A stretch of 64,000 nucleotides of DNA, taken from IMG/VR virus record IMGVR_UViG_3300045988_156369; one strand, 5' to 3'. Below the pieces are notes generated by a model that was not told the DNA's origin, searched no databases, and was given only the letters and a program-made list of their open reading frames with translations. Source of the DNA: a virus. Each line of letters begins with the position of its first letter. Within the stretch, counting starts at the first letter, position 1. This document shows positions 1 through 64,000 of this stretch, one piece after another. The translations under genes were made by a program, and so were the position numbers.

Positions 1-1
1 G

Positions 2-18
2 TTTTTTTTTTTTTTTTT
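2..18. repeat. T17 homopolymer at the window edge
   Basis: 17 consecutive T (A17 in the sense of the leftward genes), directly visible. Confidence 0.9.
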
Positions 19-77
19 GTTATCACCGATAAACCATCAAAAAACGGTTTCAATCCCTTACGGCAAGTCCGTAAGGC

Positions 78-170
78 TGGTACTCCCACCCTGACTTGAA
101 CAGGGATTGCGCACTAATCTGGTGCTAGGCAGGCTATAAGGCCGCTTCTCTGCCATTGAGATATGGGAGC
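78..170 (-). tRNA. tRNA with a long variable arm and apparent anticodon UAU; identity uncertain
   Basis: Acceptor GCUCCCA/UGGGAGU, D arm UCUC-AAUGGCA-GAGA, T arm CCCUG-UUCAAGU-CAGGG, encoded CCA, 23-nt variable arm. The anticodon loop reads CUUAUAG with a C-C mismatch closing the stem. Confidence 0.55.
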
Positions 171-276
171 ATACTAAGGGGCTTCCCAGTGGAGCTTTCA
201 CACCACTTGAGCATTTTTCATTTCTGACTGAGGGATACCCCTACCCTCTCAGATCATCCGGGAGCGACCCGGCCAC

Positions 277-370
277 TGGCGGAGCAAGTGGGATTCGAAC
301 CCACGCGGCGGGATAAACCACCCTACGTCCTTAGCAGGGACGCCTCTTATACCAGCTTGAGTATTGCTCC
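277..370 (-). tRNA. tRNA-Ser(GCU)
   Basis: Acceptor GGAGCAA/UUGCUCC, anticodon stem CGUCC/GGACG with loop CUGCUAA, long variable arm, T arm GUGGG-UUCGAAU-CCCAC, encoded CCA. Confidence 0.88.
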
Positions 371-806
371 GTGTGAAAGGGCATCCCACCCTTGAGGTAC
401 CAGTGACGTGCTTAGCCGTCTCGCCATATGTCGATAGGTACTTACCGCTGCTTACCACTCGCCGCAGCCCGGAGGACTTTCCCATCTTGCCACCAGTTGG
501 AAAGGTGTTTGGAAGCCAACTGGAAGTTCCGCCGACGGTTTCATGCCGGGTGCTGCGTGTTAAGACTGCCGTAAAGACGGCTTTGAACCCGGCAAGGTGG
601 ACTGTTACCTGCCCGAAGGTGCAAACGGAATAGTTTTGAGGCAGTGTGCCGCTGCTCTGCCATTGCTTTAGCATCTGGGGGTTAGACCAGAATAAAGCGT
701 CCAGCGAGTTTATTTCACCCACTGATTTGACGGAGAGATAGCCCTCCGCGTACCCCAGACTTGACCGGCGCTGGGAACCATGACGCCCCGGTGTGAACCG
801 GAACGG

Positions 807-881
807 TGGAGCCAGGTGGGGGAGTCAGACCCACAACCTGCCGCTTACAAAACGGCTGCTCTGCCATTGAGCTAACCTGGC
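807..881 (-). tRNA. tRNA-Thr(UGU)
   Basis: Acceptor GCCAGGU/ACCUGGC, D arm GCUC-AAUGGCA-GAGC, anticodon stem GCCGU/GCGGC with loop UUUGUAA, encoded CCA. The T arm is non-canonical (GUGGG-UCUGACU-CCCCC). Confidence 0.65.
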
Positions 882-885
882 ATAG

Positions 886-1087
886 TAACAGAATAAATTC
901 ATGATGGAGACGACACCCCGAAATATGGTACATATATTTGTACTGGTGACGGGTACATGGATTCAAATTCAAACACCTGGATATGACCGAGGTGTGGAGC
1001 CGTTTGCTACCCGGTGCGGCCGCAGGTTGGCCGTGCCGGTGTGACGGGACTTGACGGTGTGAAACCAAAAATGAAGTTATTCTGTTA
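886..1087 (-). ncRNA. Structured RNA element, copy E (IR-closed, conserved hairpin), filling the tRNA-Gly/tRNA-Thr spacer
   Basis: 11-bp terminal inverted repeat (886-896 TAACAGAATAA, 1077-1087 TTATTCTGTTA). Hairpin 973-995 is ACACCU-C-GG-UCAUAU-CC-AGGUGU in minus sense, followed by UUGAAUUUGAA and CUCCAU. No ORF. Confidence 0.6.
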
Positions 1088-1162
1088 TGGAGAGGTGTAC
1101 CGGAGTTGAACCGGCGCTGCCTGCTTGGAAGGCAGGAGTACGAACCGTTATACGAACACCCC
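1088..1162 (-). tRNA. tRNA-Gly(UCC)
   Basis: Acceptor GGGGUGU/ACACCUC, D arm GUAU-AACGGUUC-GUAC, anticodon stem CCUGC/GCAGG with loop CUUCCAA, T arm GCCGG-UUCAACU-CCGGU, encoded CCA. Confidence 0.85.
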
Positions 1163-1168
1163 AGATTA

Positions 1169-1217
1169 GCGCCCGGTTGGGATTGAACCAACAATCTTTC
1201 GATTACAAGTCAGGCGC
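1169..1217 (-). other. tRNA-like acceptor/T-arm minihelix (truncated tRNA?)
   Basis: GCGCCUG...GUUGG-UUCAAUC-CCAAC-CGGGCGC. An acceptor-like helix plus a canonical T arm, but only 18 nt where the D and anticodon arms should be. Confidence 0.3.
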
Positions 1218-1244
1218 TTGACCGCTTTAAGTTGCGGATGCTGA

Positions 1245-1292
1245 GATTCCTGCCGGGATTGAACCGGTGAAGCAGCCGACCTGCCGGGAATC
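1245..1292 (-). other. Second tRNA-like acceptor/T-arm minihelix
   Basis: GAUUCC...CCGG-UUCAAUC-CCGG..GGAAUC. T-loop-like hairpin enclosed by a 6-bp outer helix; no anticodon arm. Confidence 0.25.
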
Positions 1293-1701
1293 ATACCAGG
1301 GCGGATTGTTTTAACGTGCTACCGCCTTCGCACGTTGCCCATGTACCAGCCTTGAGGACAGCGAGGTGCCGACACAGCCATGCACATGACCTTGCGCCAA
1401 GGATTTAATAGAGCCTTGAGCCTTGGGGGTTGAGGAATAAACTTTGATGAAAAAATAAGGTTTGAAATTTGAGCGTTGAGGTTTAAGCGTTAAGCATTAA
1501 ACTTTCCGGGCAGAACATTCATTCTAACGGGCTGGGCATACAAAAAAAATGCAGCCGCGAGGAATGAACCAATATTTTTATCATAATTCTAATGATCGTG
1601 GAACAGGTGTTTATAGTTTTAACTTTGTCATTATTCCACAGCGGACAAAGCGGCTTGTGGTTTGACGCTTTCGGTACACAGGCAAATGGTATCAAAACAG
1701 C

Positions 1702-2352
1702 TTAGTAGCTGAATGTGATCTGGGTAACGGCGTTGGAAACAGAGAGGGCAGAATCAATTTCGTTGTTGAAGGAATCGATCTGGGTCTGCAGGTCCTCAAT
1801 GATTTGAGTACAGCCTTTGGTGAGGCCATCGACCAGCTCCATGGAGTTCTGTTCAAGATAGGTGTTGCGGATCTTGGCGACAGTTTCAGGATCGGCATCC
1901 TTGGTTTTGGAATCGCCGCCGCAGATCGATTTGACCATATCATCGGCCTTGGCTTCCACACGGAGATTGGCGGAAGTGATCTGAGATGTTTCGTTTGAAT
2001 ACTGGGCCTGAATATGACTGCGCAGGTAGTCCAGGTATTCCATGCCGTGCTGCTTGAGAGAGATGGCTTCGGCCACGGTATAAGTTTTATTGTTGACTGA
2101 AATTTCTGTGACCGCGTTGGACTTGGAGACAGCGGCCTTGATGGCGTTGCGGCGATTGATGAGATCCATAGCGGAATCATAACTGGCCTGAGCGGATGTT
2201 TTGAATTCATCCACCGTGATTGCACCGAGCTTGGTAGCTTTGGCTTTGGCGGCGACACAGAACTTGGCGGAATCGATCTTTTTGATGATCCGGGAATCAA
2301 TAGTTTTGAGTTCCACCAGAGCGCGGTGAATGGACATGGATTCGGTAGTCAT
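1702..2352 (-). CDS. hypothetical phage protein (216 aa)
   Basis: Long ORF with AGGAGG 7 nt upstream of the ATG, preceded by the conserved 16-nt motif. Confidence 0.75.
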   Translation of the reverse strand: MTTESMSIHRALVELKTIDSRIIKKIDSAKFCVAAKAKATKLGAITVDEFKTSAQASYDSAMDLINRRNAIKAAVSKSNAVTEISVNNKTYTVAEAISLKQHGMEYLDYLRSHIQAQYSNETSQITSANLRVEAKADDMVKSICGGDSKTKDADPETVAKIRNTYLEQNSMELVDGLTKGCTQIIEDLQTQIDSFNNEIDSALSVSNAVTQITFSY

Positions 2353-2376
2353 GGGAAAAACCTCCTGAAAATAGTG

Positions 2377-2398
2377 TTTGCGAAAACTTGTATTATAG
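2377..2398 (-). promoter_or_regulatory. Conserved motif copy 1 (TATAAT-TACAAGTTTTCGCAAA), candidate promoter or 5' leader
   Basis: Minus-sense TATAATACAAGTTTTCGCAAAC sits 24 nt upstream of the 1702-2352 ATG, just after a hairpin plus T-run. Confidence 0.5.
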
Positions 2399-2404
2399 CG
2401 CCCG

Positions 2405-2431
2405 TAAAAATGTGGGACGACGATGCCCCAC
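2405..2431 (-). terminator. Possible intrinsic terminator
   Basis: Minus sense GUGGG-10 nt loop-CCCAC followed by AUUUUUA. The stem is short. Confidence 0.35.
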
Positions 2432-2443
2432 GATGAGAAAAAA

Positions 2444-3553
2444 TTATTTTAAGTTGAGCTGCTTGTAAGATAGCCACTTTTTGTAAGAGTAAACGAAATC
2501 ATTGCTATAAACGCCCCAGAGTTTTTCTGACAGCTGTTGTGTTTTGAAGAGCCGCAGGAACCGGCCGGATTTATAACAAGAGCTGACGAGAACTTTTTTG
2601 TTTTTGAAGGGATTGTTCACCGGAAGCTGTTCTTGGCGCTGAGAATAGACACGGTTGATGTTATTGACGATATAAAAACCGCTGGCGTCCGGGTCCGGCG
2701 TTTCGGCCTTGTTGGCGCCTTTTACACCGCGGATCACATAATCATCGCGGCCAAAAAACGATACTTCACGCATACCGGTACGATTGGGCACCAGGATACC
2801 TTGCGCAAGCATGGCTTTTTCAAGGTTGATACAGCAGAAAGAGGAAGAAATCACAATATCCTGCGGGAGGTGATTTTGTTCGGTGGCGTAAATTACCATA
2901 CGGGTAAGATCGACATCCGCTTTTTTGATAAGAGCAATGTTTTTGACCTCCACACCGCACCAGGCAAGGGTATAGATTGCACGGGGCATACAGTCCAGAT
3001 CACTGTTATTAAAGATAGCTTCCAGCAGAGATTCGAATTCTTCATCAGAAAAGAGCATCTGCTGAGAATAGGAATCAAGGGACTGCTGCAGAGTGGGTTT
3101 GCTGGGATTGGAAACGGTAGTGAGGGATGGCTTGGACGAAATTTGAGAATTGTCCTCATTATCAGCCAGTGACATCTGAAGAAACTGACGGAACGGATGA
3201 CCTGTTGACTGATCCAGCGTGATAACGTTTTGAAGAGCCAGGTAATCCAGGTAACAGGAGAGAAGGACCAGCTTGTTGCGGTTGATAACTGCACTTGCCG
3301 AGTTGCCAATGATTGCCTGCTTATAAAACGATGCGTACTGCTGATAGGAAAAGGATTCAAACCGGGTGCCGTACTGATGCTCATACGTTTCGAGCGTGTA
3401 GGAAAGCCGGGGAATGATTTTTTGGATATACTGCGGAACGGTTTTGCCGTGATTGACCGTAATATAAGCATTGGTAATATCAGAGATAAGTTGCTGATAA
3501 CGATCAATACGAACAGAATCATTGTTATACCGATCGATAATAGTTTTGCCCAT
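2444..3553 (-). CDS. hypothetical protein (369 aa)
   Basis: Long ORF co-oriented with its neighbours. No motif I can name with confidence. Confidence 0.7.
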   Translation of the reverse strand: MGKTIIDRYNNDSVRIDRYQQLISDITNAYITVNHGKTVPQYIQKIIPRLSYTLETYEHQYGTRFESFSYQQYASFYKQAIIGNSASAVINRNKLVLLSCYLDYLALQNVITLDQSTGHPFRQFLQMSLADNEDNSQISSKPSLTTVSNPSKPTLQQSLDSYSQQMLFSDEEFESLLEAIFNNSDLDCMPRAIYTLAWCGVEVKNIALIKKADVDLTRMVIYATEQNHLPQDIVISSSFCCINLEKAMLAQGILVPNRTGMREVSFFGRDDYVIRGVKGANKAETPDPDASGFYIVNNINRVYSQRQEQLPVNNPFKNKKVLVSSCYKSGRFLRLFKTQQLSEKLWGVYSNDFVYSYKKWLSYKQLNLK

Positions 3554-3616
3554 ACAGATCCTGCCTTTCTAGTTATTTATAGTATAACGTATGTAGACAG
3601 GAAATGCAAAGAAAAA

Positions 3617-4036
3617 CTATGCAACCGGTGTTGGGCGCGGTTCCGGGATGACCCAGCGGGTAAGGAATGGGTTCTGAGTAAGGAAAGCTTTTTTGGCCTG
3701 CTGCCAGTTTTCATCTGAGAAGCGGGCAATCGGTTCACCAAGCTGAGAGTTCAGGAGAGTATCCCGCGCTTCGACCACGAGGGTAGAATCCCGCGTAAGG
3801 CCGCGGATGGAACCGGCTGGGTAATCAACATGCGTTGGACTGGCACTTGCAAAGCGCTTGGTGGTGAAGGGAATAACATCGCATTGGCCGCTGAATTTGT
3901 TATAAATATCATTGCTGACGACCAGATAGGGATGAATGCCAACGTACTTGTGCGTACCGAGCAGGGCGTGGTCTTGCGGGGTGCAGCCCAGCCGGATTTC
4001 GCCAAACTTGGGAACCGATGTACTGGGTTTGAACAT
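3617..4036 (-). CDS. MazF/PemK-family endoribonuclease toxin-like protein
   Basis: HPYLVVSNDIYNKFSGQCDVIPFTT...SPTHVDY...GLTRDSTLVVEARDTL aligns with the MazF-Bs pattern RPVLVIQNDIGNRFSPTAIVAAIT..LPTHVEI..RDSVILLEQIRTI. AAGGAGG RBS. Confidence 0.72.
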   Translation of the reverse strand: MFKPSTSVPKFGEIRLGCTPQDHALLGTHKYVGIHPYLVVSNDIYNKFSGQCDVIPFTTKRFASASPTHVDYPAGSIRGLTRDSTLVVEARDTLLNSQLGEPIARFSDENWQQAKKAFLTQNPFLTRWVIPEPRPTPVA

Positions 4037-4120
4037 AGCGGGGAAACCTCCTTTACTTATTTATTGCTTACCTTGTGATATTATCATACCACGTTACTTA
4101 CAAGAAGTCAACAGTAAAAT

Positions 4121-4456
4121 TCAAGATTTTTGAAAAATATTTACGGAATAATTTACACCATCCAGAACGAAATCATAGGTGGTGTAGGAGTAGGTATAAC
4201 GGCCAAAAGGGATTTCATTGCCGGGGGTGCTGGGGGTGACGGCGGCCTGAATGTTGAGAGCCTGCAGGACGATGGTGCTGGTTTTGCTTTGGAAGCGAAG
4301 CAGCGGGACGCCGGTGGAGGCGGACATGAAGCGGATTTGATCCGGCTTGAAGGTAGAAAGGGAGGACATTGCCGGGGTGTAGAGGTGGACATTGATGTAG
4401 GCTGCGTTCCGGCAGGCGGTGGCAAGCTGGGCAAGGGTGATAGTTTGTGTATTCAT
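4121..4456 (-). CDS. hypothetical protein (111 aa)
   Basis: ORF with AAGGAGG RBS. Confidence 0.65.
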   Translation of the reverse strand: MNTQTITLAQLATACRNAAYINVHLYTPAMSSLSTFKPDQIRFMSASTGVPLLRFQSKTSTIVLQALNIQAAVTPSTPGNEIPFGRYTYSYTTYDFVLDGVNYSVNIFQKS

Positions 4457-4626
4457 GGCTCCTCCTTATTAGTTGACGTCCGAAAAGATGGACTGGAAAA
4501 TGGTGGGAATTTAATCCCAATAGTTGTAATTGACAACCATTTGTTGTATAATGCGAGTATAGCACAAAGGAATTCAAAATACTAGAACTGAAACCTGTAC
4601 CAACATTGAAAAGAGGACACGAAAAT

Positions 4627-4905
4627 ATGGAGATTGGGCAAATTATACGAGAGTGGCGCAAGGCAAACGGGATGAGCCAACGGGAACTGGCAGAGCGGCT
4701 GCGATGCGGAACCCACACTGTGATGGGGTGGGAGAACGGAATCAACTACCCAGGGTTTTGGGCGCTGGGCGTATTGGCGGACGAGATGCACTGCACGGTA
4801 GACTACCTGATGGGGAGGGAAAATCATTCTGCAGCGGCTTGTAAAGAATCCACGATGGAATCAATGGCATCGGAGGCTTCGGAACAGAGATCAACAGCGG
4901 ACTGA
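4627..4905 (+). CDS. XRE/Cro-CI family helix-turn-helix regulator
   Basis: IREWRKANGMSQRELAERLRCGTHTVMGWENG is a typical HTH_3 pattern. AGAGGA RBS before the ATG at 4627. This is the only plus-strand gene in this part of the arm. Confidence 0.7.
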   Translation: MEIGQIIREWRKANGMSQRELAERLRCGTHTVMGWENGINYPGFWALGVLADEMHCTVDYLMGRENHSAAACKESTMESMASEASEQRSTAD

Positions 4906-5099
4906 AGTTCATCCATGGCGTCCTGCATAGCGGTGCCGCGGTCGGAATCCTGCATAGACTCCGGCATATTATCGAAGGCTTCTTCCTCAAGATCGTGCAG
5001 ATCCTGAACTTGGGAGGAGAGATCATTCTGAATGGTGGAGGAGAGATCCTTGAAAGCCTTGATAAGACCGCGAATTCTGGAACGGCGTTCTCTATTCAT
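4824..5099 (-). CDS. hypothetical acidic protein (91 aa)
   Basis: ORF with RBS. Its 3' end overlaps the convergent XRE ORF. Confidence 0.6.
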   Translation of the reverse strand: MNRERRSRIRGLIKAFKDLSSTIQNDLSSQVQDLHDLEEEAFDNMPESMQDSDRGTAMQDAMDELQSAVDLCSEASDAIDSIVDSLQAAAE

Positions 5100-5127
5100 A
5101 ACAATTACCTACCTTATTATATAGTGA

Positions 5128-5694
5128 TTAGAATGAGTGGGTTTTGGATTCGGTTACGGTATGGATAATGGCGGGGCTGCAGGACCAGGCAAAGTGGGGC
5201 TGGCGGCCGGTGGAAGTGATGACAGAGGTGACAAGATCCATGGCAGCAAGGACGGCTTTTTGACGGATGATGTTGCGGTCGTGATCCTGAAAAAGATAGC
5301 GGCGGACGAAAACATTTTGAATCTCCGAATTGGCCACGGCGATATAGACAGTGCCGGCAGGCTGAGATTCTGCATGAGGACCTGCAATGCCGGTGACGCC
5401 AACGCCAAGCTCTGCGCCAGATTTTTGAGCTGCGCCGATTGCCATTTGGGCGGCGACAGGACCGGAATAAACAGTGTAATTCTTGATGGTGTCCGGTTTG
5501 ACAGAGACAAGGTTCATTTTGGCAGCGGCAGAGTAGGTGACAAAGCCATACTCCATAACGCTGGATGCGCCGGGGATACTGACGAGAGAGGAAGAGAAGA
5601 GGCCGGCGGTGCAGCTTTCGGCAGCAGAGATGTGAAGGGATTTGGATTTGAGCAGCTCAACAAGCTGTTGGGAGGACTGAGGGATAGAATTCAT
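5128..5694 (-). CDS. cinA: CinA-C/PncC-like nicotinamide-nucleotide amidohydrolase domain protein
   Basis: ISAAESCTAGLFSSSLVSIPGASSV..GFVTYS...GVGVTGIAGP...GTVYIAV matches the CinA C-terminal (PncC) signature. ATG at 5694 with AAAGGAG. Confidence 0.72.
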   Translation of the reverse strand: MNSIPQSSQQLVELLKSKSLHISAAESCTAGLFSSSLVSIPGASSVMEYGFVTYSAAAKMNLVSVKPDTIKNYTVYSGPVAAQMAIGAAQKSGAELGVGVTGIAGPHAESQPAGTVYIAVANSEIQNVFVRRYLFQDHDRNIIRQKAVLAAMDLVTSVITSTGRQPHFAWSCSPAIIHTVTESKTHSF

Positions 5695-5756
5695 AAGCAA
5701 CGCTCCTTTGAATGGGAGGATGTACGCCAGGGTTTTGCGACCCTGGTTTTTATTTT

Positions 5757-6167
5757 TTAATAGGACAGAACGAAGAACAGCCAGGTAAGAAAAATTTGGC
5801 CGATATGGAGGAGCTGGTCGGTGGTAAGAGAAATAGAACCTTCGTTCGCTTTTTGGTGGTCGATAATAGCATGAAAACCGGTATTGGTAAGAATGGAGGA
5901 ACAGAAATAGGCAATTGCGTGTGGGTTATAAGGGAAGAACAGAGAATAAACCAGAAGCGGAATCGTAATGCAGGTTGACCACATGAAGGAATGCTCGATA
6001 AGGGCGGTGATGTAATCAACAGGATAATGCTCCTGAACGAATACCTTGGAATACTTGAGGTCCCACCACAAACGCTGCTTAAAATCGGCGAGGATGCCCT
6101 GGAGATTGTAATCGGCAATGAGGTGGGAGAAAACCATAAGGAGGAGGAGAAGAAATTTGATGGGCAT
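5757..6167 (-). CDS. membrane protein, DUF3307-like
   Basis: Several hydrophobic segments. HLIADYNLQ near the N-terminus resembles DUF3307. Confidence 0.55.
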   Translation of the reverse strand: MPIKFLLLLLMVFSHLIADYNLQGILADFKQRLWWDLKYSKVFVQEHYPVDYITALIEHSFMWSTCITIPLLVYSLFFPYNPHAIAYFCSSILTNTGFHAIIDHQKANEGSISLTTDQLLHIGQIFLTWLFFVLSY

Positions 6168-6182
6168 AAGGATTCACCTGCC

Positions 6183-6566
6183 TTACCAGCCGCGGCGCTT
6201 TTTGCCGATTTGTTCTGCCTTATAGGTCAGAGCGCGATCATGCACGCCGCTGATACGGTCGAGATAGTTGGGGTTGACTTCTACCTTTTCATCCTCAAAG
6301 ACATGCTGCCACCAGATACGATGACCGTCAGCGTAATCAACATTGTGTTCCTGCATAAGAGTGTAGAATGTCTCTTTGCGATTGTTAAAACGATGTCCAC
6401 GCCACTTTTCATAGATGGCTTTCTCTTCCGGGGTGGGTTCTGAGATGGAGCGCTGGTAGGCACCGAGGGCATTAAAATCTTTAATATCATTGGATGTATA
6501 GCCGGATGCAGCGGCAGAACCGAACAGACCAGCGATACCGAGAATTAAACCAAAACCACCTAACAT
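6183..6566 (-). CDS. hypothetical protein with N-terminal TM segment (127 aa)
   Basis: ORF with AAGGAGG RBS at 6572-6580. Confidence 0.7.
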
Positions 6567-6589
6567 AGTTGTTACCTCCTTGGATTTTG

Positions 6590-7434
6590 AAAATTGAAAT
6601 TATTTGGAACGAAGACGGCAGCGCATGACTTGAATGGACTGGATGGTAATGTTCAATGGGCTTCTCACAAAATAGGCAATGGTGTTCCTGCATTTCAGAA
6701 ACAGCATTTTCAAGGCTCCCTTTTTGGTAGAGTGGGCCTTGCTGATACTGCCATTTCTGAATGTTAGGGTTGTCAAGCTGCATGAACGCAAATTTGTTGA
6801 CTTCAAGCACAACATCACTGATAGGAAGAAACTTCTGAATTTTCTTCACCAAGTTGATGTGTGTCTGTAGCAACTGATTTGCAGTAGGCGTAAGCCATCC
6901 TTCCGGTCTTGCACGATTGGTGAACTTTGCCTCTTTGTTTTTGATACCAATGCAAAGTACATCTTTCTCACAACCCGGAAGATGGCGCTTGATAACGCCA
7001 ATTTCTTTTGCACGTTTACTAACACTACCATTTTGAGCAGTGGTTTGCTTTACGCACTTCTTAGAAATAGTGCCGTTGGTTTTTGCTCTCCGCTGACGGC
7101 GGCAGCGTCTGCCGTTGGTGCGTCTTGCGCAGCGTGATTCCTTACGCTTTTTCATCAGCTTAGGGACTTCCTTATTGCGGGTCTCAAGATGCGCAGTAAA
7201 GACCGCCGCCCCGTCTGTTTTGACAACGGCAACGCCGATGTTGGTCCTACCAGGGTCGATACCCAAGTATAGGGGTTGAACTACATCATCAGTTTCATAA
7301 AGCAACTGGATAGTAAACGGTTTTGATTTTACGACTCGTGCTTTTCCATTCTTAAGGAGATGGCGCACATGCATACAGCGAGTCGTTGGCATCAAAGGTT
7401 TACCATCTTTGTTTAACACATATACAGTAGGCAT
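6590..7434 (-). pseudogene. iscB: 3'-truncated IscB (OMEGA RNA-guided nuclease) remnant
   Basis: [20 protein letters not shown] (PLMP domain), [14 protein letters not shown] (RuvC-I), Arg-rich bridge helix [17 protein letters not shown] (RuvC-II), start of [15 protein letters not shown]. Homology then stops, with about 200 aa missing (rest of HNH, RuvC-III, TID). The frame runs on into the next gene. Confidence 0.8.
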
Positions 7435-7657
7435 ATACGCTACCCTCCTTTTACTGTAAATCTCTCCTGCTGAAACAGGAGGTTGTGTTTCCCTTGGCTG
7501 GGTGTTTGCTGTGAGCGGTATTGTACGAGACAATGCCACTCGTGCGGAGCTATCAACTGGGAAAATCGATAGGCGCAACAAACATCCAAATGCCTGTGGT
7601 ATTTGTAAAAACAGATGGTTTTATTCAAACCACCTATTTTTGCAAATACCCTTGGAT
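7435..7657 (-). ncRNA. Candidate IscB omega-RNA region
   Basis: 223-nt ORF-free segment immediately 5' of the iscB remnant, where IscB omega-RNAs are encoded. Contains hairpins such as CUCCUG-UUUCAG-CAGGAG. The assignment is positional. Confidence 0.45.
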
Positions 7658-8641
7658 TTATTGGGTGAAATCATAGGCGGACTGGGCAAGGGGCAGGCAG
7701 TGAGCACGCAAAATCTGCCAGAGTTTGCAATCCGGTTTTGTGCGGGAGAGGAGTTGCAGGGCGCGATCCCTGGACATATCGCGGTGAGCAAGAGGGTAGT
7801 TTTGAGCCAGAAAGTTGCGATGGGATTCATTGTTGGTGAAAAGAAGCTCGGTACCGGGGTGAGTTTCCGTTAAGTAGAAGTAGGGGCCGGTAACTTGCAG
7901 GCGGATGCCAGCGGACGGAGCACAGTAGAGATCGAGGGGAGAATCATCCTTTGCTAAGGTGTAGCCCTTGCCGAAATAAGAGAGCCAGCGGTGGACGTTG
8001 GGACCCCAGGGGCAGACGGTGGGCGGCGGCATGAAATCATTGCCTTCCCAAACGTTTGGGGTAAAAGTTTCATCATAGGGGTAAGGACAATCCTGTTCCG
8101 GGGTGAGAGGCGGGGTGTAGATTAGAGGCGGATAGGCGGGCGTGGTGGTGCAGATAGCTTCCGGCGGAACGGCTGCACCTTGGGGCAGAGGAGTGAAATC
8201 ACAGGCTTCGGTTGGATAGGAATAGCCGGACGAAGAATGAATGTTTTTGGTTTTGACCTGGCGATAGACGGTACGGAGCTTACCATCCTGATAGAGGTTG
8301 CCAAAGATAAAATCGTTCTGACTGACAAAGTAAAGAGTGCTGCGATCGCCATTGAAACAGAAAACAGCAGCGGCAGTTTGGTCGGCCAGGTTGGGACGGG
8401 GGATATCCGGGGCGGCGTGATCAAAATAATCCTGGAAGCTTGTCCAGTTTTTGAAATAGAACGGGTAGTTGGGATTGGGAGAAAAATCAGAACAAATGCC
8501 CTGATAGGAACCGTAGTGAAGATGGGCGCAATCCGAAACAAGATTGACAGTGATGTTATTGGCACGCTTACATTTGATGCCATGATAAGCGCAGTGACAG
8601 CAGTGAAGCTCTTCATCGTAAAGTGGATTTGTGGCGGACAT
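7658..8641 (-). CDS. hypothetical Cys-rich protein (327 aa)
   Basis: Long ORF with RBS. Confidence 0.7.
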   Translation of the reverse strand: MSATNPLYDEELHCCHCAYHGIKCKRANNITVNLVSDCAHLHYGSYQGICSDFSPNPNYPFYFKNWTSFQDYFDHAAPDIPRPNLADQTAAAVFCFNGDRSTLYFVSQNDFIFGNLYQDGKLRTVYRQVKTKNIHSSSGYSYPTEACDFTPLPQGAAVPPEAICTTTPAYPPLIYTPPLTPEQDCPYPYDETFTPNVWEGNDFMPPPTVCPWGPNVHRWLSYFGKGYTLAKDDSPLDLYCAPSAGIRLQVTGPYFYLTETHPGTELLFTNNESHRNFLAQNYPLAHRDMSRDRALQLLSRTKPDCKLWQILRAHCLPLAQSAYDFTQ

Positions 8642-8745
8642 GGAAAAACCCCCTTAATCTCAATTTGGCGATAATAAATACGATAAGAAGCGTTTTCGCT
8701 ACAAATAAAAAACATTCCATCTGCTCATTCGTTTCCTTTCTGACT

Positions 8746-9165
8746 TCAAAGGTCAAACCACCAAGGAGTGGAACGCTCTTCCCCTCCCTGTTCTACTTTT
8801 TGCCAAGGCGTTTCGGATTTGCCGTGAACCTGCTCGTCAAGGCGTTTGCTGCATTCATCGCACAATGAACCATAGGGAATATCCCATAAGGGTGTTGTGA
8901 TAAGCTGACCACAGCAATCGCATCTCTTTCCTTCTTCTACCTCCGCAACCTCTTTCATAAAGTTGACGGTCTCTGCATCACCAGTAAAAACCAGTGGTGT
9001 CAGTTCTGCTTCTGTGCGAACGACACGAAGCAAAGTAAAAGGAGAAGAAAAGTCCCAAGGAATATCGACAGAACGTAAAGCATCGTAAATGCCGTTTCCT
9101 TTTGAATTAGAAACAGAGCGAAGTTGCGAATAAACTTCATCCTCGGTCAAATCCACTTTTGCCAT
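8746..9165 (-). CDS. hypothetical protein with CxxC..CxxC zinc ribbon (139 aa)
   Basis: CDCCGQ...CDEC. GAAAGGAG RBS. Confidence 0.7.
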   Translation of the reverse strand: MAKVDLTEDEVYSQLRSVSNSKGNGIYDALRSVDIPWDFSSPFTLLRVVRTEAELTPLVFTGDAETVNFMKEVAEVEEGKRCDCCGQLITTPLWDIPYGSLCDECSKRLDEQVHGKSETPWQKVEQGGEERSTPWWFDL

Positions 9166-9166
9166 T

Positions 9167-9916
9167 TTATTCTCCTTTCAGAGAACGAAACGCTGTGCGT
9201 ACTCGGTCGAAGAACCCTTTCTTTGGTGCGGGAGCCTTTTCGCGTTGGCGGTACAACCCGTTCATGGACTCATCCAGATTGTTAAGCTGATCGCTCAACT
9301 CGCGGATGCTTTCCGGCGTAGAGAACTTCTTTACGATGTCCTTGTCAGCCTTTTCTTTGACAACGGCAACCATCTTATCCAATGTTAAATCGCAATATTC
9401 ATCCGTCCAATCGCCGATGAAATAAAAGCGTTCTACCACGGTTCTTGTTGCGGTATCTTGGAAAGTTCCAAAAAGAATGGGGTCTTTTTCTCTTTTGATA
9501 GCCTCGACTCTTCGCTCCTCGCGCTTTGTGTAATCCGTGAAGACTACATATATCTTATCGAAAATACCCTTGCAGCATTCGATTTTCTGAATGATTTCTT
9601 CCGGAATCCGCCGCTGATAATTCTCCAGCTCCACAATTTTAACGACCTTGTTGTCTACCATGTGGATAAAATCGTCCACATCACTTTTGTAGACAAAGGT
9701 ATCAATGCCGAGGTCAAGCAGCTTCTTTTCTCGTGTGATATTGTCGATGTGGAAAAGCAGCTTTTTCTGCGCAGCAATTTGTCCGGAACGCTGATACTCT
9801 TCGAGAAGAGCAAGGCAGTTCTCATATAGCTGAGAAAGTCCAGCAGCCGTCATTGTCTGCTTTCGGCTTTTTACCTGTTCGAAATATTCGGCAGGAGAAA
9901 CGGTTGTATTGTTCAT
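9167..9916 (-). CDS. hypothetical protein (249 aa)
   Basis: Long ORF, 1-nt spacing to the next gene. Confidence 0.72.
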   Translation of the reverse strand: MNNTTVSPAEYFEQVKSRKQTMTAAGLSQLYENCLALLEEYQRSGQIAAQKKLLFHIDNITREKKLLDLGIDTFVYKSDVDDFIHMVDNKVVKIVELENYQRRIPEEIIQKIECCKGIFDKIYVVFTDYTKREERRVEAIKREKDPILFGTFQDTATRTVVERFYFIGDWTDEYCDLTLDKMVAVVKEKADKDIVKKFSTPESIRELSDQLNNLDESMNGLYRQREKAPAPKKGFFDRVRTAFRSLKGE

Positions 9917-9937
9917 GATATTTTCTCCTCTCTGCCT

Positions 9938-11074
9938 TTAGACGGCGTAGTGGATATCGCGGGAGCGGGTGCGGCGGAAGGCGAGAGCGGCGGGAGTGGT
10001 GGATTTGATCTGGGCGATGGCATCATAGCAAGCCTTTTCATCCGGGTCAGAAAGTTCATCATCGGAGATGTGGCGGTATTCAAATGTGAGGTCCTTGCCT
10101 TCAACAAAGGGAGTGCCGGAGGTTTTATCAAACTGAACGGAATCATTGTTGTAGGTGACTTCGAAGATAAAATCGCCGTTTTTGTTAAAGAAGCGAACGT
10201 ATTCTTCCGAGGAGGGATCGAAGAGATCACGGCGGACATTGCTGGCGGTATAGACAACGCCGTTTGCGAATTTCATGGTGATGTTATAGTGCTCAGCGTT
10301 GAGGTTGACAATGTTCAGATCCTTGATGGCTTCCGTGAAAGGCAGGCCGGTGTTGAGTTCAAAGGCGATGGAACGCAGGCAGTCATAATTGAGGTCAACG
10401 CGACCGGCAAAACCGATGACGGCATCGATCTGGTCATAATATTCCGGCTTGAGCTTATCCTGCATGTAGGTGCGGATTTCATCTGCGGTGGGGTAATCGA
10501 AGCGGAAGTGGTAGTGGAAGCGGCCGGGGCGGTTGACGAGGAAATCATTGAGACCTTTGAGATCATTGCAGGTGACGACAAAGAGGCGTTTGCCGTTGGA
10601 GGTGCCATCGAACAGGGAGAGCATGGTGGACTGAGGATCGGTTTTATCATTATCGGAGGGATGGGCGAAAGTTTTATCGAATTCATCAAAGAGGATCATG
10701 ACTTCCTGGTCGATAGATTCGAGGTAGGAGGCGATGCCGGGGATGGCTTCATCGACAATAAGGACGGGCAAGCCGGCAGAGATGGCGCGGGTGGAGAGCA
10801 AGCGAGCGAACATGGACTTGCCGATACCTTTTGCGCCGCTGAGGATGACGCCAAGAGAACGCGGGAAAGCGTTGTAGGACGCTATGACTTTTTCGACCTT
10901 GGATTCATGCGGGCCATAGACAGTTTCGTTGACCTGCATATTGGGGCGGGATTCCAGATAAAAGCCGCTGAGCTTGGAGAAACGGACGCAGTAGGTGGCG
11001 GCGGGCAGGGAATCAAAGGTGCGAAGGGAATCATCGTAGATCTGGTACTTGATGCCGGTGTTAACGATTTTCAT
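9938..11074 (-). CDS. AAA+ family ATPase
   Basis: Walker A GAKGIGKS, Walker B ILFDEFDK, followed by a sensor-like region. Confidence 0.75.
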   Translation of the reverse strand: MKIVNTGIKYQIYDDSLRTFDSLPAATYCVRFSKLSGFYLESRPNMQVNETVYGPHESKVEKVIASYNAFPRSLGVILSGAKGIGKSMFARLLSTRAISAGLPVLIVDEAIPGIASYLESIDQEVMILFDEFDKTFAHPSDNDKTDPQSTMLSLFDGTSNGKRLFVVTCNDLKGLNDFLVNRPGRFHYHFRFDYPTADEIRTYMQDKLKPEYYDQIDAVIGFAGRVDLNYDCLRSIAFELNTGLPFTEAIKDLNIVNLNAEHYNITMKFANGVVYTASNVRRDLFDPSSEEYVRFFNKNGDFIFEVTYNNDSVQFDKTSGTPFVEGKDLTFEYRHISDDELSDPDEKACYDAIAQIKSTTPAALAFRRTRSRDIHYAV

Positions 11075-11169
11075 AAATATGTAACTCCTTTTGATTTTTG
11101 TTATAGAACAATGTTAAAAATAAAACAAGGTGGTGGAAAATATTACAAAAATGGGAAGTGGTACGATTA

Positions 11170-11571
11170 TCAGTACGGGGCTTCGAGATTGCGGGGGTCA
11201 TAGGGGGTGTAAGTGATTTCGATTTTGCCGGGGCAGGTACAGGTTTTTCCATTGACAAAATACTGACGCCAGTAGTCATCGTCACATTCGCCTTTGGAGG
11301 TAATACGGAAGGTAAGGGAAGGGAAGGAGCGGGAGAGGGCGATCATATCGTTGGCGACATCGAACGGACATTCGTTTTCGGGGTCGAAGGTAAGGATATC
11401 GTTCTCGTCATCATAAAAATAGGCGGAAGGATCGAAGGGTCTGAGGCAAGGGGAAGCATCAGCGTAAAGGGTTTGGAGTTCATGCTGGATGGCACGGCGG
11501 GTGGGTTCCGGGATGAGAGTGGGGTCGTTATCGCGGAAGACATCGAGAGTGTAGCGGTTGAAGTAGGACAT
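11170..11571 (-). CDS. hypothetical protein (133 aa)
   Basis: ORF with AAGGAG RBS. Confidence 0.65.
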   Translation of the reverse strand: MSYFNRYTLDVFRDNDPTLIPEPTRRAIQHELQTLYADASPCLRPFDPSAYFYDDENDILTFDPENECPFDVANDMIALSRSFPSLTFRITSKGECDDDYWRQYFVNGKTCTCPGKIEITYTPYDPRNLEAPY

Positions 11572-11588
11572 AGAATCATCTCCTTAAT

Positions 11589-12029
11589 TTAAGATGCAGC
11601 GGCGGAATCGGTAAGGGATTTGAACATTGTTTTGGGAAGGCCGGGGGTAGATTCCTGACGGGAAATCCACTGGCGTTGGTAGGAGACAACACGGGGATAA
11701 TCAGCAGCGGGGGAAACAAGTTTTGGGGTTTCGATGTTCTCAAAGACACATTCCGCGATGATCTGCAGGATTTCCGGCAAGGTGGTATCAGAACCATAGG
11801 CGGAGACAAGACCGCGCAAAGAACAGTAATAAGGCTCGACGGCCTGTTCCAGCTGACGGATGGTGTAGGCAGAGAGGTCGATCGTTTCGGCGGCAACGGC
11901 ATAATAATCGCGGTAGGGAGAAGCCGATTTGGAGTAAAAAGGAACGATGTCAGTGAACTGGTATGTAGTGGGAGAGAGAGCGCGGCAGTACTGGCGGGTG
12001 TCCGGGTCAGTTTGGAAAAATTGTTTCAT
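11589..12029 (-). CDS. hypothetical protein (146 aa)
   Basis: ORF with RBS, co-oriented with its neighbours. Confidence 0.65.
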   Translation of the reverse strand: MKQFFQTDPDTRQYCRALSPTTYQFTDIVPFYSKSASPYRDYYAVAAETIDLSAYTIRQLEQAVEPYYCSLRGLVSAYGSDTTLPEILQIIAECVFENIETPKLVSPAADYPRVVSYQRQWISRQESTPGLPKTMFKSLTDSAAAS

Positions 12030-12043
12030 GGGGGGTGGTCCTT

Positions 12044-12361
12044 TCAGGGGGTGGTGAGAGGCTGGATGAGGGAATCAAAAGAGATGGAGGAAATGGGGAT
12101 GGACTGTGGGGAGGAAGAATAACCGACAAGAGCACAGATAGGGAAGTAAAAAGGGACACCATAAAAAGAATACGATCGTTTATCAGATGTATGGTGAACC
12201 TCTTTTACAACATAAGAGTTACCGCAGAATCGTTTCATGCTTTTCAAAATGGTGATACGCGGAGTTTTAATTTCGCCACTTTCATTCAAACCGTATTCTT
12301 CTGCCATGTCATCCCATGTACGGATGGTGACGATATCATCGGGCTGAGGGTTGAAATTCAT
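12044..12361 (-). CDS. SFDDLL-tail small protein paralog 1
   Basis: N-terminus DDIVTIRTWDDMAEEYG; C-terminus ISFDSLIQPLTTP. Confidence 0.75.
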   Translation of the reverse strand: MNFNPQPDDIVTIRTWDDMAEEYGLNESGEIKTPRITILKSMKRFCGNSYVVKEVHHTSDKRSYSFYGVPFYFPICALVGYSSSPQSIPISSISFDSLIQPLTTP

Positions 12362-12657
12362 AGAGTGGCTCCTTTCAGAAGGTCATCAAAGGTGAGAGAG
12401 GATTCAAAGACGGGTAACACAAGAGAACAGACAGGAAAATCATAGTTTACATCCGCAAAAGAGCACCAGGAGCCAACAGCGGTAGTGGTTACACGTTCAA
12501 CAGTGTAGAAATGACCGCAATATTGTTTCATACTTTGAAAGATGGCGATAGGAAGCGTTGGGATATCCCCATAGGAATCAGTGCCAAACTCTTTTACCAT
12601 ATCATCCCAGGAGCGAATCATAACAAAATCACCGATTTGAGGAAAATACGAACTCAT
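12358..12657 (-). CDS. SFDDLL-tail small protein paralog 2
   Basis: GDFVMIRSWDDMVKEFG; tail LTFDDLLKGATL. 4-nt overlap with its neighbour. Confidence 0.78.
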   Translation of the reverse strand: MSSYFPQIGDFVMIRSWDDMVKEFGTDSYGDIPTLPIAIFQSMKQYCGHFYTVERVTTTAVGSWCSFADVNYDFPVCSLVLPVFESSLTFDDLLKGATL

Positions 12658-12974
12658 TATGTGGCTCCTTTCATAAGATCATCGAAGGAAATGGTAGAAG
12701 TAGGAACAGATGGGGCTAAAACGAACATGTCTTCAGTAAAAGGGAACCAGCTGCCGTTTAATCCATAAATCCAATGTTTATCGTTAATGGATGGCCGGAC
12801 ATATTCAACTTTGAAAGAGCGACCGCAAAACTGTTTCATATTATAGTCAAGGGTTACATAAGGGGTTTTAATCCCTAGTTGTTCACCCAGGCTGCCATAT
12901 TGAGAGAGCATATCATCCCAAGCGCGGATGGTGACCGTATCACCAGGCTGAAATCTGTGAGGATAAGACGGCAT
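12657..12974 (-). CDS. SFDDLL-tail small protein paralog 3
   Basis: GDTVTIRAWDDMLSQYG; tail ISFDDLMKGAT. Confidence 0.78.
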   Translation of the reverse strand: MPSYPHRFQPGDTVTIRAWDDMLSQYGSLGEQLGIKTPYVTLDYNMKQFCGRSFKVEYVRPSINDKHWIYGLNGSWFPFTEDMFVLAPSVPTSTISFDDLMKGAT

Positions 12975-12977
12975 AGG

Positions 12978-13382
12978 TTAAGCACCACCTTGAAGTAAAT
13001 CATCGAAGGAAATGGAAGAGGGAGGAGTAGGCACGGGGGAGGATTCCATAAGAGATTGGTAGGCGGCATAAATTTTTGAAGCGTAATACAGTTTGTCATC
13101 CTGGGTGGTGAACTGAAAGAAATTTTGATTGCAGGTCCCCGTGGCAGTGACGATTTGAGGGGAATCAAAATCACCGCGGGAAACAGCAGTAACGTCAGAA
13201 ACAGGACAGAAAATGGAACGACTCCATGATAAGTTCATACGGTAAGCGATGGATCGTTTGCGTAGATCAGAGCTTTGGAGAAAATCATCATAGAGAGCTT
13301 TGCATTGAGCGAAGGAGGGGAAGAGAATTTCTTGGTTAGGAAGGATGGTGGGGTAAAAAAGTTCGATTGTTTCGGGAATCAA
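12978..13382 (-). CDS. SFDDLL-tail small protein paralog 4 (divergent N-terminal domain)
   Basis: Tail SSISFDDLLQGGA. Confidence 0.72.
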   Translation of the reverse strand: MIPETIELFYPTILPNQEILFPSFAQCKALYDDFLQSSDLRKRSIAYRMNLSWSRSIFCPVSDVTAVSRGDFDSPQIVTATGTCNQNFFQFTTQDDKLYYASKIYAAYQSLMESSPVPTPPSSISFDDLLQGGA

Positions 13383-13714
13383 AAGAAGTCACCACCTGAG
13401 AGAAGAGAATCAAAGGAGAGAGAAGAGGGAGGAACGGATGTGGGTTTGGATTGTTCGAACATGGGAGAAGAAAAAATATTAGAAATACCGTCGAGATAAT
13501 AAGAATCAAAAGTTGGAGGTGCATGGCGGCGTACATAAACAATGGGGAGTGTTTGTCCGCAATATTTTTTCATTTGCTCTGTGAAAAATTTTGGGACTTT
13601 GATTTCACCAGATAAGTTCAGACCAAATTCAGCGGCCATATCATCCCACTGACGGATGGTAACTTTATCTCCGACGTTGTAGGTAGGATAATCGGCAGGG
13701 TTAAGAGGTTTCAT
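13379..13714 (-). CDS. SFDDLL-tail small protein paralog 5
   Basis: GDKVTIRQWDDMAAEFG; tail LSFDSLLSGGDFF. Confidence 0.78.
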   Translation of the reverse strand: MKPLNPADYPTYNVGDKVTIRQWDDMAAEFGLNLSGEIKVPKFFTEQMKKYCGQTLPIVYVRRHAPPTFDSYYLDGISNIFSSPMFEQSKPTSVPPSSLSFDSLLSGGDFF

Positions 13715-14100
13715 TGAGGGAGTTCACCTCCGGCAAGGAGTTGGTCAAAAGAGATGGCGGGAGGAATGACGGAAGAGGATTCGTTAAGAGGGGCGAGCAT
13801 GGCGGGTGAGAGGAACCAGTTGTAGATTCCAAATATAGGAGGGATGTTATAAGAGAAAGAGAGAAGAGGATCATCGAACTGGAAGATACGGGGAGAAAGA
13901 TAATATTCATCATTGTCAGAATAGAAAGGTTCGTTTACGATGGTGAGAGTGGCACCGCAGAGGTATCTCATTTCGTCATGAAAGAATGTGTCATCCGGCA
14001 AGTGTATGCCACCAATGGAATCATAATGGCCGATGGAATTGAGTTCATCCCAGGAGAGGATGCGGACGTGTTGGCCGAGGTAGAGGTCTTGGAAGGTCAT
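13711..14100 (-). CDS. SFDDLL-tail small protein paralog 6
   Basis: VRILSWDELNS; tail ISFDQLLAGGELPQ. Confidence 0.75.
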   Translation of the reverse strand: MTFQDLYLGQHVRILSWDELNSIGHYDSIGGIHLPDDTFFHDEMRYLCGATLTIVNEPFYSDNDEYYLSPRIFQFDDPLLSFSYNIPPIFGIYNWFLSPAMLAPLNESSSVIPPAISFDQLLAGGELPQ

Positions 14101-14112
14101 AAAAAAATCACC

Positions 14113-14805
14113 TCATTGATTGGACTGGGGTTTGGGTGCCCAGGAATGGGGCTGGCCATCCAGGATTTGCATTTCCTTGGCGATGGAAGCGATAACGAAA
14201 TCAAGAGAGATGGCCTGACCGGTAGTCTGGCGGCCCCAGTAGGATTTGCCCCAGCAATCAAGAACGACTTCACCGCGGGCTTTGAGCTTTTCACCGAACC
14301 AGTTGGAGACCGCCCACCATTCAAAGATTTCGGGCGGGGTGGTATCGAGGTCATCGTATTCATCGTCGCTGTAGACAGCACCGCAACACTGGCAGACATG
14401 AACAGTTTCGGACTCGCAGCAGGCACGGGCTTGGGTGAGAGTGGGATAAGTGAGGCCGCAGACGGGGCAGATATAGGGGTCCTCAGGTTCCGGGACGTCA
14501 GAATCATAATCCGGGTTTTGGAATTTGGAATCATCGAGGTCCGTGACGTCAACTTCATCAAAGTAGCTGGAATTACCGCACTCGGAGCAGGTTTGGGAGG
14601 AAGCATCACAGATAGCGGATTCGTAATCGGATTCATCGAAAGGAGGATCTTCCGGGATACTAGCGTCATAAGCGAGGGCGGAGAGGATAAAATCCATTTC
14701 CTGGTTCATATTGCAGAAGACTTCGCGGTTGATGAGCTGGTCGAGAATTTTTTGGTTGGGGGTGGAATCGGAAGAATATTCTTTGTCATTAACGGTGTAG
14801 AACAT
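14113..14805 (-). CDS. hypothetical acidic, Cys-cluster protein (230 aa)
   Basis: CSECG, CPVCG and CQCCG motifs. RBS present. Confidence 0.7.
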   Translation of the reverse strand: MFYTVNDKEYSSDSTPNQKILDQLINREVFCNMNQEMDFILSALAYDASIPEDPPFDESDYESAICDASSQTCSECGNSSYFDEVDVTDLDDSKFQNPDYDSDVPEPEDPYICPVCGLTYPTLTQARACCESETVHVCQCCGAVYSDDEYDDLDTTPPEIFEWWAVSNWFGEKLKARGEVVLDCWGKSYWGRQTTGQAISLDFVIASIAKEMQILDGQPHSWAPKPQSNQ

Positions 14806-14837
14806 GGGATCAACTTCCTTTTTTGTATGTAGGGGGT

Positions 14838-15443
14838 TCAGGATTCAAAATCGGGGTGGTCGAGGGCGGTGGCGTTGGAGAAGAAGACATCAACCATATC
14901 CTGATCGGATTCGATGTTATAGCAGCCGCCGCAGGAATCGTTTTCTTCCCACTCATTGGAATCGGGGTTATACTGATAGAGGGTGAGAGTTTTTGCTTCA
15001 CCGTTGAGGTACTGCTGATAGAGTTCAAGCTCACTTTTGATTACGTTCTCAGCATGAGAGCGCCAGTCCGGGGTGGAGTGGCCGAGGTCAGCTACGTTCT
15101 GGCGGGTGCAGACGGCGAAACCGGCAAGGCCGGAATCAAAATCATCATGGAACGGCGTGGTGGAGAGGGCGATGGCGGAGTGAACGTAGGCATAGATGGG
15201 AAGCTTGACGTATTCAGATTCAATGCCGGCTTTGACATCAGGGACAAAAGCGCTGACAGGTTTATCGCCGGAGAAATAACGGTTGGGGGCGATATAGAAT
15301 GTGGAGTAGCAATCCCAATCCGTGCGGGGGTTGGGAGGGAAGAGGTCGGGTTCTTCGGAGATAAAATAAAGATCATTGCCGGATTTGGCGTAGGTGCCGG
15401 TGAGGGTTTGTTCGGTTTGAACGGGGATGGTGAGGGTGGACAT
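14838..15443 (-). CDS. hypothetical protein (201 aa)
   Basis: ORF with AAGGAGG RBS. Confidence 0.7.
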   Translation of the reverse strand: MSTLTIPVQTEQTLTGTYAKSGNDLYFISEEPDLFPPNPRTDWDCYSTFYIAPNRYFSGDKPVSAFVPDVKAGIESEYVKLPIYAYVHSAIALSTTPFHDDFDSGLAGFAVCTRQNVADLGHSTPDWRSHAENVIKSELELYQQYLNGEAKTLTLYQYNPDSNEWEENDSCGGCYNIESDQDMVDVFFSNATALDHPDFES

Positions 15444-15446
15444 ATT

Positions 15447-16850
15447 TCAAGCCTCCTTCTTGGATGCGGATTCAACTTCCGGCTTGGATGCGGCGTTAAT
15501 ATAAGTGTTGACGGCGGCATTGAAGCGATCAAACAGGACGCCGCTGTACATAACAAGGGTTTTGAGCTGCTGTGCGGTGCGGTGATAGCGATTACGGAAC
15601 TGGATATGAGCTTCGTTCCAATCGGTGTTCATGGTTTTATAGACGTTGCGGTAGGTGACGGAGAAGTTGCAGGAGGTATCATAGTAGATAGCAGCGGCCT
15701 TAGCAATTGCGGCATTGATGGCGGCAGCACGTTCATCCAAAAGGGACTGAGAAGGGGCGGGAACGGGCTGTTCATCCAGAACGGAAGTGGCCGGAGATTT
15801 GATGATGCAGGGTTCGGTTTTAATGAGGCCGAGTTCCCGCTGGACACCGAGGGGAAGCTGAGAGTTGGGGTTGGAATCGTTTTTGCGAACGTGCTTGATG
15901 ATGGCATCGTTATAGAGATCGTTCAAAATAGAATCGAAGATTTCACGGTAGGTAGTGGAGGAGCTAATAATTTGGATGGTGGAGATATAAGAAGTGCAGG
16001 CGTGAGATTTGCGGTAGTTGATGCGCTCCTGCTCCTGGACAAAACCGTAATCGCGTTTCATTTTGGCGTAGATCTGGTTGAGGATATCGCGGCGGGAGGG
16101 GTAAAGCTCCGGGGCGTTGCGGATGATTTTATCCATGGTCTGGTAGACTTCATCACGCCAGGTGACGGGGGCGGATACAGGTTTTGAGGTTACAGCAACA
16201 GAGACATTTGACTTTTGCGGGGCAGGTGCCGGGGTGGATTCGTTTTTGGGGCTGGGGGCAGGTTCATCATGGACGGCATAATCCTTGGGGGTGACGGTGA
16301 CGGGCTGCGGGGCAGGCTGCTGAGCGGGGACAGCACCGGCAAAGTGGTTGGCGAGGGCAGCGAGGGTGGAGGTCATTGTGACCATGCAGCGGGCGGTTTC
16401 GGCCTGGGTTTTGAGGGTGGAATCAACGAGGGCCTGGATGGTTTGCATAGCTACGGCGGAGGTTTGGTCCGGGGTGGCGAGAACGCTGCGGCCATGGTAA
16501 AGAGATTCCATAACGTCCCATACGAAGTCCATGAATTTATCCGCGTTGGGCTGGCGGGAGAAGCGGCAGATTTCCATAACACCGCGGAGGGTGTAGACAC
16601 GGGTATTTCGATTTACCCATCTATTTCCTTCAACACCCCCCAAAGTGAGGGTTGTTGAAAGTGGATCAAGACGGTCTTTATTTCGATCATGAATTTGCTG
16701 AATAGCATCATCAGCTTTTACATAGCCTAGTGCTTCACCAATCTGACGCCTCGTCATATAAAATTTGTTTTCAATGGCATCATCTTTATAGAAGTTGCAG
16801 GTGAGGGAGCCAAAAGGCTTTTGGGTAACGAGGGTAAGATTTTGAGTCAT
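15447..16850 (-). CDS. Bro-N/ORF6N-type antirepressor-like DNA-binding protein
   Basis: From the internal ATG at 16850 (GAAAGGAA RBS): FGSLTCNFYKDD..FYMTRRQIGEALGY...RVYTLRGVMEICRFSRQPNADKFMDFVWDV, typical of phage antirepressor N-terminal domains. Confidence 0.7.
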   Translation of the reverse strand: MTQNLTLVTQKPFGSLTCNFYKDDAIENKFYMTRRQIGEALGYVKADDAIQQIHDRNKDRLDPLSTTLTLGGVEGNRWVNRNTRVYTLRGVMEICRFSRQPNADKFMDFVWDVMESLYHGRSVLATPDQTSAVAMQTIQALVDSTLKTQAETARCMVTMTSTLAALANHFAGAVPAQQPAPQPVTVTPKDYAVHDEPAPSPKNESTPAPAPQKSNVSVAVTSKPVSAPVTWRDEVYQTMDKIIRNAPELYPSRRDILNQIYAKMKRDYGFVQEQERINYRKSHACTSYISTIQIISSSTTYREIFDSILNDLYNDAIIKHVRKNDSNPNSQLPLGVQRELGLIKTEPCIIKSPATSVLDEQPVPAPSQSLLDERAAAINAAIAKAAAIYYDTSCNFSVTYRNVYKTMNTDWNEAHIQFRNRYHRTAQQLKTLVMYSGVLFDRFNAAVNTYINAASKPEVESASKKEA

Positions 16851-16899
16851 TTTGAAAGTTCCTTTCTGTGATATGGGATAAATGGATATTGGATATTTG

Positions 16900-17055
16900 T
16901 TATGCTTTGACGGTGTTTTTGCGGGTGAGTTCGAGGACGGTGCAGAACGGGGCGAACCAGCCGCCGCCCGAATAGAAGGCGTGCGGGGTGGAGGGCTGGC
17001 ATTCATAGCAGACAGTGCCGTTGATGATAGCGAGGGTGTAGGTAAGTTTGGTCAT
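16900..17055 (-). CDS. small hypothetical protein (51 aa, below the ORF-track cutoff)
   Basis: ATG at 17055 preceded by GAAAGGATC. Translates as MTKLTYTLAIINGTVCYECQ...TVKA with stop TAA at 16900-16902. Confidence 0.45.
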   Translation of the reverse strand: MTKLTYTLAIINGTVCYECQPSTPHAFYSGGGWFAPFCTVLELTRKNTVKA

Positions 17056-17090
17056 AATGGTTGATCCTTTCTGATGGTAAAAATAGATTC

Positions 17091-17366
17091 AAAATAAAAC
17101 AGGGAACAAGCTGGTGGGAAACGGTCTTCTTGAGTGGATCGATGATTGGACTTGTGAAGAACGTATGAACGTAGTTTTGGTTTTGTGACAAGTCTTTTGA
17201 TGTCAACTCGAAACCGTATGGAGGCGCGTCGTCTGCAGACGACGCCCGTGATCCAGGAGGGGGAGGAGGTAACAAATTCGAACTCTTGGATATAACCGAA
17301 GAGTGAAAGCATGAACTGAAATATAATCAGCAAATGATTCTATACCTTGTTAGGCTGTTTTATTTT
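17091..17366 (-). ncRNA. Structured RNA element, copy A
   Basis: 12-bp perfect terminal inverted repeat (17091-17102, 17355-17366). Hairpin 17282-17304 is ACUCUU-C-GG-UUAUAU-CC-AAGAGU, then UCGAAUUUGUUACC, the C-rich run CCUCCUCCCCCUCC, and CUCCAU. Confidence 0.6.
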
Positions 17367-17432
17367 TAAGGTTGATAGTTGGGGCACGGCGGGGTGTGGT
17401 CGGCAAAATCGGCCATGGAAGCGCCGTGGTAT

Positions 17433-17792
17433 TTATGCTTGGGGATTTGCCAGTTGAGAGGTAGCTCCTTTCAATAAATCATCAAAGGAGAGAGTGGAGG
17501 CGCAGACAACTGTGGGACAAGATTGTTCAAACATGGGGAAAGTAAAAACCGCTGTGCTACCACCGAGATAATAAAAATCAAAACTCGGATGTAAAAAGGG
17601 GTCTATGCGAACAATAGGGAGTGTCTGTCCGCAATATTGTTTCATAGGCTCTGTGAACAAAGCTTGTGGGGTTTTAATGGCACCATATCTGTTCAAACCA
17701 AATTCGGACTCCATATCATCCCACTGGCGAATGGTAACTTTATCACCAATGTTGTAGGTAGGATAGTTATTGGGGTTAGGGGCAGTATTCAT
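17433..17792 (-). CDS. SFDDLL-tail small protein paralog 7
   Basis: GDKVTIRQWDDMESEFG; tail LSFDDLLKGATSQLANPQA. Confidence 0.78.
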   Translation of the reverse strand: MNTAPNPNNYPTYNIGDKVTIRQWDDMESEFGLNRYGAIKTPQALFTEPMKQYCGQTLPIVRIDPFLHPSFDFYYLGGSTAVFTFPMFEQSCPTVVCASTLSFDDLLKGATSQLANPQA

Positions 17793-17797
17793 AGTTA

Positions 17798-18187
17798 TTA
17801 GACTCCTTGAAGTAAATCATCGAAGGTAATAGAAGGGGTGGAAATACGGTTTTTGGGTTCAGGGGGGAGGGTTGCAGGGACGGGGAGGAGCATGGCGGAG
17901 GTGAAAAACCAACCGTGAGGAGAATCATCAACATTAAAGCCTGCATGAGTACACGATAAATAATCGAGAATATAAATGGGTTCATCAGGAAGATCTTTAT
18001 CATGAACGATTTTGACAACAATAAACTCTTTGCCACAGTAAGGTTTCATGTCAAGAATAAAAGAAAGTTTATTAGGATGAACAGTGATATCACCGTAAGG
18101 ATTGGAGCCGAATTCTTCCATCATATCATCCCACTGGCGGACGATGACGCGATCACCAACGTGGTAGGTGGGGTAGGGGGATGGCAT
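17798..18187 (-). CDS. SFDDLL-tail small protein paralog 8
   Basis: GDRVIVRQWDDMMEEFG; tail ITFDDLLQGV. Confidence 0.78.
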   Translation of the reverse strand: MPSPYPTYHVGDRVIVRQWDDMMEEFGSNPYGDITVHPNKLSFILDMKPYCGKEFIVVKIVHDKDLPDEPIYILDYLSCTHAGFNVDDSPHGWFFTSAMLLPVPATLPPEPKNRISTPSITFDDLLQGV

Positions 18188-18556
18188 TCAAATGCCTCCT
18201 TTCAGGAAATCGTCAAAGGAAACAGGGGAAATGGGAACCGGGGTGCCATAGGGGTGGAATTCATTGGGGGTGAAAAGAGCGGTGTTCCAAGAGAATCTGG
18301 CAGCGGCGGAGGGAGCGACAGCAGTGGAGAGATCGTAGGGTTTTAAGAAGTAAAAGTCAGAAGTGCCAAATTTACGATCAATTTGCATGATGCTGCCACA
18401 AAGAGAACGGCGTTTAGGGGACATATAATCTGCGATACCATTAGAAAGGGGATCGAGAAACAGCGCACAGCCAGCATCATTTTTGGGAAGAGCGTCAAAC
18501 TCTGCGGCAGAAATGATTTGAACGAGGGTGCCAACGGGGTAGGTGGGGAAATTCAT
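18188..18556 (-). CDS. SFDDLL-tail small protein paralog 9
   Basis: Tail VSFDDFLKGGI. Confidence 0.75.
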   Translation of the reverse strand: MNFPTYPVGTLVQIISAAEFDALPKNDAGCALFLDPLSNGIADYMSPKRRSLCGSIMQIDRKFGTSDFYFLKPYDLSTAVAPSAAARFSWNTALFTPNEFHPYGTPVPISPVSFDDFLKGGI

Positions 18557-18927
18557 TGCGCGGCTCCTTTCAACAGATCATCTAATGACATGGAAGGAAC
18601 CGGAGGCGGAGAAACGACACTCAGCAGATCCATAAGAGGGTGAAATTCAGCGGCGGAGAAGAACCAGTCATCCCAGGGGAAAACGGTTTTATCTTTAGCG
18701 AAGAAAGGAGTGAGTTTATATAGGTTTCCTACTACACCGTTTTCGGAAATGCTAGTAATGACAGCCGAACAACCGCAAATAGGAAGTTTATCTCTGTGAA
18801 AAGAATCGTACAAGCCGTAACTGGACCGAGCAAGAATAAAATTGCCGCGGTCATCCGTAGGACAGGAATAAACTTTTTCTTCGGAGATGATTTGGACAAC
18901 ATCGCCAACTTTATAGGTAGGATTCAT
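18553..18927 (-). CDS. SFDDLL-tail small protein paralog 10
   Basis: ATG at 18927 with GAAAGGAAG RBS. Tail MSLDDLLKGAAQ. Confidence 0.72.
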   Translation of the reverse strand: MNPTYKVGDVVQIISEEKVYSCPTDDRGNFILARSSYGLYDSFHRDKLPICGCSAVITSISENGVVGNLYKLTPFFAKDKTVFPWDDWFFSAAEFHPLMDLLSVVSPPPVPSMSLDDLLKGAAQ

Positions 18928-18952
18928 GGTAGGCTTCCTTTCTGTGATGGGG

Positions 18953-19249
18953 TTAGAGGTTTGCGATAAGAGAATCAAAGCTGAGATACGGAGCGGGGAT
19001 AGTGCGGGAGATCATGCTGGGCTGGATGATGTAGTAGGAATCGTTGTGAGGAAAGTAGAGGCGGAGAAGGCCGGATTTGCCAAGGATGGCAACGATCTTG
19101 CCCTGCTTGCTGAGGATAGGCTCATAGGGAAGAGAATCGGTGAGGGTGAAAGTGGTGCCGTAATCATACTGGAGGGAGCAGAGCATTTCCGGGGCGGAGA
19201 CGATCTCGACCCAGGTTCCAGGTTCATAGCCGGGGAGGAATGGGGTCAT
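18953..19249 (-). CDS. SFDDLL-tail small protein paralog 11
   Basis: Tail LSFDSLIANL. Confidence 0.7.
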   Translation of the reverse strand: MTPFLPGYEPGTWVEIVSAPEMLCSLQYDYGTTFTLTDSLPYEPILSKQGKIVAILGKSGLLRLYFPHNDSYYIIQPSMISRTIPAPYLSFDSLIANL

Positions 19250-19255
19250 GAGGAA

Positions 19256-19519
19256 TCACCTACCTTGAGAAATAAGTTCATCAAAAGAAATGGGAGAAGT
19301 GGGAAGAGGAGCGGGGGTGACGGCTTCGGGGGTATCGTCATAAGTAAGGGCAGAATGGGTGGCGACAAATGTTTTGTTATTCATACTGGGGACAATAACG
19401 GTGACATAAACGCCAGTATCAGATTGGACAAAGCCGTGGAGGGTACGATGGGCTGCGCCATGTAGCGTTATGATTTTGAAATAGACGGGAGTGCCGGGTT
19501 GAATGTAATAAGGGTCCAT
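19256..19519 (-). CDS. SFDDLL-tail small protein paralog 12
   Basis: ATG at 19519 after AGGTGA. Tail ISFDELISQGR. Confidence 0.7.
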   Translation of the reverse strand: MDPYYIQPGTPVYFKIITLHGAAHRTLHGFVQSDTGVYVTVIVPSMNNKTFVATHSALTYDDTPEAVTPAPLPTSPISFDELISQGR

Positions 19520-19537
19520 AAGAATCACCTGTATGAA

Positions 19538-19828
19538 TTAGAGGACGGAAATAATTTCATCAAAAGAAACGGTAGACGGGGGCACGGTGTTGGGGGACTT
19601 ATAGGCGAATGGATCGTTGGGGTCCTGGATTTCGGTGATATATTCATGGGGGACGTGGAAGGTGCGGGAATCATCGGTCCAGACGGTGACGCGGTTGCCG
19701 TTATCTTCTTGGACGGTGCCGGAGAGATAGATGATTTGAAATTTAGTTTTCAGGGGATTGTGATCCTGGCTGATAACTGGTCCTACGGTATAGAATTTGA
19801 CCCGTGAGCCGGGGGAGATAAGTTTCAT
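19538..19828 (-). CDS. SFDDLL-tail small protein paralog 13
   Basis: ATG at 19828 after AGGTAA. Tail VSFDEIISVL. Its C-terminal half is similar to the upstream frameshifted copy. Confidence 0.7.
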   Translation of the reverse strand: MKLISPGSRVKFYTVGPVISQDHNPLKTKFQIIYLSGTVQEDNGNRVTVWTDDSRTFHVPHEYITEIQDPNDPFAYKSPNTVPPSTVSFDEIISVL

Positions 19829-19833
19829 AAAAA

Positions 19834-20014
19834 TTACCTGCCTTGAAGGAGAGCGTCGAAAGAGATGGTTGGGGAAGATACGGGGGGTAGAGGACTTATA
19901 AGCGAGGGGATCTTTGGCATCCTGGATTTCGGTAATAACTTCATAGGGGACGTTGTAGCTGTGGGAATCGATCAAGATGGTGACGTAGTTGCCGTTATCT
20001 TGGATAAGTTTCAT
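19834..20014 (-). pseudogene. SFDDLL-tail paralog 14, frameshifted at a C6 run (sense strand)
   Basis: The N-terminal frame (MKLIQDNGNYVTILIDSHSYNVPYEVITEIQDAKDPLAYKSS) and the tail frame (PVSSPTISFDALLQGR*, stop 19834-19836) differ by one nt at the homopolymer 19882-19887. Confidence 0.6.
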
Positions 20015-20230
20015 AAAAATCACCTGAATTCATTTGAAGGGGAGGGTTCCGGGGTATTACAAGGCGCTCCAACCATTGGAATGGCCGGAGGCCCAGCGAA
20101 AGGAAAGTAAAACCATGACCGTGCGTTTACCAGGCGCACGAGCAGGGGGCGCAACGAGCTGCTAAGAAAGGAAGAAACAGCTGAAGCGCCTGGGAATGCC
20201 CCGGAACCATGGGGCGGAATGGAGAAAAAC

Positions 20231-20568
20231 AAAAATCAATTTGTGAAAGCTGATGAGAGGCAGCCACCGGACCCAGATGCTGGCCATGGCTGTTATTCTG
20301 AGTTTGATTGGTGCTTCCACCGGTGTTGCTTACTTTTTTTGTTGAAGAATAGGGCATTAGCCCATCCTTTCTGATGCGCCGCGAGGCTAGTTTCCGTGTG
20401 TATGGAAGTTCGAGACTGATGCGGTGCTTACTGCGACGCGATTGGATCACCTCCAGGGGGGTGGGACAGGGGAACAAATTCAAACCCTCGGATATGACCG
20501 GAGGGTGTTTGGCTTTGACTTGAACAGAAATCAAAACGAAACTTTACCTTTGAAACAAATTGATTTTT
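20231..20568 (-). ncRNA. Structured RNA element, copy B (starts 4 nt after the RT stop codon)
   Basis: 14-bp perfect terminal inverted repeat (20231-20244, 20555-20568). Hairpin 20481-20511 is CAAACACCCUC-C-GG-UCAUAU-CC-GAGGGUUUG, then AAUUUGUUCCCC, a C-rich run, and UUCCAU. Confidence 0.6.
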
Positions 20569-20572
20569 TGGA

Positions 20573-21763
20573 TTATGCGGTTACGCTGGGCGGGGCGAGA
20601 TCGGCCTTGATGCAGGATTCAAGGTCAAGGCCATATTTGGCGTTATACTTTTGGATGATATATTTGGTGGTATCGGGCTGGACATCCTTGAACCAGGTAA
20701 TGTTGCCCTGGAAGGACTGAAGGTCTTCATCCGGCCACTTTTTGCCCTTTTGTTTATCGCGGAAGTAGGTATCAATGGTGGCTTTGAAGATTTTATTTTT
20801 GCGGTAGCCGACTGTGATTTGGTTATCCTTATTGAGCATGACGCCAAGAATCCAGTTGCGGCCGGCGCGGGAGTGGAACTGGGTTTTCTTTTCATTGAGG
20901 GTGAAGGGGGCGTTCATTTGGGAGAGAAGCTGGACGATGAGGCGCTCGACGGCGTGATAATTGAAGATGACTTTGCAGGAGACGATGATATCATCGGCGT
21001 AGCGGGTGTAGCAGAGGCGGTCAGTGATGGGGGTTCCGTCCGGGTTATGCTTGCCGGATTCAAAATGGTTGACGGCCTTGGCGAAGGCGTGGTCAAAGGG
21101 GATCATCATGATGTTGGTGATGAGCGGGGAGATGGGGGTGCCCTGCGGCAATGCGCCGTTAAGGAAGCAGAGGTCTAGGGCTTTGAGCAACTCCGCGTGG
21201 CCGGTAGGGCTGGCGAGGATGAGGTTGAAAGGATAAATGAGTTCAAACTGGGAGAGAACAAACGCCGGCGTGGTGGAAGGGAAGAAGCCATGGAAATCAA
21301 AGTGGGCGTACCACCAGGCATTGAACTTTTGGTGACGTTTGGCGGCGGAGAGGACGCTGCGGTCCTCGACATAGGCGAAGGCGCAGGTGTGGTGGTCGGC
21401 AAACATCCAGGACTGGAAGAGAGTTTTGAGTTCCTTGAGGGCTTTCATTAAGTCGGAGTTGGGGGCATCGATCCAGCGGAGGCCGCCGGAAGCTTTGGGG
21501 ATGGAAAAATGGTTGTACAGGCTGGAACGGGGAGTGGTGAGGCGAAGGGATTCATACTGCTGATTGAACGCCTGGAGCTGGAAAATCATTTGTTCCACCT
21601 TGGTGATGCGCATGATGCGGGGAGGAACTTTATTGCAGATGACGGTACGGGTAGCACCGTGGCCGCCGGTGGAAAGGTTGGCGAGGTTGAAATCCCCGCG
21701 AAGGAGTTCTTCAAACGTCATTTCCCGGAAACGTTCCGGGCAGTTATAAGTGATGTAAACCAT
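20573..21763 (-). CDS. stand-alone reverse transcriptase (retron/Abi/UG-like)
   Basis: RT motifs IPKASGGLRWIDAP, HFDFHGFFPS, LPQGTPISPLITN, YTRYADDIIV, NEKKTQF, ILGVML. AAGGAG RBS. No RNase H, endonuclease or maturase extension visible. Confidence 0.88.
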   Translation of the reverse strand: MVYITYNCPERFREMTFEELLRGDFNLANLSTGGHGATRTVICNKVPPRIMRITKVEQMIFQLQAFNQQYESLRLTTPRSSLYNHFSIPKASGGLRWIDAPNSDLMKALKELKTLFQSWMFADHHTCAFAYVEDRSVLSAAKRHQKFNAWWYAHFDFHGFFPSTTPAFVLSQFELIYPFNLILASPTGHAELLKALDLCFLNGALPQGTPISPLITNIMMIPFDHAFAKAVNHFESGKHNPDGTPITDRLCYTRYADDIIVSCKVIFNYHAVERLIVQLLSQMNAPFTLNEKKTQFHSRAGRNWILGVMLNKDNQITVGYRKNKIFKATIDTYFRDKQKGKKWPDEDLQSFQGNITWFKDVQPDTTKYIIQKYNAKYGLDLESCIKADLAPPSVTA

Positions 21764-21789
21764 GTGAGTGCTCCTTATGTGAGGGTTAT

Positions 21790-22124
21790 GTTTGTGTTCT
21801 GATGGAGATGTGGGCTGCCGCGAGTTTCCCGTTCGTCGGGCCGGGAGGCGTATCGTTGCTCTGGTTGATGCGACCGTAGCCTAATGTGGATTCGACCTTT
21901 GCGATACCTGCACCTTTGCTGGCCGAAATGTGTGGATTTTTCTTAGAGTTTTTCTACCAATCGGTGCTTGACACAAGGCTCGGATACTGCTATGGTGGGG
22001 TCTTGAGTCAGCCCCGGGCTGGCCAGGATCATGGAGGAGGGTGGGTCGGGGTAACAAATTCGTGCTCTTGGATATGACCGAAGAGCACGAAGCGAAAAAA
22101 AAGCTTACAGTATACAACACAAAC
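21790..22124 (-). ncRNA. Structured RNA element, copy C (ends 26 nt upstream of the RT start codon)
   Basis: 9-bp terminal inverted repeat (21790-21798, 22116-22124). Hairpin 22059-22091 is UUCGUGCUCUU-C-GG-UCAUAU-CC-AAGAGCACGAA, then UUUGUUACCCC, the C-rich run CCCACCCUCCUCCAU. Confidence 0.55.
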
Positions 22125-22154
22125 GAAATTTAATGAAACGCTAAGACGACAGGG

Positions 22155-22838
22155 TTACAGACCGAGGAATGCGGATTCACCCTGGAGATTGAAGGGGGCA
22201 GAGAGGCCGGTGTGGATCAGCTCGCCTTTTTTGATGAAGTTTTGGAAGTTGGTGACGGTATAGCAGGCGGCAACGCGAACCGTGGGGGCAACACCGAGGG
22301 TAGTGCCGCAGGCCGAAACAGGGACCTGGGCGGTGGCTTCGGCGTGAGTAAAGTTCATTGTGGCGCGGAATTCCTTGACCTGTTTGGGGTCCGACCAATC
22401 GGCAGCGTAGAGCTGGGCGTCAAAGAGGGCGGTGCGGACATCAAACATGGCTTTAATGAAGGTGTTAAAGCGGTTGGCATCCACGATTTTCTGGCGGATC
22501 TCGATATTATCTACGGCGAGAAAAACGTAACCGGAGAGGGGCTGGCCGTTCCAGCCGGAGGGTTCCAGACGGATATCATTTTTGGCTTCCGGGTTGATGG
22601 CACAGAGGATATCGCGGAGGGCTTCCACTTTGGGCTGGCCGACCTGGGGATCAAAGAACATCTGGTTGACGATGTTTTTCTTTTCCACCGTATCAAAATC
22701 ATAAAGGGTGAAGTTGGTCAGGCCATAGCGGGCAAGAAGCTCCGCGATGGTGGAGCCGACCGAACCGCAGCCAATGATGTGGATGCGGCCTTTGACATCA
22801 TGCGGGGAGAAGACATCCAGGCTTTTGGCAAGATTCAT
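22155..22838 (-). CDS. ThiF/MoeB/E1-like adenylyltransferase (PRTRC ThiF-like)
   Basis: Rossmann loop HIIGCGSVGSTIAELLARYG followed by LYDFDTVEKKNIVNQ, as in ThiF/E1 enzymes. 4-nt overlap with the JAB gene. Confidence 0.78.
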   Translation of the reverse strand: MNLAKSLDVFSPHDVKGRIHIIGCGSVGSTIAELLARYGLTNFTLYDFDTVEKKNIVNQMFFDPQVGQPKVEALRDILCAINPEAKNDIRLEPSGWNGQPLSGYVFLAVDNIEIRQKIVDANRFNTFIKAMFDVRTALFDAQLYAADWSDPKQVKEFRATMNFTHAEATAQVPVSACGTTLGVAPTVRVAACYTVTNFQNFIKKGELIHTGLSAPFNLQGESAFLGL

Positions 22839-23599
22839 AAGGCACCTCCGTTGGTGAGATAATCGTAATAGGTGGGGTAGTGGTCGTAATAATTGCCGTC
22901 ATCGTCCGTCCAACAGCGGGCGGCGTTATCCCAGAAGACGTGGGGTGCGGTGCCACCGGTGGGCTTGACGGGAGGGTTCGTTTTGGAATAGATGGGCGGA
23001 GCCTTGGTGACAAGGGACTGAGCGGTGGCGGCAAAATCGGAGAGAGTATCGGTGTAGGTAACAGAGATATCGTCTTTATCGTAGATTTTGTTGGCGGCGT
23101 AGTCATACAGGCGGGCGGTGAACTCGCCACGCTTGTTCCAGATCATGAAGAGGTAGAAATCATTGCCCTTGAGCTTATTGACAATTTTGGACTCGTTTTC
23201 GTCATCAACGCCGGAAGGGGAAGTGGACATGTTGACGTGGCTGTGGGCCTGGTAGCGGATGTTGTTGAAGATTTCATCGGGCTGGGAGACCAGCCAGTCG
23301 TTGTATTTATCCTGGTCGGTTTCGACGGTGACACCAGTGACCTGCTGGGGGTAGACGAGGATATCATAGATTTCATACTCGGTGGGGGAGAGCTGGCGCA
23401 TGAGGCCGTGCCAGGCGACCTCGGAAGTGAAATCATCAATGAGGCGGGACTGTTTGGCCCAGGCATCGGCGGTAAAATTGATGTTGATTTTATCTTTTGC
23501 CTTAGTTTTTGTGAGCTTGACAGCGCCGGTGAGGAGCTGCTGACGATAGAGTTCGATGGCGGCATCCAGAGCGGTCTGATCAATACGGATAACTTGCAT
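22835..23599 (-). CDS. JAB/MPN (JAMM) metalloprotease-like protein
   Basis: Complete JAMM signature: upstream Glu (SEVAWHG) and HSHVNMSTSPSGVDD, which fits HxH-x7-S-xx-D. Confidence 0.78.
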   Translation of the reverse strand: MQVIRIDQTALDAAIELYRQQLLTGAVKLTKTKAKDKININFTADAWAKQSRLIDDFTSEVAWHGLMRQLSPTEYEIYDILVYPQQVTGVTVETDQDKYNDWLVSQPDEIFNNIRYQAHSHVNMSTSPSGVDDENESKIVNKLKGNDFYLFMIWNKRGEFTARLYDYAANKIYDKDDISVTYTDTLSDFAATAQSLVTKAPPIYSKTNPPVKPTGGTAPHVFWDNAARCWTDDDGNYYDHYPTYYDYLTNGGAL

Positions 23600-23601
23600 G
23601 G

Positions 23602-24942
23602 TTATTCTCCTTCCTTAACGGAATCGTTTGCGGATTTGAGCTGTTCAATGGCCTGCTTGGGGGTGATGGATTCACCGGCGGCGGTAAGGATGACGGGGAT
23701 ATCATTGTGATAGGCGTCGGCGAAATCATCAAAGAAATATTTGGTGGAGATTGTTTCGACGAGGTTCATGCTGCTGGCGCTCTGCTGACAGATAGCAATG
23801 GCGGCAATAAAATCTCGGCGATCCTCGGCATCCTCCAGCATGGGTTCATAGTTACCGAGGCAGGAGTGATGATTGATGTGAGGGTTGGGAACAGCCTGAA
23901 TGACGTTCATATTGATCGCATCGGACATAGCTGTGACATGGCAGTTGTAATTAAGCCTATAGGTGGCAGCGAGTTTGATTTTGAAGATGTGGTCAATGAA
24001 CACAGCCCGGAAAAGGATACGGACATCGTGTTCTTCTTCATCGGTAAGATCCTGATAGGGGCGGTCACTGTTGAAGATAAAGGTTTCGACATCATCCGGG
24101 TCATAGTTGGAGAGGAATGTGGTGATGACGAGGAGAAGCGATCCATCGACAGCACCAACGGAGATACCCTTTTGAGTGTGGAGATAATCCTTGAGTTCCG
24201 TGATAAAGGTGGATTCATCTTTGGAGTCAAGGCCGGTCAGCTCACAGTTGGTGTTGGTGATGTTGGTAAAAATTTCCGAGATACGGGCGCGGGTTTCTTT
24301 CAGATCACGGTAAAGACTTTCAATTGACCGCTTGAGATCCGCTTTACGGCGGTCAATGGTACCTTTGAAGAGGGATTCGATCGCTTTATCTACGGCCCTG
24401 GAGGTCAGATCGGTTTTGTTATAAAGGGCTTCCGCCATCCGGGCGAGGGCTTCCGAGCCAGTATCCGGGGTGGAGAGGGCGCGAAGGTAAGCGAGTTCAT
24501 CGGAGGTGAGGGGGTGGTCCTTGAAAAGCCAGGGCAGCAGGCGGGGCATGGCCGAGGCGACACGGTTGTAAAAAACACTGCTGTAGAGGCCGCCGTCGCG
24601 CTGGAACTGGACGATGGTGATACGGGCGGCTGCATCCTGATAAACTTTGTATTTATCAGAGAGATAAGCGCCGATATCCTTAACTTCCTGGATGGAATCG
24701 GGGATGGAGGCTTTATCGGTGACGAAGAACAAACGGGATTCATTCGGGTTAGTGGAAGGCTGGAGGCCGGAATCATCGCCAAGGATGGCAAGGGTATTGC
24801 CTGCGGTGAGGCGGGAGTAGACCGTGCAGGCCAGAACTTTGGTGAAAATTGTTTTGAAAGAGGAGCGGCAGGGGGTGTTGTCCTGCCATGTGATGGTGGG
24901 CGACATGTAATTGAGAATATCGGTGTAATTGGGGAGTGGCAT
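23602..24942 (-). CDS. hypothetical protein of the E1/JAB cassette (446 aa)
   Basis: Long ORF abutting the JAB gene. Near the C-terminus, NPHINHHSCLG faintly resembles the HPN..C active-site stretch of E2/UBC folds. That resemblance is a weak inference only. Confidence 0.65.
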   Translation of the reverse strand: MPLPNYTDILNYMSPTITWQDNTPCRSSFKTIFTKVLACTVYSRLTAGNTLAILGDDSGLQPSTNPNESRLFFVTDKASIPDSIQEVKDIGAYLSDKYKVYQDAAARITIVQFQRDGGLYSSVFYNRVASAMPRLLPWLFKDHPLTSDELAYLRALSTPDTGSEALARMAEALYNKTDLTSRAVDKAIESLFKGTIDRRKADLKRSIESLYRDLKETRARISEIFTNITNTNCELTGLDSKDESTFITELKDYLHTQKGISVGAVDGSLLLVITTFLSNYDPDDVETFIFNSDRPYQDLTDEEEHDVRILFRAVFIDHIFKIKLAATYRLNYNCHVTAMSDAINMNVIQAVPNPHINHHSCLGNYEPMLEDAEDRRDFIAAIAICQQSASSMNLVETISTKYFFDDFADAYHNDIPVILTAAGESITPKQAIEQLKSANDSVKEGE

Positions 24943-25077
24943 GGTGATTCATTTTTCCTTTCTGATTAGATTTGGAACGATTGGCCGCGTTTGCGTTGCC
25001 CGCTGCCTGCCGCGGGGAGGCTGTTCCTGTCAGGCAGCACCCCGGTGGGGGAAGAGACACCACCGGAGGGAAATCAA

Positions 25078-25305
25078 TCAGGCGTTATCCTGCTTGGCAA
25101 TGTTGACCAGGTAGCACTTTTCCGCGATACCGAAGTCTGCGAAGGTCTTATCCAGGTCGCCTGCGGCCAGAGAGGAGCCATCCAGCTTGGTCTGGCCGGT
25201 AGTGTAATCGACATCATGAGCTTCCAGGACGGAGCGCAGGGTGGTGTTGGGGTCAACGGGGTAGGTGTTGCGGTGCAGGTTATCGACGATAGTGACGTTA
25301 ATCAT
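25078..25305 (-). CDS. small protein (75 aa), candidate ubiquitin-like/beta-grasp component
   Basis: Its size, alternating beta-like pattern, and position in an E1/JAB operon are comparable to PRTRC protein C. It ends ...AKQDNA with no terminal GG. Confidence 0.5.
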   Translation of the reverse strand: MINVTIVDNLHRNTYPVDPNTTLRSVLEAHDVDYTTGQTKLDGSSLAAGDLDKTFADFGIAEKCYLVNIAKQDNA

Positions 25306-25356
25306 GGTAAAAAATCTCCTTATGATGAAATATTTTTATGTTGGATTGTGGATTGG

Positions 25357-25405
25357 GGAAGAAAAATCATGGCCGGGCTGCTTGTTGTGGGGGTGAGCAC
25401 CGGCC
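25357..25405 (-). terminator. Possible intrinsic terminator after 25413-25868
   Basis: Minus sense GGCCGGUGCU...AGCAGCCCGGCC stem followed by AUGAUUUUUCUU. Confidence 0.4.
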
Positions 25406-25412
25406 GTTTTGG

Positions 25413-25868
25413 TTACTGAGCGGCGGTTTCGTTTGCCGGGGTGGTCTGGGCGGCCGGGGTGGAAACTTCAATGCCGGCGATGATGGCATCGTGGTCGGCC
25501 TTGAGCTGAGCCAGAGTTGCAGCGGCCTGGGTTTCGATTTCATCCAGGTGCTTCTTTGCGAAGCCGATGCGCTCGGCGACATGCTCCTTGGCCTTGGTGA
25601 TGTCTTCGAGGTCGGCGGGCAGGTCCTCAACGTAGATGGCATTGTCGGTGCCGAAGGCGGACTTGGCGAAGCAGATGCCGTAGGTGGACATGCTCTGCTT
25701 GGCGGACGGGGCAATGGCAAAGATGATTTCATCGTCATCGCCGGACTTTTTGCCGGGCTTGGTCAGCTGCAGGGCCTGGGGAGCCTTGGTGTGAAGGGTT
25801 TTGAGCTGAGCCATAGTCAGGGCGGAGGTGATGGAGAAAGTGGTTTCGTTGATTTTGACAGTAGACAT
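25413..25868 (-). CDS. hypothetical protein (151 aa), first gene of the E1/JAB cassette
   Basis: ORF with RBS. Its position is equivalent to PRTRC protein E (positional only). Confidence 0.65.
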   Translation of the reverse strand: MSTVKINETTFSITSALTMAQLKTLHTKAPQALQLTKPGKKSGDDDEIIFAIAPSAKQSMSTYGICFAKSAFGTDNAIYVEDLPADLEDITKAKEHVAERIGFAKKHLDEIETQAAATLAQLKADHDAIIAGIEVSTPAAQTTPANETAAQ

Positions 25869-25936
25869 AATGTGTGTCCTTTCTTTGGCGTGTAGCCAAT
25901 GTAAAAAATATTTGCAAGTGCGGAATGCACGGTTGC

Positions 25937-26062
25937 CTAGGTTGGGAAATTGGTGAGGGAAGCGAGTTCATGGCAGGCTTCGCGGTAAGTATCGGCGGAC
26001 TGGATGAAGGTGGGGCCGTCACGGATTTCGTAATGGCCGTGGGTGGGGATGATGATGTACAT
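25937..26062 (-). CDS. small hypothetical protein (41 aa, below the ORF-track cutoff)
   Basis: ATG at 26062 preceded by AAAAGGAG and by the conserved 16-nt motif. Translates as MYIIIPTHGHYEIRDGPTF... Confidence 0.4.
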   Translation of the reverse strand: MYIIIPTHGHYEIRDGPTFIQSADTYREACHELASLTNFPT

Positions 26063-26080
26063 GGGGGTCAACTCCTTTTG

Positions 26081-26096
26081 TTTGCGAAAACTTGTA
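26081..26096 (-). promoter_or_regulatory. Conserved motif copy 2 (TACAAGTTTTCGCAAA)
   Basis: Identical 16-mer, 18 nt upstream of the 26062 ATG. Confidence 0.5.
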
Positions 26097-26120
26097 AATA
26101 ACAGGGTGAAATAAAACCTA

Positions 26121-26149
26121 CCAGACGGGGCAGGGCGGGGAACAAATTA
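26121..26149 (-). repeat. Partial (hairpin-less) copy of the RNA-element linear block
   Basis: Minus sense AAUUUGUUCCCCGCCCUGCCCCGUCUGG. Compare copy B, AAUUUGUUCCCCUGUCCCACCCCCCUGG. Confidence 0.4.
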
Positions 26150-26297
26150 TAATAAGGCTGGGATGCGCTGTGAGAAACGAGAAGAAAACGGGCGAGAAAC
26201 TGCATGGCCACAAGGAAACACGGCCTGTAGGGGCTGTGTGGGGCGCTGAGAGGGATGCGGTTTCATGCTGGCGGGTGACTTTGTGATTTTGATTATA

Positions 26298-26313
26298 TAC
26301 AAGTTTTCGCAAA
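26298..26313 (+). promoter_or_regulatory. Conserved motif copy 3, divergent from copy 2
   Basis: Identical 16-mer on the plus strand preceded by TTATATA. No ORF follows it. Confidence 0.45.
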
Positions 26314-26438
26314 TGTTCAAGCCGTAAAAATGTTGCTTGATGCGGTGAGAATGTTGCATGGCCGATGACAAAATATGTTTGTTTTTAAGCGGTACAAACC
26401 CGGTGAGGTGGTGGGTTAGTAAAAGCAATGTTCCAAAA

Positions 26439-26506
26439 CGGCCTAAAAATTGCGTGTCAATACGACTAGGAAGGTTCAAAATCGGGCTGAAAACAGCACG
26501 TCAATA
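26439..26506. repeat. Two 24-nt iteron-like sites
   Basis: 26439-26462 and 26483-26506 are reverse complements of the sites at 41867-41891 and 41942-41966. Consensus ATTGACRYGCWRTTTTYAGSSCG. Confidence 0.7.
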
Positions 26507-26589
26507 GCGTTTATATATAAAGATAAAGATAGATATATAAGAGGGCGGTGCGTCCGGCGTTTGGAATGGGAACGGGTTTTGCGCTTGTG

Positions 26590-27207
26590 TTACGGGTTTG
26601 CGGGGCTCTGGGGTACGGGTTTATAGGCGGCGCAGGTTTTGGTGGCGGAACAGGAAACGGTGTTCGTTTTGGTGATGGGAATGGTGGGTGCGATGGGAGG
26701 AGCGGCAAGGGTGGTGGCGGACTGGAGAGTGAGAGGTTTCGTTTCGGCTTTGGCTTCCGTCATCTTGGTAGGTTTGATTTTGCCATCAATAACATCGTGC
26801 AGGTAGTTATAGCAGCCGATGACGAACAGAGACTTGCGAAGAGGATCAGCGAAGAAATCATCAATGGTGTAAGGATAAGAAGCTTTTTCGTGAATGGCTT
26901 CGTTGCTGTAGTTGTAGCCATAAGAGTAAACGGTGGTGGGGCTGTGGCGGACATTGAATTTGCGGGTGATGTAGTTGCAGCCGAGCTTGACATAATTCAT
27001 GAAGGCGGCAGAGCTGTAGTTGAGGACATCGCGGACGGGAAGAGAAACGGGGAAATCAGCAGCGGCAATAATTTCATCGTAGAGGGTGACGATACGCTTT
27101 GCCAGGCCGGTTTTGGTGGTAAGGAACCAGTCGTCCTGGGTTTTGAGCTGGCGGATGGCGGCATCAAGAGCTTTTTCGGAAGTAATTTTTCTTTCAAAGT
27201 CAGTCAT
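26590..27207 (-). CDS. hypothetical protein (205 aa)
   Basis: ORF with RBS. Confidence 0.7.
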   Translation of the reverse strand: MTDFERKITSEKALDAAIRQLKTQDDWFLTTKTGLAKRIVTLYDEIIAAADFPVSLPVRDVLNYSSAAFMNYVKLGCNYITRKFNVRHSPTTVYSYGYNYSNEAIHEKASYPYTIDDFFADPLRKSLFVIGCYNYLHDVIDGKIKPTKMTEAKAETKPLTLQSATTLAAPPIAPTIPITKTNTVSCSATKTCAAYKPVPQSPANP

Positions 27208-27245
27208 GGTAAGTAATTCCTTTCTTGGCTTAGAGTTTAATAGGC

Positions 27246-27276
27246 AAAAGAAAAAAGCCTTGCGGGTAGGCAGGGC
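27246..27276 (-). terminator. Intrinsic terminator
   Basis: Minus sense GCCCUGC-CUACCC-GCAAGGC followed by UUUUUUCUUUU. Confidence 0.6.
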
Positions 27277-27293
27277 TTTGGGGTGATTGATTT

Positions 27294-27677
27294 TTAAGTT
27301 TCTCCCAAAGGAGTTTTTCCATGGTACTGAAAATCCAGATCATAATTACGACCACAGATACATTCCATTGTTACAACAGGTTTGCTTTGCGAGGTTTCGG
27401 GTTTATAAACATGAAGAATGCCCTGTGTTTTACCGCAATCGGGGCATTTGAAGTCGGTAAATTCATCACAGAGAGGTTCGAGTGTCACCCAGCCGTCCGG
27501 GTTGCTAACAATAACATCCCAGATGAGAAACATAATGTTACCAGGAGTCAGGACGCCGGGGGAATCCTCATTAAGATTAGAAAGCTTTGGTTCTTCGCCC
27601 CAGGACTTATCATACCGAAACTGGGAACCTGCGGGAATACCAGGAAGGTCTTTCAAGGTGGTTACTTTATAAACCAT
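27294..27677 (-). CDS. hypothetical protein with Cys4 cluster (127 aa)
   Basis: ORF containing CPDCG...CICG. Confidence 0.68.
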   Translation of the reverse strand: MVYKVTTLKDLPGIPAGSQFRYDKSWGEEPKLSNLNEDSPGVLTPGNIMFLIWDVIVSNPDGWVTLEPLCDEFTDFKCPDCGKTQGILHVYKPETSQSKPVVTMECICGRNYDLDFQYHGKTPLGET

Positions 27678-27715
27678 AGTTCAATCTCCTTTCTTGAATC
27701 GTTTTGTACCGCAGG

Positions 27716-28069
27716 TTAATGCACAGCGGCGAGGACGGGGGCGGCGGCACAGCAGAGGGTTTTGCAGCCGATGACGCGGCCTTGGGTATCGCGGACCATG
27801 CAGCAGGGGTAAAAGACATCGGAGCGGGTGGGGACGCGGGAGGCAACAAGAGCACTGACAATGTAAATCGTATTGGGCATGGGGTTTGGCAGGTTTTCGA
27901 CATCGCCATAGTAAGAGTGGGAGATGGGGATGGTTGTGCCGGAAGCGGTGGTGAATTCGCCGTCGGAAATGGATTCAACATAGACGCGGGCAACCACGCC
28001 GAAGGGCTTGATGGAGGCGGTGCCAATATTGATTTCGTGCGGGGTGAGGTTGAGAATTTGGGTAGACAT
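27716..28069 (-). CDS. hypothetical protein (117 aa)
   Basis: ORF with GAAAGGAAG RBS. Confidence 0.68.
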   Translation of the reverse strand: MSTQILNLTPHEINIGTASIKPFGVVARVYVESISDGEFTTASGTTIPISHSYYGDVENLPNPMPNTIYIVSALVASRVPTRSDVFYPCCMVRDTQGRVIGCKTLCCAAAPVLAAVH

Positions 28070-28286
28070 GGGGCGGTACTTCCTTTCATGCTGCGCAGCT
28101 TTGTGGCTTGCAGATTCGTTTTTGAATTTACAATTTGTTCATAAGATTTGTTAGGATGGTAAAATTTATGCGGATTTTAACTTGGAAAGTTTGGTGGAAA
28201 CGGAGAAATAATTTTGTTTTGCGGTTTGGTTTATGATTGGATTATACAACCAAACGTTGTGATGCGCTAGTGCAAAAGGTTGGACA

Positions 28287-28616
28287 TTAGTAATAATAGC
28301 GGCGTTCCAAATCATATTTGCCGTTGGGGGTGAGGCCGTCGGGGGTGGACCAATCGCAGGTATCCTCTTCGTTTTCGGCAGTGGGGCGGATGATGGGCCA
28401 GGTGACGATATAGCACGGGGCAGTGAAATCCTTGGCGATTTCGTTGGGGCAGATGGCTGTGGCAACGTACTGGGCGATACCGTGGTAACAATCATAGGAG
28501 CAGTAGGCTTGTTCCAGGAGGATGAGGGGCTTGCCATCGTAAGAGCAGGCACCGTTGAGTTCCAGGCGGGAGAGTTCGGACTGGAGGTTGAAGGGGTGGC
28601 GGGTTTTGGTTTTCAT
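28287..28616 (-). CDS. hypothetical protein (109 aa)
   Basis: ORF with GAAAGG RBS. Confidence 0.65.
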   Translation of the reverse strand: MKTKTRHPFNLQSELSRLELNGACSYDGKPLILLEQAYCSYDCYHGIAQYVATAICPNEIAKDFTAPCYIVTWPIIRPTAENEEDTCDWSTPDGLTPNGKYDLERRYYY

Positions 28617-28633
28617 TTTGGTTCGACCTTTCT

Positions 28634-28831
28634 TTAGCAGACTGTGTTGTTATGAATTGGGTAGCGGCGTTTGCGGATCATGGGGCAGATGTGTTCATTT
28701 TCAATGTAAGCTTTGCGGTCGGCTTTGGCTTCCCGCATTGTGCTGCACTGGGTAAGGACTTCAAGGCCATCGCCATAACCATAATCATAAACGACCTCGT
28801 ATACATCCTCAGTTTTACGTTCATAAGCCAT
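28634..28831 (-). CDS. hypothetical protein (65 aa)
   Basis: ATG at 28831 preceded by GAAAGGAAG. Confidence 0.6.
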   Translation of the reverse strand: MAYERKTEDVYEVVYDYGYGDGLEVLTQCSTMREAKADRKAYIENEHICPMIRKRRYPIHNNTVC

Positions 28832-28881
28832 GATGGAACTTCCTTTCTTTGACAATACTGTTACTTAATTTTGATTGACGT

Positions 28882-29535
28882 TCAAAAATCAATCTTGAGG
28901 CGGCGCTCTTTAATGGGGATGGTTTCAAAGTGGTAGCCGTCATCGTAAGTGTTGGGGATGCGGGTGCGCTTGGTATCGTGGCGAATGGTGGAGAGTGGGG
29001 CGGCAAGGAGCAGGGAGAGGATAGCCCCGGCAGCGGATTCAATCTCGGAATCAGGACAGCCAAAGCCGATAAGCGGGTCAGTAAACCAGGACTTGGGGCT
29101 TTCTTCCATACAAGCATCGCCGGAGTAGGTTTCGCTTTTGGGATCGATAGGGGTTTTGAGGTAGTGGAAGGGAAAGAAAGGGTTATTGTCCAGGCTATAG
29201 GAGTAGTAAACGCCGTTCATTGTGAAGTTGATATAGCTGGTGTGGGTGACGGTGATGGGGGCGTTGGGGATGGACTGGAAAAGGGCGAGTTCCTTTTGGA
29301 GGTTGGAAATCAGCGGTTCCCGCACTTTGGGATGGAAGGTTGAAGATGATTCAATGCGGCGCTGCGTTGCGGTGCAGGCTTCTTCCAGGTTGCGGTCAGA
29401 GATGACGGCGGAATACAAGGGTTTCACTTTGCCGCCCTGGGCGGTGATGAGCTGGGCCAGGCAGGTAAGGATGCGGGCAGAGTTATACTGCCAGGAGGTT
29501 GCGTAAAGACGTTTGTTCTCTTTGGTGACAATCAT
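28882..29535 (-). CDS. hypothetical protein (217 aa)
   Basis: ATG at 29535 preceded by GAAAGGAAG. Confidence 0.7.
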   Translation of the reverse strand: MIVTKENKRLYATSWQYNSARILTCLAQLITAQGGKVKPLYSAVISDRNLEEACTATQRRIESSSTFHPKVREPLISNLQKELALFQSIPNAPITVTHTSYINFTMNGVYYSYSLDNNPFFPFHYLKTPIDPKSETYSGDACMEESPKSWFTDPLIGFGCPDSEIESAAGAILSLLLAAPLSTIRHDTKRTRIPNTYDDGYHFETIPIKERRLKIDF

Positions 29536-29567
29536 TGTGGGGCTTCCTTTCATCTTGTGATTCAGTG

Positions 29568-30062
29568 TTAAAACCAGGTGATAGAATCAAGGTCGGCGGC
29601 AGGAATTTCTCTGCGGTCGGCAAAAATGCCTTTATATTCCGGGTGGTCGGACGGGATGAGGAAGGCGGTAACATCTTTGGCGCTCTCAAGCGTTTTCTGC
29701 ACGATTCGTTCCGCAATGATGGTGGACATGGCAGTAAAATAAGTAACGCATTTTGCGTAGGGAATATAAAACGTGACGGCGTACTGGCGCAGTTCAGGCT
29801 GCCAGATGCGATAGGGGTCATTCAAGGCTAGGCTGCGCAGATTGACAAAGTGGTTGTGGTGTGCCTTGATTGCGGCGCGGCATTCATTCAGGACCTGGGC
29901 GGTGCCGGGAATGATATCCGTGGGGAGAACCGGTTCGTCATCGGTGAAGTAGCTGCGAATAGCGGAACGGATTTCATCTATCGTTTGGCGGCTGTTATAA
30001 TGGCCGATGACGGTAGGTGCGTGGGTGGAATCAGTGAGAATGAGAGCGTAGGGGGTATTCAT
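29568..30062 (-). CDS. hypothetical protein, paralog of 30467-31141
   Basis: MNTPYALILTDSTHAPTVIGHYNSRQ here versus MNSLYALILTDSLHLPTTIGYFNTRP in the paralog. Confidence 0.72.
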   Translation of the reverse strand: MNTPYALILTDSTHAPTVIGHYNSRQTIDEIRSAIRSYFTDDEPVLPTDIIPGTAQVLNECRAAIKAHHNHFVNLRSLALNDPYRIWQPELRQYAVTFYIPYAKCVTYFTAMSTIIAERIVQKTLESAKDVTAFLIPSDHPEYKGIFADRREIPAADLDSITWF

Positions 30063-30092
30063 TTTGCAGCTTCCTTTCATGATTCAATTTAT

Positions 30093-30449
30093 TCAGAGGT
30101 AGTAGGCGGGAAACGCCTGGCCGACTTCTTTATAGGTGGTGAGGATGGGGCCGTGGCGACAGATAAAATCATGCAGGCCGGCACGCAGGGCGCTGAAGAT
30201 TGCGTCTTCGTTGTAATGGGCGGACGCTTTGTTATAATCGCGCTGCCAGGTGGTAAAGTAGGTCCGAATCGCTTTGGATTCCCAATCATTTTGGAGGAAA
30301 GCGGGAACCTTGCCGGAATCATACTGCTGCCAGGCTTTGGCAAAACGGATATCGCCATAGATGCGGGAGGCCATGTTATAGGCGATTTTCTGCTCTGCGG
30401 TGCAGACGGACTTATCCACGCCACGGATTTTGTGGTATTGCAGTTTCAT
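30093..30449 (-). CDS. hypothetical protein (118 aa)
   Basis: ORF with RBS. Confidence 0.68.
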   Translation of the reverse strand: MKLQYHKIRGVDKSVCTAEQKIAYNMASRIYGDIRFAKAWQQYDSGKVPAFLQNDWESKAIRTYFTTWQRDYNKASAHYNEDAIFSALRAGLHDFICRHGPILTTYKEVGQAFPAYYL

Positions 30450-30466
30450 TGCGGAACTCCTTTCAA

Positions 30467-31141
30467 TCAGAGAATAATCTGGGTGCCTTCATCCAGGGAC
30501 TTGCGGAGGGTATTGGCAAGCGCGTTGAGGTCCGTGAAGTTTTCATTGGGCAGGGGAGAGTTGACGGCGTGATAGGCAAAGGTTTCAAACTGGCTGCGGC
30601 TGATGGTGCCGGAGTCGGCCAGCTTAGCGAATTCAATGAGGGAATCGGCAGTGGGTTTGGGCTGATGGAGGGCGAGGGCATCCAGCATTTCCGGCTTGAC
30701 TTCCGTGTAGCCAACGGTTTCAACATGTTCATCCGGGAAGGCCGTTACGATAACTGTACAGTTGGGAACGGTGTGGGAGACGATACGGGTGGCGGTGAGA
30801 TCTGTGACGGTTTCCATAACGGTGAAGTAACGGTCGCCGGCTGCGGTTTCATAATAGACGCGGAACGGGGTTGTTTCGGGGTCGGAGAGGTCATCGACAG
30901 GCTTAACGCGCAGGTCTACATAGTGCGCGGGATTCTTTTCGATTGCGGTGCGGCATTCATCCAGGATGTTCACTGCGGCGTTGGAGAAGCAGTTGAGGCT
31001 TTCGACCGACTGGGATTCATCGTCCAGCCAGGCGCGGGCACTCTGGCGGGCTTGACAGGCGGCGGGACGGGTATTAAAATAGCCGATGGTGGTGGGCAGG
31101 TGAAGGGAATCGGTGAGGATGAGGGCATAAAGAGAATTCAT
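30467..31141 (-). CDS. hypothetical protein, paralog of 29568-30062
   Basis: Shared N-terminal 100 aa pattern. RBS present. Confidence 0.72.
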   Translation of the reverse strand: MNSLYALILTDSLHLPTTIGYFNTRPAACQARQSARAWLDDESQSVESLNCFSNAAVNILDECRTAIEKNPAHYVDLRVKPVDDLSDPETTPFRVYYETAAGDRYFTVMETVTDLTATRIVSHTVPNCTVIVTAFPDEHVETVGYTEVKPEMLDALALHQPKPTADSLIEFAKLADSGTISRSQFETFAYHAVNSPLPNENFTDLNALANTLRKSLDEGTQIIL

Positions 31142-31184
31142 TTTGGGTACTTCCTTTCATTTCACACTGTTTTTGGCAGGGGAT

Positions 31185-31373
31185 TCAATCGGCATCAATG
31201 GCCAGGGCGTATTCATCCGACTGGCCAAAGACGGTGAGGGTTACGGTTGCAGGGCTGGACGGGTCATAATCAATTTGGATGTTGGTCATAACCAGGCGGC
31301 AGGTGGCGGCAAAGGTCAGGAGGATAAGGCCGAGGGAGAGGAGGAGGGCGGAGAGAATGCGGCGAGGTTTCAT
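31185..31373 (-). CDS. small secreted or lipoprotein-like protein (62 aa)
   Basis: N-terminal signal-like MKPRRILSALLLSLGLILLTFAATC. Confidence 0.55.
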   Translation of the reverse strand: MKPRRILSALLLSLGLILLTFAATCRLVMTNIQIDYDPSSPATVTLTVFGQSDEYALAIDAD

Positions 31374-31467
31374 TTTGGGGACTTCCTTTCATTTCAATAA
31401 AAAACGCCCTGGCGGTGAAGTCAGAGCGCAAAGAACTTATTCATGATGTTCATGATGGGATTCAGGG

Positions 31468-31704
31468 TCAGGCCGCCTTGCGGTGGGTGGCGGTGCGGTG
31501 CTTTGCCGCTTTGGGTTTGGCTGCCGGTTTGTGAGTGGCATACACGGCCAGAATCAAAACAGACAGGGAAACGGCCAGCAGAATGAAGGGGTGACGAGTG
31601 GCCAGGGCGGGAAGGCCGAAGAGAATGGCGCACGCGGTGGCGCTGAACAGGGCGAAGCGGGTGAGGTGGACGGCCAGGCGCTTATAAATGTGTTTTAATT
31701 TCAT
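31468..31704 (-). CDS. small membrane protein (78 aa)
   Basis: Two hydrophobic segments and a basic tail. Confidence 0.55.
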   Translation of the reverse strand: MKLKHIYKRLAVHLTRFALFSATACAILFGLPALATRHPFILLAVSLSVLILAVYATHKPAAKPKAAKHRTATHRKAA

Positions 31705-31730
31705 AATGGACTTCCTTTCAACCTAACAAT

Positions 31731-31985
31731 TCAATCTTCAACTTCGATTTTGCACTGAAAGCTATCCGGGATCGTATCATAAAGGCGACGCAGGACACAA
31801 CGTTCCCAGTCTGACCATTCGGCAGCAGGGAAGAGAAGATCAAAGTCATTCCGACCAAGAGCGGCTTCCATGTGGCTTTCTACCAGGTCAGCATAATGTT
31901 TGGCAAGCTCTTTACGGGAAAAGCTTTTCAGAGTTTCGGAAAAGTTGCCGGCAGGAGTATTCCAATTCAAATTAACTGAAAACAT
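31731..31985 (-). CDS. hypothetical protein (84 aa)
   Basis: ATG at 31985 preceded by GAAAGGAAA. The longer track ORF is an upstream read-through. Confidence 0.6.
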   Translation of the reverse strand: MFSVNLNWNTPAGNFSETLKSFSRKELAKHYADLVESHMEAALGRNDFDLLFPAAEWSDWERCVLRRLYDTIPDSFQCKIEVED

Positions 31986-32082
31986 GATGGGATTTCCTTT
32001 CATTTTATAATCTGGATTTGCTTTTGAAAATGGTGGTAGGATGCTTTCTTCCCCCGGCCTACCAACTCCGGGCATGGGGGTG

Positions 32083-32310
32083 TTACAGCGTGGCAATGAG
32101 GGTGCAGTCAATGGGCTGCGCTCCCGGATAAAGCGATTCCGCAACGGGTTCATTTTCGGAATCAAATGCCAGGGCACGCTTGCAGCGGCCGCAAAGCAGA
32201 TCGAGCACTTTGTGTTCCGCCCCACCGTTAGAATAAGCGGGGATGACAGACTTAAACAGGGCACCGGTGGAAAGTTGGAACCGGACTTCAAACAACTTCA
32301 TTTCAAACAT
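32083..32310 (-). CDS. hypothetical protein (75 aa)
   Basis: ORF with GAAAGGAAG RBS. Confidence 0.55.
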   Translation of the reverse strand: MFEMKLFEVRFQLSTGALFKSVIPAYSNGGAEHKVLDLLCGRCKRALAFDSENEPVAESLYPGAQPIDCTLIATL

Positions 32311-32356
32311 AGTTTTTTACTTCCTTTCATACTTCAATTCGTTTTGCGGAGGCGGA

Positions 32357-32920
32357 TCAGAATGCACCGCCGTCAAGATACAAACCGATTTTATCCGTGA
32401 CGGCAACGCGGCGGCCGTTAATTTCGACCTTATCACCATAGGCCAGGAGGGTGGCAAGGCGGTATTCGTGGCAGTTACCGTGCTGACGGCTTTTGAACTT
32501 GAAATGATTTTTGCGGATGACGCCGGCCTGCATTTGAGCGGCAAAGAAACGCGGGGCAAGAGCTTTCATTTTGGCGGCGCGATAGACTGCCAGGGCTTTC
32601 CGGTATTCTGCCGTTGCGTGTTCCGGCGGGGTCATGGGGAAGCGCTTGAAAATTTCGGCGACGTGTTCGGACGTTTCAGCGGTTGCGCGGAACGGCACCC
32701 AAAAAGATTCATTTTGCCCACGGCAAGGGCGCATAAAAATCATTTGGCCCTTGTACATATGCGGGCGGGCAACATAGGGGCCAACGCGGTCAACCCCGTA
32801 AATGTCCCCGGCTTGCAGGTTATACCCGTGCCAGGGCGTGGGGCTGGTGCATTGGCGGGGGCTTTTCATCTTATACCCGGCCACACTTTTGGCGGCGGGT
32901 TTTGCGTGTTTGCGTGACAT
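32357..32920 (-). CDS. hypothetical basic protein (187 aa)
   Basis: ORF with AAGAGGTG RBS. Confidence 0.68.
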   Translation of the reverse strand: MSRKHAKPAAKSVAGYKMKSPRQCTSPTPWHGYNLQAGDIYGVDRVGPYVARPHMYKGQMIFMRPCRGQNESFWVPFRATAETSEHVAEIFKRFPMTPPEHATAEYRKALAVYRAAKMKALAPRFFAAQMQAGVIRKNHFKFKSRQHGNCHEYRLATLLAYGDKVEINGRRVAVTDKIGLYLDGGAF

Positions 32921-33046
32921 TTGGGTACACCTCTTTTGTATAATTTATTCAAACATTCGTTCTTTCCGGGCGCGGCGGTCATGCCCACTTTGCCCGGTTA
33001 TGAAGGCGGTTTTGTTTTGGCGCGTGGTTTTGTGGCGCTTGTACTC

Positions 33047-33075
33047 TTGCATTTTACCGGCTGAAATGTTATAAT
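33047..33075 (+). promoter_or_regulatory. Near-consensus sigma70-type promoter, antisense to the leftward arm
   Basis: TTGCAT (33047-33052), 17-nt spacer, TGtTATAAT (extended -10, 33067-33075). Confidence 0.5.
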
Positions 33076-33616
33076 TAACCTGTGAAAAAACAGGCCATTG
33101 TTATAACGGCGTGTGAATACACTTTCCGGGTTGACAAGAGGTGCAAGGCTCAAACCACGGGGCCGCGACAAAACCGCCATATATGTACACTTGTGTAATC
33201 TATACAGGTTTTGCAAGTTGGGTTTTGCGCTTTACAATGCTTTACCATATTGACGCGGGATTAAAACCCCGTTGCCAGGCTGCAAAGGGTACACTTTCCG
33301 GGCGGAATTTATGCACACTTTTTGCGGCGGCATGGTAAAACAAGTGGGATATAGCGAACAAACAGGGCCCTTTGCGTGCACCGTGTTCCCACGGCATTTT
33401 TTAAGCACAGGGCGCACAAGTAAACCGTTCCCGGCTTTTGTGTCAACCTGCTTATTCTGTTGTCAAGGTGCTTTTGCCGTCTATACCGGGCGGCGCGGTG
33501 CTGCAATCAGTAACACGGGGGCGCTTTTTGGGGCGCTCTTGTGTTTCCAGCCCCGCGGCGCGGACGCTTGCAGCGTGGGGCCATACCGCCCAAAGAGGGC
33601 GGCGCGGTGGATTGAA

Positions 33617-34312
33617 TCAGGCGCGGGCGGCGGTCAAAGTAGCGGCGGGCGCTTTGGGGGTTGCCTTCCGGGTGGACTTGCGCGGGGCTTTTGCTTTTGC
33701 CTGTACGGCGGCAACGGCGGCGGCTTTTGCGGCCTGTTCGGCCTTGCGCTGTTCGCGGGCGGCCTTTTGGGCGGCCTTGCGGGCCTTCTTATCTTCCACC
33801 AGGGCGGCGGCGTTACTTGCTTGTACGCCGTCAAGGCGGTCAATAGCCCACTGTTCAAGCGCAGTCATAACGGTGGAAGTGGCGGCAGAATCCGCGTTCA
33901 GGTTGATTGTACCACGGCGGGCGCCGTTGGTATCTTTTGCGGTGCCATTGACGGCAACGGGGGCAAGGGCGGTAACAATACGGGCGGCGGCGGCGCTGTC
34001 TGTTTCACCGCTTGCCACGTCAAAGAGCATAGCGGCGGCGGCGCGGCGGTCAGGGGCGAACTTGCCCAAATAGCCGCGGGCGGCGGTCAGAACGGGCGCG
34101 GGGTCAGGGGTCAGGCTGTTAGTAACAGCGGCGCGATAGTCCGCCACGGCCATAATCAGGGCGGCGGCGCTATCCCGGTACAGGTGGAAGAGTTCACGGG
34201 CGGCGGCGGTGGTCATATCAGGGCCGTCACAGTGGGCGGTAAAGAGCTTGCAGTTAATTGCTTTGTGCTCTGCAATGGCAGCGCGGGCGGCGGCGGTATA
34301 ATTTGTAGTCAT
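33617..34312 (-). CDS. Ala-rich hypothetical protein (231 aa) in a GC-rich patch
   Basis: ORF with GGAAGGAAG RBS. The basic C-terminal tail is rich in A and K. Confidence 0.65.
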   Translation of the reverse strand: MTTNYTAAARAAIAEHKAINCKLFTAHCDGPDMTTAAARELFHLYRDSAAALIMAVADYRAAVTNSLTPDPAPVLTAARGYLGKFAPDRRAAAAMLFDVASGETDSAAAARIVTALAPVAVNGTAKDTNGARRGTINLNADSAATSTVMTALEQWAIDRLDGVQASNAAALVEDKKARKAAQKAAREQRKAEQAAKAAAVAAVQAKAKAPRKSTRKATPKAPAATLTAARA

Positions 34313-34585
34313 GGTATGTACTTCCTTCCTATATGTTCAATTGAGTGTTGTCCGGGCGGTAAAGCCGGGCGCGGTCAAAATCGGATGAACATACCTGAAA
34401 CAGTGCAAGGGGTTTGTTTCAAGTACACGCATAGTATAGCATGTGCATATAGCTATGAACATACACAAAACGCGCAAAATTAAAAATCTGAAAAAGTGAC
34501 GGTACAGTGACGAAATATTCTGTTAGTGTACATATATCTATGCACTATTGATACATGCAAGAAAGAGGTGCAAATAATAAAGATT

Positions 34586-34789
34586 ATGGGTAAACGCATA
34601 TATAATGAAGCCAAAAAAGCGGCAAATGCGCGATATATCGCGGAAAAAACGGATAGAATTCAGGCATATTTACCGGCGGGATACGCTGCGAAGATTGCTG
34701 CAATAGCCGATCAACAAAACACAAGCAAGGCGCAAGTGCTAAAAAATGCCATAGATATGTTATACAGCACGGTTATTGATAATAAATAG
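34586..34789 (+). CDS. ribbon-helix-helix (Arc/CopG-like) DNA-binding protein
   Basis: RIQAYLPAGYAAKIAAIADQQNTSKAQVLKNAIDMLY fits a beta-strand/helix/helix RHH pattern. It is divergent from the leftward arm. Confidence 0.55.
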   Translation: MGKRIYNEAKKAANARYIAEKTDRIQAYLPAGYAAKIAAIADQQNTSKAQVLKNAIDMLYSTVIDNK

Positions 34790-34910
34790 CACATATGATC
34801 CGTGGGATTTTTTCCGCGCTATATAATGTACGCGCGTACTAATAAGGCGGGGAAGGCGGGGCTCTGTACTGCGTGTATCAGGCAGTGGAGGACCGGGACG
34901 CAGATAGATT

Positions 34911-34939
34911 GTTTCAATTCTAACTGTTTGAATTGAAAC
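34911..34939. repeat. 10-bp perfect inverted repeat
   Basis: GTTTCAATTC, 9-nt spacer, GAATTGAAAC. Confidence 0.8.
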
Positions 34940-34972
34940 TAATGGTTGTTAGGGCACCGACGGCACAAAAGA

Positions 34973-34998
34973 ATTTACCTAAATATATTTACCTAAAT
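34973..34998. repeat. 12-nt direct repeat ATTTACCTAAAT x2
   Basis: Copies at 34973-34984 and 34987-34998. Confidence 0.8.
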
Positions 34999-35406
34999 TT
35001 CTTTAACTAAAACAGCGCCTGGTATACCCTCTGTAAAGCAAGAAAAGCGCCAAAAATCAGCGGGTGAGAAGGCCATAAAATAGCGGTACACCGCTAAAAA
35101 TCTGCTACTTGCAAACCACCTTCAATAGTTTGTATGTGGGGGCAGGTTAAAAAGAAAAAATAACGTGTGAGCGTGAAAAACGGGTCAGTTATCTCATCTC
35201 ACTCCCGGCTCTCAAAACACAAACCAACGCACCTACGCGGTTTCTCCCTCTTTCACCTCCCCACCTCCTCTTCTCCTTTCTCTAAACCCCTCCCTTCCAC
35301 CACTTTCCGTCCTCAAACCCCCTGTTTCCTTAATCGTTCCCTTTCTCGAAGAAAACCGCATAACAATCCGCTTTCTAGGCTCCTTTGGGGCCTTATTTTT
35401 TTACCC

Positions 35407-35542
35407 AAAAACGCCATAAAAACGTGCAATTTGGCCACTAAAATGCGCAAAAACAGCGCCAAAACGCTAAAAAACGCATAATTTCCGCTCGAAAACGCCT
35501 CGGAACGACTCTGGCGGAGCTTTTTGATCCCCGAAAACGCCC
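35407..35542. repeat. Array of 8 A-tract/AAAACGC-like units, roughly helically phased
   Basis: A-runs start at 35407, 35418, 35440, 35449, 35461, 35469, 35492 and 35534. Confidence 0.65.
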
Positions 35543-35691
35543 TCTTTGGGCCTTCATCAGGGGCAGATCCATCCATTTTGAGACCAGATCCGGCTAATAA
35601 CGAGCACCACAGGGCTATCACAGGGCGCTCTGATCGCCTGTTAGTCGTTTTCCTACCTATTTATACTGTATAGTTGGTTCTATCAGCCTCG

Positions 35692-35775
35692 CTGTTGCCA
35701 GGTAGACAGGGGGGAGGTTAATCCCACTGTTGCCAGGTAGAGTGGGTAGATTGGGTCCCGCTGTCGTCAGACAGG
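35692..35775. repeat. Three repeats spaced 35 nt apart (CTGTTGCCAGGTAGA x2 plus degenerate CTGTCGTCAGACAGG)
   Basis: Copies at 35692-35706, 35727-35741 and 35761-35775. Confidence 0.7.
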
Positions 35776-35842
35776 GGGTTCTTTCGCCCCTACAGGCGGA
35801 GCCTGTGTTACGCTTTCTCCTGAAATTTATTTTTTGTCACTG

Positions 35843-35872
35843 TTGACTTCTTGTAATTAGCAGTGCTATAAT
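35843..35872 (+). promoter_or_regulatory. sigma70-type promoter of the rightward arm and integrase
   Basis: TTGACT (35843-35848), 18-nt spacer, TATAAT (35867-35872). Confidence 0.6.
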
Positions 35873-35882
35873 AGAACCATAA

Positions 35883-35911
35883 GATAAAGCTCCGCAGGAT
35901 AAAGCTCCGCA
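35883..35911 (+). repeat. Tandem 14-nt repeat GATAAAGCTCCGCA x2 in the integrase leader
   Basis: Copies at 35883-35896 and 35898-35911, between the -10 box and the RBS. Confidence 0.75.
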
Positions 35912-35940
35912 AGACACACCACACAGGAGGGAAGCCCACT

Positions 35941-36909
35941 ATGAAAAAAAGAAACAGCGTAGCTCACTTTATTCCCCGCACAGTTACGATGCAGGAAGCC
36001 GCAGATGCCAAAGGTGGGCTGGACCTACAAGGTGCTGCAAGCTTACTGATGGCAATGATGCAGGCAAGCGCCGATACTGACGGCCACAACGCCCTGATGG
36101 AACAGCTGGCATCCGCCATGGGTTATAAGCTGGTACGCGAAACACCACAGCCGCGCCAGCGGAGCCGCAGTAAGAAAGCCCGTGCCGCCCGCTATGCACA
36201 ACCCAAACTGAGTCTGGTAAAAACCAATGGTGTGGCAAAACCAACGCCGGCAGAGCCGATCCGCAGCCGCGAGGACTTTAACGCCATAGCCACATACCTG
36301 CACACCCAGGGACGCCCGTATAACAGGCAGCGGAACTATACCTTATTTATATGTGGTGTGACACTGGGCCTGCGTGTGGGCGATCTTTTACGCCTTACCG
36401 TTGATGATGTGTGGGATTGTGAGCACAACTGCCCGCGCCACCGCGTAATTATCATCAATGAAAAGACCGGCAAGCGCACCAATGACCTGATTACCCCGCT
36501 GGCAGCAGGCGCGATTACCGCTCTGATTGAAGAGATGCGGGGCCGAACCATGAATGTGCTGAAGCCAGGCTGGCCATTGTTCCAGAGTATGCGCAGCCCC
36601 AAGGGAGTGCCGCAGCCGCTGGACGAAACCCAGGTGTGGCGGATCTTAAACCATGCGGCCAAAGAGTGCGGCATTAAAGAGCATATTAGTACCCACAGCC
36701 TGCGCAAGACCTATGGCTATGCTGCAAACCACGCCATGACAGAGGCCGGGCTGCCGGCTGGCCAGGTGATGGAAACGCTGCAAAACAAGTTCCACCACAG
36801 CAGCCAGAGCATTACGATGCGCTACATTGGCTTGAGCCAGGAGCAGATTGATGCAACGGCAATGGCAGTAGATACAGTGTTGGGGGTGCCGCCGTTGGCT
36901 ACTATATAA
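35941..36909 (+). CDS. int: tyrosine recombinase / phage integrase
   Basis: Catalytic pattern GLRVGDLL (Arg), HSLRKTYG (HxxR), HSSQSITMRYIG (His..Tyr). Confidence 0.85.
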   Translation: MKKRNSVAHFIPRTVTMQEAADAKGGLDLQGAASLLMAMMQASADTDGHNALMEQLASAMGYKLVRETPQPRQRSRSKKARAARYAQPKLSLVKTNGVAKPTPAEPIRSREDFNAIATYLHTQGRPYNRQRNYTLFICGVTLGLRVGDLLRLTVDDVWDCEHNCPRHRVIIINEKTGKRTNDLITPLAAGAITALIEEMRGRTMNVLKPGWPLFQSMRSPKGVPQPLDETQVWRILNHAAKECGIKEHISTHSLRKTYGYAANHAMTEAGLPAGQVMETLQNKFHHSSQSITMRYIGLSQEQIDATAMAVDTVLGVPPLATI

Positions 36910-36926
36910 CGATACCCACTGAATTT

Positions 36927-36953
36927 GGGTGCCTGGCAAGCACCCGTTTTTTT
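36927..36953 (+). terminator. Intrinsic terminator after int
   Basis: GGGTGC-CTGGCAA-GCACCC followed by G and T7. Confidence 0.8.
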
Positions 36954-36965
36954 ACCTTTATTAAA

Positions 36966-36981
36966 TACAAGTTTTCGCAAA
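36966..36981 (+). promoter_or_regulatory. Conserved motif copy 4 (TACAAGTTTTCGCAAA)
   Basis: Identical 16-mer, 19 nt upstream of the 37001 ATG and directly after the int terminator. Confidence 0.5.
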
Positions 36982-37000
36982 CAAAGGAGGCAAATAATTC

Positions 37001-37702
37001 ATGGAAAATCACAACACAGGCACCATCAACAGCTCCGCTAGATATTGTTTGGCAAAACCGGGCGACAAGGTGCGAATTACCAAAACACACCGGGCGGATA
37101 TACGCCAATATGCGGCCTGCGAGGGAGATACATTCATAATTACCAAAGTGGTGGACGGCCAGATCCCCTATGGGCGGTGGCTGCAGCCGAGCGGTATGCT
37201 GGCGGTCAGGGAGCTGAAGCTTGACCCAAACTGCTGTACGTTACTTACGCCGGAGGAATGTGAGGCACCGGCTGCTACACCAGAGCCAACCACGCTGCGC
37301 AGTGTGACGATTGATGTGAGCGACCCAGAGGCAGCACATAAGGCCGTGGATGATGCGTGCGCAAAATACCAGGCCAGCCAGACGAGCCGCTGGAGCACGG
37401 CAGAGACATGCAGCGCAAAACTGAGCGCCAGGAAAATGATGGCCACGCTATGTGAGCAGGGTGTCAGCATGGTTTGGTTTATTGAATCAGATCCAGGCCG
37501 CCGGCATGTTTGTTTGGAATGCGACAATGGCACGCCGAACACATGGGCGAAAAGTCATGGTTATTCTACCAACTATGTGCAAATCACCTTTAACGATAAC
37601 GTAGACTTCGATGAATGGATTGGCCGTTACGCCTGCCTGTGCGCATTAACGGGCGAACCTGTTGCCGATATTGTTATGCGCAGCATCAAGATTGACACCT
37701 GA
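37001..37702 (+). CDS. hypothetical protein (233 aa)
   Basis: ORF with AAAGGAGG RBS. Confidence 0.72.
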   Translation: MENHNTGTINSSARYCLAKPGDKVRITKTHRADIRQYAACEGDTFIITKVVDGQIPYGRWLQPSGMLAVRELKLDPNCCTLLTPEECEAPAATPEPTTLRSVTIDVSDPEAAHKAVDDACAKYQASQTSRWSTAETCSAKLSARKMMATLCEQGVSMVWFIESDPGRRHVCLECDNGTPNTWAKSHGYSTNYVQITFNDNVDFDEWIGRYACLCALTGEPVADIVMRSIKIDT

Positions 37703-37733
37703 ATAATTAACAAAGTTTTGGAGGTCTTTACCA

Positions 37734-38468
37734 ATGAAGAAAATTCCAACCTTATATAAACGCGAGTTCAGTGGCCACAAGATTACCGGAATCCATGACG
37801 AGATTACGCCGGGCTGTGAAGCGGCGCTGACGGATGAGAGCATTGCCACATTGAAGATTGACGGTGCCTGCTGCGCGATTATTAACGGCGAATTCTACAA
37901 GCGCTTTGATGCCAAGCCGGGCAGAGCAGTGCCGGAGGGTGCGATCCCGTGTGACGAGCCAGACCCGGTAACTGGCCACTGGCCCCACTGGGTGAAAGTG
38001 GCGGCAGACAACCCCGCGGACAAATGGTTTGTGGCGGCACGAAACAACAGCTGGGATGACCTGCCGGATGCAACCTATGAGGCGATTGGACCGCACTTCC
38101 AGAAGAATCCCTACGGGCTGGACAAGGACGTGCTGGTGCGGCACGGCACGATCAGTATTGACGTCCCGAACCTAAGCTTTGAGGGAATCCGGCGCGGGTT
38201 GGAGTTGGCCGCCATAGAGGGCATCGTGTTCTGGCATGAAGGAGCACCGCTGTGCAAAATCAAGCGCAGTGACTTTGGCTTTAAGTGGCCGGTGACGCAA
38301 GACGAGCTGAACGCGGAGTTTGGGGCAAATAATCCTGATCCGTGCGAATTGGTGCGGCGGACTGCGGCTATGTACAGCAGGCATGAATTTCCGGCAGATA
38401 TGACCAAGATGTTTGATTCTGGACATGAAGCCACCAAGGAGGAAACGCGCAGGCATGAAAATTATTGA
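37734..38468 (+). CDS. ATP-dependent RNA/DNA ligase-like nucleotidyltransferase
   Basis: Motif I TLKIDGACC (KxDG), motif IV-like EGIVFWH, motif V-like CKIKRSDFG. Minimal size of 244 aa. Confidence 0.6.
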   Translation: MKKIPTLYKREFSGHKITGIHDEITPGCEAALTDESIATLKIDGACCAIINGEFYKRFDAKPGRAVPEGAIPCDEPDPVTGHWPHWVKVAADNPADKWFVAARNNSWDDLPDATYEAIGPHFQKNPYGLDKDVLVRHGTISIDVPNLSFEGIRRGLELAAIEGIVFWHEGAPLCKIKRSDFGFKWPVTQDELNAEFGANNPDPCELVRRTAAMYSRHEFPADMTKMFDSGHEATKEETRRHENY

Positions 38469-38853
38469 CTTTGAGCGCAAGGGCAACCTGGTACGGTTCT
38501 ACCTGGGTGATGATGACCTGGTGGAATGGTACGGCGACGACTGGAACGATACGCCGTATGAGCATAACGCAGAGCGAGTCTATGACAAATATATCAAAGG
38601 CTACTGCGATATGATGTTCCCGTTTGACGACCTGGTACTGGAACCTTGCTGCGGAACCTGCAACAGCGGGTGGTGTAAAGATGATATGGTGGCGCAGAAA
38701 GTGCCCTGCATTATTCAGGTGCCGGCTGCAGTACATAGTGACAGCTTTGATGAAAGTTTTGACCACTGGGTAGGGGCCAAGGGCGTACATAAATTTTATT
38801 TTGGCGACCATATGGAACCAAGCGCTATGACTGCTACCAATCCTCATTCTTAA
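38455..38853 (+). CDS. hypothetical protein (132 aa)
   Basis: ATG at 38455 overlaps the end of the ligase-like gene. Confidence 0.62.
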   Translation: MKIIDFERKGNLVRFYLGDDDLVEWYGDDWNDTPYEHNAERVYDKYIKGYCDMMFPFDDLVLEPCCGTCNSGWCKDDMVAQKVPCIIQVPAAVHSDSFDESFDHWVGAKGVHKFYFGDHMEPSAMTATNPHS

Positions 38854-38878
38854 ATAATAACTTTGGAGATTTTTAACA

Positions 38879-39091
38879 ATGGAACAAACATGCTTTAGAT
38901 ATTCCGTACAGCCACAGACGGAACACATTAAGGATTACACACATACAATCGCCGTAATGTTTGAAGACATGGTAGATTATGCAGACCGCAATGGCCTTGA
39001 CCGGAACGAGGTAGTAAGCGAAATGCTGCACGACATAAACGCCATGAGCGGTTACTGCGATATGAATAAATACCGGCCGTTGCCGGAATAA
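38879..39091 (+). CDS. hypothetical protein, paralog of the C-terminal half of 39178-39516
   Basis: TEHIKDYTHTIAVMFEDMVDYADRNG...SGYCDMNKYRPLPE here versus TEHIKDYNRTIALMFEDMVDFADRYG...SGYCDMNRYRPMPR in the paralog. Confidence 0.68.
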   Translation: MEQTCFRYSVQPQTEHIKDYTHTIAVMFEDMVDYADRNGLDRNEVVSEMLHDINAMSGYCDMNKYRPLPE

Positions 39092-39177
39092 AAGAGGTGC
39101 GGCATGACGATTGAATTATGGCGGGGCAGCTGAAAGTCAGTAGGCAAACTTGATCTTGGATAAGGAGAAAAACTACA

Positions 39178-39516
39178 ATGCGATTGATTGACGCTGATGC
39201 CATGCAGGTTGAATGGCTGGCCAAAGGGCTTGACGATAGAACTTATGACACAAACAATGTGCTTGATAGCATTGACGAGCAGCCTACCATTGACCCTGAA
39301 TATAAAAGACCCGCAACTTATATCGTTGGTGAACAGGTACAAACTGAACATATCAAAGATTACAACCGCACGATCGCCTTAATGTTTGAAGATATGGTGG
39401 ATTTTGCCGATCGTTATGGTTTTAGCCGTGATGAGGTAGTAAACAGTATGATTTACGATATGCACACTTTGAGCGGCTACTGCGACATGAATAGATATCG
39501 GCCAATGCCGAGATGA
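39178..39516 (+). CDS. hypothetical protein (112 aa)
   Basis: ORF with RBS. See the paralog at 38879-39091. Confidence 0.68.
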   Translation: MRLIDADAMQVEWLAKGLDDRTYDTNNVLDSIDEQPTIDPEYKRPATYIVGEQVQTEHIKDYNRTIALMFEDMVDFADRYGFSRDEVVNSMIYDMHTLSGYCDMNRYRPMPR

Positions 39517-39531
39517 GGGAGGAATACACAA

Positions 39532-39726
39532 ATGACCAATGAAGAATTTGAAACCCGCAAGAAAGAGGTTGCCAGTAACCTGCAATTATTGCTTGACGAG
39601 ATGCGGCAGCTGCACGACTGGATTGTTCTTAACCCGGTAAAAGAAGTCACACAGGAAGACTATAAAGACTGGGAGAATTCGTTCGGTACTCTGCTTGACA
39701 GTTTCGAGATTCTAGACTGCAACTAA
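39532..39726 (+). CDS. hypothetical protein (64 aa), paralog of 39744-39956
   Basis: Shared pattern ...L(H/R)DW(I/M)..(N/H)PV(K/E)(E/D)VT...(D/E)WE. Confidence 0.6.
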   Translation: MTNEEFETRKKEVASNLQLLLDEMRQLHDWIVLNPVKEVTQEDYKDWENSFGTLLDSFEILDCN

Positions 39727-39743
39727 TAAGGAGGAAAACTACA

Positions 39744-39956
39744 ATGACTGATAATAATTTCACAATCGAAGATTTTAACACCAAGAAGCAAGAGATTGCC
39801 GGCGACATGAAGATTTTATTCAACGAGCTGACCACCCTGCGTGATTGGATGATCCAACACCCGGTGGAAGACGTTACCATGGATACCGCCAAAGAATGGG
39901 AGGATGGATTCTATGGTTTGAAAGAAAACTTTTTGTTTGTCGGCCATGCCTTTTAA
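39744..39956 (+). CDS. hypothetical protein (70 aa)
   Basis: ORF with AAGGAGG RBS. Confidence 0.6.
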   Translation: MTDNNFTIEDFNTKKQEIAGDMKILFNELTTLRDWMIQHPVEDVTMDTAKEWEDGFYGLKENFLFVGHAF

Positions 39957-39965
39957 GGAGGATAT

Positions 39966-40412
39966 ATGTCAAAGTTAAAAATCGCCAGTGCTATAACTCA
40001 CGCTTGCGCTGTGGCCACTGCGGTATTGACTGTTGGAGCCGCCGTACACTTTTGCCTTTACTTAGAGGCTAAAGCGCCAAAGGCTGTAGACACAACTGCT
40101 GTATATACCACGCACAAGATCTCCTACGCATTTCTTGAAACGCGGCCGTATACAAACCGGTATGGCGGCATTTGCGGCGCTGACACATACCTGCACTGCG
40201 GCGTAATACAGGATGATGGGAGCATAAAAGAAGAAACCGAGGATGTAGATTACGTCACCATAAAATATTCTGATGAAGATTACAGCTACAAGGCCGACTT
40301 TTACGACCGCACCACATACGACAATGAATCGTTCGAAGATCGGTATACCAGCACGGTGTACTACCTGACCGACGAGATGATGCGAGACCTGGGTACCGGA
40401 GGCAGCCAATGA
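39966..40412 (+). CDS. membrane-anchored hypothetical protein (148 aa)
   Basis: N-terminal TM segment. AAGGAGG RBS. Confidence 0.65.
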   Translation: MSKLKIASAITHACAVATAVLTVGAAVHFCLYLEAKAPKAVDTTAVYTTHKISYAFLETRPYTNRYGGICGADTYLHCGVIQDDGSIKEETEDVDYVTIKYSDEDYSYKADFYDRTTYDNESFEDRYTSTVYYLTDEMMRDLGTGGSQ

Positions 40413-40612
40413 GCGAGACATGGGAATCTACGGTGAACGCCATATTGATGATTTACATATATGGACCGTTGATGCTGTTGATGTTGGGGATTAACTGTAC
40501 GCTGTTGATTTTTAGCGTGTGGAAGATAATAACAATAGCAAAACACATTGCCAAGAGATATTACGAAAAGTTCATATGTAAAATTTTCATGAACAATAAA
40601 AACGAAAAATAA
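40409..40612 (+). CDS. small membrane protein (67 aa)
   Basis: Hydrophobic core. 4-nt overlap with the upstream gene. Confidence 0.55.
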   Translation: MSETWESTVNAILMIYIYGPLMLLMLGINCTLLIFSVWKIITIAKHIAKRYYEKFICKIFMNNKNEK

Positions 40613-40627
40613 GGTGAAAAATTTTTT

Positions 40628-40897
40628 ATGGCACGACTGATTGATGCGGAGGAGTTTGAGGCGTACTGCATTGAGCGCGACCCGAAGTATTCAGAGGCCG
40701 AATGGCAGGCTTATCTGGATGGGGTACAACGGGTTTTGGAGGCCATTGATGCGGCACCCACCATGACAAAATATGTGCGATGTGAAGACTGTGACGAGGT
40801 AGTAAACTCTCTTAAACGCCCAGATTTATACTACTGCACATTGCATGACTGCGAGACAACAAAGGAGGGATTTTGTAATGAAGGGCATGTCGGATGA
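40628..40897 (+). CDS. hypothetical protein (89 aa)
   Basis: ORF. The N-terminus MARLIDAEEF resembles that of 39178-39516. Confidence 0.62.
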   Translation: MARLIDAEEFEAYCIERDPKYSEAEWQAYLDGVQRVLEAIDAAPTMTKYVRCEDCDEVVNSLKRPDLYYCTLHDCETTKEGFCNEGHVG

Positions 40898-41165
40898 AAG
40901 TTATTGGGATCGGGGAGAACTGCTCTGTGCGTACGTGCGCGGCGAAAAAACGCTGGATGAAGTCATGGACACGATTGAGCTGATACTAGCGTGGGATGTG
41001 TGGACGACGATGGATAAGATTAACCCCATTGGCGGACATGGCCCTGCAAGTCCTTATGACGAGCCTTTGATGGCAGAAACAAATTATTCAGCCCAGCTAA
41101 GATACGAGCTGGAAACGCCTGTACGGCGGGCTAAGGAGGTGGATAAAGCAGATGACAAGGCTTGA
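40878..41165 (+). CDS. hypothetical protein (95 aa)
   Basis: ATG at 40878 after GGAGGG. Confidence 0.6.
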   Translation: MKGMSDESYWDRGELLCAYVRGEKTLDEVMDTIELILAWDVWTTMDKINPIGGHGPASPYDEPLMAETNYSAQLRYELETPVRRAKEVDKADDKA

Positions 41166-41397
41166 AAAGTTACAAAGCGCAACGGCGGACGATCTGGCCA
41201 GCCTATTTACCATCATAGACGACGAAGGCGAGTACCGACCGCTGTTGATGCCAATGAACCTGGTGAAAGATCCTGACAACCTGGACGAGATTATTCAGAG
41301 CCAGAGCGAATGGCTGCAGGGCGAATATTGGCCGGGAGATTTTGGGCTTGGCTGGTTTGATGAACCGGTAATGCCGGAACCAGCGATCTATTCATAA
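41152..41397 (+). CDS. hypothetical acidic protein (81 aa)
   Basis: ORF overlapping the upstream stop codon. Confidence 0.6.
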   Translation: MTRLEKLQSATADDLASLFTIIDDEGEYRPLLMPMNLVKDPDNLDEIIQSQSEWLQGEYWPGDFGLGWFDEPVMPEPAIYS

Positions 41398-41698
41398 ACC
41401 GCGACACCACACGGTATAACATGGCCTGAGACGCGCAGGGACGCGCTGTGAATCACGATACAAGGAGATACGACATGCAATACATAAACCGAGAAGATGC
41501 GTTAAAAGCGCTGGGAGATGAGCCTGGAAGAACTATTTAGCGCAAAAGGAAAGAGCGTGATTTTATCAGCGCCGGATCAGATTTTGAACCGATACGTTAT
41601 GGCCTGGGCGATTGTATAAAACCAGGAACGAAAAGAACCAAGGACGCGATTGAACCAAACCCTTTGCACCATAATAACCTTTACGCAACTACGAAAGC

Positions 41699-41729
41699 GG
41701 AACGCAGTAACCTGCAGGAACGCAGTAAC
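41699..41729. repeat. 13-nt direct repeat GGAACGCAGTAAC x2
   Basis: Copies at 41699-41711 and 41717-41729, in a 600-nt ORF-poor region. Confidence 0.8.
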
Positions 41730-41866
41730 AACCAAGAGAACGAACCTCATGCGCCCACACAAGAACAAACGCCGGGGAAACGAGCCGCTTATAACATTAA
41801 CGAGAGATTTATAATTACATCCTATTTTCACGCAGTTTTAGGGGGTGGTTTTGAACCTTAGTGCTA

Positions 41867-41966
41867 TCAATGACACGCAATTTTTAGGCCGCTTTCTGAA
41901 TAAACCCTTCAAAAACAGGGTCTCAGAGCTTTTTAACGCAAGCAATGACACGCAATTTTCAGGGCG
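41867..41966. repeat. Two 25-nt iteron-like sites upstream of the putative initiator
   Basis: TCAATGACACGCAATTTTTAGGCCG (41867-41891) and GCAATGACACGCAATTTTCAGGGCG (41942-41966). Inverted copies lie at 26439-26506. Confidence 0.7.
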
Positions 41967-41995
41967 ATTTTAATGATTAGGAGCGATAAGTAAGA

Positions 41996-42973
41996 ATGTT
42001 TATTAAGGAGGATCGGATCAATGATTTTTACATACAGGTGCCCGCTGATCTGATTTTTTTGAAAGATGTAAAAGAAATCCTACCCGTTTATTTGACGCTT
42101 TATATGCGGGCAGTGCCGGTTTACGAGGATGAAGAAGACATCTGGACCATTGCTACAATCGCTGAGATTACAAACACAACAGGCACGTTTGGGGTTGGCA
42201 AGAAGAGAAGAGAACAACACAACCGAGTGATTAAGGCGATACAGTATCTTGAAGAGGGTGGAGTAGTGCATACAGAGGATTTTGATCCTAGTAAGCCTTC
42301 AGAGCTGTTTCGATACCGTTTCTGCCCGGATATGAAAGATGTGTTTATGACGGGAAATGGAACGTTCAGTTTTGCTCTTCTTGGATGTAAAGAGTACCAC
42401 GTTTTGCGCAAGCTAGTTCTGGCTGAATGCCCGGATGGGCGTGGGGCGGAAACCTTGTTCAGAGTATATCTTTACTTTAACTACCGCCGTACATTGTGGC
42501 AGAAAACTTACATCAACGAAAGCTCAGGCACACTCCCTGTGTGGGTGGGAATTTTAAGCGGTGTGGCCACAGAACTACGTTATCATACTGGAACGCTAAC
42601 GAACGCAGTTAAAGATCTTCATAGCTTAGGGTTGGTTACGCCTTGTTACGGAGTGATTCCTGAAGGAATTGGTGTGAAAGGCAAACCCGATATGATGGTT
42701 GCTTTGAATCTGCTGTGCGATGAAGAAGGCCCGGCTAAGGCAATCTGGAATGCACAAGACAGGTACCGTAAAAAACCAGGAAAAGAGCATTCCCGGTGGT
42801 ATCCCGTTGGCAGCTGTAAGCCGTCAAAGGGAAAAGGTGAAGGTGCTGAGATGACAGAAGAGATGACAACGCCGGAGATTAAAGTATTGAATAATGACGG
42901 TCCCAATATTGTTGTGCCAGATGAAAGCAAGCCCCATTTAATCTCTAGTATCTTTTTTAATTCAGCGATTTAA
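41996..42973 (+). CDS. putative replication initiator / winged-helix DNA-binding protein
   Basis: 325-aa ORF directly downstream of the iterons. The function is positional inference only. Confidence 0.55.
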   Translation: MFIKEDRINDFYIQVPADLIFLKDVKEILPVYLTLYMRAVPVYEDEEDIWTIATIAEITNTTGTFGVGKKRREQHNRVIKAIQYLEEGGVVHTEDFDPSKPSELFRYRFCPDMKDVFMTGNGTFSFALLGCKEYHVLRKLVLAECPDGRGAETLFRVYLYFNYRRTLWQKTYINESSGTLPVWVGILSGVATELRYHTGTLTNAVKDLHSLGLVTPCYGVIPEGIGVKGKPDMMVALNLLCDEEGPAKAIWNAQDRYRKKPGKEHSRWYPVGSCKPSKGKGEGAEMTEEMTTPEIKVLNNDGPNIVVPDESKPHLISSIFFNSAI

Positions 42974-43010
42974 CCAACAATAAAAATATTTTTTTTGGAG
43001 GTATAAAACT

Positions 43011-43313
43011 TTGAACAAGAAAGAAGCTGAAACTTTGTTGATACTGACAAATTTTCTGCATGACCTGTGGCAGGGATTTAAGGCCATGGTGCTGGTTGGA
43101 AGCTGCATTGTGGTGATCCGGCTGGCGTTGCAGATGTTGGGTACTGTGGCCACGGTTGGAATTTTTGTGGCGCTGCCAGTTTTGTATGCGCTTCTGTGGG
43201 CGGCACTTTCCCGTGAGGCGTTTGACAGCGGGCGGGTTAGCATTGAAAAGATTTACAACTTGGAAAAAGCCGAGAACAAAGAGAATGACCCGGATAACAA
43301 GGAGGACGAGTAA
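43011..43313 (+). CDS. membrane protein (100 aa)
   Basis: TTG start after GGAGG. Two TM segments. Confidence 0.55.
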   Translation: MNKKEAETLLILTNFLHDLWQGFKAMVLVGSCIVVIRLALQMLGTVATVGIFVALPVLYALLWAALSREAFDSGRVSIEKIYNLEKAENKENDPDNKEDE

Positions 43314-44884
43314 TGTTCGCACCACCACTATATATTGTGCGAAAGTTGAACCTGACCTACATTATCAACCATGACTATAACATTCAGATCAGCCAGGAGG
43401 AGGAAGAGCGCTTTTATGTAAAGCAGGGTGATAACATGCTGTTCCGGCAGATCCGGCTGCTTACATATGAAAGCAACGAGTATAATCGGTTTGTTGTGTT
43501 TGTGGATTGCGTGGGTGGCCAGAACAAGAAGGCGGCGATGAAGCGGTTGATCCAGCACGGGTTTAAGATTGGAAAGCAAGAGTTTGTGCTGAGTGAACGC
43601 AGCGCCAGTATGGTGCGGCAGGGTATCTTGAGCTTTGTGGACAGGCGGTTGGCCCACGACCTTGACGTGAGAATCACGATGGGAATACAGCTAGACAAGA
43701 CTGTGCTCGCCAAAATGATGAGTTACCGTGGTTTGTGCTTTTCCAGCTGCCACTGCATTGAGAACTGGTACCCGACCATTGTGGTGGTGCCGGATTGTTT
43801 TGTGACGATACCAAACCAGAACATTAAATATGTATATGACCGCAAGATCCAGTTCAAAGACCGCAAAACCGGGGCTGACCGCGAGTGGGTACAGAAAGAC
43901 ATTGCAGAAACTACCCGCGACATTGAGATAAACGCCTTTGACGGCTGCGGGATTGCACACCCCAAGATTATGCAGGAGATACAGCGGCGGTTGGGCAGTG
44001 AGACGCCCGTGACCAGTGTGGTGTGGCGTATGCCGTACTTTAAGGGTGTGCTGAACCAGATGGATTATGAAACGTTTTTTGCAGAACGCGGGGTACGATT
44101 CATCAAAGACATTTGGGGCGTGGAACACGATGTCAGCCCAGGGGCTGAACCCAAGATTATTGCGTGTGAGAGCATGTACAAGGGGTACAAGTATTTTAAG
44201 AAGACCGGCACGATTGCGGACTGGGAGGAATACTGGTACCAGTTCAAGAAGAACAAGCACTGCATTGGCATTGCAAAGTGGCAGTTTGACATTGACACAG
44301 AACCGCTATACACCCGCGGCAACTACCAGATTTTGCAGGACCTGGATTTGCCGGTAGACGAGTTTGAGCATCTGGCAGATTACAGCATTGATTGGGTTGA
44401 AAAGATTGAGAACGGTGACCCGGTATACACCTACTGCTTTTTGGGCATGCTGGCTGACCGGCACAAACCGCTGAATAATTATTGCGCGGCGATTTTGAAG
44501 AACCCGGAGATGCTGAAAGAGGAGGGGGTGCGAAAATACATAACCAACTTGCTTGGAAAATATAAGGACGACATGAAGTGCGGCAAGTTGTGGCTGCGCG
44601 GAAGCTTTAAGTTCTTAGTGCCTGACCTGATTATGCTGATGGAACACATTGCCGGTCTACCCTTGAAGGGAGCGCTGGAGGCGGACGAGTTTTACAGTTT
44701 TGACAGAACAGGGACAACGCTTGGCGAACGGCTGATTGAACGCAACCCGCACATTTGCAAGAGCGAGCATGTGATCCTGAAAGGCGTGACCAACCCGCTG
44801 CTGGAAAAATATTGCAGCCAGTTGGTGAACACGTTGATTGTTAATTGCAAGAGTATTACCCCGCAGAGATTAAATGGCGCGGAT
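43313..44884 (+). CDS. RdRP/YonO-like two-barrel RNA polymerase, exon 1 of 4
   Basis: Ends ...ERNPHICKSEHVILKG...SITPQRLNGAD. The last exon nucleotide is U, paired in P1 (CGGAU/GUCCG). Confidence 0.75.
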
Positions 44885-45146
44885 CGGATGATGGTCCGGG
44901 GCTGTGGTAACACAGCATTTGGAACGGTGTGAACCCCTCGTCAGGGGTGTGGCCCGTATGGGCTGCTAACAGGGAATGCCTGCCTGAGAGACGGCAGGAG
45001 AATCCTGTGGCTGGAAACGGCTGCAACGACTATCTGGGATGAGTGTACCAGGGTAAGGCTGCTATTGACACGCAGTTTGGAGCGCACCGCTGCCGGGAGA
45101 CCGGTAGAAGATATAGTCTACACCTGCAAAAAATGACGTAGGTGTG
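44885..45146 (+). mobile_element. Group I intron 1 (262 nt, ORF-less)
   Basis: P1 with a U-G pair at the 5' splice site, GCTAACAGGGAA block, P7 pairing GACTAT/ATAGTC (R/S-like AAGATATAGTC), terminal G at 45146. Splicing restores GAD-YDGD. Confidence 0.75.
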
Positions 45147-45422
45147 TACGACGGGGATTTGGTCCTAGTATTAAATAGCCCTTTGATGATGAAGGGTGTG
45201 GACAGGAACGCAAAAATTGTAATTGACATTGAAGATAAAGTAACTGCGCTGGCGGAGAAGGACACGATCCAGAACCGCACGGCGTGCATTATGCGCAGCT
45301 TGAAGAGTTTGATTGGTGAGATTTCCAATTACGCGAGCTGCTACCACAACAAAACACCAAAAACTGAGAAGCAGAAAGAGACATACGCCCGGTATGTTGA
45401 TCTGCTCTCCATAACCAACGGT
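45147..45422 (+). CDS. RdRP/YonO-like RNA polymerase, exon 2
   Basis: YDGDLVLVLNSP...LIGEISNYAS...LLSITNG. Ends in U, paired in P1 (AACGGU/GCCGUU). Confidence 0.7.
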
Positions 45423-45672
45423 GGCTTCGCCGTTGTAAAACCGCGTGAATGCCTTATCAGCAGTGTCGCCTAAAGGGCGGCTAACGGTGAAACTCTTTAC
45501 AATACAGCGTAAAGACAATACCGTGCCAAGCTTTGATTGCCAGTTACTGGTAATTACTGAAGGTGTAAAGACTAGGGGTGATGAGTGTAGCCCTGTAGGC
45601 CGGGAGATGATAGCCCGGACGCCAAGCGCGTGGCCATGGAAACATGGAAGAGATAGTCTGGCCTGTATGGTG
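45423..45672 (+). mobile_element. Group I intron 2 (about 250 nt; 3' end 45660-45672 uncertain)
   Basis: GGCGGCTAACGGTGAA block and P7 pairing GACTA/TAGTC (AGAGATAGTC). Candidate terminal G at 45660, 45669 or 45672; all three keep the reading frame. Confidence 0.6.
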
Positions 45673-45704
45673 ACATACGGGATAATTGAAAAAACGAAAG
45701 CCAT
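45673..45704 (+). CDS. RdRP/YonO-like RNA polymerase, micro-exon 3 (32 nt)
   Basis: Encodes TYGIIEKTKA plus 2 nt of an Ile codon. The 5' boundary is uncertain. The 3' end is U, paired in P1 (GCCAU/GUGGC). Confidence 0.5.
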
Positions 45705-46669
45705 CAAGAATCGGTGGCCCTGTGCGGTGACGCGCAGTGGAAACAGCTGGTGAACCTGCAAGAGCAGGGTGTACACAGGACAAATGTGGAAACGCAGGAA
45801 ATGGCGTTTTGTCTGTGTGCTAACAGGGAAACTATCAGATTATAAAATATGGAGGTTGTATGTTTTTTATTGATAAAGATAAATACAGAGACAGCAGTGG
45901 CATTTATGCAATTACGAATATCGCCAACGGAAAAGTTTATGTAGGGCAGACAACAATGCGCTTTATAAAACGCTATTGGCATCATTGTTGGAAGTTGGCG
46001 CATAATGAACATGACAACTGTTACTTACAAAATGATTACAATACTTACGGGGAGGAGGCTTTTAATTTTAAGGTTTTAGCTGTGTTAGAAACTAATGATG
46101 ACATCAATATTATTGAGCAGCAGTGGATTGCTTTTTATAGATCTTTAGGTTGTTGTTACAACATTCAAGATGGCGGCCAAGAGAAAAATCTGGGACGTTT
46201 TCTATCTAAAGAGTCTAAGAGAAAAATTGGAGAAAAGAATCGTGAGCATATGTCTGGAAGAAAACTGCCTGAACAGACAAGATTGCACATGCGAGAATCA
46301 GCACATAGAGGTTCTGATAACATGACGGCAAAACTAAACGAGCTTGATGTAGTTGAGATCGCAAATTTGATAAACTCTGGTTTTTCTAACAGAGAGATTG
46401 CAGCTAGATACAATGTTACTCATGAGAATATTCAGCACATTAGAAAAGGCCATACCTGGAGCCACATTACAGGTTTTGGTAGACATTAAAAACTTATAGC
46501 AAATATAATCTGATACAATCCTGTGCCAAGCCTTATACATATAATAAGGAAGGTCAAGAGACTAGCCCGCAAGGGATGTACGCGATCCGGTGAAAATCCG
46601 GCGTGGAAGTGCCAGCCTCTCATACACGCCAAGAGTGTGAGATGATGATATAGTCCACAAGCAAGAATG
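45705..46669 (+). mobile_element. Group I intron 3 (965 nt) carrying a GIY-YIG homing endonuclease
   Basis: Paralog of intron 1: same P1 geometry, covarying hairpin CTGTGC..GCGCAG, GCTAACAGGGAA and AATCCTGTG blocks. The HEG lies in a loop closed by ATCAGATTATA/TATAATCTGAT. P7 pairing GACTA/TAGTC. Terminal G at 46669. Confidence 0.72.
45860..46489 (+). CDS. GIY-YIG homing endonuclease
   Basis: GIYAITNIANGKVYVGQT...RYWHH...N...EEAF (GIY-YIG module), plus repeated basic NUMOD-like segments and a C-terminal HTH-like region. GGAGG RBS. Confidence 0.85.
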   Translation: MFFIDKDKYRDSSGIYAITNIANGKVYVGQTTMRFIKRYWHHCWKLAHNEHDNCYLQNDYNTYGEEAFNFKVLAVLETNDDINIIEQQWIAFYRSLGCCYNIQDGGQEKNLGRFLSKESKRKIGEKNREHMSGRKLPEQTRLHMRESAHRGSDNMTAKLNELDVVEIANLINSGFSNREIAARYNVTHENIQHIRKGHTWSHITGFGRH

Positions 46670-47366
46670 CGATTTTGCAAAAACCGGTGTGCTGTACCCG
46701 GTGCCGCGGCAGATTGCCAAGTATGGCAGACCTTTGCCGTATTTTATGAAATATGCAAGCCCGTACTACAAGCGGATGAAGCGCCTGAGCTGCGCCCACA
46801 GCAACATGAATAAGATGTGTTGGGTTATTGAAAAGTGGGCGGACGGGCTGCGCCACAAAAGGAGTGACGGGTTTGATTACACAATTATGATTGACGCGGA
46901 GGTGGGATTTAGCCAGGAGCATTTTGATGCGATTGAAAAAATCTACTTTGAGTTTAATAAAACGGTAGCCGAGCTGGCAGAGACTGAACACCATTGCCGT
47001 TACTTTGATCGGTTCAAAGATGAGCTGGAGGCCGAGGGCGTTACAAAGGAGTTTGCCGCCAACTTTGAGGTTGACTGGCAGCTGTACTACAACAAGTTCC
47101 GTGCCCGGTGTGCAGAGATTTGCCTTGACCCCAAAGAACTGGCCAACATTGCCGTGATGCTTTGCTACCAGAAATACCCCCGCCGCAGCAAGAAGTTTAT
47201 GTGGGTGGTGGCCGGCACCGGCATTGTGGAGAACATCCAGCAGGTGAACATTTGCTTGCCGCAGCTGTGCGATGACGGTGAATATGAGTACCTGGGTAAG
47301 CGTTATGCCCTGGTGCCGGTTGGCAACGAACTGAACATTGAACCGATTGAAGGAGGAGAGGGGTAA
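46670..47366 (+). CDS. RdRP/YonO-like RNA polymerase, exon 4
   Basis: Splicing gives KAI-DFAKTGVLYPVPRQIAKYGRPLPYFMKY, matching the AVDFxKTG....P.FM block of RdRP-family enzymes. Summed exons are 2577 nt, giving 858 codons plus a stop. Confidence 0.72.
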
Positions 47367-48181
47367 TGTATTACAGCTATTATTGCAATGAAAAGATGCT
47401 GCTGGATAACTTTGACGATTACAATGAAAGCCCGCGGCTGTTACGGCGGCTGTTGGCGCAGAGTGGGTATGAGCCAGATTTTTGTGCAGATATGCAGCTG
47501 GCCCATACAGACCCCAAGTACATAAGGCAGTATGACCGGTTGGACCTAATCCAGCAGTACAAGAAAAAACAGCTGAAGAAGTGTGGACTGCGGCAGGTTG
47601 ACAAGATCTACCTTTATGATAGCGACCTGACTTACATCCGGTTGGCGATCCGTACTTATGGGCTGACGCAGCGACAGGTAAAGGTTTTGCTTGGTGTGAT
47701 TATTATGTGCCGGCTGAATGGTAGCGACACGCTGGATCTGATGAACCGATACAGGATTAAACAGTTTTGCTCTTGCTTTGGGCGAGATGTGACAGCGATA
47801 CACATTGATGGCGCGAACTGGTGGGACGGTTATGAAGCGCCGGTGGAGCTGGATGTGCTGAGTGACAAGTGCGGTATATTGAACCGAATTACTTGTAAGC
47901 CGGGTCCGGGGCGGATTGGCTGTTTGTATGAGTATCCGTTTTATGATCACAAAAGCGAAGGTGTTTACTGCTGGGATGTGACGGCAGAGAACAACCGGTT
48001 GGACATGGATAAATTGTGCGCAGAGATTGGGCTGTTTGACAACCGGTACTGCGAAAAGTGTGGGGAAGAGATTGCGTGGAATGCCAAGGCACACTACTGC
48101 AAGACCTGCGCGGAATTGGAGAAAAATGCCAAGACATTAGCCCGCGTGACCCGCTACAGAAACAAAAATAATACCTTGTAA
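47366..48181 (+). CDS. hypothetical protein with C-terminal zinc ribbon (271 aa)
   Basis: CEKCGEE...CKTC. ATG overlaps the upstream stop codon. Confidence 0.7.
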   Translation: MYYSYYCNEKMLLDNFDDYNESPRLLRRLLAQSGYEPDFCADMQLAHTDPKYIRQYDRLDLIQQYKKKQLKKCGLRQVDKIYLYDSDLTYIRLAIRTYGLTQRQVKVLLGVIIMCRLNGSDTLDLMNRYRIKQFCSCFGRDVTAIHIDGANWWDGYEAPVELDVLSDKCGILNRITCKPGPGRIGCLYEYPFYDHKSEGVYCWDVTAENNRLDMDKLCAEIGLFDNRYCEKCGEEIAWNAKAHYCKTCAELEKNAKTLARVTRYRNKNNTL

Positions 48182-48228
48182 CGCTTGAAGCTGAAAACCC
48201 CCTATATATGATTATAGAGGGTGGAGTG

Positions 48229-48262
48229 CCCCCGACCATTATGGCTGGGGGTTCTTTTATTC
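48229..48262 (+). terminator. Intrinsic terminator
   Basis: CCCCCGACC-ATTAT-GGCTGGGGG followed by TTCTTTTATT. Confidence 0.6.
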
Positions 48263-48295
48263 TCAGATTATTTTTTTATAAGGAGATTTTTGAAG

Positions 48296-48511
48296 ATGAT
48301 TGTTATTTCTAAGGAAGAAGCAAAAATGTTGCGCAAGAAGTTCCCCGGTGTGCATATGGTTACGACCGTGAACAAAACGATGGTGGACGAGCTGCCGTAT
48401 GTGCTGCAGGCTTTGCCCAACAACTATTTTGCGCAGGAAGCTTTGGCTGAGATGGAGCGTGACCAGCGCCGCACCGGAATTGTGAATACACGGGGTGACG
48501 TGAATGCTTGA
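48296..48511 (+). CDS. hypothetical protein (71 aa)
   Basis: ATG at 48296 after AAGGAG. Confidence 0.6.
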   Translation: MIVISKEEAKMLRKKFPGVHMVTTVNKTMVDELPYVLQALPNNYFAQEALAEMERDQRRTGIVNTRGDVNA

Positions 48512-49685
48512 ACTGCACAAGCTTGCCAAGGAAACTGACAATGAATACATCTACCGCATTTGTGCTGCCAAGGACCAGATTGGTACCTGGGACGATGTGG
48601 CGGATGTGATCAATAAAGAGCTGGGGCAGGACAAGGATGAGTGCGTATACCGCAAGAACTGGAAGGCGTTCAACATTCTGGCGCACGCCAGTGAAACTAA
48701 CCTGAGTGACGCCCAGCAGATTTTGGGCGAGATTAAAGAGCAGCGCCGCGAGCTGGAGAAAGAAAAGGTTAAGCTGCGGGACGAGCGCAATGAAGTGAGC
48801 CGCCTGATGCGGGTACAAGCCCGTGGAGAGAGCATGCGAGAGCTGATTGAACGGCGGTTCAGCGCTTATAAGCCGGAGACTTTTGAACACATTGGGGTAG
48901 TTAGTACAGAAGCACTGACGACTGACCTGATTGTTCACCTGACCGACCTGCATGCGGGAGTAAAGATTGAGAACCTTTACAATAGTTTTGACCAACAGGT
49001 GCTGCGTGCCCGGCTGAAGCGTTATGCAGAAAAGGTGTATGTGATCCAGCAGCGCCACAATGGCCAGAATTGTTTTTTGGTGCTGGGCGGAGACCTGGTA
49101 AACGGTGAGATCCACCTGAACAACCGGCTGGAAAACAACGAGAATGTAGTGGACCAGGTAATCAGCGCCGGGGAAGCTGTGAGTTGGTTTGTGGCTGAAC
49201 TGAGCCGTATGTTTGAACATGTATACATTTATAGTGTGCCGGGTAACCATAGCCGGGTGTTCCCTGCCAAGGAGGATAACCAGCACGGTGAATACCTGGA
49301 CAAGCTTGTGACTTATATTGTGGACGCACGCTGTGCGGCACTTGGCAATGTAGAAACCTACCAGAATACGATTGACGAGACGATTGCGGACTTTATGGTA
49401 CGCGGCCGACTGGTGTATGCAGTGCATGGTGACAAAGACACACCGGGCAGCGTGGTACAGACCTTGACTATGATGACAGGTGATAAGCCTGACATTGTGC
49501 TGATGGGACACCGCCACACCAATGCCCTGACGACTGTATACGATACGAAAGTATACGAAAGCGGCTGTGTGGATGGCGCGGACAGTTACTGCATGGATAA
49601 GAGATTGCGAAATAAACCGGAGCAGAACGTGCTGGTGGTGAATGCTTACGGCGTGGATTGCTGTTACGATATTACGCTGGATTAG
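48504..49685 (+). CDS. calcineurin-like metallophosphoesterase (Mre11/SbcD-type fold)
   Basis: Motifs TDLHAG, GGDLVNG, PGNHS, VHGD and MGHRHT in canonical order. Confidence 0.8.
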   Translation: MLELHKLAKETDNEYIYRICAAKDQIGTWDDVADVINKELGQDKDECVYRKNWKAFNILAHASETNLSDAQQILGEIKEQRRELEKEKVKLRDERNEVSRLMRVQARGESMRELIERRFSAYKPETFEHIGVVSTEALTTDLIVHLTDLHAGVKIENLYNSFDQQVLRARLKRYAEKVYVIQQRHNGQNCFLVLGGDLVNGEIHLNNRLENNENVVDQVISAGEAVSWFVAELSRMFEHVYIYSVPGNHSRVFPAKEDNQHGEYLDKLVTYIVDARCAALGNVETYQNTIDETIADFMVRGRLVYAVHGDKDTPGSVVQTLTMMTGDKPDIVLMGHRHTNALTTVYDTKVYESGCVDGADSYCMDKRLRNKPEQNVLVVNAYGVDCCYDITLD

Positions 49686-49711
49686 AGCGTGGGATTTTTT
49701 GATGAGAGGGG

Positions 49712-49969
49712 ATGGTTGTTAGAGTGGGTGAGTATGAGAAGAAGCAGCCCGAATACTTTTGCAGTTATTCGGCGCGGCTTACGAATTTTTTGAAGGCGTT
49801 TGGTTTGAGCTATGAGAGCCGGCAGATAAATCCCATTACCCAGACAAGCTACTGTGTGTTTAAGCGCAGCCAGAAATTGATGGATGTGATAGAGTTTTGG
49901 AACGAGTGCCGGAACAACTTCCGTGATTATGATGAGAACGGGAACCGCGCCGATAAGGCGGGTGACTGA
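49712..49969 (+). CDS. hypothetical protein (85 aa)
   Basis: ORF with GAGAGGGG RBS. Confidence 0.6.
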   Translation: MVVRVGEYEKKQPEYFCSYSARLTNFLKAFGLSYESRQINPITQTSYCVFKRSQKLMDVIEFWNECRNNFRDYDENGNRADKAGD

Positions 49970-49971
49970 AC

Positions 49972-51027
49972 ATGGCCGGAAGACCGAAAGGCTCTAAAAA
50001 TAAAGCTACAATTTTACGAGAAAACGCAGAAGCGCAGGCCAAGATCCGCCGCATGATGGCAGAGGACGATGGGCCTGCGTATTTTGTTTGCGCCTGTTGC
50101 GGCAAGCGGTTTATGCACCAGAAGGATAATTTTTCCCCTGCGCAGAGTGAGCTGTGGCGAGGAAACAACCATTACTTTCCGGTATGCAAAAGCTGCATGG
50201 ACAAGCTGGTTGACCATTATACCCAGGCGCTGGGTAATGAGGATGAGGCCATGAAGCGGGTGTGCATGCTGTTTGACATTTATTACAGCGAGGGCCTGCT
50301 GAAAAGCACGGCAAAGCACGCCCCGAACACAAGCCGGATGACAGCTTGGATCAGACATTGCAACATGACCCAGAACCATGGCAAGACCTTTGATACCTAC
50401 CTGGAAGAAATTAACGGGCGGGTGATCAATGATGTAAGCGATATCAGCGAGACACGACCAAACGGCGGCAAGGTAAGCCAGCGTATGGTTGGGTTTTGGG
50501 GGCCAGGGTTCAACGAGGCCGAGTATGTGCGGCTTGACAATGAGTACAAGGACTGGATTACCCGGTATGAGTGCTCCACAAAGGCGCAGGAAGAATTGTT
50601 CAAAGCAATCAGTATGGCGCAGATTATGCTGACAAAGGCATACCAGACGGGTGACACCAAGAAGGTAAAAGAGGCCAGCGATACTTTGCAGAACCTGCTG
50701 GGTAGCGCCAATATTAAGCCGAACCAGACGAACGATAATGCGCTGGCAGAGGCAAATACCTTTGGCACTTTGATTAAAAAGTGGGAAGACAAAAAGCCGA
50801 TCCCGGAAGCTGCGCCTGAATGGAAAGACGTGGATGGGATTGGTAAATATTTCCGCACTTGGGTGACAGGGCCAATGATGGAACTGTTCAAGATCAAGAA
50901 CCCGTGGCAGAAAGAATACGAGGAAGGCATGGCACCTTATACAGCGCACCGACCTGAATACACCGGCGGAGAAGAGGAAGAGAACGAGAGTATCCGCAAC
51001 GCCATTTTTGGCACCCCAGGAGAGTGA
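49972..51027 (+). CDS. putative small terminase / DNA-binding protein
   Basis: 351-aa ORF immediately upstream of terL. Basic N-terminus GRPKGSKNK and a Cys4 cluster. The function is positional. Confidence 0.5.
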   Translation: MAGRPKGSKNKATILRENAEAQAKIRRMMAEDDGPAYFVCACCGKRFMHQKDNFSPAQSELWRGNNHYFPVCKSCMDKLVDHYTQALGNEDEAMKRVCMLFDIYYSEGLLKSTAKHAPNTSRMTAWIRHCNMTQNHGKTFDTYLEEINGRVINDVSDISETRPNGGKVSQRMVGFWGPGFNEAEYVRLDNEYKDWITRYECSTKAQEELFKAISMAQIMLTKAYQTGDTKKVKEASDTLQNLLGSANIKPNQTNDNALAEANTFGTLIKKWEDKKPIPEAAPEWKDVDGIGKYFRTWVTGPMMELFKIKNPWQKEYEEGMAPYTAHRPEYTGGEEEENESIRNAIFGTPGE

Positions 51028-51039
51028 GGTGGTGCTTGA

Positions 51040-52782
51040 ATGGTGAAGAAAACTGCAAGAGAGGTTACGGAAGATAAGACAAGCCGGATTATGAATGCCG
51101 TGGCGCTGTGGGCCAGCTTTTACCGGGCGAACCCGCAGAGGTTTTGCAAGGATTATTTGAACGTAAACCTGAAGATGTTCCAACAGATTTTGATTTATTG
51201 CATGGCGCTATGCACAAATTTTTGTTTTATAGCGGCGCGTGGTCTAGGCAAAACGTTCCTATGTGCAATTTTCTGTTGTTGGAAAGCGATCTTGTACCCA
51301 GGCAGCCTGATTGTGATTGCGAGCAAAACGCGAAACCAGGGCAGCCTGGTACTGAAAAAGATTGAGCAGGAGTTGGTGCCGCGAAGCCCATTACTGCGCA
51401 GTGAGATAAAAGATATAACGATAAACCAGAGTGTGGCGAAGATAACCTTCCGTAATGACAGTGTGATTGAGGTTGTGACCGCCGCAGACACTGCCCGTGG
51501 CGGCCGTGCGAGTTTGCTGATCATTGACGAGTACCGCATGGTTGACAAGGAAGTGCTGGATCTGGTTTTGAAGAAGTTTTTGAACTATATCCGCCACCCC
51601 GGCTACATGGACAACCCCAAGTACGCCCATTTGGCGGAACGCAACCAGCAGATGTACCTAAGCTCTGCATGGTTTGAACAGCACTGGTCATGGGATTTAT
51701 GCAAGGATTACTTTGTGAACATGTTTGACACCACGAAAAATTACTATTGTTTCCGATTCCCGTACCAGATGAGTATTAAGGAAAACCTGCTGCTGAAGAG
51801 CCAGGTAGAAGACGAGATGACAGAATCGACGTTTTCTGACATACGGTTCCGCATGGAGAACGAGGCGCTGTTTATTGGTACGACAGATGGCGGGCTATTT
51901 AGCTTTGATGACATTAACAAGCAGCGCAAGATCATAAAAGCGTTCTATGCGCCAAACATGATTTTGAACAATAAGGCGGCTTGCCAGTTGCCGGCCAAGA
52001 AGACCGGTGAGAAGCGGATTTTGACGGTTGATATTGCCCTGATGAGTTCTAAGCGCCGCGACAATGACGCCACCAGCATCTTTTTGAACAGTTTGGTGCC
52101 GGACAGTACAGGCAAGTGTACCAGCAACATGGTGTACACCGAAAACTGCGAGGGTATTATTACGCAGGATTTGGTGCTGAAGCTACGCCGCTACTTTAAG
52201 TATTTTGAGTGTGACTACATTGGCATTGACGCAAAGGGTCTTGGTGCTCCTATTATGGATCTGCTGATGCACGAGTGCTATGACCCGGAGACGGGCGAGA
52301 CATACCCGCCGCTGAACTGCTGCAATAACCCGGATTTCCAGGAGCGGTGCCCCGACAAGACGGCACCCAAGGTGATTTGGGCGATCATGGGCAGTAGCCA
52401 GTTTAATAATGACGTGACAATTGCGTTGCGAAGCGGAATCCAACAGGGGAGAATCCGGTTTTTGGAATCCGAATATGACTGCGAAGAGATTTTGCGGGCG
52501 AACATTAAAGGTTATGACAAGCTTTCACCCATGGAGAAGATGGCGCTGCAGATGCCGTACATCAATACCGGATTGGCTGTAAATGAGCTGGTGAACCTGG
52601 AATATGAAGCAACGAATAATTTGATCCGTGTGCATGAGAAGCCCGGCGCACGCAAGGACCGTTACAGCAGCCTGAGCTATAACTATTACATTGCGCTGCA
52701 GGTTGAACGCATGATGAGTAAAAACTTTATGCGCAATAAGAAGATTGAAATAAACTTTAGAGCGCCCAGACTGCGGCATTAA
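51040..52782 (+). CDS. terL: terminase large subunit
   Basis: Walker A-like AARGLGKT, Walker B LLIIDEY. 580 aa with a C-terminal nuclease-sized domain. Position is before portal. Confidence 0.85.
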   Translation: MVKKTAREVTEDKTSRIMNAVALWASFYRANPQRFCKDYLNVNLKMFQQILIYCMALCTNFCFIAARGLGKTFLCAIFCCWKAILYPGSLIVIASKTRNQGSLVLKKIEQELVPRSPLLRSEIKDITINQSVAKITFRNDSVIEVVTAADTARGGRASLLIIDEYRMVDKEVLDLVLKKFLNYIRHPGYMDNPKYAHLAERNQQMYLSSAWFEQHWSWDLCKDYFVNMFDTTKNYYCFRFPYQMSIKENLLLKSQVEDEMTESTFSDIRFRMENEALFIGTTDGGLFSFDDINKQRKIIKAFYAPNMILNNKAACQLPAKKTGEKRILTVDIALMSSKRRDNDATSIFLNSLVPDSTGKCTSNMVYTENCEGIITQDLVLKLRRYFKYFECDYIGIDAKGLGAPIMDLLMHECYDPETGETYPPLNCCNNPDFQERCPDKTAPKVIWAIMGSSQFNNDVTIALRSGIQQGRIRFLESEYDCEEILRANIKGYDKLSPMEKMALQMPYINTGLAVNELVNLEYEATNNLIRVHEKPGARKDRYSSLSYNYYIALQVERMMSKNFMRNKKIEINFRAPRLRH

Positions 52783-52838
52783 GGAGAGAACTTTAAGTAA
52801 TTAAAATCATTGTCAATGGTGATTAAATGTGTTGAAAC

Positions 52839-54014
52839 ATGCTCATGGAGGATAAGAGGAAATTGCTAAAAAGCTTCAAGACAGAAATAAATCCGACGGT
52901 CGAGCAAAAAATTAAGATTCGTAAAACGATAGGAACTTGCAGATTTATTTATAACTTCTATTTAGCTCATAACAAAAAGCTTCACGAAGATGGGGAAAAA
53001 TTTATGAGCAGCAGTAAATTTAGAATCTGGCTCAATAACGAATATCTTCCACAGCATCCGGAGCATTTGTGGATCAAGGAGGCATATTCAAAGGCTGTAA
53101 CACAGTCAGTAAATAACGGACAGACCGCATTTACAAGATTTTTTAATCACGAAAGTGCTTTCCCTAATTTCAAAAAGAAAGGCAAATCTGATGTAAAAAT
53201 GTATTTCGTAAAGAATAATCCTAAAGATTGTTATTGCGAAAGACATCGGATTAAAATTCCATCGCTTGGCTGGGTTCGTATCAAGGAAAAAGGATATATA
53301 CCAACTACCAAAGATGGGTATGAGATTAAAAGCGGTTCGGTTTCAATAAAGGCTGACAGGTATTATGTTTCAGTTCTTGTGGAAGTCTCTGATAACAAAA
53401 CAACCAATCACTTCAATGAAGGGATTGGCATAGACCTTGGACTAAAAGATTTTGCCATTGTATCAAACGGCAAAACATATCAAAACATCAACAAAACAGA
53501 AAAACTTAAAAAACTTGAGAGACAGCTTATTCGAGAACAAAGGTGTCTTTCTCGTAAATACGAAAAATTAAAGAAAGGAGAGTCCACTCAAAAGAATATA
53601 CAAAAACAAAAACTCAAAGTACAAAAACTTCACCATAGGATAGATAATATCCGTACCGATTATATCAACAAGACAATCGCAGAGATGGTAAAAACCAAGC
53701 CATCTTACATAACGATTGAAGACTTAAATGTAAAAGGTATGATGAAGAACAGGCATCTCGCAAAAGCCGTTGCATCACAAAAGTTCTATGAATTTAGAAC
53801 CAAGCTCAAAGCTAAGTGCAATGAAAATGGTATTGAATTAAGAGTTGTAGACAGATGGTATCCATCATCCAAAATGTGTCACTGTTGCGGCACTATCAAG
53901 AAAGATTTGAAGCTTTCGGATAGAATATACCGTTGCGATTGTGGCTATGTCGAGGATAGGGACTTTAATGCTGCTCTTAATCTAAGAGATGCTTTAACTT
54001 ACGAAGTTGCATAA
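52839..54014 (+). CDS. tnpB: TnpB (IS605 OrfB-family RNA-guided nuclease)
   Basis: RuvC triad contexts GIDLGLKD, ITIEDLN and DRDFNAALN. Zinc finger CHCCG...CDCG. N-terminal OrfB-like helix-rich region. Confidence 0.88.
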   Translation: MLMEDKRKLLKSFKTEINPTVEQKIKIRKTIGTCRFIYNFYLAHNKKLHEDGEKFMSSSKFRIWLNNEYLPQHPEHLWIKEAYSKAVTQSVNNGQTAFTRFFNHESAFPNFKKKGKSDVKMYFVKNNPKDCYCERHRIKIPSLGWVRIKEKGYIPTTKDGYEIKSGSVSIKADRYYVSVLVEVSDNKTTNHFNEGIGIDLGLKDFAIVSNGKTYQNINKTEKLKKLERQLIREQRCLSRKYEKLKKGESTQKNIQKQKLKVQKLHHRIDNIRTDYINKTIAEMVKTKPSYITIEDLNVKGMMKNRHLAKAVASQKFYEFRTKLKAKCNENGIELRVVDRWYPSSKMCHCCGTIKKDLKLSDRIYRCDCGYVEDRDFNAALNLRDALTYEVA

Positions 54015-54193
54015 TAAAAGCAAACGTAAGTATGTACTGCGGGCTATCGCAGGAATTCACGACTGTGGAGTGTACAAGAACTTGTGAGTAGCGTATCTGT
54101 TTACGGATTGCAAAAGCATACACAGTGAAGCAGTAAGAAGTATCCGCAAGGACTTCAATTTCTCGATGTGTTTGAGTATATTTCAACACATTT
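54015..54193 (+). ncRNA. Candidate TnpB omega/reRNA scaffold region
   Basis: ORF-free 180 nt between the tnpB stop codon and the right end of the insertion, where TnpB guide-RNA scaffolds are encoded. The assignment is positional. Confidence 0.4.
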
Positions 54194-54211
54194 TGAGTGG
54201 CAGGCGGCTAT

Positions 54212-55747
54212 ATGGAAGAAATACAGCAGAAAAAGGTCGCCATGATCAGCCCGGACGGCAAGAAAAGCTTTGTGCCATTGACGGAATTTATGAGTAAGGT
54301 GCGATATGCGAACCTGGCAAACGTGAAGATCCGCGACCTGGAAAATAACCGCGACTACAACCCTACTTATAAAAAGTACACCAAGAGCCAGATTGTTACC
54401 TATTTGGCGAACCCGGCCAACTATGAAGTGCAGCTGCGGCAGATGAGCCAATACCTGTTCAATATTTCGAACTATTACAGGCGGCTGATCCAGTATTTTG
54501 CCAACATGAGCACGTTCAGTTACATTGTGGTGCCGTATGGCGTTGATTATTCCAAGAATGTGAACCTGCAAAAGTTCAAAAAAGGTTACTATGCGGTGAC
54601 GGCACAGCTGGAAAAGATGAACCTGCGGCACGAGTTCAGCCGGGCGTTGATGGTGGCGTTCCGTGATGATGTGTATTACGGGTACGCATGGGAAACGAAC
54701 GACAGCTACACATTTCAGCAGCTGGATGCAGACTATTGCAAGATCAGCAGCATTGAGGATGGTGTATACAACTTTGCGTTCAATTTTTCTTATTTTGATT
54801 CCCACAATGAGCGATTACCAAATTTTCCGCCGGAATTTACCACGATGTACAGTGCGTACCAGAAGGATTCCGGCTTGAAGTGGCAGGAGTTGTCAAGTGA
54901 AAATTCTATCTGTTTGAAAGTAAACGAGCAGACGTATGTGCCGATCCCGCCGTTTGTGAGCTTGTTCAGCGCACTGGCGGATATTGAAGACTACCGGGCG
55001 ATCAGTAAGGATGCCAGCGAAGTGAATAATTACAAGGCGTTGGCGCTGGAGATCCCGGTGGGGGATGACGGTACATTTTTGATTGACTACGACCTGTGCA
55101 AAGAGTTTTACGACATGCTGTGCAACGTGCTGCCGGAGAACATTGGCGCGATTATGAGTCCGATGAAGATCAGCAGCTGGGACTTTGAAAAAAGTGGAGC
55201 TGTGAGCGGCAGTGACGATGTGGCAAAAGCTGAAAATTCGATGTGGAAGCAGGCGGGTGTCAACAATATTTTGTTTGGTGGCGGTGAAGATCCCAGCAGT
55301 TCGACGCTGAGCCTTTCTACCGTAAATGACCAGATGATTGTGTTTGCGATGATGCGGCAGATTGAACGCTGGATCAACCGTAAATTAAAGAGTGTTTCGA
55401 CGGCAGTTAAGTTTAAGGTAAATATTTTAGATGTGACGTATTTTAACCGGCAGGAAGTGCATGACCGCCTTGTAAAAGATGGCCAGTACGGAATGCCGGT
55501 GCGCAGTGCCATTATGGCGACAAGCGGATACAGCCCAAGCGATATGGAGAACATGCAGTACCTGGAAAACACGGTATTGAACCTGTCGGCCAATGAGGTG
55601 CCGCTGATAAGCTCCAACACGCAGAGCGCTGCTGACAGTAATGCCGCGACAGATGAAGGCGGACGCCCCACCAATGCAAGTGAGGGTAAGGCGCTGACAG
55701 ACGCAGGCGAGAATAGCAGCGAGGAAGACCTGGCGACAGGAGGCTGA
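54212..55747 (+). CDS. portal protein (by size and synteny)
   Basis: About 510-aa ORF following terL once the IS is removed, with an acidic C-terminus. The start could be GTG at 54197 or ATG at 54212. Confidence 0.6.
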   Translation: MEEIQQKKVAMISPDGKKSFVPLTEFMSKVRYANLANVKIRDLENNRDYNPTYKKYTKSQIVTYLANPANYEVQLRQMSQYLFNISNYYRRLIQYFANMSTFSYIVVPYGVDYSKNVNLQKFKKGYYAVTAQLEKMNLRHEFSRALMVAFRDDVYYGYAWETNDSYTFQQLDADYCKISSIEDGVYNFAFNFSYFDSHNERLPNFPPEFTTMYSAYQKDSGLKWQELSSENSICLKVNEQTYVPIPPFVSLFSALADIEDYRAISKDASEVNNYKALALEIPVGDDGTFLIDYDLCKEFYDMLCNVLPENIGAIMSPMKISSWDFEKSGAVSGSDDVAKAENSMWKQAGVNNILFGGGEDPSSSTLSLSTVNDQMIVFAMMRQIERWINRKLKSVSTAVKFKVNILDVTYFNRQEVHDRLVKDGQYGMPVRSAIMATSGYSPSDMENMQYLENTVLNLSANEVPLISSNTQSAADSNAATDEGGRPTNASEGKALTDAGENSSEEDLATGG

Positions 55748-55752
55748 TAGCG

Positions 55753-55938
55753 ATGAAGCGTGAAGTTAAAGTACGCGGCCGTGACGTGGTACTATATTTG
55801 CTGCGCCAGAAAAAGAAGCTGGTGCGGGAAGAGCGCGATAGTGGCGGCCATACAGTATATATTTTTGAACTTGACGACGATGATTTGAAGGCTGTGCAGG
55901 AGTTTGCCGCACAGCAGAAAAAACGAAATTACTTTTGA
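55753..55938 (+). CDS. hypothetical protein (61 aa)
   Basis: Short ORF followed by a terminator. Confidence 0.5.
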   Translation: MKREVKVRGRDVVLYLLRQKKKLVREERDSGGHTVYIFELDDDDLKAVQEFAAQQKKRNYF

Positions 55939-55940
55939 GA

Positions 55941-55965
55941 GACCGCTATGCAAGCGGCCTTTTTT
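55941..55965 (+). terminator. Intrinsic terminator
   Basis: GACCGCT-ATGCA-AGCGGCC followed by T6. Confidence 0.6.
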
Positions 55966-56039
55966 AGTTTACGGGGTGATTGGATGTGAGTGAGCGGTTG
56001 AACCGCCTGCCAATTACCTTTGAAAAAACCGGAGAAGTG

Positions 56040-57665
56040 ATGGGCAAAGATACGCGTTTTATTAACGTGACGATTGATGTGCTGCATACTGGCGGCAACC
56101 TGAACGGATCGCGGTTTGAAAAAGAGGTAGTTGACCGGGCAGCAAAGAGTATTGCGAATACCCCGATCCTTGGATACATTGAGCAAAATGACGATGATGA
56201 GCTTGATTTTAAGGGCCACGAGCATGAGCTGATTGTGGACGAGGACGGGATTCGATATGTATATGCCGGCAGCGCTTACGGTGTGATACCGGAGAGCTGC
56301 AACCCGCGCTGGGTAAGCCGGGATGACGGCACAGGAAAAACACGGGAATATTTGCGCGTTGACGGGTTGCTGTGGACCAAGTTTGACGATTCCTGTGGGA
56401 TTTTTGAGCGGGATGTGGTGAAAGGGCAGAGCATGGAGATCACCAACATGGAAGGCTATGTGGATAAGGACGGCTACTATGTTGTGCAGAATTTTGATTT
56501 TGATGGCTGTTGCGTGCTTTCCACCACTGACCCGCAAATCCGACCAGCAATGACGGGCAGCACAGTTACGGCGAATTTTACCGCCGCGACGATTGCGAGC
56601 CAGGTTAAGGATATGCTGGCGGAATACACAGCTTTACAGAGATCTGAATCCTCCAAGGAGGCTCAGATAGATAATTTTGCGAAAGGAGACGATTGCTTGA
56701 AAGAAAAAGAAGAAATTCTGGCTTCTTACGGCATTGACGCTTCTACGCTGGAGTTCTCTTTGGAGGAAATTACCATTGAGGAACTGAAAGCGAAGTGTGA
56801 AGAGATGGCTGCAGCAAAATCTGCCGAGCCGGAAGAGCCGCAGGGTGAACCGGAAAGTGAGCCGGCCGCAGAGCCTGCTGCTGAACCTGCAGAACCCGAA
56901 CCCCAGGCAGAACCGGAACCCGCTGCGGAACCGGAAGGCGGAGAACCTGCTGCGGATTACAGCCTGAACCTGTGCGACAAGCTGAACGAAGTAAACGAGG
57001 CCATTAGCGCTGAAACCATGATTGACCCGTGGGGCTATGAAGTGAGCCGCTATTGGCTGCAGGATGTGCAGGATGACCTTGCCGTTGTGATGGATTGCCA
57101 GGATTGGAAGATCTACAGCTTTACCTTCACCATGGATGGCGACAACGTGAAAGTTGATTTTGCCAGCAAGAAACGCATGAAGGTAAAGTATGAAGCCTGG
57201 GATGAAGGCAGTGCCGATATTGGCGTGCCCGCGCTATACAGCACCATGGGCGACAAGGCCAAAGAGCAGACCGAAAAACTGGAGGCTGCCAACAAGCAGT
57301 ACAGCGAACTGAAAGCAGAGTATGACGAGATGAAGCCGAAATATGATGCTTACGTTGCGGCCGAGGCTGCTGCTGCCAAAGAAGAAGAGAGCGCTAAACG
57401 CGAACAGCTGTTTGCCGTTATGGATCAGAAGCTGGATGGCGATGCTGATTATGCCAAGCTGCGAGATAACAAGACGATGGAGTTTACCGTTTTGGAAGAT
57501 GCTTGCTACAAGCTGTTGGGCAAGAAGGCCGCTGAGTTCAGTTATGTTCCGCCCAAAGAAAAGAAGGGCGAGGTAAACAAGGTACGGTTTGGCGTGAATG
57601 GCACCCAGAAAACAGAGAAGCGCTATGGCGACCTGTTTGAACGTTACCTGCATACAAAAGAGTAA
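56040..57665 (+). CDS. putative prohead protease/scaffold fusion protein
   Basis: N-terminal HTGGNLNGSRF..ANTPILGY resembles XkdF-type prohead protease domains. A central Glu/Pro/Ala-rich linker is followed by a coiled-coil-like C-terminus. Position is between portal and capsid. Confidence 0.55.
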   Translation: MGKDTRFINVTIDVLHTGGNLNGSRFEKEVVDRAAKSIANTPILGYIEQNDDDELDFKGHEHELIVDEDGIRYVYAGSAYGVIPESCNPRWVSRDDGTGKTREYLRVDGLLWTKFDDSCGIFERDVVKGQSMEITNMEGYVDKDGYYVVQNFDFDGCCVLSTTDPQIRPAMTGSTVTANFTAATIASQVKDMLAEYTALQRSESSKEAQIDNFAKGDDCLKEKEEILASYGIDASTLEFSLEEITIEELKAKCEEMAAAKSAEPEEPQGEPESEPAAEPAAEPAEPEPQAEPEPAAEPEGGEPAADYSLNLCDKLNEVNEAISAETMIDPWGYEVSRYWLQDVQDDLAVVMDCQDWKIYSFTFTMDGDNVKVDFASKKRMKVKYEAWDEGSADIGVPALYSTMGDKAKEQTEKLEAANKQYSELKAEYDEMKPKYDAYVAAEAAAAKEEESAKREQLFAVMDQKLDGDADYAKLRDNKTMEFTVLEDACYKLLGKKAAEFSYVPPKEKKGEVNKVRFGVNGTQKTEKRYGDLFERYLHTKE

Positions 57666-57684
57666 AAAAAAGGAGTTACATATT

Positions 57685-58206
57685 ATGGCTAACATTAAAC
57701 ATGCTGTTGTTGGCACCGATATGCTGGTTGGTTCCAGCAACGCTGCCTACCTGAAGAGTGTTGTTTTTTACAAGGATGGCAGCCCTGCCGCCATTGATAA
57801 TGGCAACATTGTTGTGATTGGTGATGCGATCGGCCCCGAAACCTACAAGGCTGAAGCACCTGCTGCTGATTCCAAGCGCTCCCTGCTGGCCCTGGTTGCC
57901 GGCGTTGAGCTGTTTTACGATGAGACCCGCACCCATTACCTGACCGAGTGGGAGAACGAAGCTGGCAAGCCTGTTCGCGTTTACCTGCTGGTTGCTGGCG
58001 CTGATTCTTTCCGCGTTACTGCTGAAGCTTTTGACGGTACCCCCGAAAAGGGCAAGTTCGTTGCCTTTGCTGCTGGTTCTACCAAGCTGAAAATTGAGGC
58101 TGATGCTTCTGCTGACAATGTTTTTGGTGCGATCAAGCGCGATCCTGTGAAGGTTGGCTTTGGCGACGGCCAGTATACCTATTACATCGTTGATGTGATC
58201 GCCTGA
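57685..58206 (+). CDS. hypothetical head-associated protein (173 aa)
   Basis: ATG at 57685 after AAAGGAG. Lies between the scaffold and capsid genes. Confidence 0.6.
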   Translation: MANIKHAVVGTDMLVGSSNAAYLKSVVFYKDGSPAAIDNGNIVVIGDAIGPETYKAEAPAADSKRSLLALVAGVELFYDETRTHYLTEWENEAGKPVRVYLLVAGADSFRVTAEAFDGTPEKGKFVAFAAGSTKLKIEADASADNVFGAIKRDPVKVGFGDGQYTYYIVDVIA

Positions 58207-58290
58207 TTTTTTGTATCAGCGAGTTAGTTATAACTAATTACTGGTGTGGCCTATGGCTGCACCTATCTTTATATGTAAAGGAGTATTAAC

Positions 58291-59277
58291 ATGGATGAGA
58301 AACTGATTAAGCTGGCCGTTGATGGCTACCATGGCCACCTGGGCGAATACAGCGTGAAAGACAGCCAGGAAGTTCTGCGCCAGGCCATGATTGAGGCTAA
58401 TAATGGCAAGACCAGCATGAGCTACAAGGATATCCGCGACGGTAAGTGCAGCAACCTGTTTGCTATTACCGAAGTTCTGATTGAAAAGGTCAGTGAAGAG
58501 GGCCTGAAGGGTGACGAGTTCTTTACCAATTTTATTGAGGACCGCAATACCGCTCTGGGCGATACCAACATTTTCCATACCACCAAGCCGTGCCTGCTGA
58601 CTGTTGCCGACATTGCTGAAGGCACCCAGGGCGTTCGCCGTCAGCGTCTGGAAGCCGGCCAGGACATTACCGTGAATACCCAGCTGCGTGCTGTGAAGGT
58701 TTACGAGGAAATGAACCGTGTGATGGCTGGCCGCATTGACTTTAATGACCTGGTTGACACTGTTGGCCGCAGCTTTACCCAGTATGATCTGGACAGCGCT
58801 TATCTGGCATGGACCAGCATGTTTACCAAGCTGGACCCCGTTTATACCCAGAGCGGTTCTTACAATGAGGACAAGCTGCTTGACCTGATTGAGCACATTG
58901 AGGCTTCTACCGGCGACACCGCTACGATTGTTGGCACCCGTAAGGCACTGCGCAAGATTACCACTGCTACCATGGGTGAGCAGGCCAAGAGCGACCTGTA
59001 CAGCATGGGCTACCTGGGCCACATTGCTGGCACCCCGCTGGTTGCCATGAAGCAGCGCCACAAGATTGGCTCCACTGAGTTTATTCTGCCTGACGACACC
59101 GTTTACATTTTTGCCGGTGACACCAAGCCCGTGAAGCGCGTTACTGAGGGTGAAGTTACCATGCTGATGGGCGACCCGATGAACAAGACCGACCTGACCC
59201 AGGAATTCCTGATGACCAAGCGTACCGGTATTTCCATTATTCTGGACCGCGACTTTGGCAGCTACAAGTTTGCCTGA
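58291..59277 (+). CDS. major capsid protein (by synteny)
   Basis: 328-aa ORF after the scaffold gene, followed by the strongest terminator in the window. Confidence 0.62.
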   Translation: MDEKLIKLAVDGYHGHLGEYSVKDSQEVLRQAMIEANNGKTSMSYKDIRDGKCSNLFAITEVLIEKVSEEGLKGDEFFTNFIEDRNTALGDTNIFHTTKPCLLTVADIAEGTQGVRRQRLEAGQDITVNTQLRAVKVYEEMNRVMAGRIDFNDLVDTVGRSFTQYDLDSAYLAWTSMFTKLDPVYTQSGSYNEDKLLDLIEHIEASTGDTATIVGTRKALRKITTATMGEQAKSDLYSMGYLGHIAGTPLVAMKQRHKIGSTEFILPDDTVYIFAGDTKPVKRVTEGEVTMLMGDPMNKTDLTQEFLMTKRTGISIILDRDFGSYKFA

Positions 59278-59294
59278 TTTTGAGCTGAACGATA

Positions 59295-59322
59295 CCCCTG
59301 CCGCAAGGCGGGGTTCTTTTTT
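59295..59322 (+). terminator. Intrinsic terminator after the capsid gene
   Basis: CCCC(T)GCC-GCAA-GGCGGGG followed by TTCTTTTTT. Confidence 0.75.
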
Positions 59323-59349
59323 ATGTAAGGAATATTTTGGAGGTATGTT

Positions 59350-59883
59350 TTGGCAACTGCGAAGATTACCAATGAGACCATGGTGGAATGCAAGAACGGC
59401 ACCCATGGCAACTTGTTTTATGCTTCGACCCGCAACCCCGGCTACACCGTTGAGTGGACCGAGTTTGGCGAGGTGCAGGAGATGGACTACGCCGAGCTGC
59501 TTGTAATGCGTGGCAGCCAGCCGCGGTTTTTCCGTGATAACTGGATTTTGATTGAGGACGCCAACGTATTGCGCAAGCTGGGTGTGGAACGTTATTACAA
59601 GAATGCGCTGACCACGGAGAACTTTGACGAGGTATTTAAGTGGACCCCGGATGAGATCCGCGAGAAGGTGCCCAAGATGAGCGAGGGGATGCGCGACAGC
59701 ATCCGTATCCGCGCAAAGGAGATGCTGAAAGCAGACCAGCTGGACAGCCGTGCCATGATTAAAGCATTGAACGATGTGCTGGATTGCGATTTGGAAGAAT
59801 CCGTTGCGTTGGAGGCACCCAAAAAACCCAGAACCCGCAAGAGCGGCGTTGAGATTGTGACGATCGGCGGAACCGAAGAATAA
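59350..59883 (+). CDS. hypothetical structural-module protein (177 aa)
   Basis: TTG start after GGAGG. Confidence 0.6.
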   Translation: MATAKITNETMVECKNGTHGNLFYASTRNPGYTVEWTEFGEVQEMDYAELLVMRGSQPRFFRDNWILIEDANVLRKLGVERYYKNALTTENFDEVFKWTPDEIREKVPKMSEGMRDSIRIRAKEMLKADQLDSRAMIKALNDVLDCDLEESVALEAPKKPRTRKSGVEIVTIGGTEE

Positions 59884-59904
59884 TGAGAGGAATGGTGCGG
59901 GCCA

Positions 59905-60339
59905 ATGGGCACAAGATACGAGGAAGTTTATGAGCGTTACCGTGGCCAAGTCCGCAACTATGAGTTCCTGGACTACGATGCGGTGACAAGAGAAGCAATG
60001 CAGCTAGATCTTTTGAAGATGGCGATCAGCGATTTTGAGGATGTGTGCAAACAGAATCTGAATGACAGGGAAGATGACCTGCTGGAGTTCAACATTACGC
60101 TGACGAACCGCGAGAAGGATATTTTGGCACTGGGCATGATTGTGCATTTTGTGCGCCAGTATGTTTATAACACAGACGCATTGCAGAACGGATTGAGCAC
60201 AAAGGATTTTACGTTGTTTTCGCCAGCTAACCTGTTGGAGAAGATGACGACCCTGCTGACCACGACAGAGCGACAGCAGATGAAGGAGATTAACCTATAC
60301 TCTTTCCGCAATGGGGAAATTGCGAGCTTGACTGAGTGA
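59905..60339 (+). CDS. hypothetical head-tail joining-module protein (144 aa)
   Basis: ORF in the structural operon. Confidence 0.6.
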   Translation: MGTRYEEVYERYRGQVRNYEFLDYDAVTREAMQLDLLKMAISDFEDVCKQNLNDREDDLLEFNITLTNREKDILALGMIVHFVRQYVYNTDALQNGLSTKDFTLFSPANLLEKMTTLLTTTERQQMKEINLYSFRNGEIASLTE

Positions 60340-60350
60340 GGTGGTAGCGT

Positions 60351-61355
60351 ATGAACTATGAGACATATGCTGCTATGCTTGGCAGGCACGGAAGTACGCG
60401 GCGTGACCGGATGGTTGAAAAGAGCAAACGGGACACGCTGAGAATGGGGCCTGACTCCCCTGCCTATAAAGAGGTAGAGATTGAGGGGGTACCCCACCAC
60501 ATGATGATTATTAGCAGCACGGTGACAAACCAAAAGATTATACGCACCATGCCGGGCGACAACTTTGAGATTGGAAAAATTATGCTGTTTAGTAAAAGCC
60601 ATTGGCTGATTACAGAGCGCGATGCGGACGATGAAATAACCGTGCGCGGCAAAATTGAGCTGTGTAACCGGAGCATCCAGTGGCAGAACCATGAGACCGG
60701 GGAAATTATTACCCGGTGGGCAGTGGTGGACAAACCGTATTTTTCTAACCTGAACGAAGATGTATACATGACCATTTCCAGCCGCGAATTCCAGGTGAAA
60801 ATACCGTATGATGAGGAATCGGCTTTGCTGGATGTGGGGAAACGCCTGATGATGGAGCAGATTAACGGCAAGCCTAAAACTTACCGTGTGACCTGTGTGG
60901 ACGCTATGACAGAACGCTACGACTGGAATGACGCCCAGACGGGATTTTTGGTTTTGAACCTTGAACAGGACCAGCATGTGGAAGAACAGGATAACGCCGA
61001 AAAGATGCTATGCGATTACCAGGAGGTAAAGCAGGCACCGGAGGATGGCGAAGTGATTATTAAATACGCGGGCGAACCCAAAGTGCGCATTTGCGGGCGT
61101 GGCAAGATTTTTAAGGCCACGATTGATGGCAAGCCGCTGCCGGGATGCACCTGGAGCCTGAGCGTTGATGATAAAACACTTGAAACAAAGGTATACCTTG
61201 CCAACAGTGTGCAGTGGAACCGGGTAACTGGGGACAGCTGCCGGGTAGGCGCAGAGGATAATGCCGCGCTGAATGGAGCTACCGTGAAACTGACGGTTGT
61301 GGCACCGGACGGCAAGAGCACAGACAGCATTGCAGTAAAGGTGGTGGACGTATGA
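60351..61355 (+). CDS. hypothetical structural protein (334 aa) with Ig-like C-terminus
   Basis: The C-terminal ...ATVKLTVVAPDGKSTDSIAVKVVD resembles Big_2-type domains. Confidence 0.62.
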   Translation: MNYETYAAMLGRHGSTRRDRMVEKSKRDTLRMGPDSPAYKEVEIEGVPHHMMIISSTVTNQKIIRTMPGDNFEIGKIMLFSKSHWLITERDADDEITVRGKIELCNRSIQWQNHETGEIITRWAVVDKPYFSNLNEDVYMTISSREFQVKIPYDEESALLDVGKRLMMEQINGKPKTYRVTCVDAMTERYDWNDAQTGFLVLNLEQDQHVEEQDNAEKMLCDYQEVKQAPEDGEVIIKYAGEPKVRICGRGKIFKATIDGKPLPGCTWSLSVDDKTLETKVYLANSVQWNRVTGDSCRVGAEDNAALNGATVKLTVVAPDGKSTDSIAVKVVDV

Positions 61356-61858
61356 ACCTGAGTGAGCTGGGAGAATACAAACACAAAGTAGCCGCCCTGC
61401 TGGCACAGGACGACACCATTATTAACCTGCTGCTTGGCCCTGTGGACGATGATACCGACACGGACGAGATGCTACTGGGCGATAAGAGCATTAGTACCGG
61501 ACATATTTATGAGTTTGAGTATGTGCCGGAGATCAATGAGACGGCGGACACCTACCTGTGCATGGAGACCGTGGTGGCTAAGGCACCGAGCGATACGGCA
61601 TACAGAGTATACCTGTACATTTTTGCCTATTGCAATAAGAAGGTAATGAAGAGTTACCGACACCCCGGCGTGCTGGGGACGAAGGCCGATGTGTTGGCCA
61701 TGAATGTTGACCGTTTGCTGAACGGCAGCGAAGATTTTGGAATTGGGAAGGTACGGTTACTGAACGATGATATATACAAGCCGAATAATAATTATTATGG
61801 CCGCTGCATTACATACGAAGTGATGGCGTTCAACCGCAAGATGGGTGGCGCAAAGTGA
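61352..61858 (+). CDS. hypothetical structural protein (168 aa)
   Basis: 4-nt overlaps with both neighbours. Confidence 0.62.
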   Translation: MNLSELGEYKHKVAALLAQDDTIINLLLGPVDDDTDTDEMLLGDKSISTGHIYEFEYVPEINETADTYLCMETVVAKAPSDTAYRVYLYIFAYCNKKVMKSYRHPGVLGTKADVLAMNVDRLLNGSEDFGIGKVRLLNDDIYKPNNNYYGRCITYEVMAFNRKMGGAK

Positions 61859-62643
61859 AAGTACCGTACTATGAATTGCAGAACCCCGAAGGTTTTATGG
61901 TGAAAAATGTGGGCAGAGTACACTCGCCACGACTGAGTGACATTAACAAGCGCGGCTATATGAGCTATCAGTTTGCGCTAAGTACCTTGCTGCTGACACC
62001 ACAGGCGATGTTTGAAGACATTGCCAAGGTAACAGGGCAAGAGAACCCGTATGAAGCTTTGAGCGAGGAGGAAAAAGCCACCATAAACACCTTTGATTTA
62101 TTGAGTATGAGCAAAGAAAGCCAGGCGGAGATGATTGCCGCACTGGCCTTTTTTATTGATGCGCCGCTTGAATATGATGAAGCGCACCATGCTGTGCTGG
62201 TGAATAAAACCGAAGTGGACGATAAGATCCTGATTGATGGTTCCATAACGCGAGATAACTGGGCAGAGATTTGCGACATTTGCCTGCAAACCGCGTACAT
62301 AGACCAGAAGCGGGAGGAGAACTTGAAGTTCAAAAATGAGGCTGCCCGCAAGTTTTATGAACGATTCCAAAAGAAAAAGGCTGAATATGAAAAATCGAAA
62401 CGAAAGGGGTATAAGAGTAACCCTGATTTGGAGTTGGGGAACATCATCTCTGCGCTGGCGACAAACCATAACAGCCTGAATTATACGAATATTTATGATT
62501 TGACGGTGTACCAGGTGCATGACACTTTTAACCGTCAGAACATAAAAAAACAAAATGAGATCCATGACATGAACTATGCCGTATGGGGTGGCGAGAACGA
62601 CCTTGGCGGATGGTACAAACACATGGAGATTGATAAACAATAA
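61855..62643 (+). CDS. hypothetical structural protein (262 aa)
   Basis: ORF in the structural operon. Confidence 0.62.
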   Translation: MKVPYYELQNPEGFMVKNVGRVHSPRLSDINKRGYMSYQFALSTLLLTPQAMFEDIAKVTGQENPYEALSEEEKATINTFDLLSMSKESQAEMIAALAFFIDAPLEYDEAHHAVLVNKTEVDDKILIDGSITRDNWAEICDICLQTAYIDQKREENLKFKNEAARKFYERFQKKKAEYEKSKRKGYKSNPDLELGNIISALATNHNSLNYTNIYDLTVYQVHDTFNRQNIKKQNEIHDMNYAVWGGENDLGGWYKHMEIDKQ

Positions 62644-62657
62644 TGGAGGATTAAGAT

Positions 62658-63383
62658 ATGGCTGTAAATCCGAATATGGCGAACCGTGAAGTTGCTGATC
62701 TGGTTCTGCTTGATTACAAGACCAAGAAAGTTTTTCTGCCCATTGATTTTGCCAACGTGACCACCACTGACTTTACCGCAAACCGCGTGTTTGCAAAGGG
62801 CGGCCAGGGCGCACCGAACCGTGTTGGCTTTGATGGCGAGCGTGCAGGCACTCTGAAAGTTGATACCCAGATCATGCCTGTTAAGCTGTTTGCCCTGCTG
62901 AGCGGCCAGGACATTGGCAAGGTTGCAAAGATTATGAAGCGCGAGGTACTGACCGCCACCACTGACGGCATTGAGCTGAGTGAGACCCCGAAGGCCGGCA
63001 CTGTGCAGGTTTTTGCTGTTTCTGATGACGCTGGTACTGAGATCAGCGATCTTACCACCAATGACAAGAAGGTTACTGGTGCCGTCCTGCAGGACGGCAA
63101 GAACTATATTGCCTACTACTTCTACGACAAGAACGATGGTGTTCAGACTGTCAAGTTTGATTCTGACACATTCCCGCGTGCCTTTGAGATCCACGGTATG
63201 ATGCCGTTCAAGACCGAGGACGACGAGATTGTGCAGTGCGAGCTGGTTTACTACAAGGCTCAGCCGCAGGCAAGTTTCAGCCTGGCTTTCCAGAACACTG
63301 GTGATCCGACCACTGTTTCTATTACCTTTGACTGCATGGCCAACCAGGACGGCGACATTTACGACATGAACTTTATGGAGTGA
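62658..63383 (+). CDS. putative major tail/tube protein (positional)
   Basis: 241-aa ORF after the neck-module genes. GGAGG RBS. Confidence 0.5.
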   Translation: MAVNPNMANREVADLVLLDYKTKKVFLPIDFANVTTTDFTANRVFAKGGQGAPNRVGFDGERAGTLKVDTQIMPVKLFALLSGQDIGKVAKIMKREVLTATTDGIELSETPKAGTVQVFAVSDDAGTEISDLTTNDKKVTGAVLQDGKNYIAYYFYDKNDGVQTVKFDSDTFPRAFEIHGMMPFKTEDDEIVQCELVYYKAQPQASFSLAFQNTGDPTTVSITFDCMANQDGDIYDMNFME

Positions 63384-63489
63384 TCAGCGCAAATTCCTAC
63401 CTTATTATATACAGGCTTGAATTGTGATGTTTGATCCGTGGGGGAGCGAAAAGCTCCTCCATTTTTAGAACGCGAAAGGAGTAGCGTGC

Positions 63490-63744
63490 ATGGAAGACAA
63501 GAATACCGGCGGTTTTACCGACGTGAAGATTGAACCTGTTGAAACTGCTGCCCCGCCCAAAGTGACCCTGAAGCGTCAGGTGCGCCCGCTGAAGGGCGTG
63601 GTTGTGTACTGCAGCAAGGAACGCGGCTACATGGGTTTTGAATGTGATGGGCGCGGCTACCAGATGCCGGTGAAAGACGGCTATACTGTTGGCGATACAG
63701 TCAAGTTCAAGATTGCAGACGGGAAGATTGAGCTGTGCAAGTAA
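63490..63744 (+). CDS. hypothetical protein (84 aa)
   Basis: ORF with AAAGGAG RBS. Confidence 0.55.
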   Translation: MEDKNTGGFTDVKIEPVETAAPPKVTLKRQVRPLKGVVVYCSKERGYMGFECDGRGYQMPVKDGYTVGDTVKFKIADGKIELCK

Positions 63745-64000
63745 GCGGACGAAGCAAGTATAATGTGAGCCGTGACAAGAGCAAACGCACCTATGACGGG
63801 ATTGTGTTTGACTCTGAACTTGAGATGAAGTATTACAAGGATGTTGTGCTGCCGGGGGTTTCCAGCGGGGAGATTGTGGACTATCAGCTGCAGAAACCCT
63901 ATGAGTTACAGCCAAAGTACCGCAAGGAACGTGGGGGAAGAATAGAGACGGTGCGAGCTATTAACTATGTGGCTGATTTTTGGTTGAAGTATAAAGATGG
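63735..64000 (+). CDS. DUF1064-like protein (partial, runs off the window)
   Basis: Frame is open from 63732 with a GTG at 63735. ...RTYDGIVFDSELEMKYYKD...GEIVDYQLQKPYELQPKY...RAINYVADF matches the DUF1064 pattern (G.KFDSK.E..Y..L....G.I......F.L.P......I.Y.ADF). Confidence 0.5.
   Translation, partial: MQVSGRSKYNVSRDKSKRTYDGIVFDSELEMKYYKDVVLPGVSSGEIVDYQLQKPYELQPKYRKERGGRIETVRAINYVADFWLKYKD

What the first reader, a model, noticed from the sequence alone, without database searches (positions are those of the whole stretch)
17091..22124. Family of four IR-closed structured RNA elements with a covarying hairpin and an invariant apical loop
**Copies.** All four lie in ORF-free gaps, in the same sense as the leftward genes:
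- E, 886-1087
- A, 17091-17366
- B, 20231-20568
- C, 21790-22124

**Closing helix.** Each copy is bracketed by a perfect inverted repeat whose sequence differs between copies, which amounts to a covarying closing helix:
- E: TAACAGAATAA / TTATTCTGTTA, 11 bp
- A: AAAATAAAACAG / CTGTTTTATTTT, 12 bp
- B: AAAAATCAATTTGT / ACAAATTGATTTTT, 14 bp
- C: GTTTGTGTT / AACACAAAC, 9 bp

**Internal hairpin.** A hairpin sits 24-81 nt inside the 5' arm (minus sense). Its stem covaries: ACACCU/AGGUGU, ACUCUU/AAGAGU, CAAACACCCUC/GAGGGUUUG, UUCGUGCUCUU/AAGAGCACGAA. Its apical module C-GG-UCAUAU-CC is invariant, except UUAUAU in copy A.

**Downstream blocks.** The hairpin is followed by GAAUUUG. A, B and C then have a C-rich run complementary to Shine-Dalgarno sequences (CCUCCUCCCCCUCC-like), which is not evident in E. 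All four have a YUCCAU block.

**Fragment.** A hairpin-less fragment of the linear part is at 26121-26149.

I do not recognise this architecture as a named RNA family.
Basis: seen in the sequence. Interest (0 to 1): 0.85.

Follow-up and report, generated by a model that had tools for sequence, protein, structure and literature searches.

The report
Phage retron-like RNAs with hypervariable templates
It is unusual that this gut phage has four of them for one enzyme, and that their interiors differ greatly between otherwise near-identical phages.

Summary
There are exactly four copies on the minus strand. Each has a closing inverted repeat, a covarying hairpin with an invariant CGGUYAUAUCC module, GAAUUUG eight bases further on, and a conserved 3' block.

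With that gene in view:
- The "closing helix" reads as a retron a1/a2 stem.
- The hairpin reads as an msr recognition stem-loop.
- A conserved G directly after the helix sits where a retron's branching G sits.

RT relatives at 39-85% identity carry the same layout with unrelated sequences: two to five IR-closed elements of about 300 nt flanking the RT, each genome with its own shared scaffold.

Three features are new:
- One RT has four ncRNAs, and one of them lies exactly between two tRNAs.
- The presumed template cassette is unstructured and non-coding.
- The cassette is hypervariable and mosaic: about 39% pairwise divergence against 3.7% in the flanks across about 30 phages.

It is not DGR-type: there is no adenine bias and no TR/VR pair. 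Rfam has no match and the literature held here describes nothing like it.

Verdict: a new variant of a known kind. No transcript or cDNA data exist, so RT use of these RNAs is inferred. Confidence is about 0.65.

The parts
21790..22124 (-). Element C: the RT-proximal ncRNA, lying between the ThiF-like gene and the RT. 5' arm 22116-22124, junction G 22115, conserved hairpin 22059-22091, GAAUUUG 22055-22061, C-rich tract to about 22036, hypervariable cassette about 21817-22035, CAUCAG 21799-21804, 3' arm 21790-21798.
20231..20568 (-). Element B, starting 5 nt after the RT stop codon. 5' arm 20555-20568, hairpin motif 20490-20500, GAAUUUG 20475-20481, variable cassette about 20253-20455, conserved 3' block with CAUCAG, 3' arm 20231-20244.
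17091..17366 (-). Element A, downstream of the small-paralog array. 5' arm 17355-17366 plus inner helix AACAAG/CUUGUU, hairpin motif 17288-17298 (UUAUAU loop), GAAUUUG 17273-17279, variable cassette, 3' arm 17091-17102.
886..1087 (-). Element E: the short copy (202 nt), lying exactly between tRNA-Gly and tRNA-Thr. Arms 1077-1087 and 886-896, hairpin motif 979-989, GAAUUUG 964-970. It has no C-rich run.
20573..21763 (-). Retron-clade reverse transcriptase, 396 aa. YADD is present; NAxxH reads AAKRH and VTG reads ILG.
   Evidence: Pfam RVT_1 2.8e-14; PADLOC RT_II-A 1.5e-44; NCBIfam retron_St85_RT 1.9e-49, below its cutoff; every PDB sequence hit that names its molecule is a retron RT
1088..1162 (-). 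tRNA-Gly(tcc). Its 3' end abuts the 5' arm of element E.
807..881 (-). tRNA-Thr(tgt). It starts 5 nt after the 3' arm of element E.
22155..22838 (-). ThiF/E1-like adenylyltransferase directly upstream of element C. It keeps this position in RT relatives down to 37% identity.
22835..23599 (-). JAB-like protein (weak family hits). It is conserved in the same position in distant relatives.
23602..24942 (-). 446-aa protein of unknown family; the first gene of the conserved X-JAB-ThiF-RT module.

Best explanation
The four elements are retron-type non-coding RNAs (msr-msd-like) that serve the retron-clade RT encoded between C and B.

**Proposed mechanism**
1. Each RNA folds so that its 5' and 3' ends pair (the a1/a2 stem).
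2. The 5' scaffold of about 90 nt acts as the msr part. It holds a variable stem-loop, then the hairpin with a covarying stem and an invariant CGGUYAUAUCC module, then GAAUUUGUUACC and a C-rich run. The hairpin is the RT's recognition handle.
3. The G directly after the closing helix is the priming (branching) residue.
4. The conserved C(A/C)YCAG directly before the 3' strand of the helix is the first template.
5. The RT copies the 3' block and the variable cassette into single-stranded DNA of roughly 90-250 nt, stopping near the C-rich tract.
6. E would be released from a tRNA precursor by tRNA-processing enzymes. C, B and A would come from read-through or local transcripts.

**Shown here**
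- The RT's clade.
- The helix and hairpin covariation.
- The conserved junction.
- Recurrence of the layout next to diverged RTs.
- The cassette's lack of structure, lack of coding signal and hypervariability.

**Inferred, not shown**
- That the RNAs are made.
- That the RT uses them.
- The priming chemistry.
- The role of the cDNA. My best guess is a phage-borne function in conflict with the host or with rival phages, probably working with the conserved E1-like/JAB-like neighbours.
For: **RT identity**
- All best family hits are retron RTs, far above group II intron (1.9e-15) or DRT2 (4.8e-10) RTs.
- All 13 PDB hits are RNA-directed DNA polymerases, and every one that names its molecule is a retron RT.

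**Position**
- C lies immediately 5' of the RT on the same strand and B immediately 3' of it.

**Closing helices**
- They are non-random.
- Their sequences differ between copies and stay fixed within each copy class across 24-32 variants.
- They change by compensation in the 62% group.

**Hairpin**
- It covaries strongly.

**Recurrence next to diverged RTs, with unrelated sequences**
- L041, 39%.
- L040, 44%.
- L296, 51%, with one element upstream and one downstream.
- L297, 47%, with three in tandem.
- L295/L298, 83-85%.
- Within each genome the copies share their own scaffold. The scaffold therefore tracks the RT clade, as expected for a recognition handle.

**Junction**
- A G follows the 5' arm and (U/C/A)AG precedes the 3' arm in nearly all elements.
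- This matches the retron priming geometry described in PMC8632793.

**Other**
- One relative encodes RNase H right after the RT.
- The sharp edges of the variable region coincide with the predicted template segment.
Against: - There is no transcript, cDNA or branch evidence.
- The cassette is not a long hairpin: z is about 0 against shuffles and there is no consensus fold. The review calls the msd hairpin a common and indispensable retron feature.
- The RT lacks the canonical VTG and NAxxH signatures and scores below NCBIfam's curated retron cutoffs.
- For A, B and E the junction G is reached only after extending the helix across an internal loop, so it is less clean than in C.
- No known retron effector lies nearby.
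- A natural variant (L134) has lost the RT yet keeps elements. Either the RT is dispensable, or the other RNAs have RT-independent roles.
- Sigma-70-type promoter and terminator scans give no help with transcript ends.
Confidence: 0.65

Rival explanations
1. RT-independent structured small RNAs. The terminal helix simply stabilises the RNA, the invariant hairpin loop binds some other phage or host protein (or is a processing signal), and the single-stranded variable interior acts as a regulator or sponge. Proximity to the RT is a matter of shared regulation, not use as a template.
For: - E sits in a tRNA operon about 20 kb from the RT.
- A natural RT-deletion variant keeps A and a chimeric element.
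- The cassette lacks the msd hairpin.
- The C-rich tract could pair with Shine-Dalgarno sequences.
Against: - IR-closed elements flank the RT on both sides in lineages down to 39% RT identity, with the scaffold changing together with the RT.
- The conserved G/AG junction has no obvious role in a plain sRNA.
- A roughly 220-nt interior that is hypervariable and matches nothing in the window is unlike known base-pairing regulators, whose seeds are short and conserved.
Confidence: 0.15
2. DNA-level elements. The conserved scaffolds would be recombination or regulatory sites that bracket exchangeable DNA cassettes, and the inverted repeats would act in DNA (cruciforms or protein sites), not in RNA.
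For: - Cassettes are mosaic and move between backgrounds.
- The scaffolds do recombine: in L134, C and B recombined and deleted the RT.
Against: - The IR sequences differ in every copy, so they are not shared protein-binding sites. What is kept is complementarity, through compensatory change.
- The hairpin stem covaries while its loop stays invariant, which is typical of an RNA or single-strand fold.
- All copies share the strand of the surrounding genes.
- No recombinase gene is associated with the window's module. A resolvase was seen only in L297.
Confidence: 0.08
3. A diversity-generating retroelement (DGR) or a close analogue, in which the variable stretches are VRs rewritten from a template repeat by adenine-specific mutagenesis.
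For: A phage RT lies next to sharply bounded hypervariable segments.
Against: - Variability does not depend on the consensus base: A 0.23, C 0.26, G 0.25, T 0.33.
- The segments are non-coding.
- There is no second (TR-like) copy of any cassette in the window.
- The RT groups with retron RTs.
- No Avd-like gene was seen.
Confidence: 0.03
4. Small hypervariable protein-coding genes. Mechanical ORFs of 79-135 aa overlap A, B and C.
For: Long stop-free runs occur in many variants.
Against: - No frame stays open across variants.
- Variability by codon phase is flat (0.23/0.27/0.285), against 0.0085/0.0062/0.053 in the RT gene.
- Stop-poor frames are expected from the T-poor composition.
Confidence: 0.02

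Closest known systems
Bacterial retrons (msr-msd ncRNA plus retron RT, e.g. Ec86/Eco1, Ec78/Eco7, St85/Sen2)
   Same: - The RT belongs to the retron clade.
- The ncRNA lies immediately upstream on the same strand.
- The 5' and 3' ends are complementary.
- Short stem-loops sit in the 5' part.
- A G sits at the end of the terminal helix, opposite the 3' end of the presumed template.
   Different: - There are four ncRNA genes for one RT (two to five in relatives), placed upstream, downstream and at a distance.
- The template part is unstructured instead of a long hairpin.
- The template part is long (up to about 250 nt) and hypervariable.
- The VTG and NAxxH motifs are altered.
- The element sits on a large (about 90-150 kb) gut phage genome.
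- It travels with E1-like and JAB-like genes, not with a known retron effector.
Diversity-generating retroelements of phages (e.g. Bordetella phage BPP-1)
   Same: A phage-encoded RT lies next to a sharply bounded hypervariable segment. In both systems an RNA-templated cDNA is the plausible source of change.
   Different: - There is no TR/VR pair.
- There is no adenine-specific pattern.
- The variable segment is non-coding.
- The RT belongs to a different clade.
- No Avd is present.
ncRNA-templated defence RTs (DRT2, DRT3, DRT9, DRT10)
   Same: A dedicated structured ncRNA next to an RT supplies the template.
   Different: - The RT scores far better against retron models than against DRT2 or DRT3.
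- Those systems use conserved templates, whereas here the template region is the most variable part.
- No stop-free repeat-unit logic is apparent.
tRNA-flanked non-coding RNAs released by RNase P/RNase Z
   Same: Element E is bounded within 1-5 nt by two tRNA genes on the same strand, so tRNA processing would give it defined ends.
   Different: This applies only to E (and to the distal copy in the 62% group). It is inferred from position alone.

Membership tests
Retron | The RT belongs to the retron clade of prokaryotic RTs | tested here: met
   - The best hits in PADLOC are all retron RT types (RT_II-A 1.5e-44).
- NCBIfam retron_St85_RT 1.9e-49 is the top hit, but 168 bits is below its 235-bit cutoff.
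- Every PDB sequence hit that names its molecule is a retron RT.
- So membership holds at clade level, in no described type.
Retron | 'VTG' signature in RT motif 7 (present in most retrons, PMC8632793) | tested here: not met
   In the alignment to retron RTs the position reads ILG. NAxxH reads AAKRH. YADD is present.
Retron | ncRNA gene adjacent to the RT and on the same strand | tested here: met
   - C ends 26 nt before the RT start codon.
- The same holds in relatives L034, L041, L296 and L298.
Retron | [quoted passage not shown] | tested here: met
   - Arms of 9-14 bp. E, A and B are each 0/400 by shuffling; C is 21/400.
- A compensatory change occurs in the 62% group.
- Unrelated but complementary arms occur in distant relatives.
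Retron | msr part with short stem-loops recognised by the RT | tested here: met
   - The folds show two stem-loops.
- The second has a covarying stem and an invariant loop.
- Recognition by the RT is inferred only from the scaffold changing together with the RT clade.
Retron | Conserved branching G at the end of the terminal helix, used as a 2'-OH primer | tested here: inconclusive
   - A G follows the helix in all elements examined.
- In A, B and E this requires an extended helix.
- The priming chemistry cannot be tested here.
Retron | [quoted passage not shown] | tested here: not met
   - Cassette z-scores against dinucleotide shuffles average 0.13 (C), -0.36 (B) and 0.32 (A), with none below -2.
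- RNAalifold predicts no pairs in the cassette.
Retron | Production of branched msDNA | not testable with these tools
   This needs nucleic-acid extraction from infected or expressing cells.
Retron | Associated effector forming a tripartite system | tested here: inconclusive
   - No known retron effector was found.
- Conserved neighbours are a ThiF/E1-like protein, a JAB-like protein and an unknown 446-aa protein.
- No retron-ThiF/JAB link appears in the literature held here.
Diversity-generating retroelement | TR/VR pair with adenine-specific differences in a protein-coding target | tested here: not met
   - There is no second copy in the 64-kb window.
- There is no adenine bias.
- The variable region is non-coding.
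Any Rfam family (including HEARO, ROOL, GOLLD and group II intron) | Covariance-model match | tested here: not met
   There is no hit on the elements at gathering threshold or at E<=10 on 16900-22400.

The most novel reading that the evidence does not exclude
This may be a natural 'write-back' retron. The RT's single-stranded cDNA carries the variable cassette between two conserved ends: the 3' block on one side and the C-rich/GAAUUUGUUACC tract on the other. Those ends could act as homology arms, so the cDNA would recombine into the phage's own locus or into that of a co-infecting relative.

This would explain three observations:
- Cassettes diverge roughly ten times faster than their flanks.
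- The variable zone has sharp edges that match the predicted template.
- Cassettes are mosaic and shared across diverged backgrounds.

It would be a non-DGR, non-coding, self-diversifying retroelement, and a natural counterpart of retron recombineering.
Probability: 0.15. Interest if true: 0.9.

Novelty: new variant of a known kind. Interest (0 to 1): 0.75.

Why it matters
- Retrons are known as bacterial anti-phage systems with one ncRNA per RT and a hairpin-shaped template.
- This module is retron-type but carried by an abundant family of large gut phages. The 98% RT cluster alone has 1600 member sequences, and there are more than 3000 relatives at E<=1e-20.
- It supplies several RNAs to one RT, and its long, unstructured templates are the fastest-changing part of the genome.
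- If the RT does copy them, retron biology extends to the phage side of the conflict.
- It also links a retron RT to E1-like and JAB-like proteins, and gives a natural case of diversifying pressure acting on a retron template.
- On the practical side, a retron that naturally tolerates roughly 250-nt unstructured templates of nearly any sequence is what in-cell single-stranded DNA production for genome editing needs.

Tried and rejected
- **Rfam:** no family matches at gathering or permissive thresholds.
- **DGR:** no adenine bias and no TR-like copy or target of any cassette in the window.
- **Coding:** no conserved open frame, no codon periodicity. The long stop-free runs are explained by composition.
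- **Conserved fold in the cassette:** none by RNAalifold, and no excess stability. The perfect palindrome in the window's copy A is broken in the L284 variant.
- **Cassettes of one genome pairing with or resembling each other:** same-genome scores equal cross-genome scores.
- **Promoter and terminator scans:** at background level.
- **Hypervariability as a general property of all relatives:** not seen in the 37% group's non-coding stretch.
- **Whole-genome motif scan:** almost all of the 120 hits are chance, since their stems do not pair. Only L284, a 141.6-kb contig binned with a Lachnospiraceae MAG, is a true copy.
- **The 'fragment' at 26121-26149:** not significant.
- **Neighbouring ORFs:** Pfam and PHROGs scans gave no replication or recombination context.
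- **Literature:** searches for phage retrons with multiple or hypervariable ncRNAs, or for a retron-ThiF/JAB link, found nothing relevant.

Full report

Yes.
- The motif CGGTYATATCC occurs four times in 64 kb, always on the minus strand, against 0.06 expected.
- A covariance model of the 58-nt core (hairpin, GAAUUUG, C-rich tract), run with filters off, finds exactly these four at 68-76 bits. The next hit scores 10.5 bits.
- The quoted inverted repeats are there.
- In shuffles of each intergenic gap, perfect repeats of the observed length and spacing never arise for E (11 bp), A (12 bp) or B (14 bp): 0/400 each. For C (9 bp) they arise in 21/400, so C's repeat needs outside support. It gets that support in section 3.
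- Each whole element folds with the closing helix, a first stem-loop and the conserved hairpin. The z-score is -4.3 to -5.0 for A, B and E, and -1.4 for C.
- Across eight element types the hairpin is 98.4% paired, and five of its eight pairs change on both sides. No shuffle in 500 reaches the observed score, and the signal collapses when partners are slid.
- The 'fragment' at 26121-26149 is not significant.

**2.

- The ORF between C and B (20573-21763, minus strand) is a reverse transcriptase (Pfam RVT_1).
- Its best matches are all retron RTs: PADLOC RT_II-A 1.5e-44 and NCBIfam retron_St85_RT 1.9e-49, though the latter is below that model's cutoff. Group II intron and DRT2 models score far lower.
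- Every PDB sequence match that names its molecule is a retron RT: Ec78, Ec83, Ec67, Ec86, Kva2.
- YADD is kept. The retron signatures VTG and NAxxH read ILG and AAKRH.
- C ends 26 nt before the RT start and B begins 5 nt after its stop.
- E lies exactly between tRNA-Gly (1088-1162) and tRNA-Thr (807-881) on the same strand.

**3. Comparative evidence**

RT relatives from viral contigs fall into graded groups: 96-99%, 62%, 44%, 39% and 37%. Further ones from assemblies are at 83-85%, 51% and 47%.
- The 62% and 83-85% groups keep the same core both upstream and downstream of the RT.
- In the 62% group, C's arms change from GTTTGTGTT/AACACAAAC to GTTTGTGAT/ATCACAAAC, and the hairpin stem changes with compensation.
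- More distant relatives have lost all sequence similarity but keep the design:
  - L041 has a 298-nt element upstream and a 301-nt element downstream of the RT.
  - L040 has a 311-nt element downstream, a related upstream copy and the start of a third.
  - L296 has 331-nt and 369-nt elements on either side.
  - L297 has three in tandem.
- Within each genome the copies share their own 5' scaffold and then diverge. For example, L296's pair has CUUUU-GAUGUUAUU-AAAAG and CAUCU-GAUGAUAUU-AGAUG.
- The scaffold therefore changes together with the RT, which is the pattern expected of a recognition handle.
- At the junction, a G follows the 5' arm and (U/C/A)AG precedes the 3' arm in nearly every element. 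In A, B and E the same G is reached after an inner extension of the helix.
- The review PMC8632793 describes retron ncRNAs as having complementary 5' and 3' ends, short msr stem-loops, a conserved branching G used as a 2'-OH primer, and an RT that starts just downstream of msd. The elements fit all of this.
- One relative also encodes RNase H directly after the RT.

**4. The unexpected part**

Across 31 phages the flanking genes are 95-99% identical. Inside C, column identity falls to 0.56-0.60, and inside B to 0.75-0.82, with sharp edges. There are 29 distinct C variants among those 31 phages.

All three long copies have the same plan:
- a conserved 5' scaffold of about 85-95 nt;
- a variable cassette;
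- a conserved 3' block ending in C(A/C)YCAG.

Properties of the variation:
- It is not adenine-specific and not codon-periodic. Cassette columns vary by 23-33%, against 5.3% at RT third-codon positions.
- No reading frame survives across variants.
- RNAalifold predicts no pairs in the cassette, and cassettes are no more stable than dinucleotide shuffles.
- Mean pairwise divergence is 38.9% (C) and 26.4% (B), against 3.7% in the flanks.
- Phages that differ by 0.1-0.2% in the flanks differ by 1.4-5% in C and by up to 24% in B.
- L004 and L016 share cassettes on flanks that are 3.5% diverged.
- The alignment shows allele classes and mosaics, and the 62% group has two unrelated C cassettes between identical flanks.

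So cassettes are exchanged between genomes and diverge much faster than the rest of the genome. This is a property of the window's lineage and not of all relatives.

**5. A natural deletion**

In L134, C's 5' half is joined to B's cassette and 3' arm at the shared GAAUUUGUUACC/C-rich tract. The C cassette and the RT gene are gone.
- The scaffolds therefore recombine.
- The RT can be lost, at least in a sequenced genome.
- The shared tract is too short for an assembly collapse to be a likely cause, but I cannot exclude one.

**6. Interpretation**

The best reading is that these are retron-type ncRNAs for the adjacent RT, with the cassette as template. It departs from classical retrons in five ways:
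- several RNAs per RT;
- an unstructured and hypervariable template;
- altered RT signature motifs;
- carriage on a large phage;
- conserved E1-like, JAB-like and unknown neighbours in place of a known effector.

What the cDNA does is unknown. The speculative but testable idea is that it recombines back into phage genomes through its conserved ends. That would account for the rate, the sharp edges and the mosaicism together. Engineered retron recombineering shows that such a reaction is feasible when a single-strand annealing protein is present (PMC8632793).

Rivals, in descending order, are RT-independent sRNAs, DNA-level cassettes, a DGR, and small hypervariable genes. The first two cannot be excluded without expression data.

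**7. Novelty**

- Rfam has no model.
- Four literature searches found no description of a phage retron-type RT with multiple or hypervariable ncRNAs, or of a retron linked to ThiF/JAB.
- The RT clade is large and gut-associated.
- The only host hint is one contig binned with a Lachnospiraceae MAG, plus Clostridia and Oscillospiraceae labels on relatives.

I rate it a new variant of a known kind.

Noticed in passing
window 22155-24942 (minus strand); also L044 3147-5930, L295-L298: A three-gene set (unknown protein of about 446 aa, JAB-like protein, ThiF/E1-like adenylyltransferase) sits directly upstream of the RT in every relative examined, down to 37% RT identity. This suggests a functional link between ubiquitin-like-conjugation enzymes and a retron-type RT. 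JAB is 38% identical between lineages (E=7e-38); the large protein matches only weakly (E=2e-4).
   Followed up: partly
window 17433-20023 (minus strand): There is an array of seven small paralogous proteins (88-129 aa), plus a truncated eighth copy. They have an SH3-like N-terminal half (weak Pfam hints) and a shared C-terminal tail...(S/T)(F/L)D(D/E)(L/F)(L/I)KG(G/A). The array lies between elements B and A. Its length differs between near-identical phages: copy A lies 1.2-4.6 kb from B in different loci. These proteins could be substrates or partners of the E1-like and JAB-like proteins.
   Followed up: partly
L134 about 8400-8951 (contig IMGVR_UViG_3300045988_160459): This is a natural recombinant between elements C and B that deletes the C cassette and the whole RT gene. 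It leaves a chimeric element whose arms no longer pair.
   Followed up: yes
L297 5161-5610: In a relative with 47% RT identity, an RNase H gene (PF00075) overlaps the RT stop codon and is followed by three tandem IR-closed elements. A resolvase gene lies about 2 kb further on.
   Followed up: partly
window 54062-54136 (plus strand): There is a full-length RAGATH-18 RNA match (72.5 bits against a gathering score of 44.9, E=1.3e-12).
   Followed up: no
window 6487-7581 (minus strand): This 364-aa protein has a strong RRXRR domain match (PF14239, 6.5e-51), the family that includes IscB/IsrB-type RNA-guided nucleases. Rfam found no HEARO/omega-RNA match nearby.
   Followed up: no
window 20024-20230 (minus strand): A second non-coding stretch of about 207 nt lies between element B and the first paralog. 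It is well conserved across phages (0.94-0.96), unlike the cassettes, and contains an internal imperfect 24-nt inverted repeat. Its function is unknown.
   Followed up: no
window 20459-20472 (minus strand), start of B's cassette: The window's copy B reads CUGGAGGUGAUCCA just after its C-rich run. From my own knowledge, this is complementary to the conserved 3' end of 16S rRNA. Only some B variants in other phages keep it, so it may be chance.
   Followed up: no
L044 7610-8932 and its relatives (37% RT group): The 440-aa ORF after the RT's downstream non-coding stretch is highly variable in its C-terminal two-thirds (column identity 0.4-0.7), while the RT module is 96-99% identical.
   Followed up: no
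window 78-1162 (minus strand): A phage tRNA cluster (Ile-tat, Ser-gct, Thr-tgt, Gly-tcc) hosts element E. In the 62% group the equivalent copy also follows a tRNA-Thr, within a six-tRNA cluster (L088).
   Followed up: partly
window 9938-11074 (minus strand): A 378-aa AAA/STAND-type NTPase (AAA 1.5e-10; nSTAND3 3.8e-06, just under its cutoff).
   Followed up: no

What the first reader, a model, noticed from the sequence alone, without database searches (positions are those of the whole stretch)
20231..22124. Phage-borne stand-alone RT sandwiched between two copies of the RNA element (retron-like geometry with multiple candidate templates)
**The RT.** The 396-aa ORF carries all RT motifs: IPKASGGLRWIDAP, HFDFHGFFPS, LPQGTPISPLITN, YTRYADDIIV, NEKKTQF and ILGVML. 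It has no RNase H, endonuclease, maturase or Cas domain. Motif 4 is the QG type (retron, Abi, group II) rather than the DGR type.

**Flanking elements.** The 3' arm of element C ends 26 nt upstream of the RT ATG. That is the position of the a2 repeat of a retron msr-msd. Element B begins 4 nt after the RT stop codon. Two further copies, A and E, lie 3 kb and 19 kb away.

**Why it is unusual.** One RT with four structurally equivalent RNAs in a virus is not an arrangement I know. The RNAs could be alternative templates or primers, or decoys. The RT is also wedged between an E1/JAB cassette and the tail-motif gene array in one transcriptional direction.
Basis: partly seen in the sequence, partly recalled or inferred. 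Interest (0 to 1): 0.85.

Follow-up and report, generated by a model that had tools for sequence, protein, structure and literature searches.

The report
Phage retron-like RT with variable RNAs
A gut phage carries a retron-type reverse transcriptase flanked by copies of a previously uncatalogued structured RNA whose conserved handle is joined to a fast-changing middle part, all within a conserved ubiquitin-like gene cassette, and this arrangement recurs across many uncultivated phages.

Summary
**Observation.** It is confirmed. A 396-aa RT lies on the minus strand at 20573-21763. It sits between two copies of a 200-340 nt structured element. Two more copies lie 3 kb and 19 kb away.

**The RT.** HMMs, PDB sequence search and predicted fold all place it nearest retron RTs. 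It is not a group II intron, DGR or DRT RT.

**The RNA family.**
- Each element has a 9-16 bp terminal closing stem and a G after the 5' arm in most copies.
- Two hairpins, P1 and P2, follow; both covary.
- An AAYUUG tail, a variable payload and an "AG" before the 3' arm complete the element.
- Rfam has no match.

**Recurrence.** In 62 related phage RT loci, 56 carry elements and 41 show the same sandwich. All 140 model hits lie on the RT strand.

**New findings.**
- The RT is not stand-alone. A collinear module (75-aa protein, 446-aa protein, JAB, E1, RT) is homologous in 14 lineages.
- The payloads are hypervariable. They differ by 29-42% pairwise, against about 9% at RT third codon positions. 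The bounds fall exactly at the conserved ends.

**Reading.** The best reading is a retron-like system with several template RNAs. Reverse transcription itself is inferred, not shown.

The parts
20573..21763 (-). Retron-type reverse transcriptase, 396 aa, with the YADD catalytic motif. About 70 N-terminal residues have no counterpart in known retron RTs.
   Evidence: - Translation.
- Pfam RVT_1, 2.8e-14.
- PADLOC best hit RT_II-A, 1.5e-44.
- NCBIfam retron St85 family, 168.5 bits, below the 235-bit cutoff.
- Nearest PDB sequences are retron RTs.
- AF2 model has pLDDT 87. Its top 11 Foldseek hits are retron RTs, 3.6e-17 to 1.5e-12.
21790..22124 (-). Element C, upstream of the RT.
- 5' arm 22116-22124; junction G at 22115.
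- P1 22090-22106; P2 22061-22089.
- Tail GAAUUUGUUACCCCGACCCACCC, to about 22039.
- Hypervariable payload, about 21813-22038.
- Conserved CACAUCUCCAUCAG, 21799-21812.
- 3' arm 21790-21798.
   Evidence: (62.7 bits).
20231..20568 (-). Element B, starting 4 nt after the RT stop codon.
- Outer 5' arm 20555-20568.
- Inner stem AAAG 20548-20551; junction G at 20547.
- Core motif 20475-20499.
- 3' arm 20231-20244.
   Evidence: - Fold z-score -4.5.
- Also.
- Covariance model hit, 73.8 bits.
- Hypervariable payload.
17091..17366 (-). Element A, 3 kb downstream.
- Outer 5' arm 17355-17366.
- Inner stem CAAG 17346-17349; junction G at 17345.
- Core motif 17273-17297.
- 3' arm 17091-17102.
   Evidence: (65.3 bits).
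886..1087 (-). Element E, a short-payload copy. It lies exactly between tRNA-Gly (1088-1162) and tRNA-Thr (807-881).
- 5' arm 1071-1087.
- Core motif 964-988.
- 3' arm 886-902.
- It has no G directly after the 5' arm.
   Evidence: fold z-score -3.7; 62.5 bits.
22155..22838 (-). E1-like adenylyltransferase of the ThiF family, 227 aa, immediately upstream of element C.
   Evidence: - Pfam ThiF, 1.7e-22.
- PADLOC E1-E2 (Cap2-type) models, up to 1.3e-17, E1 part only.
- Homologous and collinear in 14 lineages at 43-64% identity.
22835..23599 (-). JAB/MPN+ metallopeptidase, 254 aa, with the JAMM motif HSHVNMSTSPSGVD.
   Evidence: - Motif read in the translation.
- PADLOC JAB, 6.4e-4.
- Collinear homologues.
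23602..24942 (-). Conserved 446-aa protein of unknown fold. It is the second gene of the module.
   Evidence: - No Pfam, PHROG, NCBIfam or PADLOC hit.
- AF2 model has pLDDT 83 and pTM 0.46.
- No PDB fold match at E <= 0.001.
- Homologues in 10 of 14 lineages examined.
25078..25305 (-). Conserved 75-aa protein ending in K-x-D-N-A. It is a candidate ubiquitin-like partner of the E1/JAB pair; this is inferred.
   Evidence: -; 40-65% identity in 7 lineages.
- Pfam gives only insignificant hits, including TUG-UBL1 at E = 0.14.

Best explanation
This is a phage-borne, retron-like reverse-transcriptase system with several cognate non-coding RNAs.

**Shown.**
- The RT belongs to the retron lineage.
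- It is flanked, on its own strand, by members of one structured RNA family.
- Each RNA has a closing stem that brings its two ends together and two covarying hairpins (P1, P2) that form a conserved 5' handle. A G follows the 5' arm in nearly every copy; element E is the window's exception.
- Each RNA also has a payload that differs between copies and between closely related phages.
- The RT is the last gene of a conserved module: 75-aa protein, 446-aa protein, JAB, E1, RT.

**Inferred mechanism.**
- The RNAs are cut out of polycistronic transcripts. Copy E would be released by tRNA-processing enzymes.
- The RT recognises the P1/P2 handle.
- The closing stem places the junction G next to the 3' end of the payload, as a1/a2 does in a retron.
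- The RT copies the payload into single-stranded DNA. This would give up to four different RT-DNAs per infection.
- These RT-RNA-DNA complexes act with the ubiquitin-like/E1/JAB/446-aa proteins in phage-host or phage-phage conflict. An arms race of that kind would explain why the payloads change so fast.
For: **RT identity.**
- All top PADLOC hits are retron RT models; the best is RT_II-A at 1.5e-44.
- The best NCBIfam model is retron St85.
- All 11 PDB sequence hits are retron RTs.
- The AF2 model's top 11 structural neighbours are retron RTs.

**The RNA is real.**
- P2 is 99.1% paired across 95 distinct sequences. Seven of its 8 pairs carry changes on both sides.
- The covariation score is 0.71, against 0.26 in shuffles; 0 of 500 shuffles reach it.
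- Window-type P2 is 100% paired, with 3 compensatory pairs.
- P1 often ends in GNRA or UUCG loops.
- G-U pairs, and 144 of 144 copies on the gene strand, point to RNA rather than a DNA site.

**Retron-like geometry.**
- A contiguous stem of at least 6 bp, anchored at the nucleotide before the conserved G, occurs in 137 of 140 elements. Its modal length is 9-11 bp, against 4-5 bp in the control.
- G follows the 5' arm in 139 of 140 elements.
- 'AG' precedes the 3' arm in 109 of 137.
- The order is arm, G, two hairpins, variable region, arm. As I recall it, this matches the msr-msd order of retron Ec86.

**Link between RNA and RT.**
- 56 of 62 RT loci carry elements, and 41 are sandwiches.
- The upstream copy starts a median 350 nt before the ATG. 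Downstream copies start 9-22 nt after the stop.
- Copies within one genome usually share the apical P2 sequence, which changes along with the RT lineage.
- In the most distant group the element sits in front of the whole cassette.

**Payload.** Pairwise differences are 29-42% in the payload, 5-6% in the handle and about 9% at RT third codon positions. Diversity peaks sit only on payloads, in three independent phage groups.

**Other.** An RNase H gene overlaps the RT stop codon in L072 and L073.
Against: - No cDNA, branch point or expression data exist. Templating is inferred from geometry only.
- No conserved msd-like hairpin was found in the payload.
- Copy E lacks a G directly after its 5' arm. 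One of 33 close relatives has U in place of G in copy C.
- The RT scores below the curated cutoffs of every named retron family. It also carries an N-terminal extension of about 70 residues that retron RTs lack.
- No known retron effector is present.
- The L069-type covariance model does not detect the window copies. Their common origin therefore rests on shared architecture and on intermediate forms in L145 and L146.
- Rfam's families, including the retron msr family that I recall it holds, give no hit.
Confidence: 0.55

Rival explanations
1. The RNAs are stable phage non-coding RNAs that work as RNA and are never reverse-transcribed. They could be scaffolds, guides or decoys, perhaps bound by the RT or by the 446-aa/E1/JAB proteins. 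On this reading, the closing stem and the handle serve only stability and protein binding.
For: - Closing stems are common in stable RNAs and are not specific to retrons.
- Copies sit between tRNAs, where processing would release them.
- No msd-like hairpin is conserved.
- In the L044 group the element precedes the whole cassette rather than the RT.
Against: - This does not explain why an intact RT, with YADD and all motifs invariant across the family, is kept next to the RNAs in 56 of 62 loci.
- It does not explain the near-universal junction G and 'AG'.
- It does not explain the RNase H gene fused to the RT operon in one lineage.
Confidence: 0.2
2. This is a DGR-like or self-diversifying retroelement. 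The RT makes error-prone cDNA of the payload. That cDNA then replaces either the payload itself or a variable repeat elsewhere in the 147-kb genome, and this creates the hypervariability.
For: - The hypervariable segment is bounded sharply by invariant sequence on both sides and lies next to an RT.
- The module is phage-borne, as many DGRs are.
Against: - The RT is retron-type. A DGR RT structure ranks only 35th among structural neighbours.
- Variability shows no adenine bias. By consensus base it is A 0.20, C 0.25, G 0.25, T 0.35.
- No payload-like second copy exists in the 64-kb window.
- No Avd-like gene was seen.
- Payload divergence between phages ranges continuously up to 54%. That also fits old alleles kept by selection or moved by recombination.
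Confidence: 0.1
3. The elements are cis-acting leaders, terminators or promoters for the flanking genes. Their position around the RT would then be incidental to operon punctuation.
For: - They are always intergenic and in the gene orientation.
- P2 followed by a U-containing tail looks superficially like a terminator.
Against: - The scan found no significant promoter or terminator signal at the elements.
- Tandem copies follow one another without an intervening gene.
- One copy lies between two tRNAs.
- A 10-bp stem that encloses about 280 nt, joined to a hypervariable interior, is not the anatomy of a leader.
Confidence: 0.05
4. The elements are non-autonomous retroelements mobilised by the RT in a SINE/LINE-like relationship. 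Retrotransposition would then explain the multiple copies.
For: Several copies share an RT-proximal handle and sit at scattered sites.
Against: - The copies occupy the same positions in all close relatives.
- Their interiors are unrelated to one another.
- No target-site duplications or poly-A-like tails were seen.
Confidence: 0.04

Closest known systems
Bacterial retrons (type II-A St85/Ec86; type I-A Ec78/Ec83)
   Same: - The RT lineage matches by HMM, PDB sequence search and predicted fold.
- The ncRNA lies on the same strand next to the RT.
- Terminal inverted repeats close the RNA, and a G follows the 5' repeat.
- Two 5' hairpins precede a variable 3' part.
   Different: - The system is encoded by 140-150 kb uncultivated phages rather than by cells or P2/P4-type prophages.
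- Each genome carries up to four or more RNAs, often in tandem after the RT.
- The payload is 100-250 nt and has no conserved hairpin.
- The RT has an extra 70-residue N-terminus and scores below the family cutoffs.
- The partner genes are a 75-aa protein, a 446-aa protein, JAB and E1, not a known retron effector.
- msDNA has not been shown.
Diversity-generating retroelements
   Same: A phage-borne RT lies next to a sharply bounded hypervariable segment.
   Different: - The RT belongs to a different clade.
- There is no TR/VR pair in the window and no adenine-specific pattern.
- There is no Avd-like gene.
- The variable segment is non-coding.
DRT2 and other class 2 UG RT-ncRNA defence systems
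   Same: A single RT works with a structured ncRNA of a few hundred nucleotides encoded beside it. In those systems the RNA serves as the template.
   Different: - The NCBIfam Drt2 model scores 39 bits against a 390-bit cutoff.
- The DRT2 structure ranks 20th among structural neighbours.
- No stop-free frame exists in concatenated elements.
Type II CBASS Cap2/Cap3 and Bil-type bacterial ubiquitin-like systems
   Same: An E1-type adenylyltransferase and a JAB peptidase are encoded beside a nucleotide polymerase or transferase. The E1 matches the PADLOC Cap2-type models.
   Different: - No E2 domain and no CD-NTase are present.
- The module is phage-encoded.
- The candidate ubiquitin-like protein ends in D-N-A rather than Gly.
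Large phage ncRNAs found near tRNA genes (GOLLD, ROOL)
   Same: These are structured non-coding RNAs in phage genomes, and some copies lie beside tRNA genes.
   Different: - Rfam gives no match.
- The elements are smaller, multicopy and have a hypervariable interior.
- They are linked to an RT.

Membership tests
Retron | The RT belongs to the retron RT clade. | tested here: met
   - The best HMMs are all retron RT models.
- All PDB sequence hits are retron RTs.
- The top 11 fold matches are retron RTs.
- Caveat: the score is below every curated family cutoff, and no rooted phylogeny was made.
Retron | The ncRNA is encoded beside the RT on the same strand and is closed by inverted repeats (a1/a2). 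| tested here: met
   - All four window copies have closing stems of 9-16 bp.
- 137 of 140 related elements have a stem of at least 6 bp.
- All copies are on the RT strand.
Retron | A conserved branching G lies at the end of the 5' repeat. | tested here: inconclusive
   - G is present in 139 of 140 relatives and in window copies C, B and A.
- G is absent at that position in copy E.
- Whether it forms a branch cannot be read from sequence.
Retron | The msd region forms a stable hairpin. | tested here: not met
   No conserved helix was found inside the payload. The poor alignment of the hypervariable region limits this test.
Retron | 2'-5' branched RNA-DNA (msDNA) is produced. | not testable with these tools
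   This needs nucleic-acid analysis of cells that express the RT and the RNA.
Retron | A known type-specific effector is associated (NDT, ATPase/HNH, Toprim, TIR, protease and so on). | tested here: not met
   - The neighbours are JAB, E1, a 446-aa protein of unknown fold and a 75-aa protein.
- No PADLOC retron effector model hit these neighbours.
Rfam families (4227 models, Rfam 15; the retron msr family is among them as I recall) | A match to any of the library's covariance models. | tested here: not met
   - No family reached its gathering score on any of the four elements in the whole window.
- For 16800-22400, which holds copies A, B and C, no relevant hit appeared at E <= 10 either.
Diversity-generating retroelement | A template repeat is paired with a variable repeat, and differences fall at adenines. 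| tested here: not met
   - The payloads have no second copy in the window.
- Variability shows no A bias.
- The rest of the genome, outside the window, was not searched.
Diversity-generating retroelement | A DGR-clade RT with an Avd accessory gene. | tested here: not met
   - The retron models dominate.
- A DGR RT structure ranks 35th.
- No Avd-like neighbour was found.
Group II intron | Ribozyme domains around an RT that carries a maturase (X) domain. | tested here: not met
   - No group II intron family was hit in Rfam.
- TIGR04416 scores 57 bits against a 300-bit cutoff.
- Pfam finds RVT_1 only.
DRT2 (UG2) | A Drt2-family RT, with an ncRNA whose concatenated cDNA carries a stop-free reading frame. 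| tested here: not met
   - Drt2 scores 39 bits against a 390-bit cutoff.
- Every frame of the concatenated elements has stop codons.
Type II CBASS (Cap2/Cap3) | An E1-E2 fusion and a JAB peptidase beside a CD-NTase and an effector. | tested here: not met
   - E1 and JAB are present.
- Only the E1 part of the Cap2 models is matched.
- No CD-NTase was found.

The most novel reading that the evidence does not exclude
This is a distinct class of phage retroelement system. A retron-lineage RT, coupled to a dedicated ubiquitin-like/E1/JAB conjugation cassette, turns an array of interchangeable, fast-evolving template RNAs into a repertoire of DNA products. Alternatively, it continually rewrites those templates. 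On this reading the system is a variable arm of phage-host or phage-phage conflict and is widespread in gut phages of Clostridia.
Probability: 0.3. Interest if true: 0.95.

Novelty: new variant of a known kind. Interest (0 to 1): 0.85.

Why it matters
**What is new.**
- Retrons are known as bacterial defence systems with one RT, one ncRNA and one effector.
- Here a large RT family, with 388 clusters at 50% identity reaching E <= 1e-30, sits in virus genomes.
- It comes with arrays of cognate RNAs whose interiors evolve several times faster than synonymous sites.
- It is locked into a ubiquitin-like/E1/JAB cassette.

**If the payloads are templates.**
- Phages would be making several programmable single-stranded DNAs during infection.
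- That would be a new viral use of reverse transcription.
- It might also supply compact multi-template RT-DNA tools.

**What holds either way.**
- The RNA family is absent from Rfam and has strong covariation.
- The link between an RT and E1/JAB enzymes was not found in the literature searched.
- Both are directly testable.

Tried and rejected
**Alternative identities for the RT or element.**
- Group II intron: no intron RNA families were found and the maturase model scores weakly.
- DGR: blastn of each element against the window found only the shared core, no VR-like copy, and no adenine bias.
- DRT2-like never-ending ORF: all frames of concatenated elements have stop codons.
- tRNA primer-binding site: no complementarity between the elements and the 3' ends of the four phage tRNAs, with up to 3 mismatches in 16 nt.
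- Promoter or terminator punctuation: the scan found nothing above the shuffled expectation at the elements.

**Structure inside the payload.**
- A helix between the AAYUUG tail and the payload is only marginally better than shuffled tails (-12.6 versus -11.0 kcal/mol) and its position is inconsistent.
- RNAalifold and a compatibility scan found no conserved structure inside the payload.

**One model for both subtypes.** The model built from L069-type elements finds nothing in the window, even with filters off. The two subtypes are linked only by architecture and by intermediates.

**Neighbouring proteins.**
- The 446-aa protein was modelled and compared with the PDB. No match reached E <= 0.001.
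- Pfam scans of the 75-aa protein gave nothing significant.

**Other searches.**
- No GenBank phage record resembles the locus.
- Five literature searches found no description of this RT family, RNA or cassette.
Full report
**1.

Pfam finds only RVT_1, over residues 88-299.

The core motif GGTYATATCC-N8-GAATTTG occurs exactly four times, always on the minus strand. Chance predicts 0.31 matches. A covariance model of the window-type 5' domain scores the four sites at 62-74 bits, and nothing else exceeds 9 bits.

Each copy is closed by its own long-range stem, 9 to 16 bp long and different in sequence each time. The elements span:
- C: 21790-22124
- B: 20231-20568
- A: 17091-17366
- E: 886-1087

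The 3' arm of C ends 26 nt before the RT ATG, with the AAGGAG ribosome-binding site in between. B starts 4 nt after the stop codon. The finding's coordinates cover exactly B, the RT and C.

**2. The RT is retron-type.**

- All leading PADLOC hits are retron RT models; the best is RT_II-A at 1.5e-44.
- The best NCBIfam model is the retron St85 family, at 168.5 bits, below its 235-bit cutoff. The group II intron model scores 57 of 300 bits and Drt2 scores 39 of 390.
- All eleven PDB sequence hits are retron RTs.
- An AlphaFold model (pLDDT 87, pTM 0.83) has retron RTs as its eleven best structural neighbours, at 3.6e-17 to 1.5e-12. A group II RT ranks 12th, DRT2 20th and a DGR RT 35th.
- Alignments to retron RTs start at about residue 53-80. 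The first 60-70 residues, which are conserved within this family, are therefore an addition.
- The family is large. An exhaustive search of 1.84 billion cluster representatives gives 388 representatives at E <= 1e-30.
- Members come from contigs of 60-225 kb, and a few are labelled Clostridia or Oscillospiraceae MAGs.
- No GenBank phage resembles the locus.

**3. The elements are one structured RNA family.**

I fetched 146 related loci. The common anatomy on the RT strand is:
- the 5' arm;
- a G, then a few bases (often AUA);
- P1, a short hairpin that often ends in GNRA or UUCG loops;
- P2, made of five pairs, a bulged base, two or three pairs and a loop;
- a tail containing AAYUUG;
- a variable payload;
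- a short motif ending in AG;
- the 3' arm.

*Covariation.* A model built from 36 diverse 5' domains found 140 matches in 72 loci, all on the RT strand. On these matches:
- P2 is 99.1% paired, and seven of its eight pairs carry changes on both sides.
- P1 also covaries.
- The covariation score is 0.71, against 0.26 in shuffles; none of 500 shuffles reaches it. Slid controls give at most 0.21.
- Window-type P2 is 100% paired, with three compensatory pairs.

*Closing stem and junction.*
- A contiguous stem anchored at the base before the conserved G is at least 6 bp long in 137 of 140 elements.
- Its usual length is 9-11 bp, against 4-5 bp for a displaced control.
- It spans 181-480 nt, with a median of 280.
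- G follows the 5' arm in 139 of 140 elements.
- AG precedes the 3' arm in 109 of 137.
- The arms covary (UGUAAU/AUUACA, UGCAAU/AUUGCA, UGUAAC/GUUACA, UACAAU/AUUGUA and others).

*Limits.*
- Rfam has no match.
- The L069-type model does not detect the window copies. Their membership rests on identical architecture and on intermediate forms in L145 and L146.

**4. The RNA and the RT belong together.**

- Of 62 RT loci of the L069-type relatives, 56 carry at least one element close by. Forty-one have copies on both sides, and 33 have one copy upstream and two downstream.
- The upstream copy starts a median 350 nt before the ATG. Downstream copies start 9-22 nt after the stop.
- RT relatives at 62-66% identity keep the window-type motif on both sides.
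- Copies in one genome usually share the apical P2 sequence, and this sequence changes with the RT lineage. That pattern is what recognition by a genome-encoded protein would produce.
- In the most distant group (RT 37% identical), the RT directly follows the E1 gene and a full element sits in front of the whole cassette.

**5. The RT is not stand-alone.**

- The 254-aa neighbour carries the JAMM motif HSHVNMSTSPSGVD and weakly matches PADLOC JAB models.
- The 227-aa neighbour is a ThiF-type E1. It matches only the E1 part of the Cap2-type models.
- A 446-aa protein precedes them. Its model (pLDDT 83) has no PDB fold match.
- Before that lies a 75-aa protein whose K-x-D-N-A C-terminus is conserved. 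I take it as a candidate ubiquitin-like partner. This is only an inference, because Pfam finds nothing significant.
- tblastn shows the five genes homologous and collinear in all 14 lineages examined, wherever the fetched flank reaches far enough. Identities are E1 43-64%, JAB 31-51%, 446-aa protein 19-31%, 75-aa protein 40-65% and RT 37-66%.

**6. The payloads are hypervariable.**

I compared the window with 32 relatives whose RTs are 96-99% identical.

| Region | Mean pairwise difference |
|---|---|
| Element C handle | 5.7% |
| Element B handle | 5.3% |
| Element C payload | 42% |
| Element B payload | 29% |
| RT codon positions 1, 2, 3 | 1.7%, 1.3%, 9% |

- The alignment shows invariant sequence up to GAATTTGTTACCCCGACCCACCC. 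Invariant sequence resumes at CCATCTCCCATCAG, and scattered substitutions and small indels lie between the two.
- Along 13 kb, diversity jumps from 0.01-0.05 in the cassette and the RT to 0.26-0.40 on payload C, 0.29 on payload B and 0.26 on payload A.
- The same peaks appear in two other phage groups.
- There is no adenine bias, and transitions roughly equal transversions.
- No helix inside the payload is conserved.
- The payloads of the four copies are unrelated to each other and to anything else in the window.

**7. Further points.**

- Copy E begins at the base after tRNA-Gly and ends 4 nt before tRNA-Thr. tRNA processing would therefore release it with its closing stem intact. Similar tRNA-flanked copies occur in L044 and L146.
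- An RNase H gene overlaps the RT stop codon in L072 and L073.
- There is no tRNA primer-binding site.
- Concatenated elements have no stop-free frame.
- No promoter or terminator signal was found at the elements.

**8. Interpretation.**

The anatomy has the same order as a retron msr-msd: arm, G, two hairpins, variable part, arm. The enzyme is of retron lineage. The most likely mechanism is that the RT binds the P1/P2 handle and copies the payload into DNA, starting from the junction.

That step is inferred. The absent msd hairpin, the deviant copy E, the novel partner genes and the sub-cutoff HMM scores keep this from being filed as a retron.

The hypervariability fits three possibilities: selection in an arms race, exchange of alleles, or RT-linked rewriting. 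The data here cannot separate them.

The rival readings are an RNA-only function, DGR-like diversification, cis-regulation and SINE-like mobility. Each is less well supported, for the reasons given under it.

**9. Novelty.**

Five literature searches found no description of this RT family, its RNA or its link to E1/JAB. Two papers were checked and neither covers it.

I rate this a new variant of a known kind. There is a real chance that it is a separate class.

Noticed in passing
window 54062-54136 (+): A RAGATH-18 RNA (RF03064) scores 72.5 bits, against a gathering score of 44.9. It is a second structured RNA in this phage and is unrelated to the elements studied.
   Followed up: no
window 78-1162 (-): A cluster of four tRNA genes: Ile(tat), Ser(gct), Thr(tgt) and Gly(tcc). 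Element E fills the Gly-Thr spacer exactly.
   Followed up: partly
window 25078-25305 (-): A conserved 75-aa protein ends in K-x-D-N-A and lies upstream of the 446-aa/JAB/E1 genes. It is a candidate ubiquitin-like substrate of the E1. In L072 the ORF runs 29 residues past D-N-A, as if it needs trimming.
   Followed up: partly
L072 7144-7593; L073 7126-7575: A 149-aa RNase H gene overlaps the stop codon of the RT homologue in this lineage only.
   Followed up: no
L146 9000-10346: A second RVT_1 gene (448 aa) lies 2 kb downstream of the RT homologue in a 101-kb contig.
   Followed up: no
window about 12000-20000 (-): An array of small paralogous genes with repeated gene junctions (repeat families D1-D11). 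Among close relatives its diversity is itself 0.1-0.35. None of these genes has a family match.
   Followed up: no
window 15447-17006 (-): A 519-aa protein with a Bro-N / anti-repressor-like domain is encoded directly after element A.
   Followed up: no
L069 9779-15281: In the 47%-identity relatives, the RT/element block is followed by a metallophosphatase, tRNAs, RtcB and a DNA ligase. This looks like an RNA-repair neighbourhood.
   Followed up: no
L007, element C junction (alignment): One of the 32 close relatives has U instead of G directly after the 5' arm of element C. It is a natural variant at the proposed priming position.
   Followed up: no

What the first reader, a model, noticed from the sequence alone, without database searches (positions are those of the whole stretch)
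22155..25868. Ubiquitin-like conjugation cassette (E1/ThiF-like, JAB/JAMM, small beta-grasp-sized protein, two unknowns) in a phage, resembling PRTRC systems
**Components.** Five co-directional, abutting or overlapping genes, listed in order of transcription:
1. A 151-aa unknown.
2. A 75-aa protein of ubiquitin-like size.
3. A 446-aa unknown. Its C-terminal NPHINHHSCLG vaguely recalls the HPN..C active site of E2 enzymes.
4. A JAMM protease with a complete E...HSH-x7-S-xx-D signature.
5. A ThiF/E1-like enzyme with the GCGSVG Rossmann loop.

**Comparison.** This order (E-like, C-like, large, A/JAB-like, ThiF) is how I remember the ParB-related/ThiF-related cassette (PRTRC) of plasmids, but no ParB is visible here. 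The function of PRTRC is unknown.

Bacterial E1/E2/JAB systems (Bil, CBASS Cap2/Cap3) act in phage defence. A virus-encoded version, placed directly next to an RT, is therefore notable.
Basis: partly seen in the sequence, partly recalled or inferred. Interest (0 to 1): 0.8.

Follow-up and report, generated by a model that had tools for sequence, protein, structure and literature searches.

The report
Phage retron coupled to ubiquitin-like tagging genes
A large gut phage carries a conserved block of genes in which a ubiquitin-like protein, its activating enzyme and a de-tagging protease travel with a retron (a reverse transcriptase plus its template RNAs), a pairing I found in none of the papers I could search.

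Summary
The five ORFs exist as described. Three assignments hold:
- The 227-aa protein is an E1-type ThiF adenylation domain.
- The 254-aa protein has an invariant JAMM motif.
- The 75-aa protein is confidently predicted as a beta-grasp whose nearest folds are ubiquitin-like proteins.

Two assignments fail. No PRTRC model matches, apart from a far sub-threshold hit on ThiF. The 446-aa protein shows no E2 similarity by HMM, hhalign or Foldseek. It belongs to a very large unannotated family with an invariant N-P-H-x5-C-x-G site.

The main result is that the neighbouring RT belongs to the module. It is a retron-clade RT. It is flanked by two to three paralogous ~300-nt RNA units, each closed by a lineage-specific a1/a2 duplex. 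An RT lies downstream of ThiF in 42 of 42 further viral loci and in nearly all other lineages. All 14 flanking genes are replaced outside the closest relatives.

An HDV-like ribozyme lies between the Ubl gene and the 446-aa gene. In a sister lineage a tRNA-Leu occupies that gap.

Best reading (confidence 0.45): a retron-coupled, E2-less ubiquitin-like tagging system carried by phages of gut Clostridia. Its target and role are unknown.

The parts
26292..26320 (-). Promoter-like site (TTGAAC-17-TATAAT), candidate start of the transcription unit. A second site lies at 26146-26174.
   Evidence: Consensus scan only. No comparably good site lies on the - strand inside the cassette. Weak evidence.
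25937..26062 (-). 41-aa ORF upstream of the cassette. It is conserved only in the window's own lineage (L042, L040).
   Evidence: Membership in the module is doubtful.
25413..25868 (-). 151-aa protein of unknown function. It has an N-terminal alpha/beta part and a C-terminal coiled-coil-like helix. It is always present with the Ubl gene.
   Evidence: Homologues at 23-31% identity in the lineages aligned. No Pfam, NCBIfam or PDB match for the profile or its 16 members.
25078..25305 (-). 75-aa ubiquitin-like beta-grasp protein with a conserved flexible tail K-x-D-N-A, which ends in Ala rather than Gly-Gly.
   Evidence: AF2 pLDDT 92.3 with topology b-b-a-b-b-b. Foldseek PDB top hits are Ubls, TM 0.6-0.7. 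The tail ends in K-[AQT]-D-N-A followed by 0-4 variable residues across the family. 57 of 111 members weakly hit PF10790 DUF2604.
25040..25068 (-). 9-bp G+C-rich hairpin ending 1 nt before the predicted ribozyme cleavage site. It would form the 3' end of the upstream mRNA fragment.
   Evidence: Read directly from the sequence printed. The function is inferred.
24973..25038 (-). HDV-like self-cleaving ribozyme in the gap between the Ubl gene and the 446-aa gene. Predicted cleavage is 5' of G25038.
   Evidence: RF02682 38.7 bits (gathering score 44) and RF00094 26.9 bits. It is the only ribozyme hit in the 64-kb window. P1, P3, P4, the catalytic-C context, and a 5-bp P2 pseudoknot (GGAAC/GUUCC) that the covariance model does not score are all present. 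L042 carries two compensatory pair changes, one in P1 and one in P4.
23602..24942 (-). 446-aa protein of a large unannotated family. N353, H355, C361 and G363 (motif N-P-H-x5-C-x-G) and W138 are invariant. It has a long central coiled coil and is the fastest-evolving member of the module. Candidate transferase or target selector.
   Evidence: 2420 clusters at 50% identity with E<=1e-3. Invariant columns. AF2 pLDDT 87, pTM 0.47. No PDB fold match and only one uncharacterised viral protein in BFVD. No E2 or PRTRC signal.
22835..23599 (-). 254-aa JAB/JAMM (MPN+) metalloprotease with a Tyr/Asp-rich variable C-terminal tail.
   Evidence: E60, H119-S-H121, S129 and D132 are invariant. The profile matches Rpn11 in register, E=0.03. 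PADLOC JAB E=6e-4. Prok-JAB is hit weakly by 6 of 7 members.
22155..22838 (-). 227-aa minimal ThiF/E1-type adenylation domain with an invariant Cys177.
   Evidence: PF00899 E=1.7e-22. PDB hits are Uba1, UBA5, MoeB, TcdA, MccB and Cap2. hhalign to Cap2 gives probability 98.4%. Invariant residues: GCGxxG, D47, D49, K70, D110 and V-S-A-C177.
21790..22124 (-). Retron-type ncRNA unit 1. a1 is 22116-22124 (GTTTGTGTT), followed by G22115. An internal hairpin lies at 22059-22091, followed by GAATTTGTTACC. a2 is 21790-21798. The unit ends 27 nt before the RT start codon and begins about 30 nt after the ThiF stop codon.
   Evidence: The closing duplex is present in 12 lineages with a different sequence in each. 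With the anchor fixed at the conserved G, 102 pairs are observed against 57.5 +/- 4.6 in shuffles.
20573..21763 (-). 396-aa retron-clade reverse transcriptase with a YADD motif and a family-specific N-terminal extension of about 70 aa.
   Evidence: NF038233 retron St85 RT 1.9e-49 (168.5 bits, cut-off 235). PADLOC RT_II-A 1.5e-44. Nearly all PDB hits, and all the top ones, are named retron RTs.
20231..20568 (-). Paralogous ncRNA unit 2. It starts 5 nt after the RT stop codon and has a 14-bp perfect closing duplex and the same internal hairpin and motif.
   Evidence: A unit downstream of the RT is also found in L040, L043, L047, L050, L051, L053, L054 and L060.
17088..17369 (-). Paralogous ncRNA unit 3, with a 12-15-bp closing duplex and the same hairpin and motif. 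It lies 3.2 kb downstream of unit 2.
   Evidence: Also present in L042 and L047.

Best explanation
The five-gene cassette is the protein-tagging half of a larger conserved module in phages of gut Clostridia. Its order is: 151-aa protein, Ubl, RNA cleavage element, 446-aa Cys protein, JAB, ThiF, retron ncRNA, retron RT, then one or two further ncRNA units.

**Most likely mechanism**
1. The ThiF homodimer adenylates the flexible C-terminal tail of the Ubl, which ends ...K-x-D-N-Ala. It possibly then holds the Ubl on Cys177.
2. JAB removes the 1-4 extra C-terminal residues that many family members carry, and it reverses conjugates.
3. The fast-evolving 446-aa protein takes the place of E2/E3, using its invariant Asn-Pro-His...Cys site. 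It passes the Ubl to a target and chooses that target.
4. The retron RT and its reverse-transcribed DNA act as the sensing or regulating partner, as in other retrons.
5. The ribozyme, or a tRNA in a sister lineage, cuts the operon mRNA so that the Ubl and 151-aa messages are separated from the enzyme messages.

**Shown:** folds and catalytic motifs of ThiF, JAB and Ubl; the retron architecture; co-inheritance of all the parts.

**Inferred:** adenylation of the Ubl, any thioester, the role of the 446-aa and 151-aa proteins, the target, and whether the module serves exclusion of rival phages or host takeover.
For: **Component identities**
- ThiF.
- JAB motif, invariant and in register with Rpn11.
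- Ubl fold.
- The conserved C-terminal tail followed by a variable extension is the pattern of a processed, activated C-terminus.
- An E1 can activate a C-terminal Ala: E. cloacae CdnD, which ends ...GRFA, is adenylated by Cap2 (paper 10.1101/2022.03.31.486616).

**Retron**
- Retron-clade RT.
- a1/a2 duplexes with compensatory changes, and a G directly after a1.

**Linkage**
- All six genes are present in every lineage mapped, while 14 flanking genes are replaced outside the closest relatives.
- An RT is present in 42 of 42 further viral loci.
- In L060 the RT sits between JAB and ThiF.
- Only about 30 nt separate the ThiF stop codon from a1.
- Pairwise divergence of the RT tracks that of ThiF, JAB and the 446-aa protein (rho 0.85-0.91).
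- In L046 the RT and the ncRNA motif are both absent.

**Candidate active site of the 446-aa protein:** N353, H355, C361 and G363 are invariant across 78 members drawn from the best-scoring clusters at 50% identity.
Against: - No E2 fold or E2 homology was detected, so a conjugation step is assumed, not seen.
- The Ubl ends in Ala, not Gly-Gly.
- ThiF has Asn where MoeB has Arg73. It also lacks the N-terminal Arg-finger segment (compared with MoeB from my own knowledge). Its chemistry may therefore differ.
- E1 + JAB + Ubl without an E2 is also the make-up of sulfur-carrier cassettes (Iyer et al. 2006, PMC1779556).
- One lineage (L046/L059) keeps the cassette without a retron, so the cassette can stand alone.
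- Co-inheritance does not prove functional coupling.
- No experiment exists.
Confidence: 0.45

Rival explanations
1. Sulfur-carrier or other non-conjugating acyl-adenylate chemistry. ThiF adenylates the small beta-grasp protein, which is then thiocarboxylated as in ThiS/MoaD, CysO/Mec+, QbsE/QbsD or TtuB/TtuC. JAB trims or releases it. The 446-aa Cys protein is the sulfur acceptor or transferase. The product would be a thio-modified metabolite, tRNA or the retron DNA.
For: - E1 + JAB + Ubl without an E2 is the composition of known sulfur-carrier cassettes (PMC1779556).
- The best single HMM hit of the ThiF protein is the ThiS adenylyltransferase model.
- The invariant Cys177 lies next to the G-V-A-P segment, where E. 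coli ThiF has Cys184 (with my own knowledge of ThiF).
- tRNA genes sit inside the cassette in a sister lineage.
Against: - All characterised sulfur carriers end in Gly-Gly. This family ends in D-N-A.
- No rhodanese, cysteine desulfurase, PP-loop ATPase or known acceptor enzyme is found among the module's proteins.
- The Ubl's nearest structural neighbours are conjugating Ubls.
- The closest E1 relatives by profile include Cap2.
Confidence: 0.15
2. Two independent systems that merely share an accessory-gene hotspot: an ordinary phage-borne retron, whose effector is unknown or acts in trans, next to a separate Ubl cassette.
For: - L046/L059 has the cassette without an RT.
- The distance between ThiF and the RT varies from 0.3 to about 6 kb.
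- Defence and counter-defence genes are known to cluster.
- Stand-alone ncRNA-RT cassettes exist (PMC7736814).
Against: - An RT is present in 42 of 42 and in about 19 of 20 loci, across lineages whose other neighbours are all different.
- The RT is intercalated between JAB and ThiF in L060.
- Only about 30 nt separate ThiF from a1.
- No strong promoter-like site lies between them.
- No other candidate retron effector is conserved next to the RT.
Confidence: 0.12
3. A cryptic but orthodox E1-E2-JAB pathway like Bil or type II CBASS, in which the C-terminal part of the 446-aa protein is a highly diverged UBC-fold E2.
For: - The distance from the invariant Asn353 to Cys361 is 8 residues, the same as Asn77 to Cys85 in UbcH5 (with my own knowledge of the E2 HPN motif).
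- The order of secondary-structure elements around the site is helix, strands, loop with Cys, then helices.
- The gene complement otherwise equals that of Bil: Ubl, E2, JAB, E1 (PMC11601596).
Against: - hhalign gives probability 0.2% against three E2s.
- 78 members give only scattered weak hits, with no E2 model among the 25 families listed.
- Foldseek against the PDB, which holds bacterial and eukaryotic E2s, finds nothing better than E=0.9.
- The model shows two strands before the site, not a four-strand meander.
Confidence: 0.1
4. A member of the PRTRC (ParB-related, ThiF-related cassette) family.
For:
- A weak PRTRC_ThiF hit.
Against: - PRTRC_ThiF scores 23 bits against a cut-off of 144.75, far below the generic ThiF and MoeB models.
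- No PRTRC A, B, C or E model appears among the hits of the window proteins (E<=0.1) or in the top-25 family lists of 78, 111 and 16 family members.
- No ParB among the nine neighbouring proteins scanned.
Confidence: 0.03

Closest known systems
Retrons (tripartite ncRNA + RT + effector systems; RT nearest to the St85/Sen2 and Ec78/Eco7 families)
   Same: - Retron-clade RT with a YADD motif.
- A structured ncRNA directly upstream of the RT, closed by a1/a2 inverted repeats, with a G immediately 3' of a1.
- Accessory genes are co-inherited with the RT.
- Carried on a phage or prophage, as several classical retrons are.
   Different: - The accessory module is five genes (Ubl, E1-like, JAB and two unknowns). 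The 13-type retron classification paper (PMC7736814) and a 2026 retron survey contain no mention of ThiF, ubiquitin or JAB.
- There are two to three paralogous ncRNA units per RT, on both sides of the gene.
- The RT has an extra N-terminal ~70 aa and scores below the curated retron cut-offs.
- No Rfam family matches the ncRNA region at E<=1.
Bil (bacterial ISG15-like) operons: BilA Ubl, BilB E2, BilC JAB, BilD E1
   Same: - A free-standing Ubl gene, a JAB peptidase and an E1-type adenylation enzyme in one operon.
- A bacterial Ubl chain (8tyx, 8tyz) is among the Ubl's best fold matches.
   Different: - No recognisable E2.
- The E1 is a single 227-aa adenylation domain, without an inactive adenylation domain or a separate Cys domain.
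- The Ubl ends in Ala.
- Encoded by phages and tied to a retron.
Type II CBASS Cap2/Cap3 (E1-E2 fusion plus JAB) and the 6A-MBL system
   Same: - The ThiF domain is homologous to the Cap2 E1 domain (hhalign probability 98.4%; PADLOC E1-E2 1.3e-17).
- Cap2 shows that a C-terminal Ala can be adenylated.
- A JAB partner is present.
- In CBASS the trio is an ancillary regulator of an immune sensor, which is a possible analogy for the retron.
   Different: - No fused E2.
- No CD-NTase and no cyclic-nucleotide effector.
- A true beta-grasp Ubl is present, rather than the tail of the enzyme.
Sulfur-carrier cassettes with JAB (CysO/Mec+, QbsE/QbsD, TtuB/TtuC)
   Same: The gene complement is Ubl + ThiF-type E1 + JAMM without an E2. 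In both cases JAMM is expected to trim the C-terminus.
   Different: - No Gly-Gly terminus.
- No sulfurtransferase or acceptor enzyme.
- Phage and retron context.
HDV-like self-cleaving ribozymes (Rfam RF02682 HDV-F-prausnitzii, RF00094)
   Same: All helices of the nested double pseudoknot and the catalytic-C context are present. The host clade (gut Clostridia) is the same as that of the F. prausnitzii ribozyme.
   Different: - The score is 5 bits below the gathering score.
- It sits inside a phage operon between two genes of one module.
- A tRNA-Leu(UAA) occupies this position in a sister lineage.

Membership tests
PRTRC (ParB-related, ThiF-related cassette) | ThiF protein reaches the TIGR03736 PRTRC_ThiF cut-off | tested here: not met
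   23 bits against a cut-off of 144.75, E=4.2e-5. Generic ThiF and MoeB models score far higher.
PRTRC (ParB-related, ThiF-related cassette) | Proteins matching PRTRC A, B, C, E (TIGR03735/37/38/41) | tested here: not met
   No PRTRC A, B, C or E model appears among the hits at E<=0.1 for the window proteins, or in the top-25 family lists of 78 large-protein, 111 Ubl and 16 p151 members.
PRTRC (ParB-related, ThiF-related cassette) | ParB homologue in the cassette | tested here: not met
   None among the nine proteins scanned between 20573 and 28069. The rest of the window was not scanned for ParB.
Retron | RT of the retron clade | tested here: met
   The best NCBIfam and PADLOC hits are retron RTs (1.9e-49 and 1.5e-44). 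Nearly all PDB hits, and all the top ones, are named retron RTs. Caveat: 168.5 bits is below the 235-bit cut-off of the St85 model, so this is a new subfamily.
Retron | ncRNA next to the RT, closed by a1/a2 inverted repeats, with a priming G at the 3' end of a1 | tested here: met
   A 5-10-bp contiguous duplex (7-10 bp in 11 of 12) starting at the conserved G in 12 lineages, with a different sequence in each. a2 lies 23-51 nt before the RT start. 102 pairs observed against 57.5 +/- 4.6 in shuffles.
Retron | Production of branched msDNA | not testable with these tools
   Needs RNA/DNA extraction from expressing cells.
Retron | Specifically associated effector gene(s) | tested here: met
   The five cassette genes accompany the RT in nearly all loci while the flanks are replaced. 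The effector role itself is inferred.
Prokaryotic Ubl-conjugation operons (Bil / Bub / type II CBASS kind) | E1-type adenylation domain with ATP-binding residues | tested here: met
   PF00899 1.7e-22. GCGxxG, D47/D49, K70 and D110 are invariant. Asn replaces the MoeB Arg73 position.
Prokaryotic Ubl-conjugation operons (Bil / Bub / type II CBASS kind) | Beta-grasp Ubl | tested here: met
   pLDDT 92.3. Foldseek top hits are Ubls.
Prokaryotic Ubl-conjugation operons (Bil / Bub / type II CBASS kind) | C-terminal Gly (or Gly-Gly) on the mature Ubl | tested here: not met
   The conserved end is K-x-D-N-A, plus or minus a short extension. A terminal Ala has a precedent in CBASS CdnD.
Prokaryotic Ubl-conjugation operons (Bil / Bub / type II CBASS kind) | E2 (UBC-fold) protein or domain | tested here: not met
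   No E2 model appears among the hits of the window proteins or in the top-25 family list of the 78 members. hhalign gives probability 0.2% and Foldseek finds nothing.
Prokaryotic Ubl-conjugation operons (Bil / Bub / type II CBASS kind) | E1 catalytic Cys (or Tyr) that forms the Ubl~E1 intermediate | tested here: inconclusive
   Cys177 is invariant, but it aligns to Asp in two Cap2 sequences. Its role is inferred.
JAMM/MPN+ metalloproteases | E ... H-x-H-x7-S-x2-D zinc site | tested here: met
   E60, H119, H121, S129 and D132 are invariant and in register with Rpn11. Pfam Prok-JAB stays below its cut-off (best 0.006).
ThiS/MoaD-type sulfur-carrier systems | Gly-Gly C-terminus and an associated sulfurtransferase or acceptor enzyme | tested here: not met
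   Tail D-N-A. No such enzyme among the module's proteins.
HDV-like ribozymes | P1, P1.1, P2, P3, P4 nested double pseudoknot with the catalytic C in J4/2 | tested here: met
   All elements can be drawn on 24973-25038. P2 is not scored by the covariance model yet is present. There are two compensatory changes in L042. The Rfam score of 38.7 is below the gathering score of 44.
HDV-like ribozymes | Self-cleavage | not testable with these tools
   Needs in-vitro transcription.

The most novel reading that the evidence does not exclude
This is a new retron type whose effector arm is a ubiquitin-like tagging pathway, encoded by viruses rather than by their hosts. Reverse-transcribed DNA from two to three template RNAs would control an E2-less Ubl ligation, or be its substrate or guide. 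That ligation would be carried out by a previously unseen Cys enzyme family. This would be the first link between retron DNA sensing and protein (or nucleic-acid) tagging, and the first phage-encoded Ubl conjugation system.
Probability: 0.3. Interest if true: 0.95.

Novelty: new variant of a known kind. Interest (0 to 1): 0.8.

Why it matters
- **A new partnership.** Retrons and bacterial ubiquitin-like pathways are two active fronts of phage-bacteria immunity research. The papers I could search treat them separately. Here they form one conserved module, and it sits on the phage side.
- **It is common.** The 446-aa family alone has 2420 clusters at 50% identity. IMG/VR holds 314 relatives of the ThiF gene. 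No cultured phage in INPHARED carries the module.
- **A clean test case for E2-less tagging.** The module could show how a minimal E1 plus a Ubl works without an E2. It also offers a new catalytic Cys protein family with no fold match in the PDB.
- **Unusual retron anatomy.** There are several template RNAs for one RT.
- **A compact RNA device.** A ribozyme or a tRNA splits one operon into two messages.

Tried and rejected
- **PRTRC membership: rejected.** No PRTRC model matched any window protein or any of 78, 111 and 16 family members. I could not obtain real PRTRC sequences for a profile-profile test. Most literature hits for 'PRTRC' were the plasmid name pRtrCIAT899. The plasmid hits of the ThiF protein were CBASS Cap2 or MoeB.
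- **E2 identity of the 446-aa protein: rejected as untestable beyond three negative tests**. Weak hits to Mak pore-forming toxin subunits, TAL effectors and designed coiled coils are coiled-coil noise.
- **151-aa protein: nothing found** in PDB, Pfam or NCBIfam.
- **DGR or group II intron instead of a retron: rejected.** The nearest HMM and PDB hits are retrons. The direct-repeat scan found no template/variable repeat pair. The repeats it did find turned out to be the paralogous ncRNA units.
- **'Synteny is only shared phage backbone': rejected** by the flank control.
- **Ribozyme or tRNA in the gap as a universal feature of the module: rejected.** Many lineages have neither. Related phages scatter twister ribozymes elsewhere.
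- **Near-identical DNA in INPHARED phages:** none.
- **Literature:** searches for retron with ThiF, ubiquitin-like, JAB or JAMM, and for DUF2604, found nothing relevant.

Full report
**1. The observation**

The window is a phage. It has a large terminase (51040-52782), a portal (54197-55747), an exonuclease and four tRNAs. Genes run on the - strand up to about 33 kb and on the + strand after that. The portal is about 40% identical to that of Brevibacillus phage Sundance and of large Bacillus siphophages. Close relatives are 85-150-kb IMG/VR contigs and MAG contigs binned mostly to gut Clostridia: Lachnospiraceae, Oscillospiraceae, Acutalibacteraceae, Ruminococcus and Roseburia.

Only the last three genes abut or overlap. 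The first two junctions are gaps of 107 and 135 nt.

**2. What the five proteins are**

*227-aa protein (ThiF).*
- It is an E1-type adenylation domain: PF00899 E=1.7e-22.
- Its PDB relatives by sequence are Uba1, UBA5, MoeB, TcdA, MccB and Cap2.
- A 14-lineage profile matches the E1 domain of two CBASS Cap2 proteins with hhalign probability 98.4%.
- GCGxxG, D47/D49, K70, D110 and a Cys in V-S-A-C177 are invariant.
- The position of MoeB Arg73 is Asn, and there are no CxxC zinc pairs.

*254-aa protein (JAB).*
- It scores below every curated JAB cut-off.
- E60, H119-S-H121, S129 and D132 are invariant across lineages that are only 37-47% identical.
- The family profile aligns with Rpn11 with all catalytic residues in register (E=0.03).
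- I accept it as a JAMM protease.

*75-aa protein (Ubl).*
- It is predicted with pLDDT 92.3 as beta-beta-alpha-beta-beta-beta.
- Its best PDB fold matches are all ubiquitin-like: Caldiarchaeum ubiquitin, a bacterial Ubl from an E1-E2-Ubl complex, SUMO and ubiquitin.
- Its last five residues are flexible.
- The family ends in K-[AQT]-D-N-A, followed in roughly a third of members by one to four variable residues.
- That is the look of a processed, activated C-terminus, but with Ala where ubiquitin has Gly.

*446-aa protein.*
- It belongs to a very large family with no Pfam domain: 2420 clusters at 50% identity with E<=1e-3, and the 150 listed are nearly all full length, mostly 460-540 aa.
- N353, H355, C361 and G363 are invariant in 78 members drawn from the best-scoring clusters at 50% identity.
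- It shows no E2 signal. hhalign against three E2s gives 0.2%. No E2 or PRTRC model appears among the 25 most-hit families of the 78 members.
- The confident AF2 model (pLDDT 87) has no PDB neighbour better than E=0.9. In BFVD it matches only one uncharacterised viral protein.

*151-aa protein.* It matches nothing.

**3. The module is larger than the finding**

I mapped all components in relatives found through the 446-aa protein, the Ubl, the JAB and the ThiF.
- All five families co-occur, and in this order in the first lineages mapped. In the larger IMG/VR sample a sublineage has the first two genes swapped, and the short Ubl gene often escaped detection.
- Some lineages have an extra acidic ~180-aa gene before ThiF.
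It is present in 42 of 42 further IMG/VR loci with enough downstream sequence.
- In L060 the RT lies between JAB and ThiF.
- The one contig without an RT (L046 = L059) also lacks the ncRNA motif.

As a control, I took the seven genes on each side of the block in the window. They have homologues only in the two closest relatives, plus one Bro-N gene in L040. None has a homologue in L043-L064, while all six block genes are found in those lineages. Shared phage backbone therefore does not explain the linkage.

Pairwise divergence of the RT tracks that of ThiF, JAB, the 446-aa and the 151-aa proteins (rho 0.85-0.91). Mean pairwise identity over 12 lineages is:

| Protein | Mean identity |
|---|---|
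| ThiF | 62% |
| Ubl | 56% |
| RT | 55% |
| JAB | 50% |
| 151-aa | 43% |
| 446-aa | 36% |

In the near relative L031 the 446-aa protein is 77% identical while its neighbours are 94-100%. It is the fast-evolving part.

**4. The RT is a retron**

- Its best matches are retron RTs: NF038233 1.9e-49, PADLOC RT_II-A 1.5e-44, and PDB hits led by named retron RTs (Ec78/Eco7, Ec83, Ec67, Ec86). It has YADD.
- The 391-nt gap between ThiF and the RT holds a retron-type ncRNA.
- In every lineage a duplex (7-10 contiguous pairs from the conserved G in 11 of 12 lineages, 8-13 in the free search) joins a segment 270-360 nt upstream of the RT start (a1) to a segment 23-51 nt upstream (a2). Where a1 ends is fixed by a conserved G and a conserved hairpin.
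- The duplex sequences differ between lineages, so pairing is kept by changes on both sides.
- With the anchor fixed at the G, 12 lineages give 102 contiguous pairs against 57.5 +/- 4.6 in shuffles, with a maximum of 74 in 2000 shuffles.
- In the window a1 is 22116-22124, the G is 22115, the hairpin is 22059-22091 and a2 is 21790-21798. Only about 30 nt separate the ThiF stop codon from a1.

**5. Several ncRNA units per RT**

A direct-repeat scan showed the hairpin plus the GAATTTGTTACC motif three times in the window, all on the - strand. Each copy is enclosed by its own long-range duplex:

| Unit | Coordinates | Closing duplex | Note |
|---|---|---|---|
| 1 | 21790-22124 | 9 bp | directly upstream of the RT |
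| 2 | 20231-20568 | 14 bp, perfect | starts 5 nt after the RT stop codon |
| 3 | 17088-17369 | 12-15 bp | 3.2 kb downstream of unit 2 |

Other lineages show the same plan: one unit before the RT and one or two after it. Closing stems are 8-17 bp and all have different sequences. The motif occurs nowhere else in the 16-kb loci and never on the other strand, with one opposite-strand exception in L057. Only unit 1 regularly has a G directly after a1, so the roles of units 2 and 3 are open.

**6. An RNA cleavage element inside the cassette**

- The 135-nt gap between the Ubl gene and the 446-aa gene matches two HDV ribozyme models: RF02682 at 38.7 bits (gathering score 44) and RF00094 at 26.9 bits. 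It is the only ribozyme hit in the window.
- P1, P3, P4, the catalytic-C context and a 5-bp P2 pseudoknot that the model cannot score are all present.
- L042 has the element at the same place, with compensatory changes in P1 and P4.
- A 9-bp hairpin ends one base before the cleavage site.
- In a sister lineage this gap holds a tRNA-Leu(UAA) instead, in 9 loci of the first set and 10 of the second. Other lineages have neither.
- Both elements would cut the operon RNA at the same point. I infer that this separates the Ubl and 151-aa message from the enzyme message.
- This is not a universal property of the module. Related phages also scatter twister ribozymes elsewhere.

**7. How it most likely works**

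*Shown:* an E1-type adenylation enzyme, a JAMM protease and a ubiquitin-like protein with a conserved, extendable C-terminal tail. They are translationally coupled to a Cys-bearing protein and inherited with a retron.

*Inferred:*
- ThiF adenylates the ...DNA tail. A C-terminal Ala is activated by Cap2 in CBASS.
- JAB trims extensions and reverses conjugates.
- The 446-aa protein takes the E2/E3 place and selects the target, which would fit its rapid divergence.
- The RT with its msDNA is the sensing or regulating half, as in other retrons.

I cannot decide whether the module excludes rival phages, aborts infection in lysogens or remodels the host. I put this reading at 0.45.

*Rivals:*
- A sulfur-carrier or other non-conjugating chemistry (0.15). 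The gene complement fits. The D-N-A tail and the lack of any sulfurtransferase argue against it.
- Two unrelated neighbours (0.12).
- A cryptic orthodox E2 (0.10).
- PRTRC (0.03).

**8. Comparison with what is known**

- The retron classification of Mestre et al. (PMC7736814) and a 2026 metagenome survey of retrons contain no mention of ThiF, ubiquitin or JAB.
- The papers on bacterial Ubl operons that I read describe the 6a-6e groups, Bil, Bub and type II CBASS, and none reports a retron partner or a phage-borne version.
- Full-text searches combining the terms found nothing.
- The only INPHARED record with the JAB gene is an unannotated faecal metagenome contig.
- Within the library I could search, the module is therefore undescribed.
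- I file it as a new variant of known kinds. It is a retron by RT and ncRNA, and a Ubl system by E1, JAB and Ubl. It fails the E2 and Gly-terminus features of the known conjugation operons and all the PRTRC features tested.

**9. Limits**

- Everything about activity is inference.
- JAB and the ribozyme rest on motifs and sub-threshold scores.
- The a1/a2 statistics use simple shuffles.
- Many loci are close relatives of one another.
- The 446-aa model could not be searched domain by domain.
- No library of predicted cellular structures was available.

Noticed in passing
window 24973-25038 (-): HDV-like self-cleaving ribozyme between the Ubl gene and the 446-aa gene. It is preceded by a 9-bp hairpin at 25040-25068 and is the only ribozyme hit in the 64-kb window.
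   Followed up: yes
L043 8309-8393; also L048-L055, L108, L117, L119, L120, L124, L130, L132, L135, L143, L145: A tRNA-Leu(UAA) gene sits in the same Ubl-to-large-gene gap in a sister lineage. L050 and L051 carry extra tRNAs there. It is a possible functional stand-in for the ribozyme.
   Followed up: partly
window 20231-20568 (-) and 17088-17369 (-): Two further paralogous ~280-340-nt RNA units have the same hairpin and motif as the retron ncRNA, each closed by its own 12-15-bp duplex. One starts 5 nt after the RT stop codon. Other lineages have them too.
   Followed up: partly
window 54062-54136 (+), next to 52839-54014 (+): RAGATH-18 RNA (72.5 bits, above the gathering score) lies directly after a transposase gene (phrog_506). 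That gene sits between the large terminase and the portal genes.
   Followed up: no
window 45424-45680 (+): Group I intron-like match (RF00028, 39.3 bits, below the gathering score of 50).
   Followed up: no
window ~10000-32000: Very strong strand composition bias. GC skew is +0.25 to +0.31 on the + strand, so the coding (-) strand is C-rich. The skew falls to near 0 around 33-37 kb, where gene orientation flips.
   Followed up: no
window 17681-18176 and 19256-20023 (-): The small genes downstream of the RT form paralogous pairs. Direct repeats of 35-87 nt are 71-86% identical, and the 161-aa ORF is an internal duplication related to the 90-aa ORF. They are conserved only in close relatives.
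   Followed up: no
L057 551-4313; L060 209-497; L043 2195-2265 and 5846-6027: Related phages carry several twister-P1 ribozymes and RAGATH-16, RAGATH-36 and RAGATH-4 RNAs in the early region upstream of the module. L062 has a weak HDV-like hit at 5533-5636, just before its 151-aa homologue.
   Followed up: no
L043 10907-11455 (also L044, L045, L048-L052, L054, L055): An extra ~180-aa, very acidic, Cys-rich protein is encoded between JAB and ThiF in one lineage. It is absent from the window. In L043-L045 and L054 the RT is followed by an RNase H gene.
   Followed up: no
L105, L112, L115, L121, L123, L126, L127, L140, L142, L144: In one sublineage the order of the Ubl gene and the 151-aa gene is swapped.
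   Followed up: no
window 25937-26062 (-): A 41-aa ORF upstream of the cassette is conserved in L042 and, more distantly, in L040. It is not found in the other lineages.
   Followed up: partly
window 23602-24942 vs L031: In L031 the 446-aa protein is only 77% identical while the genes on both sides are 94-100% identical. This suggests local recombination or diversifying selection on this gene.
   Followed up: no
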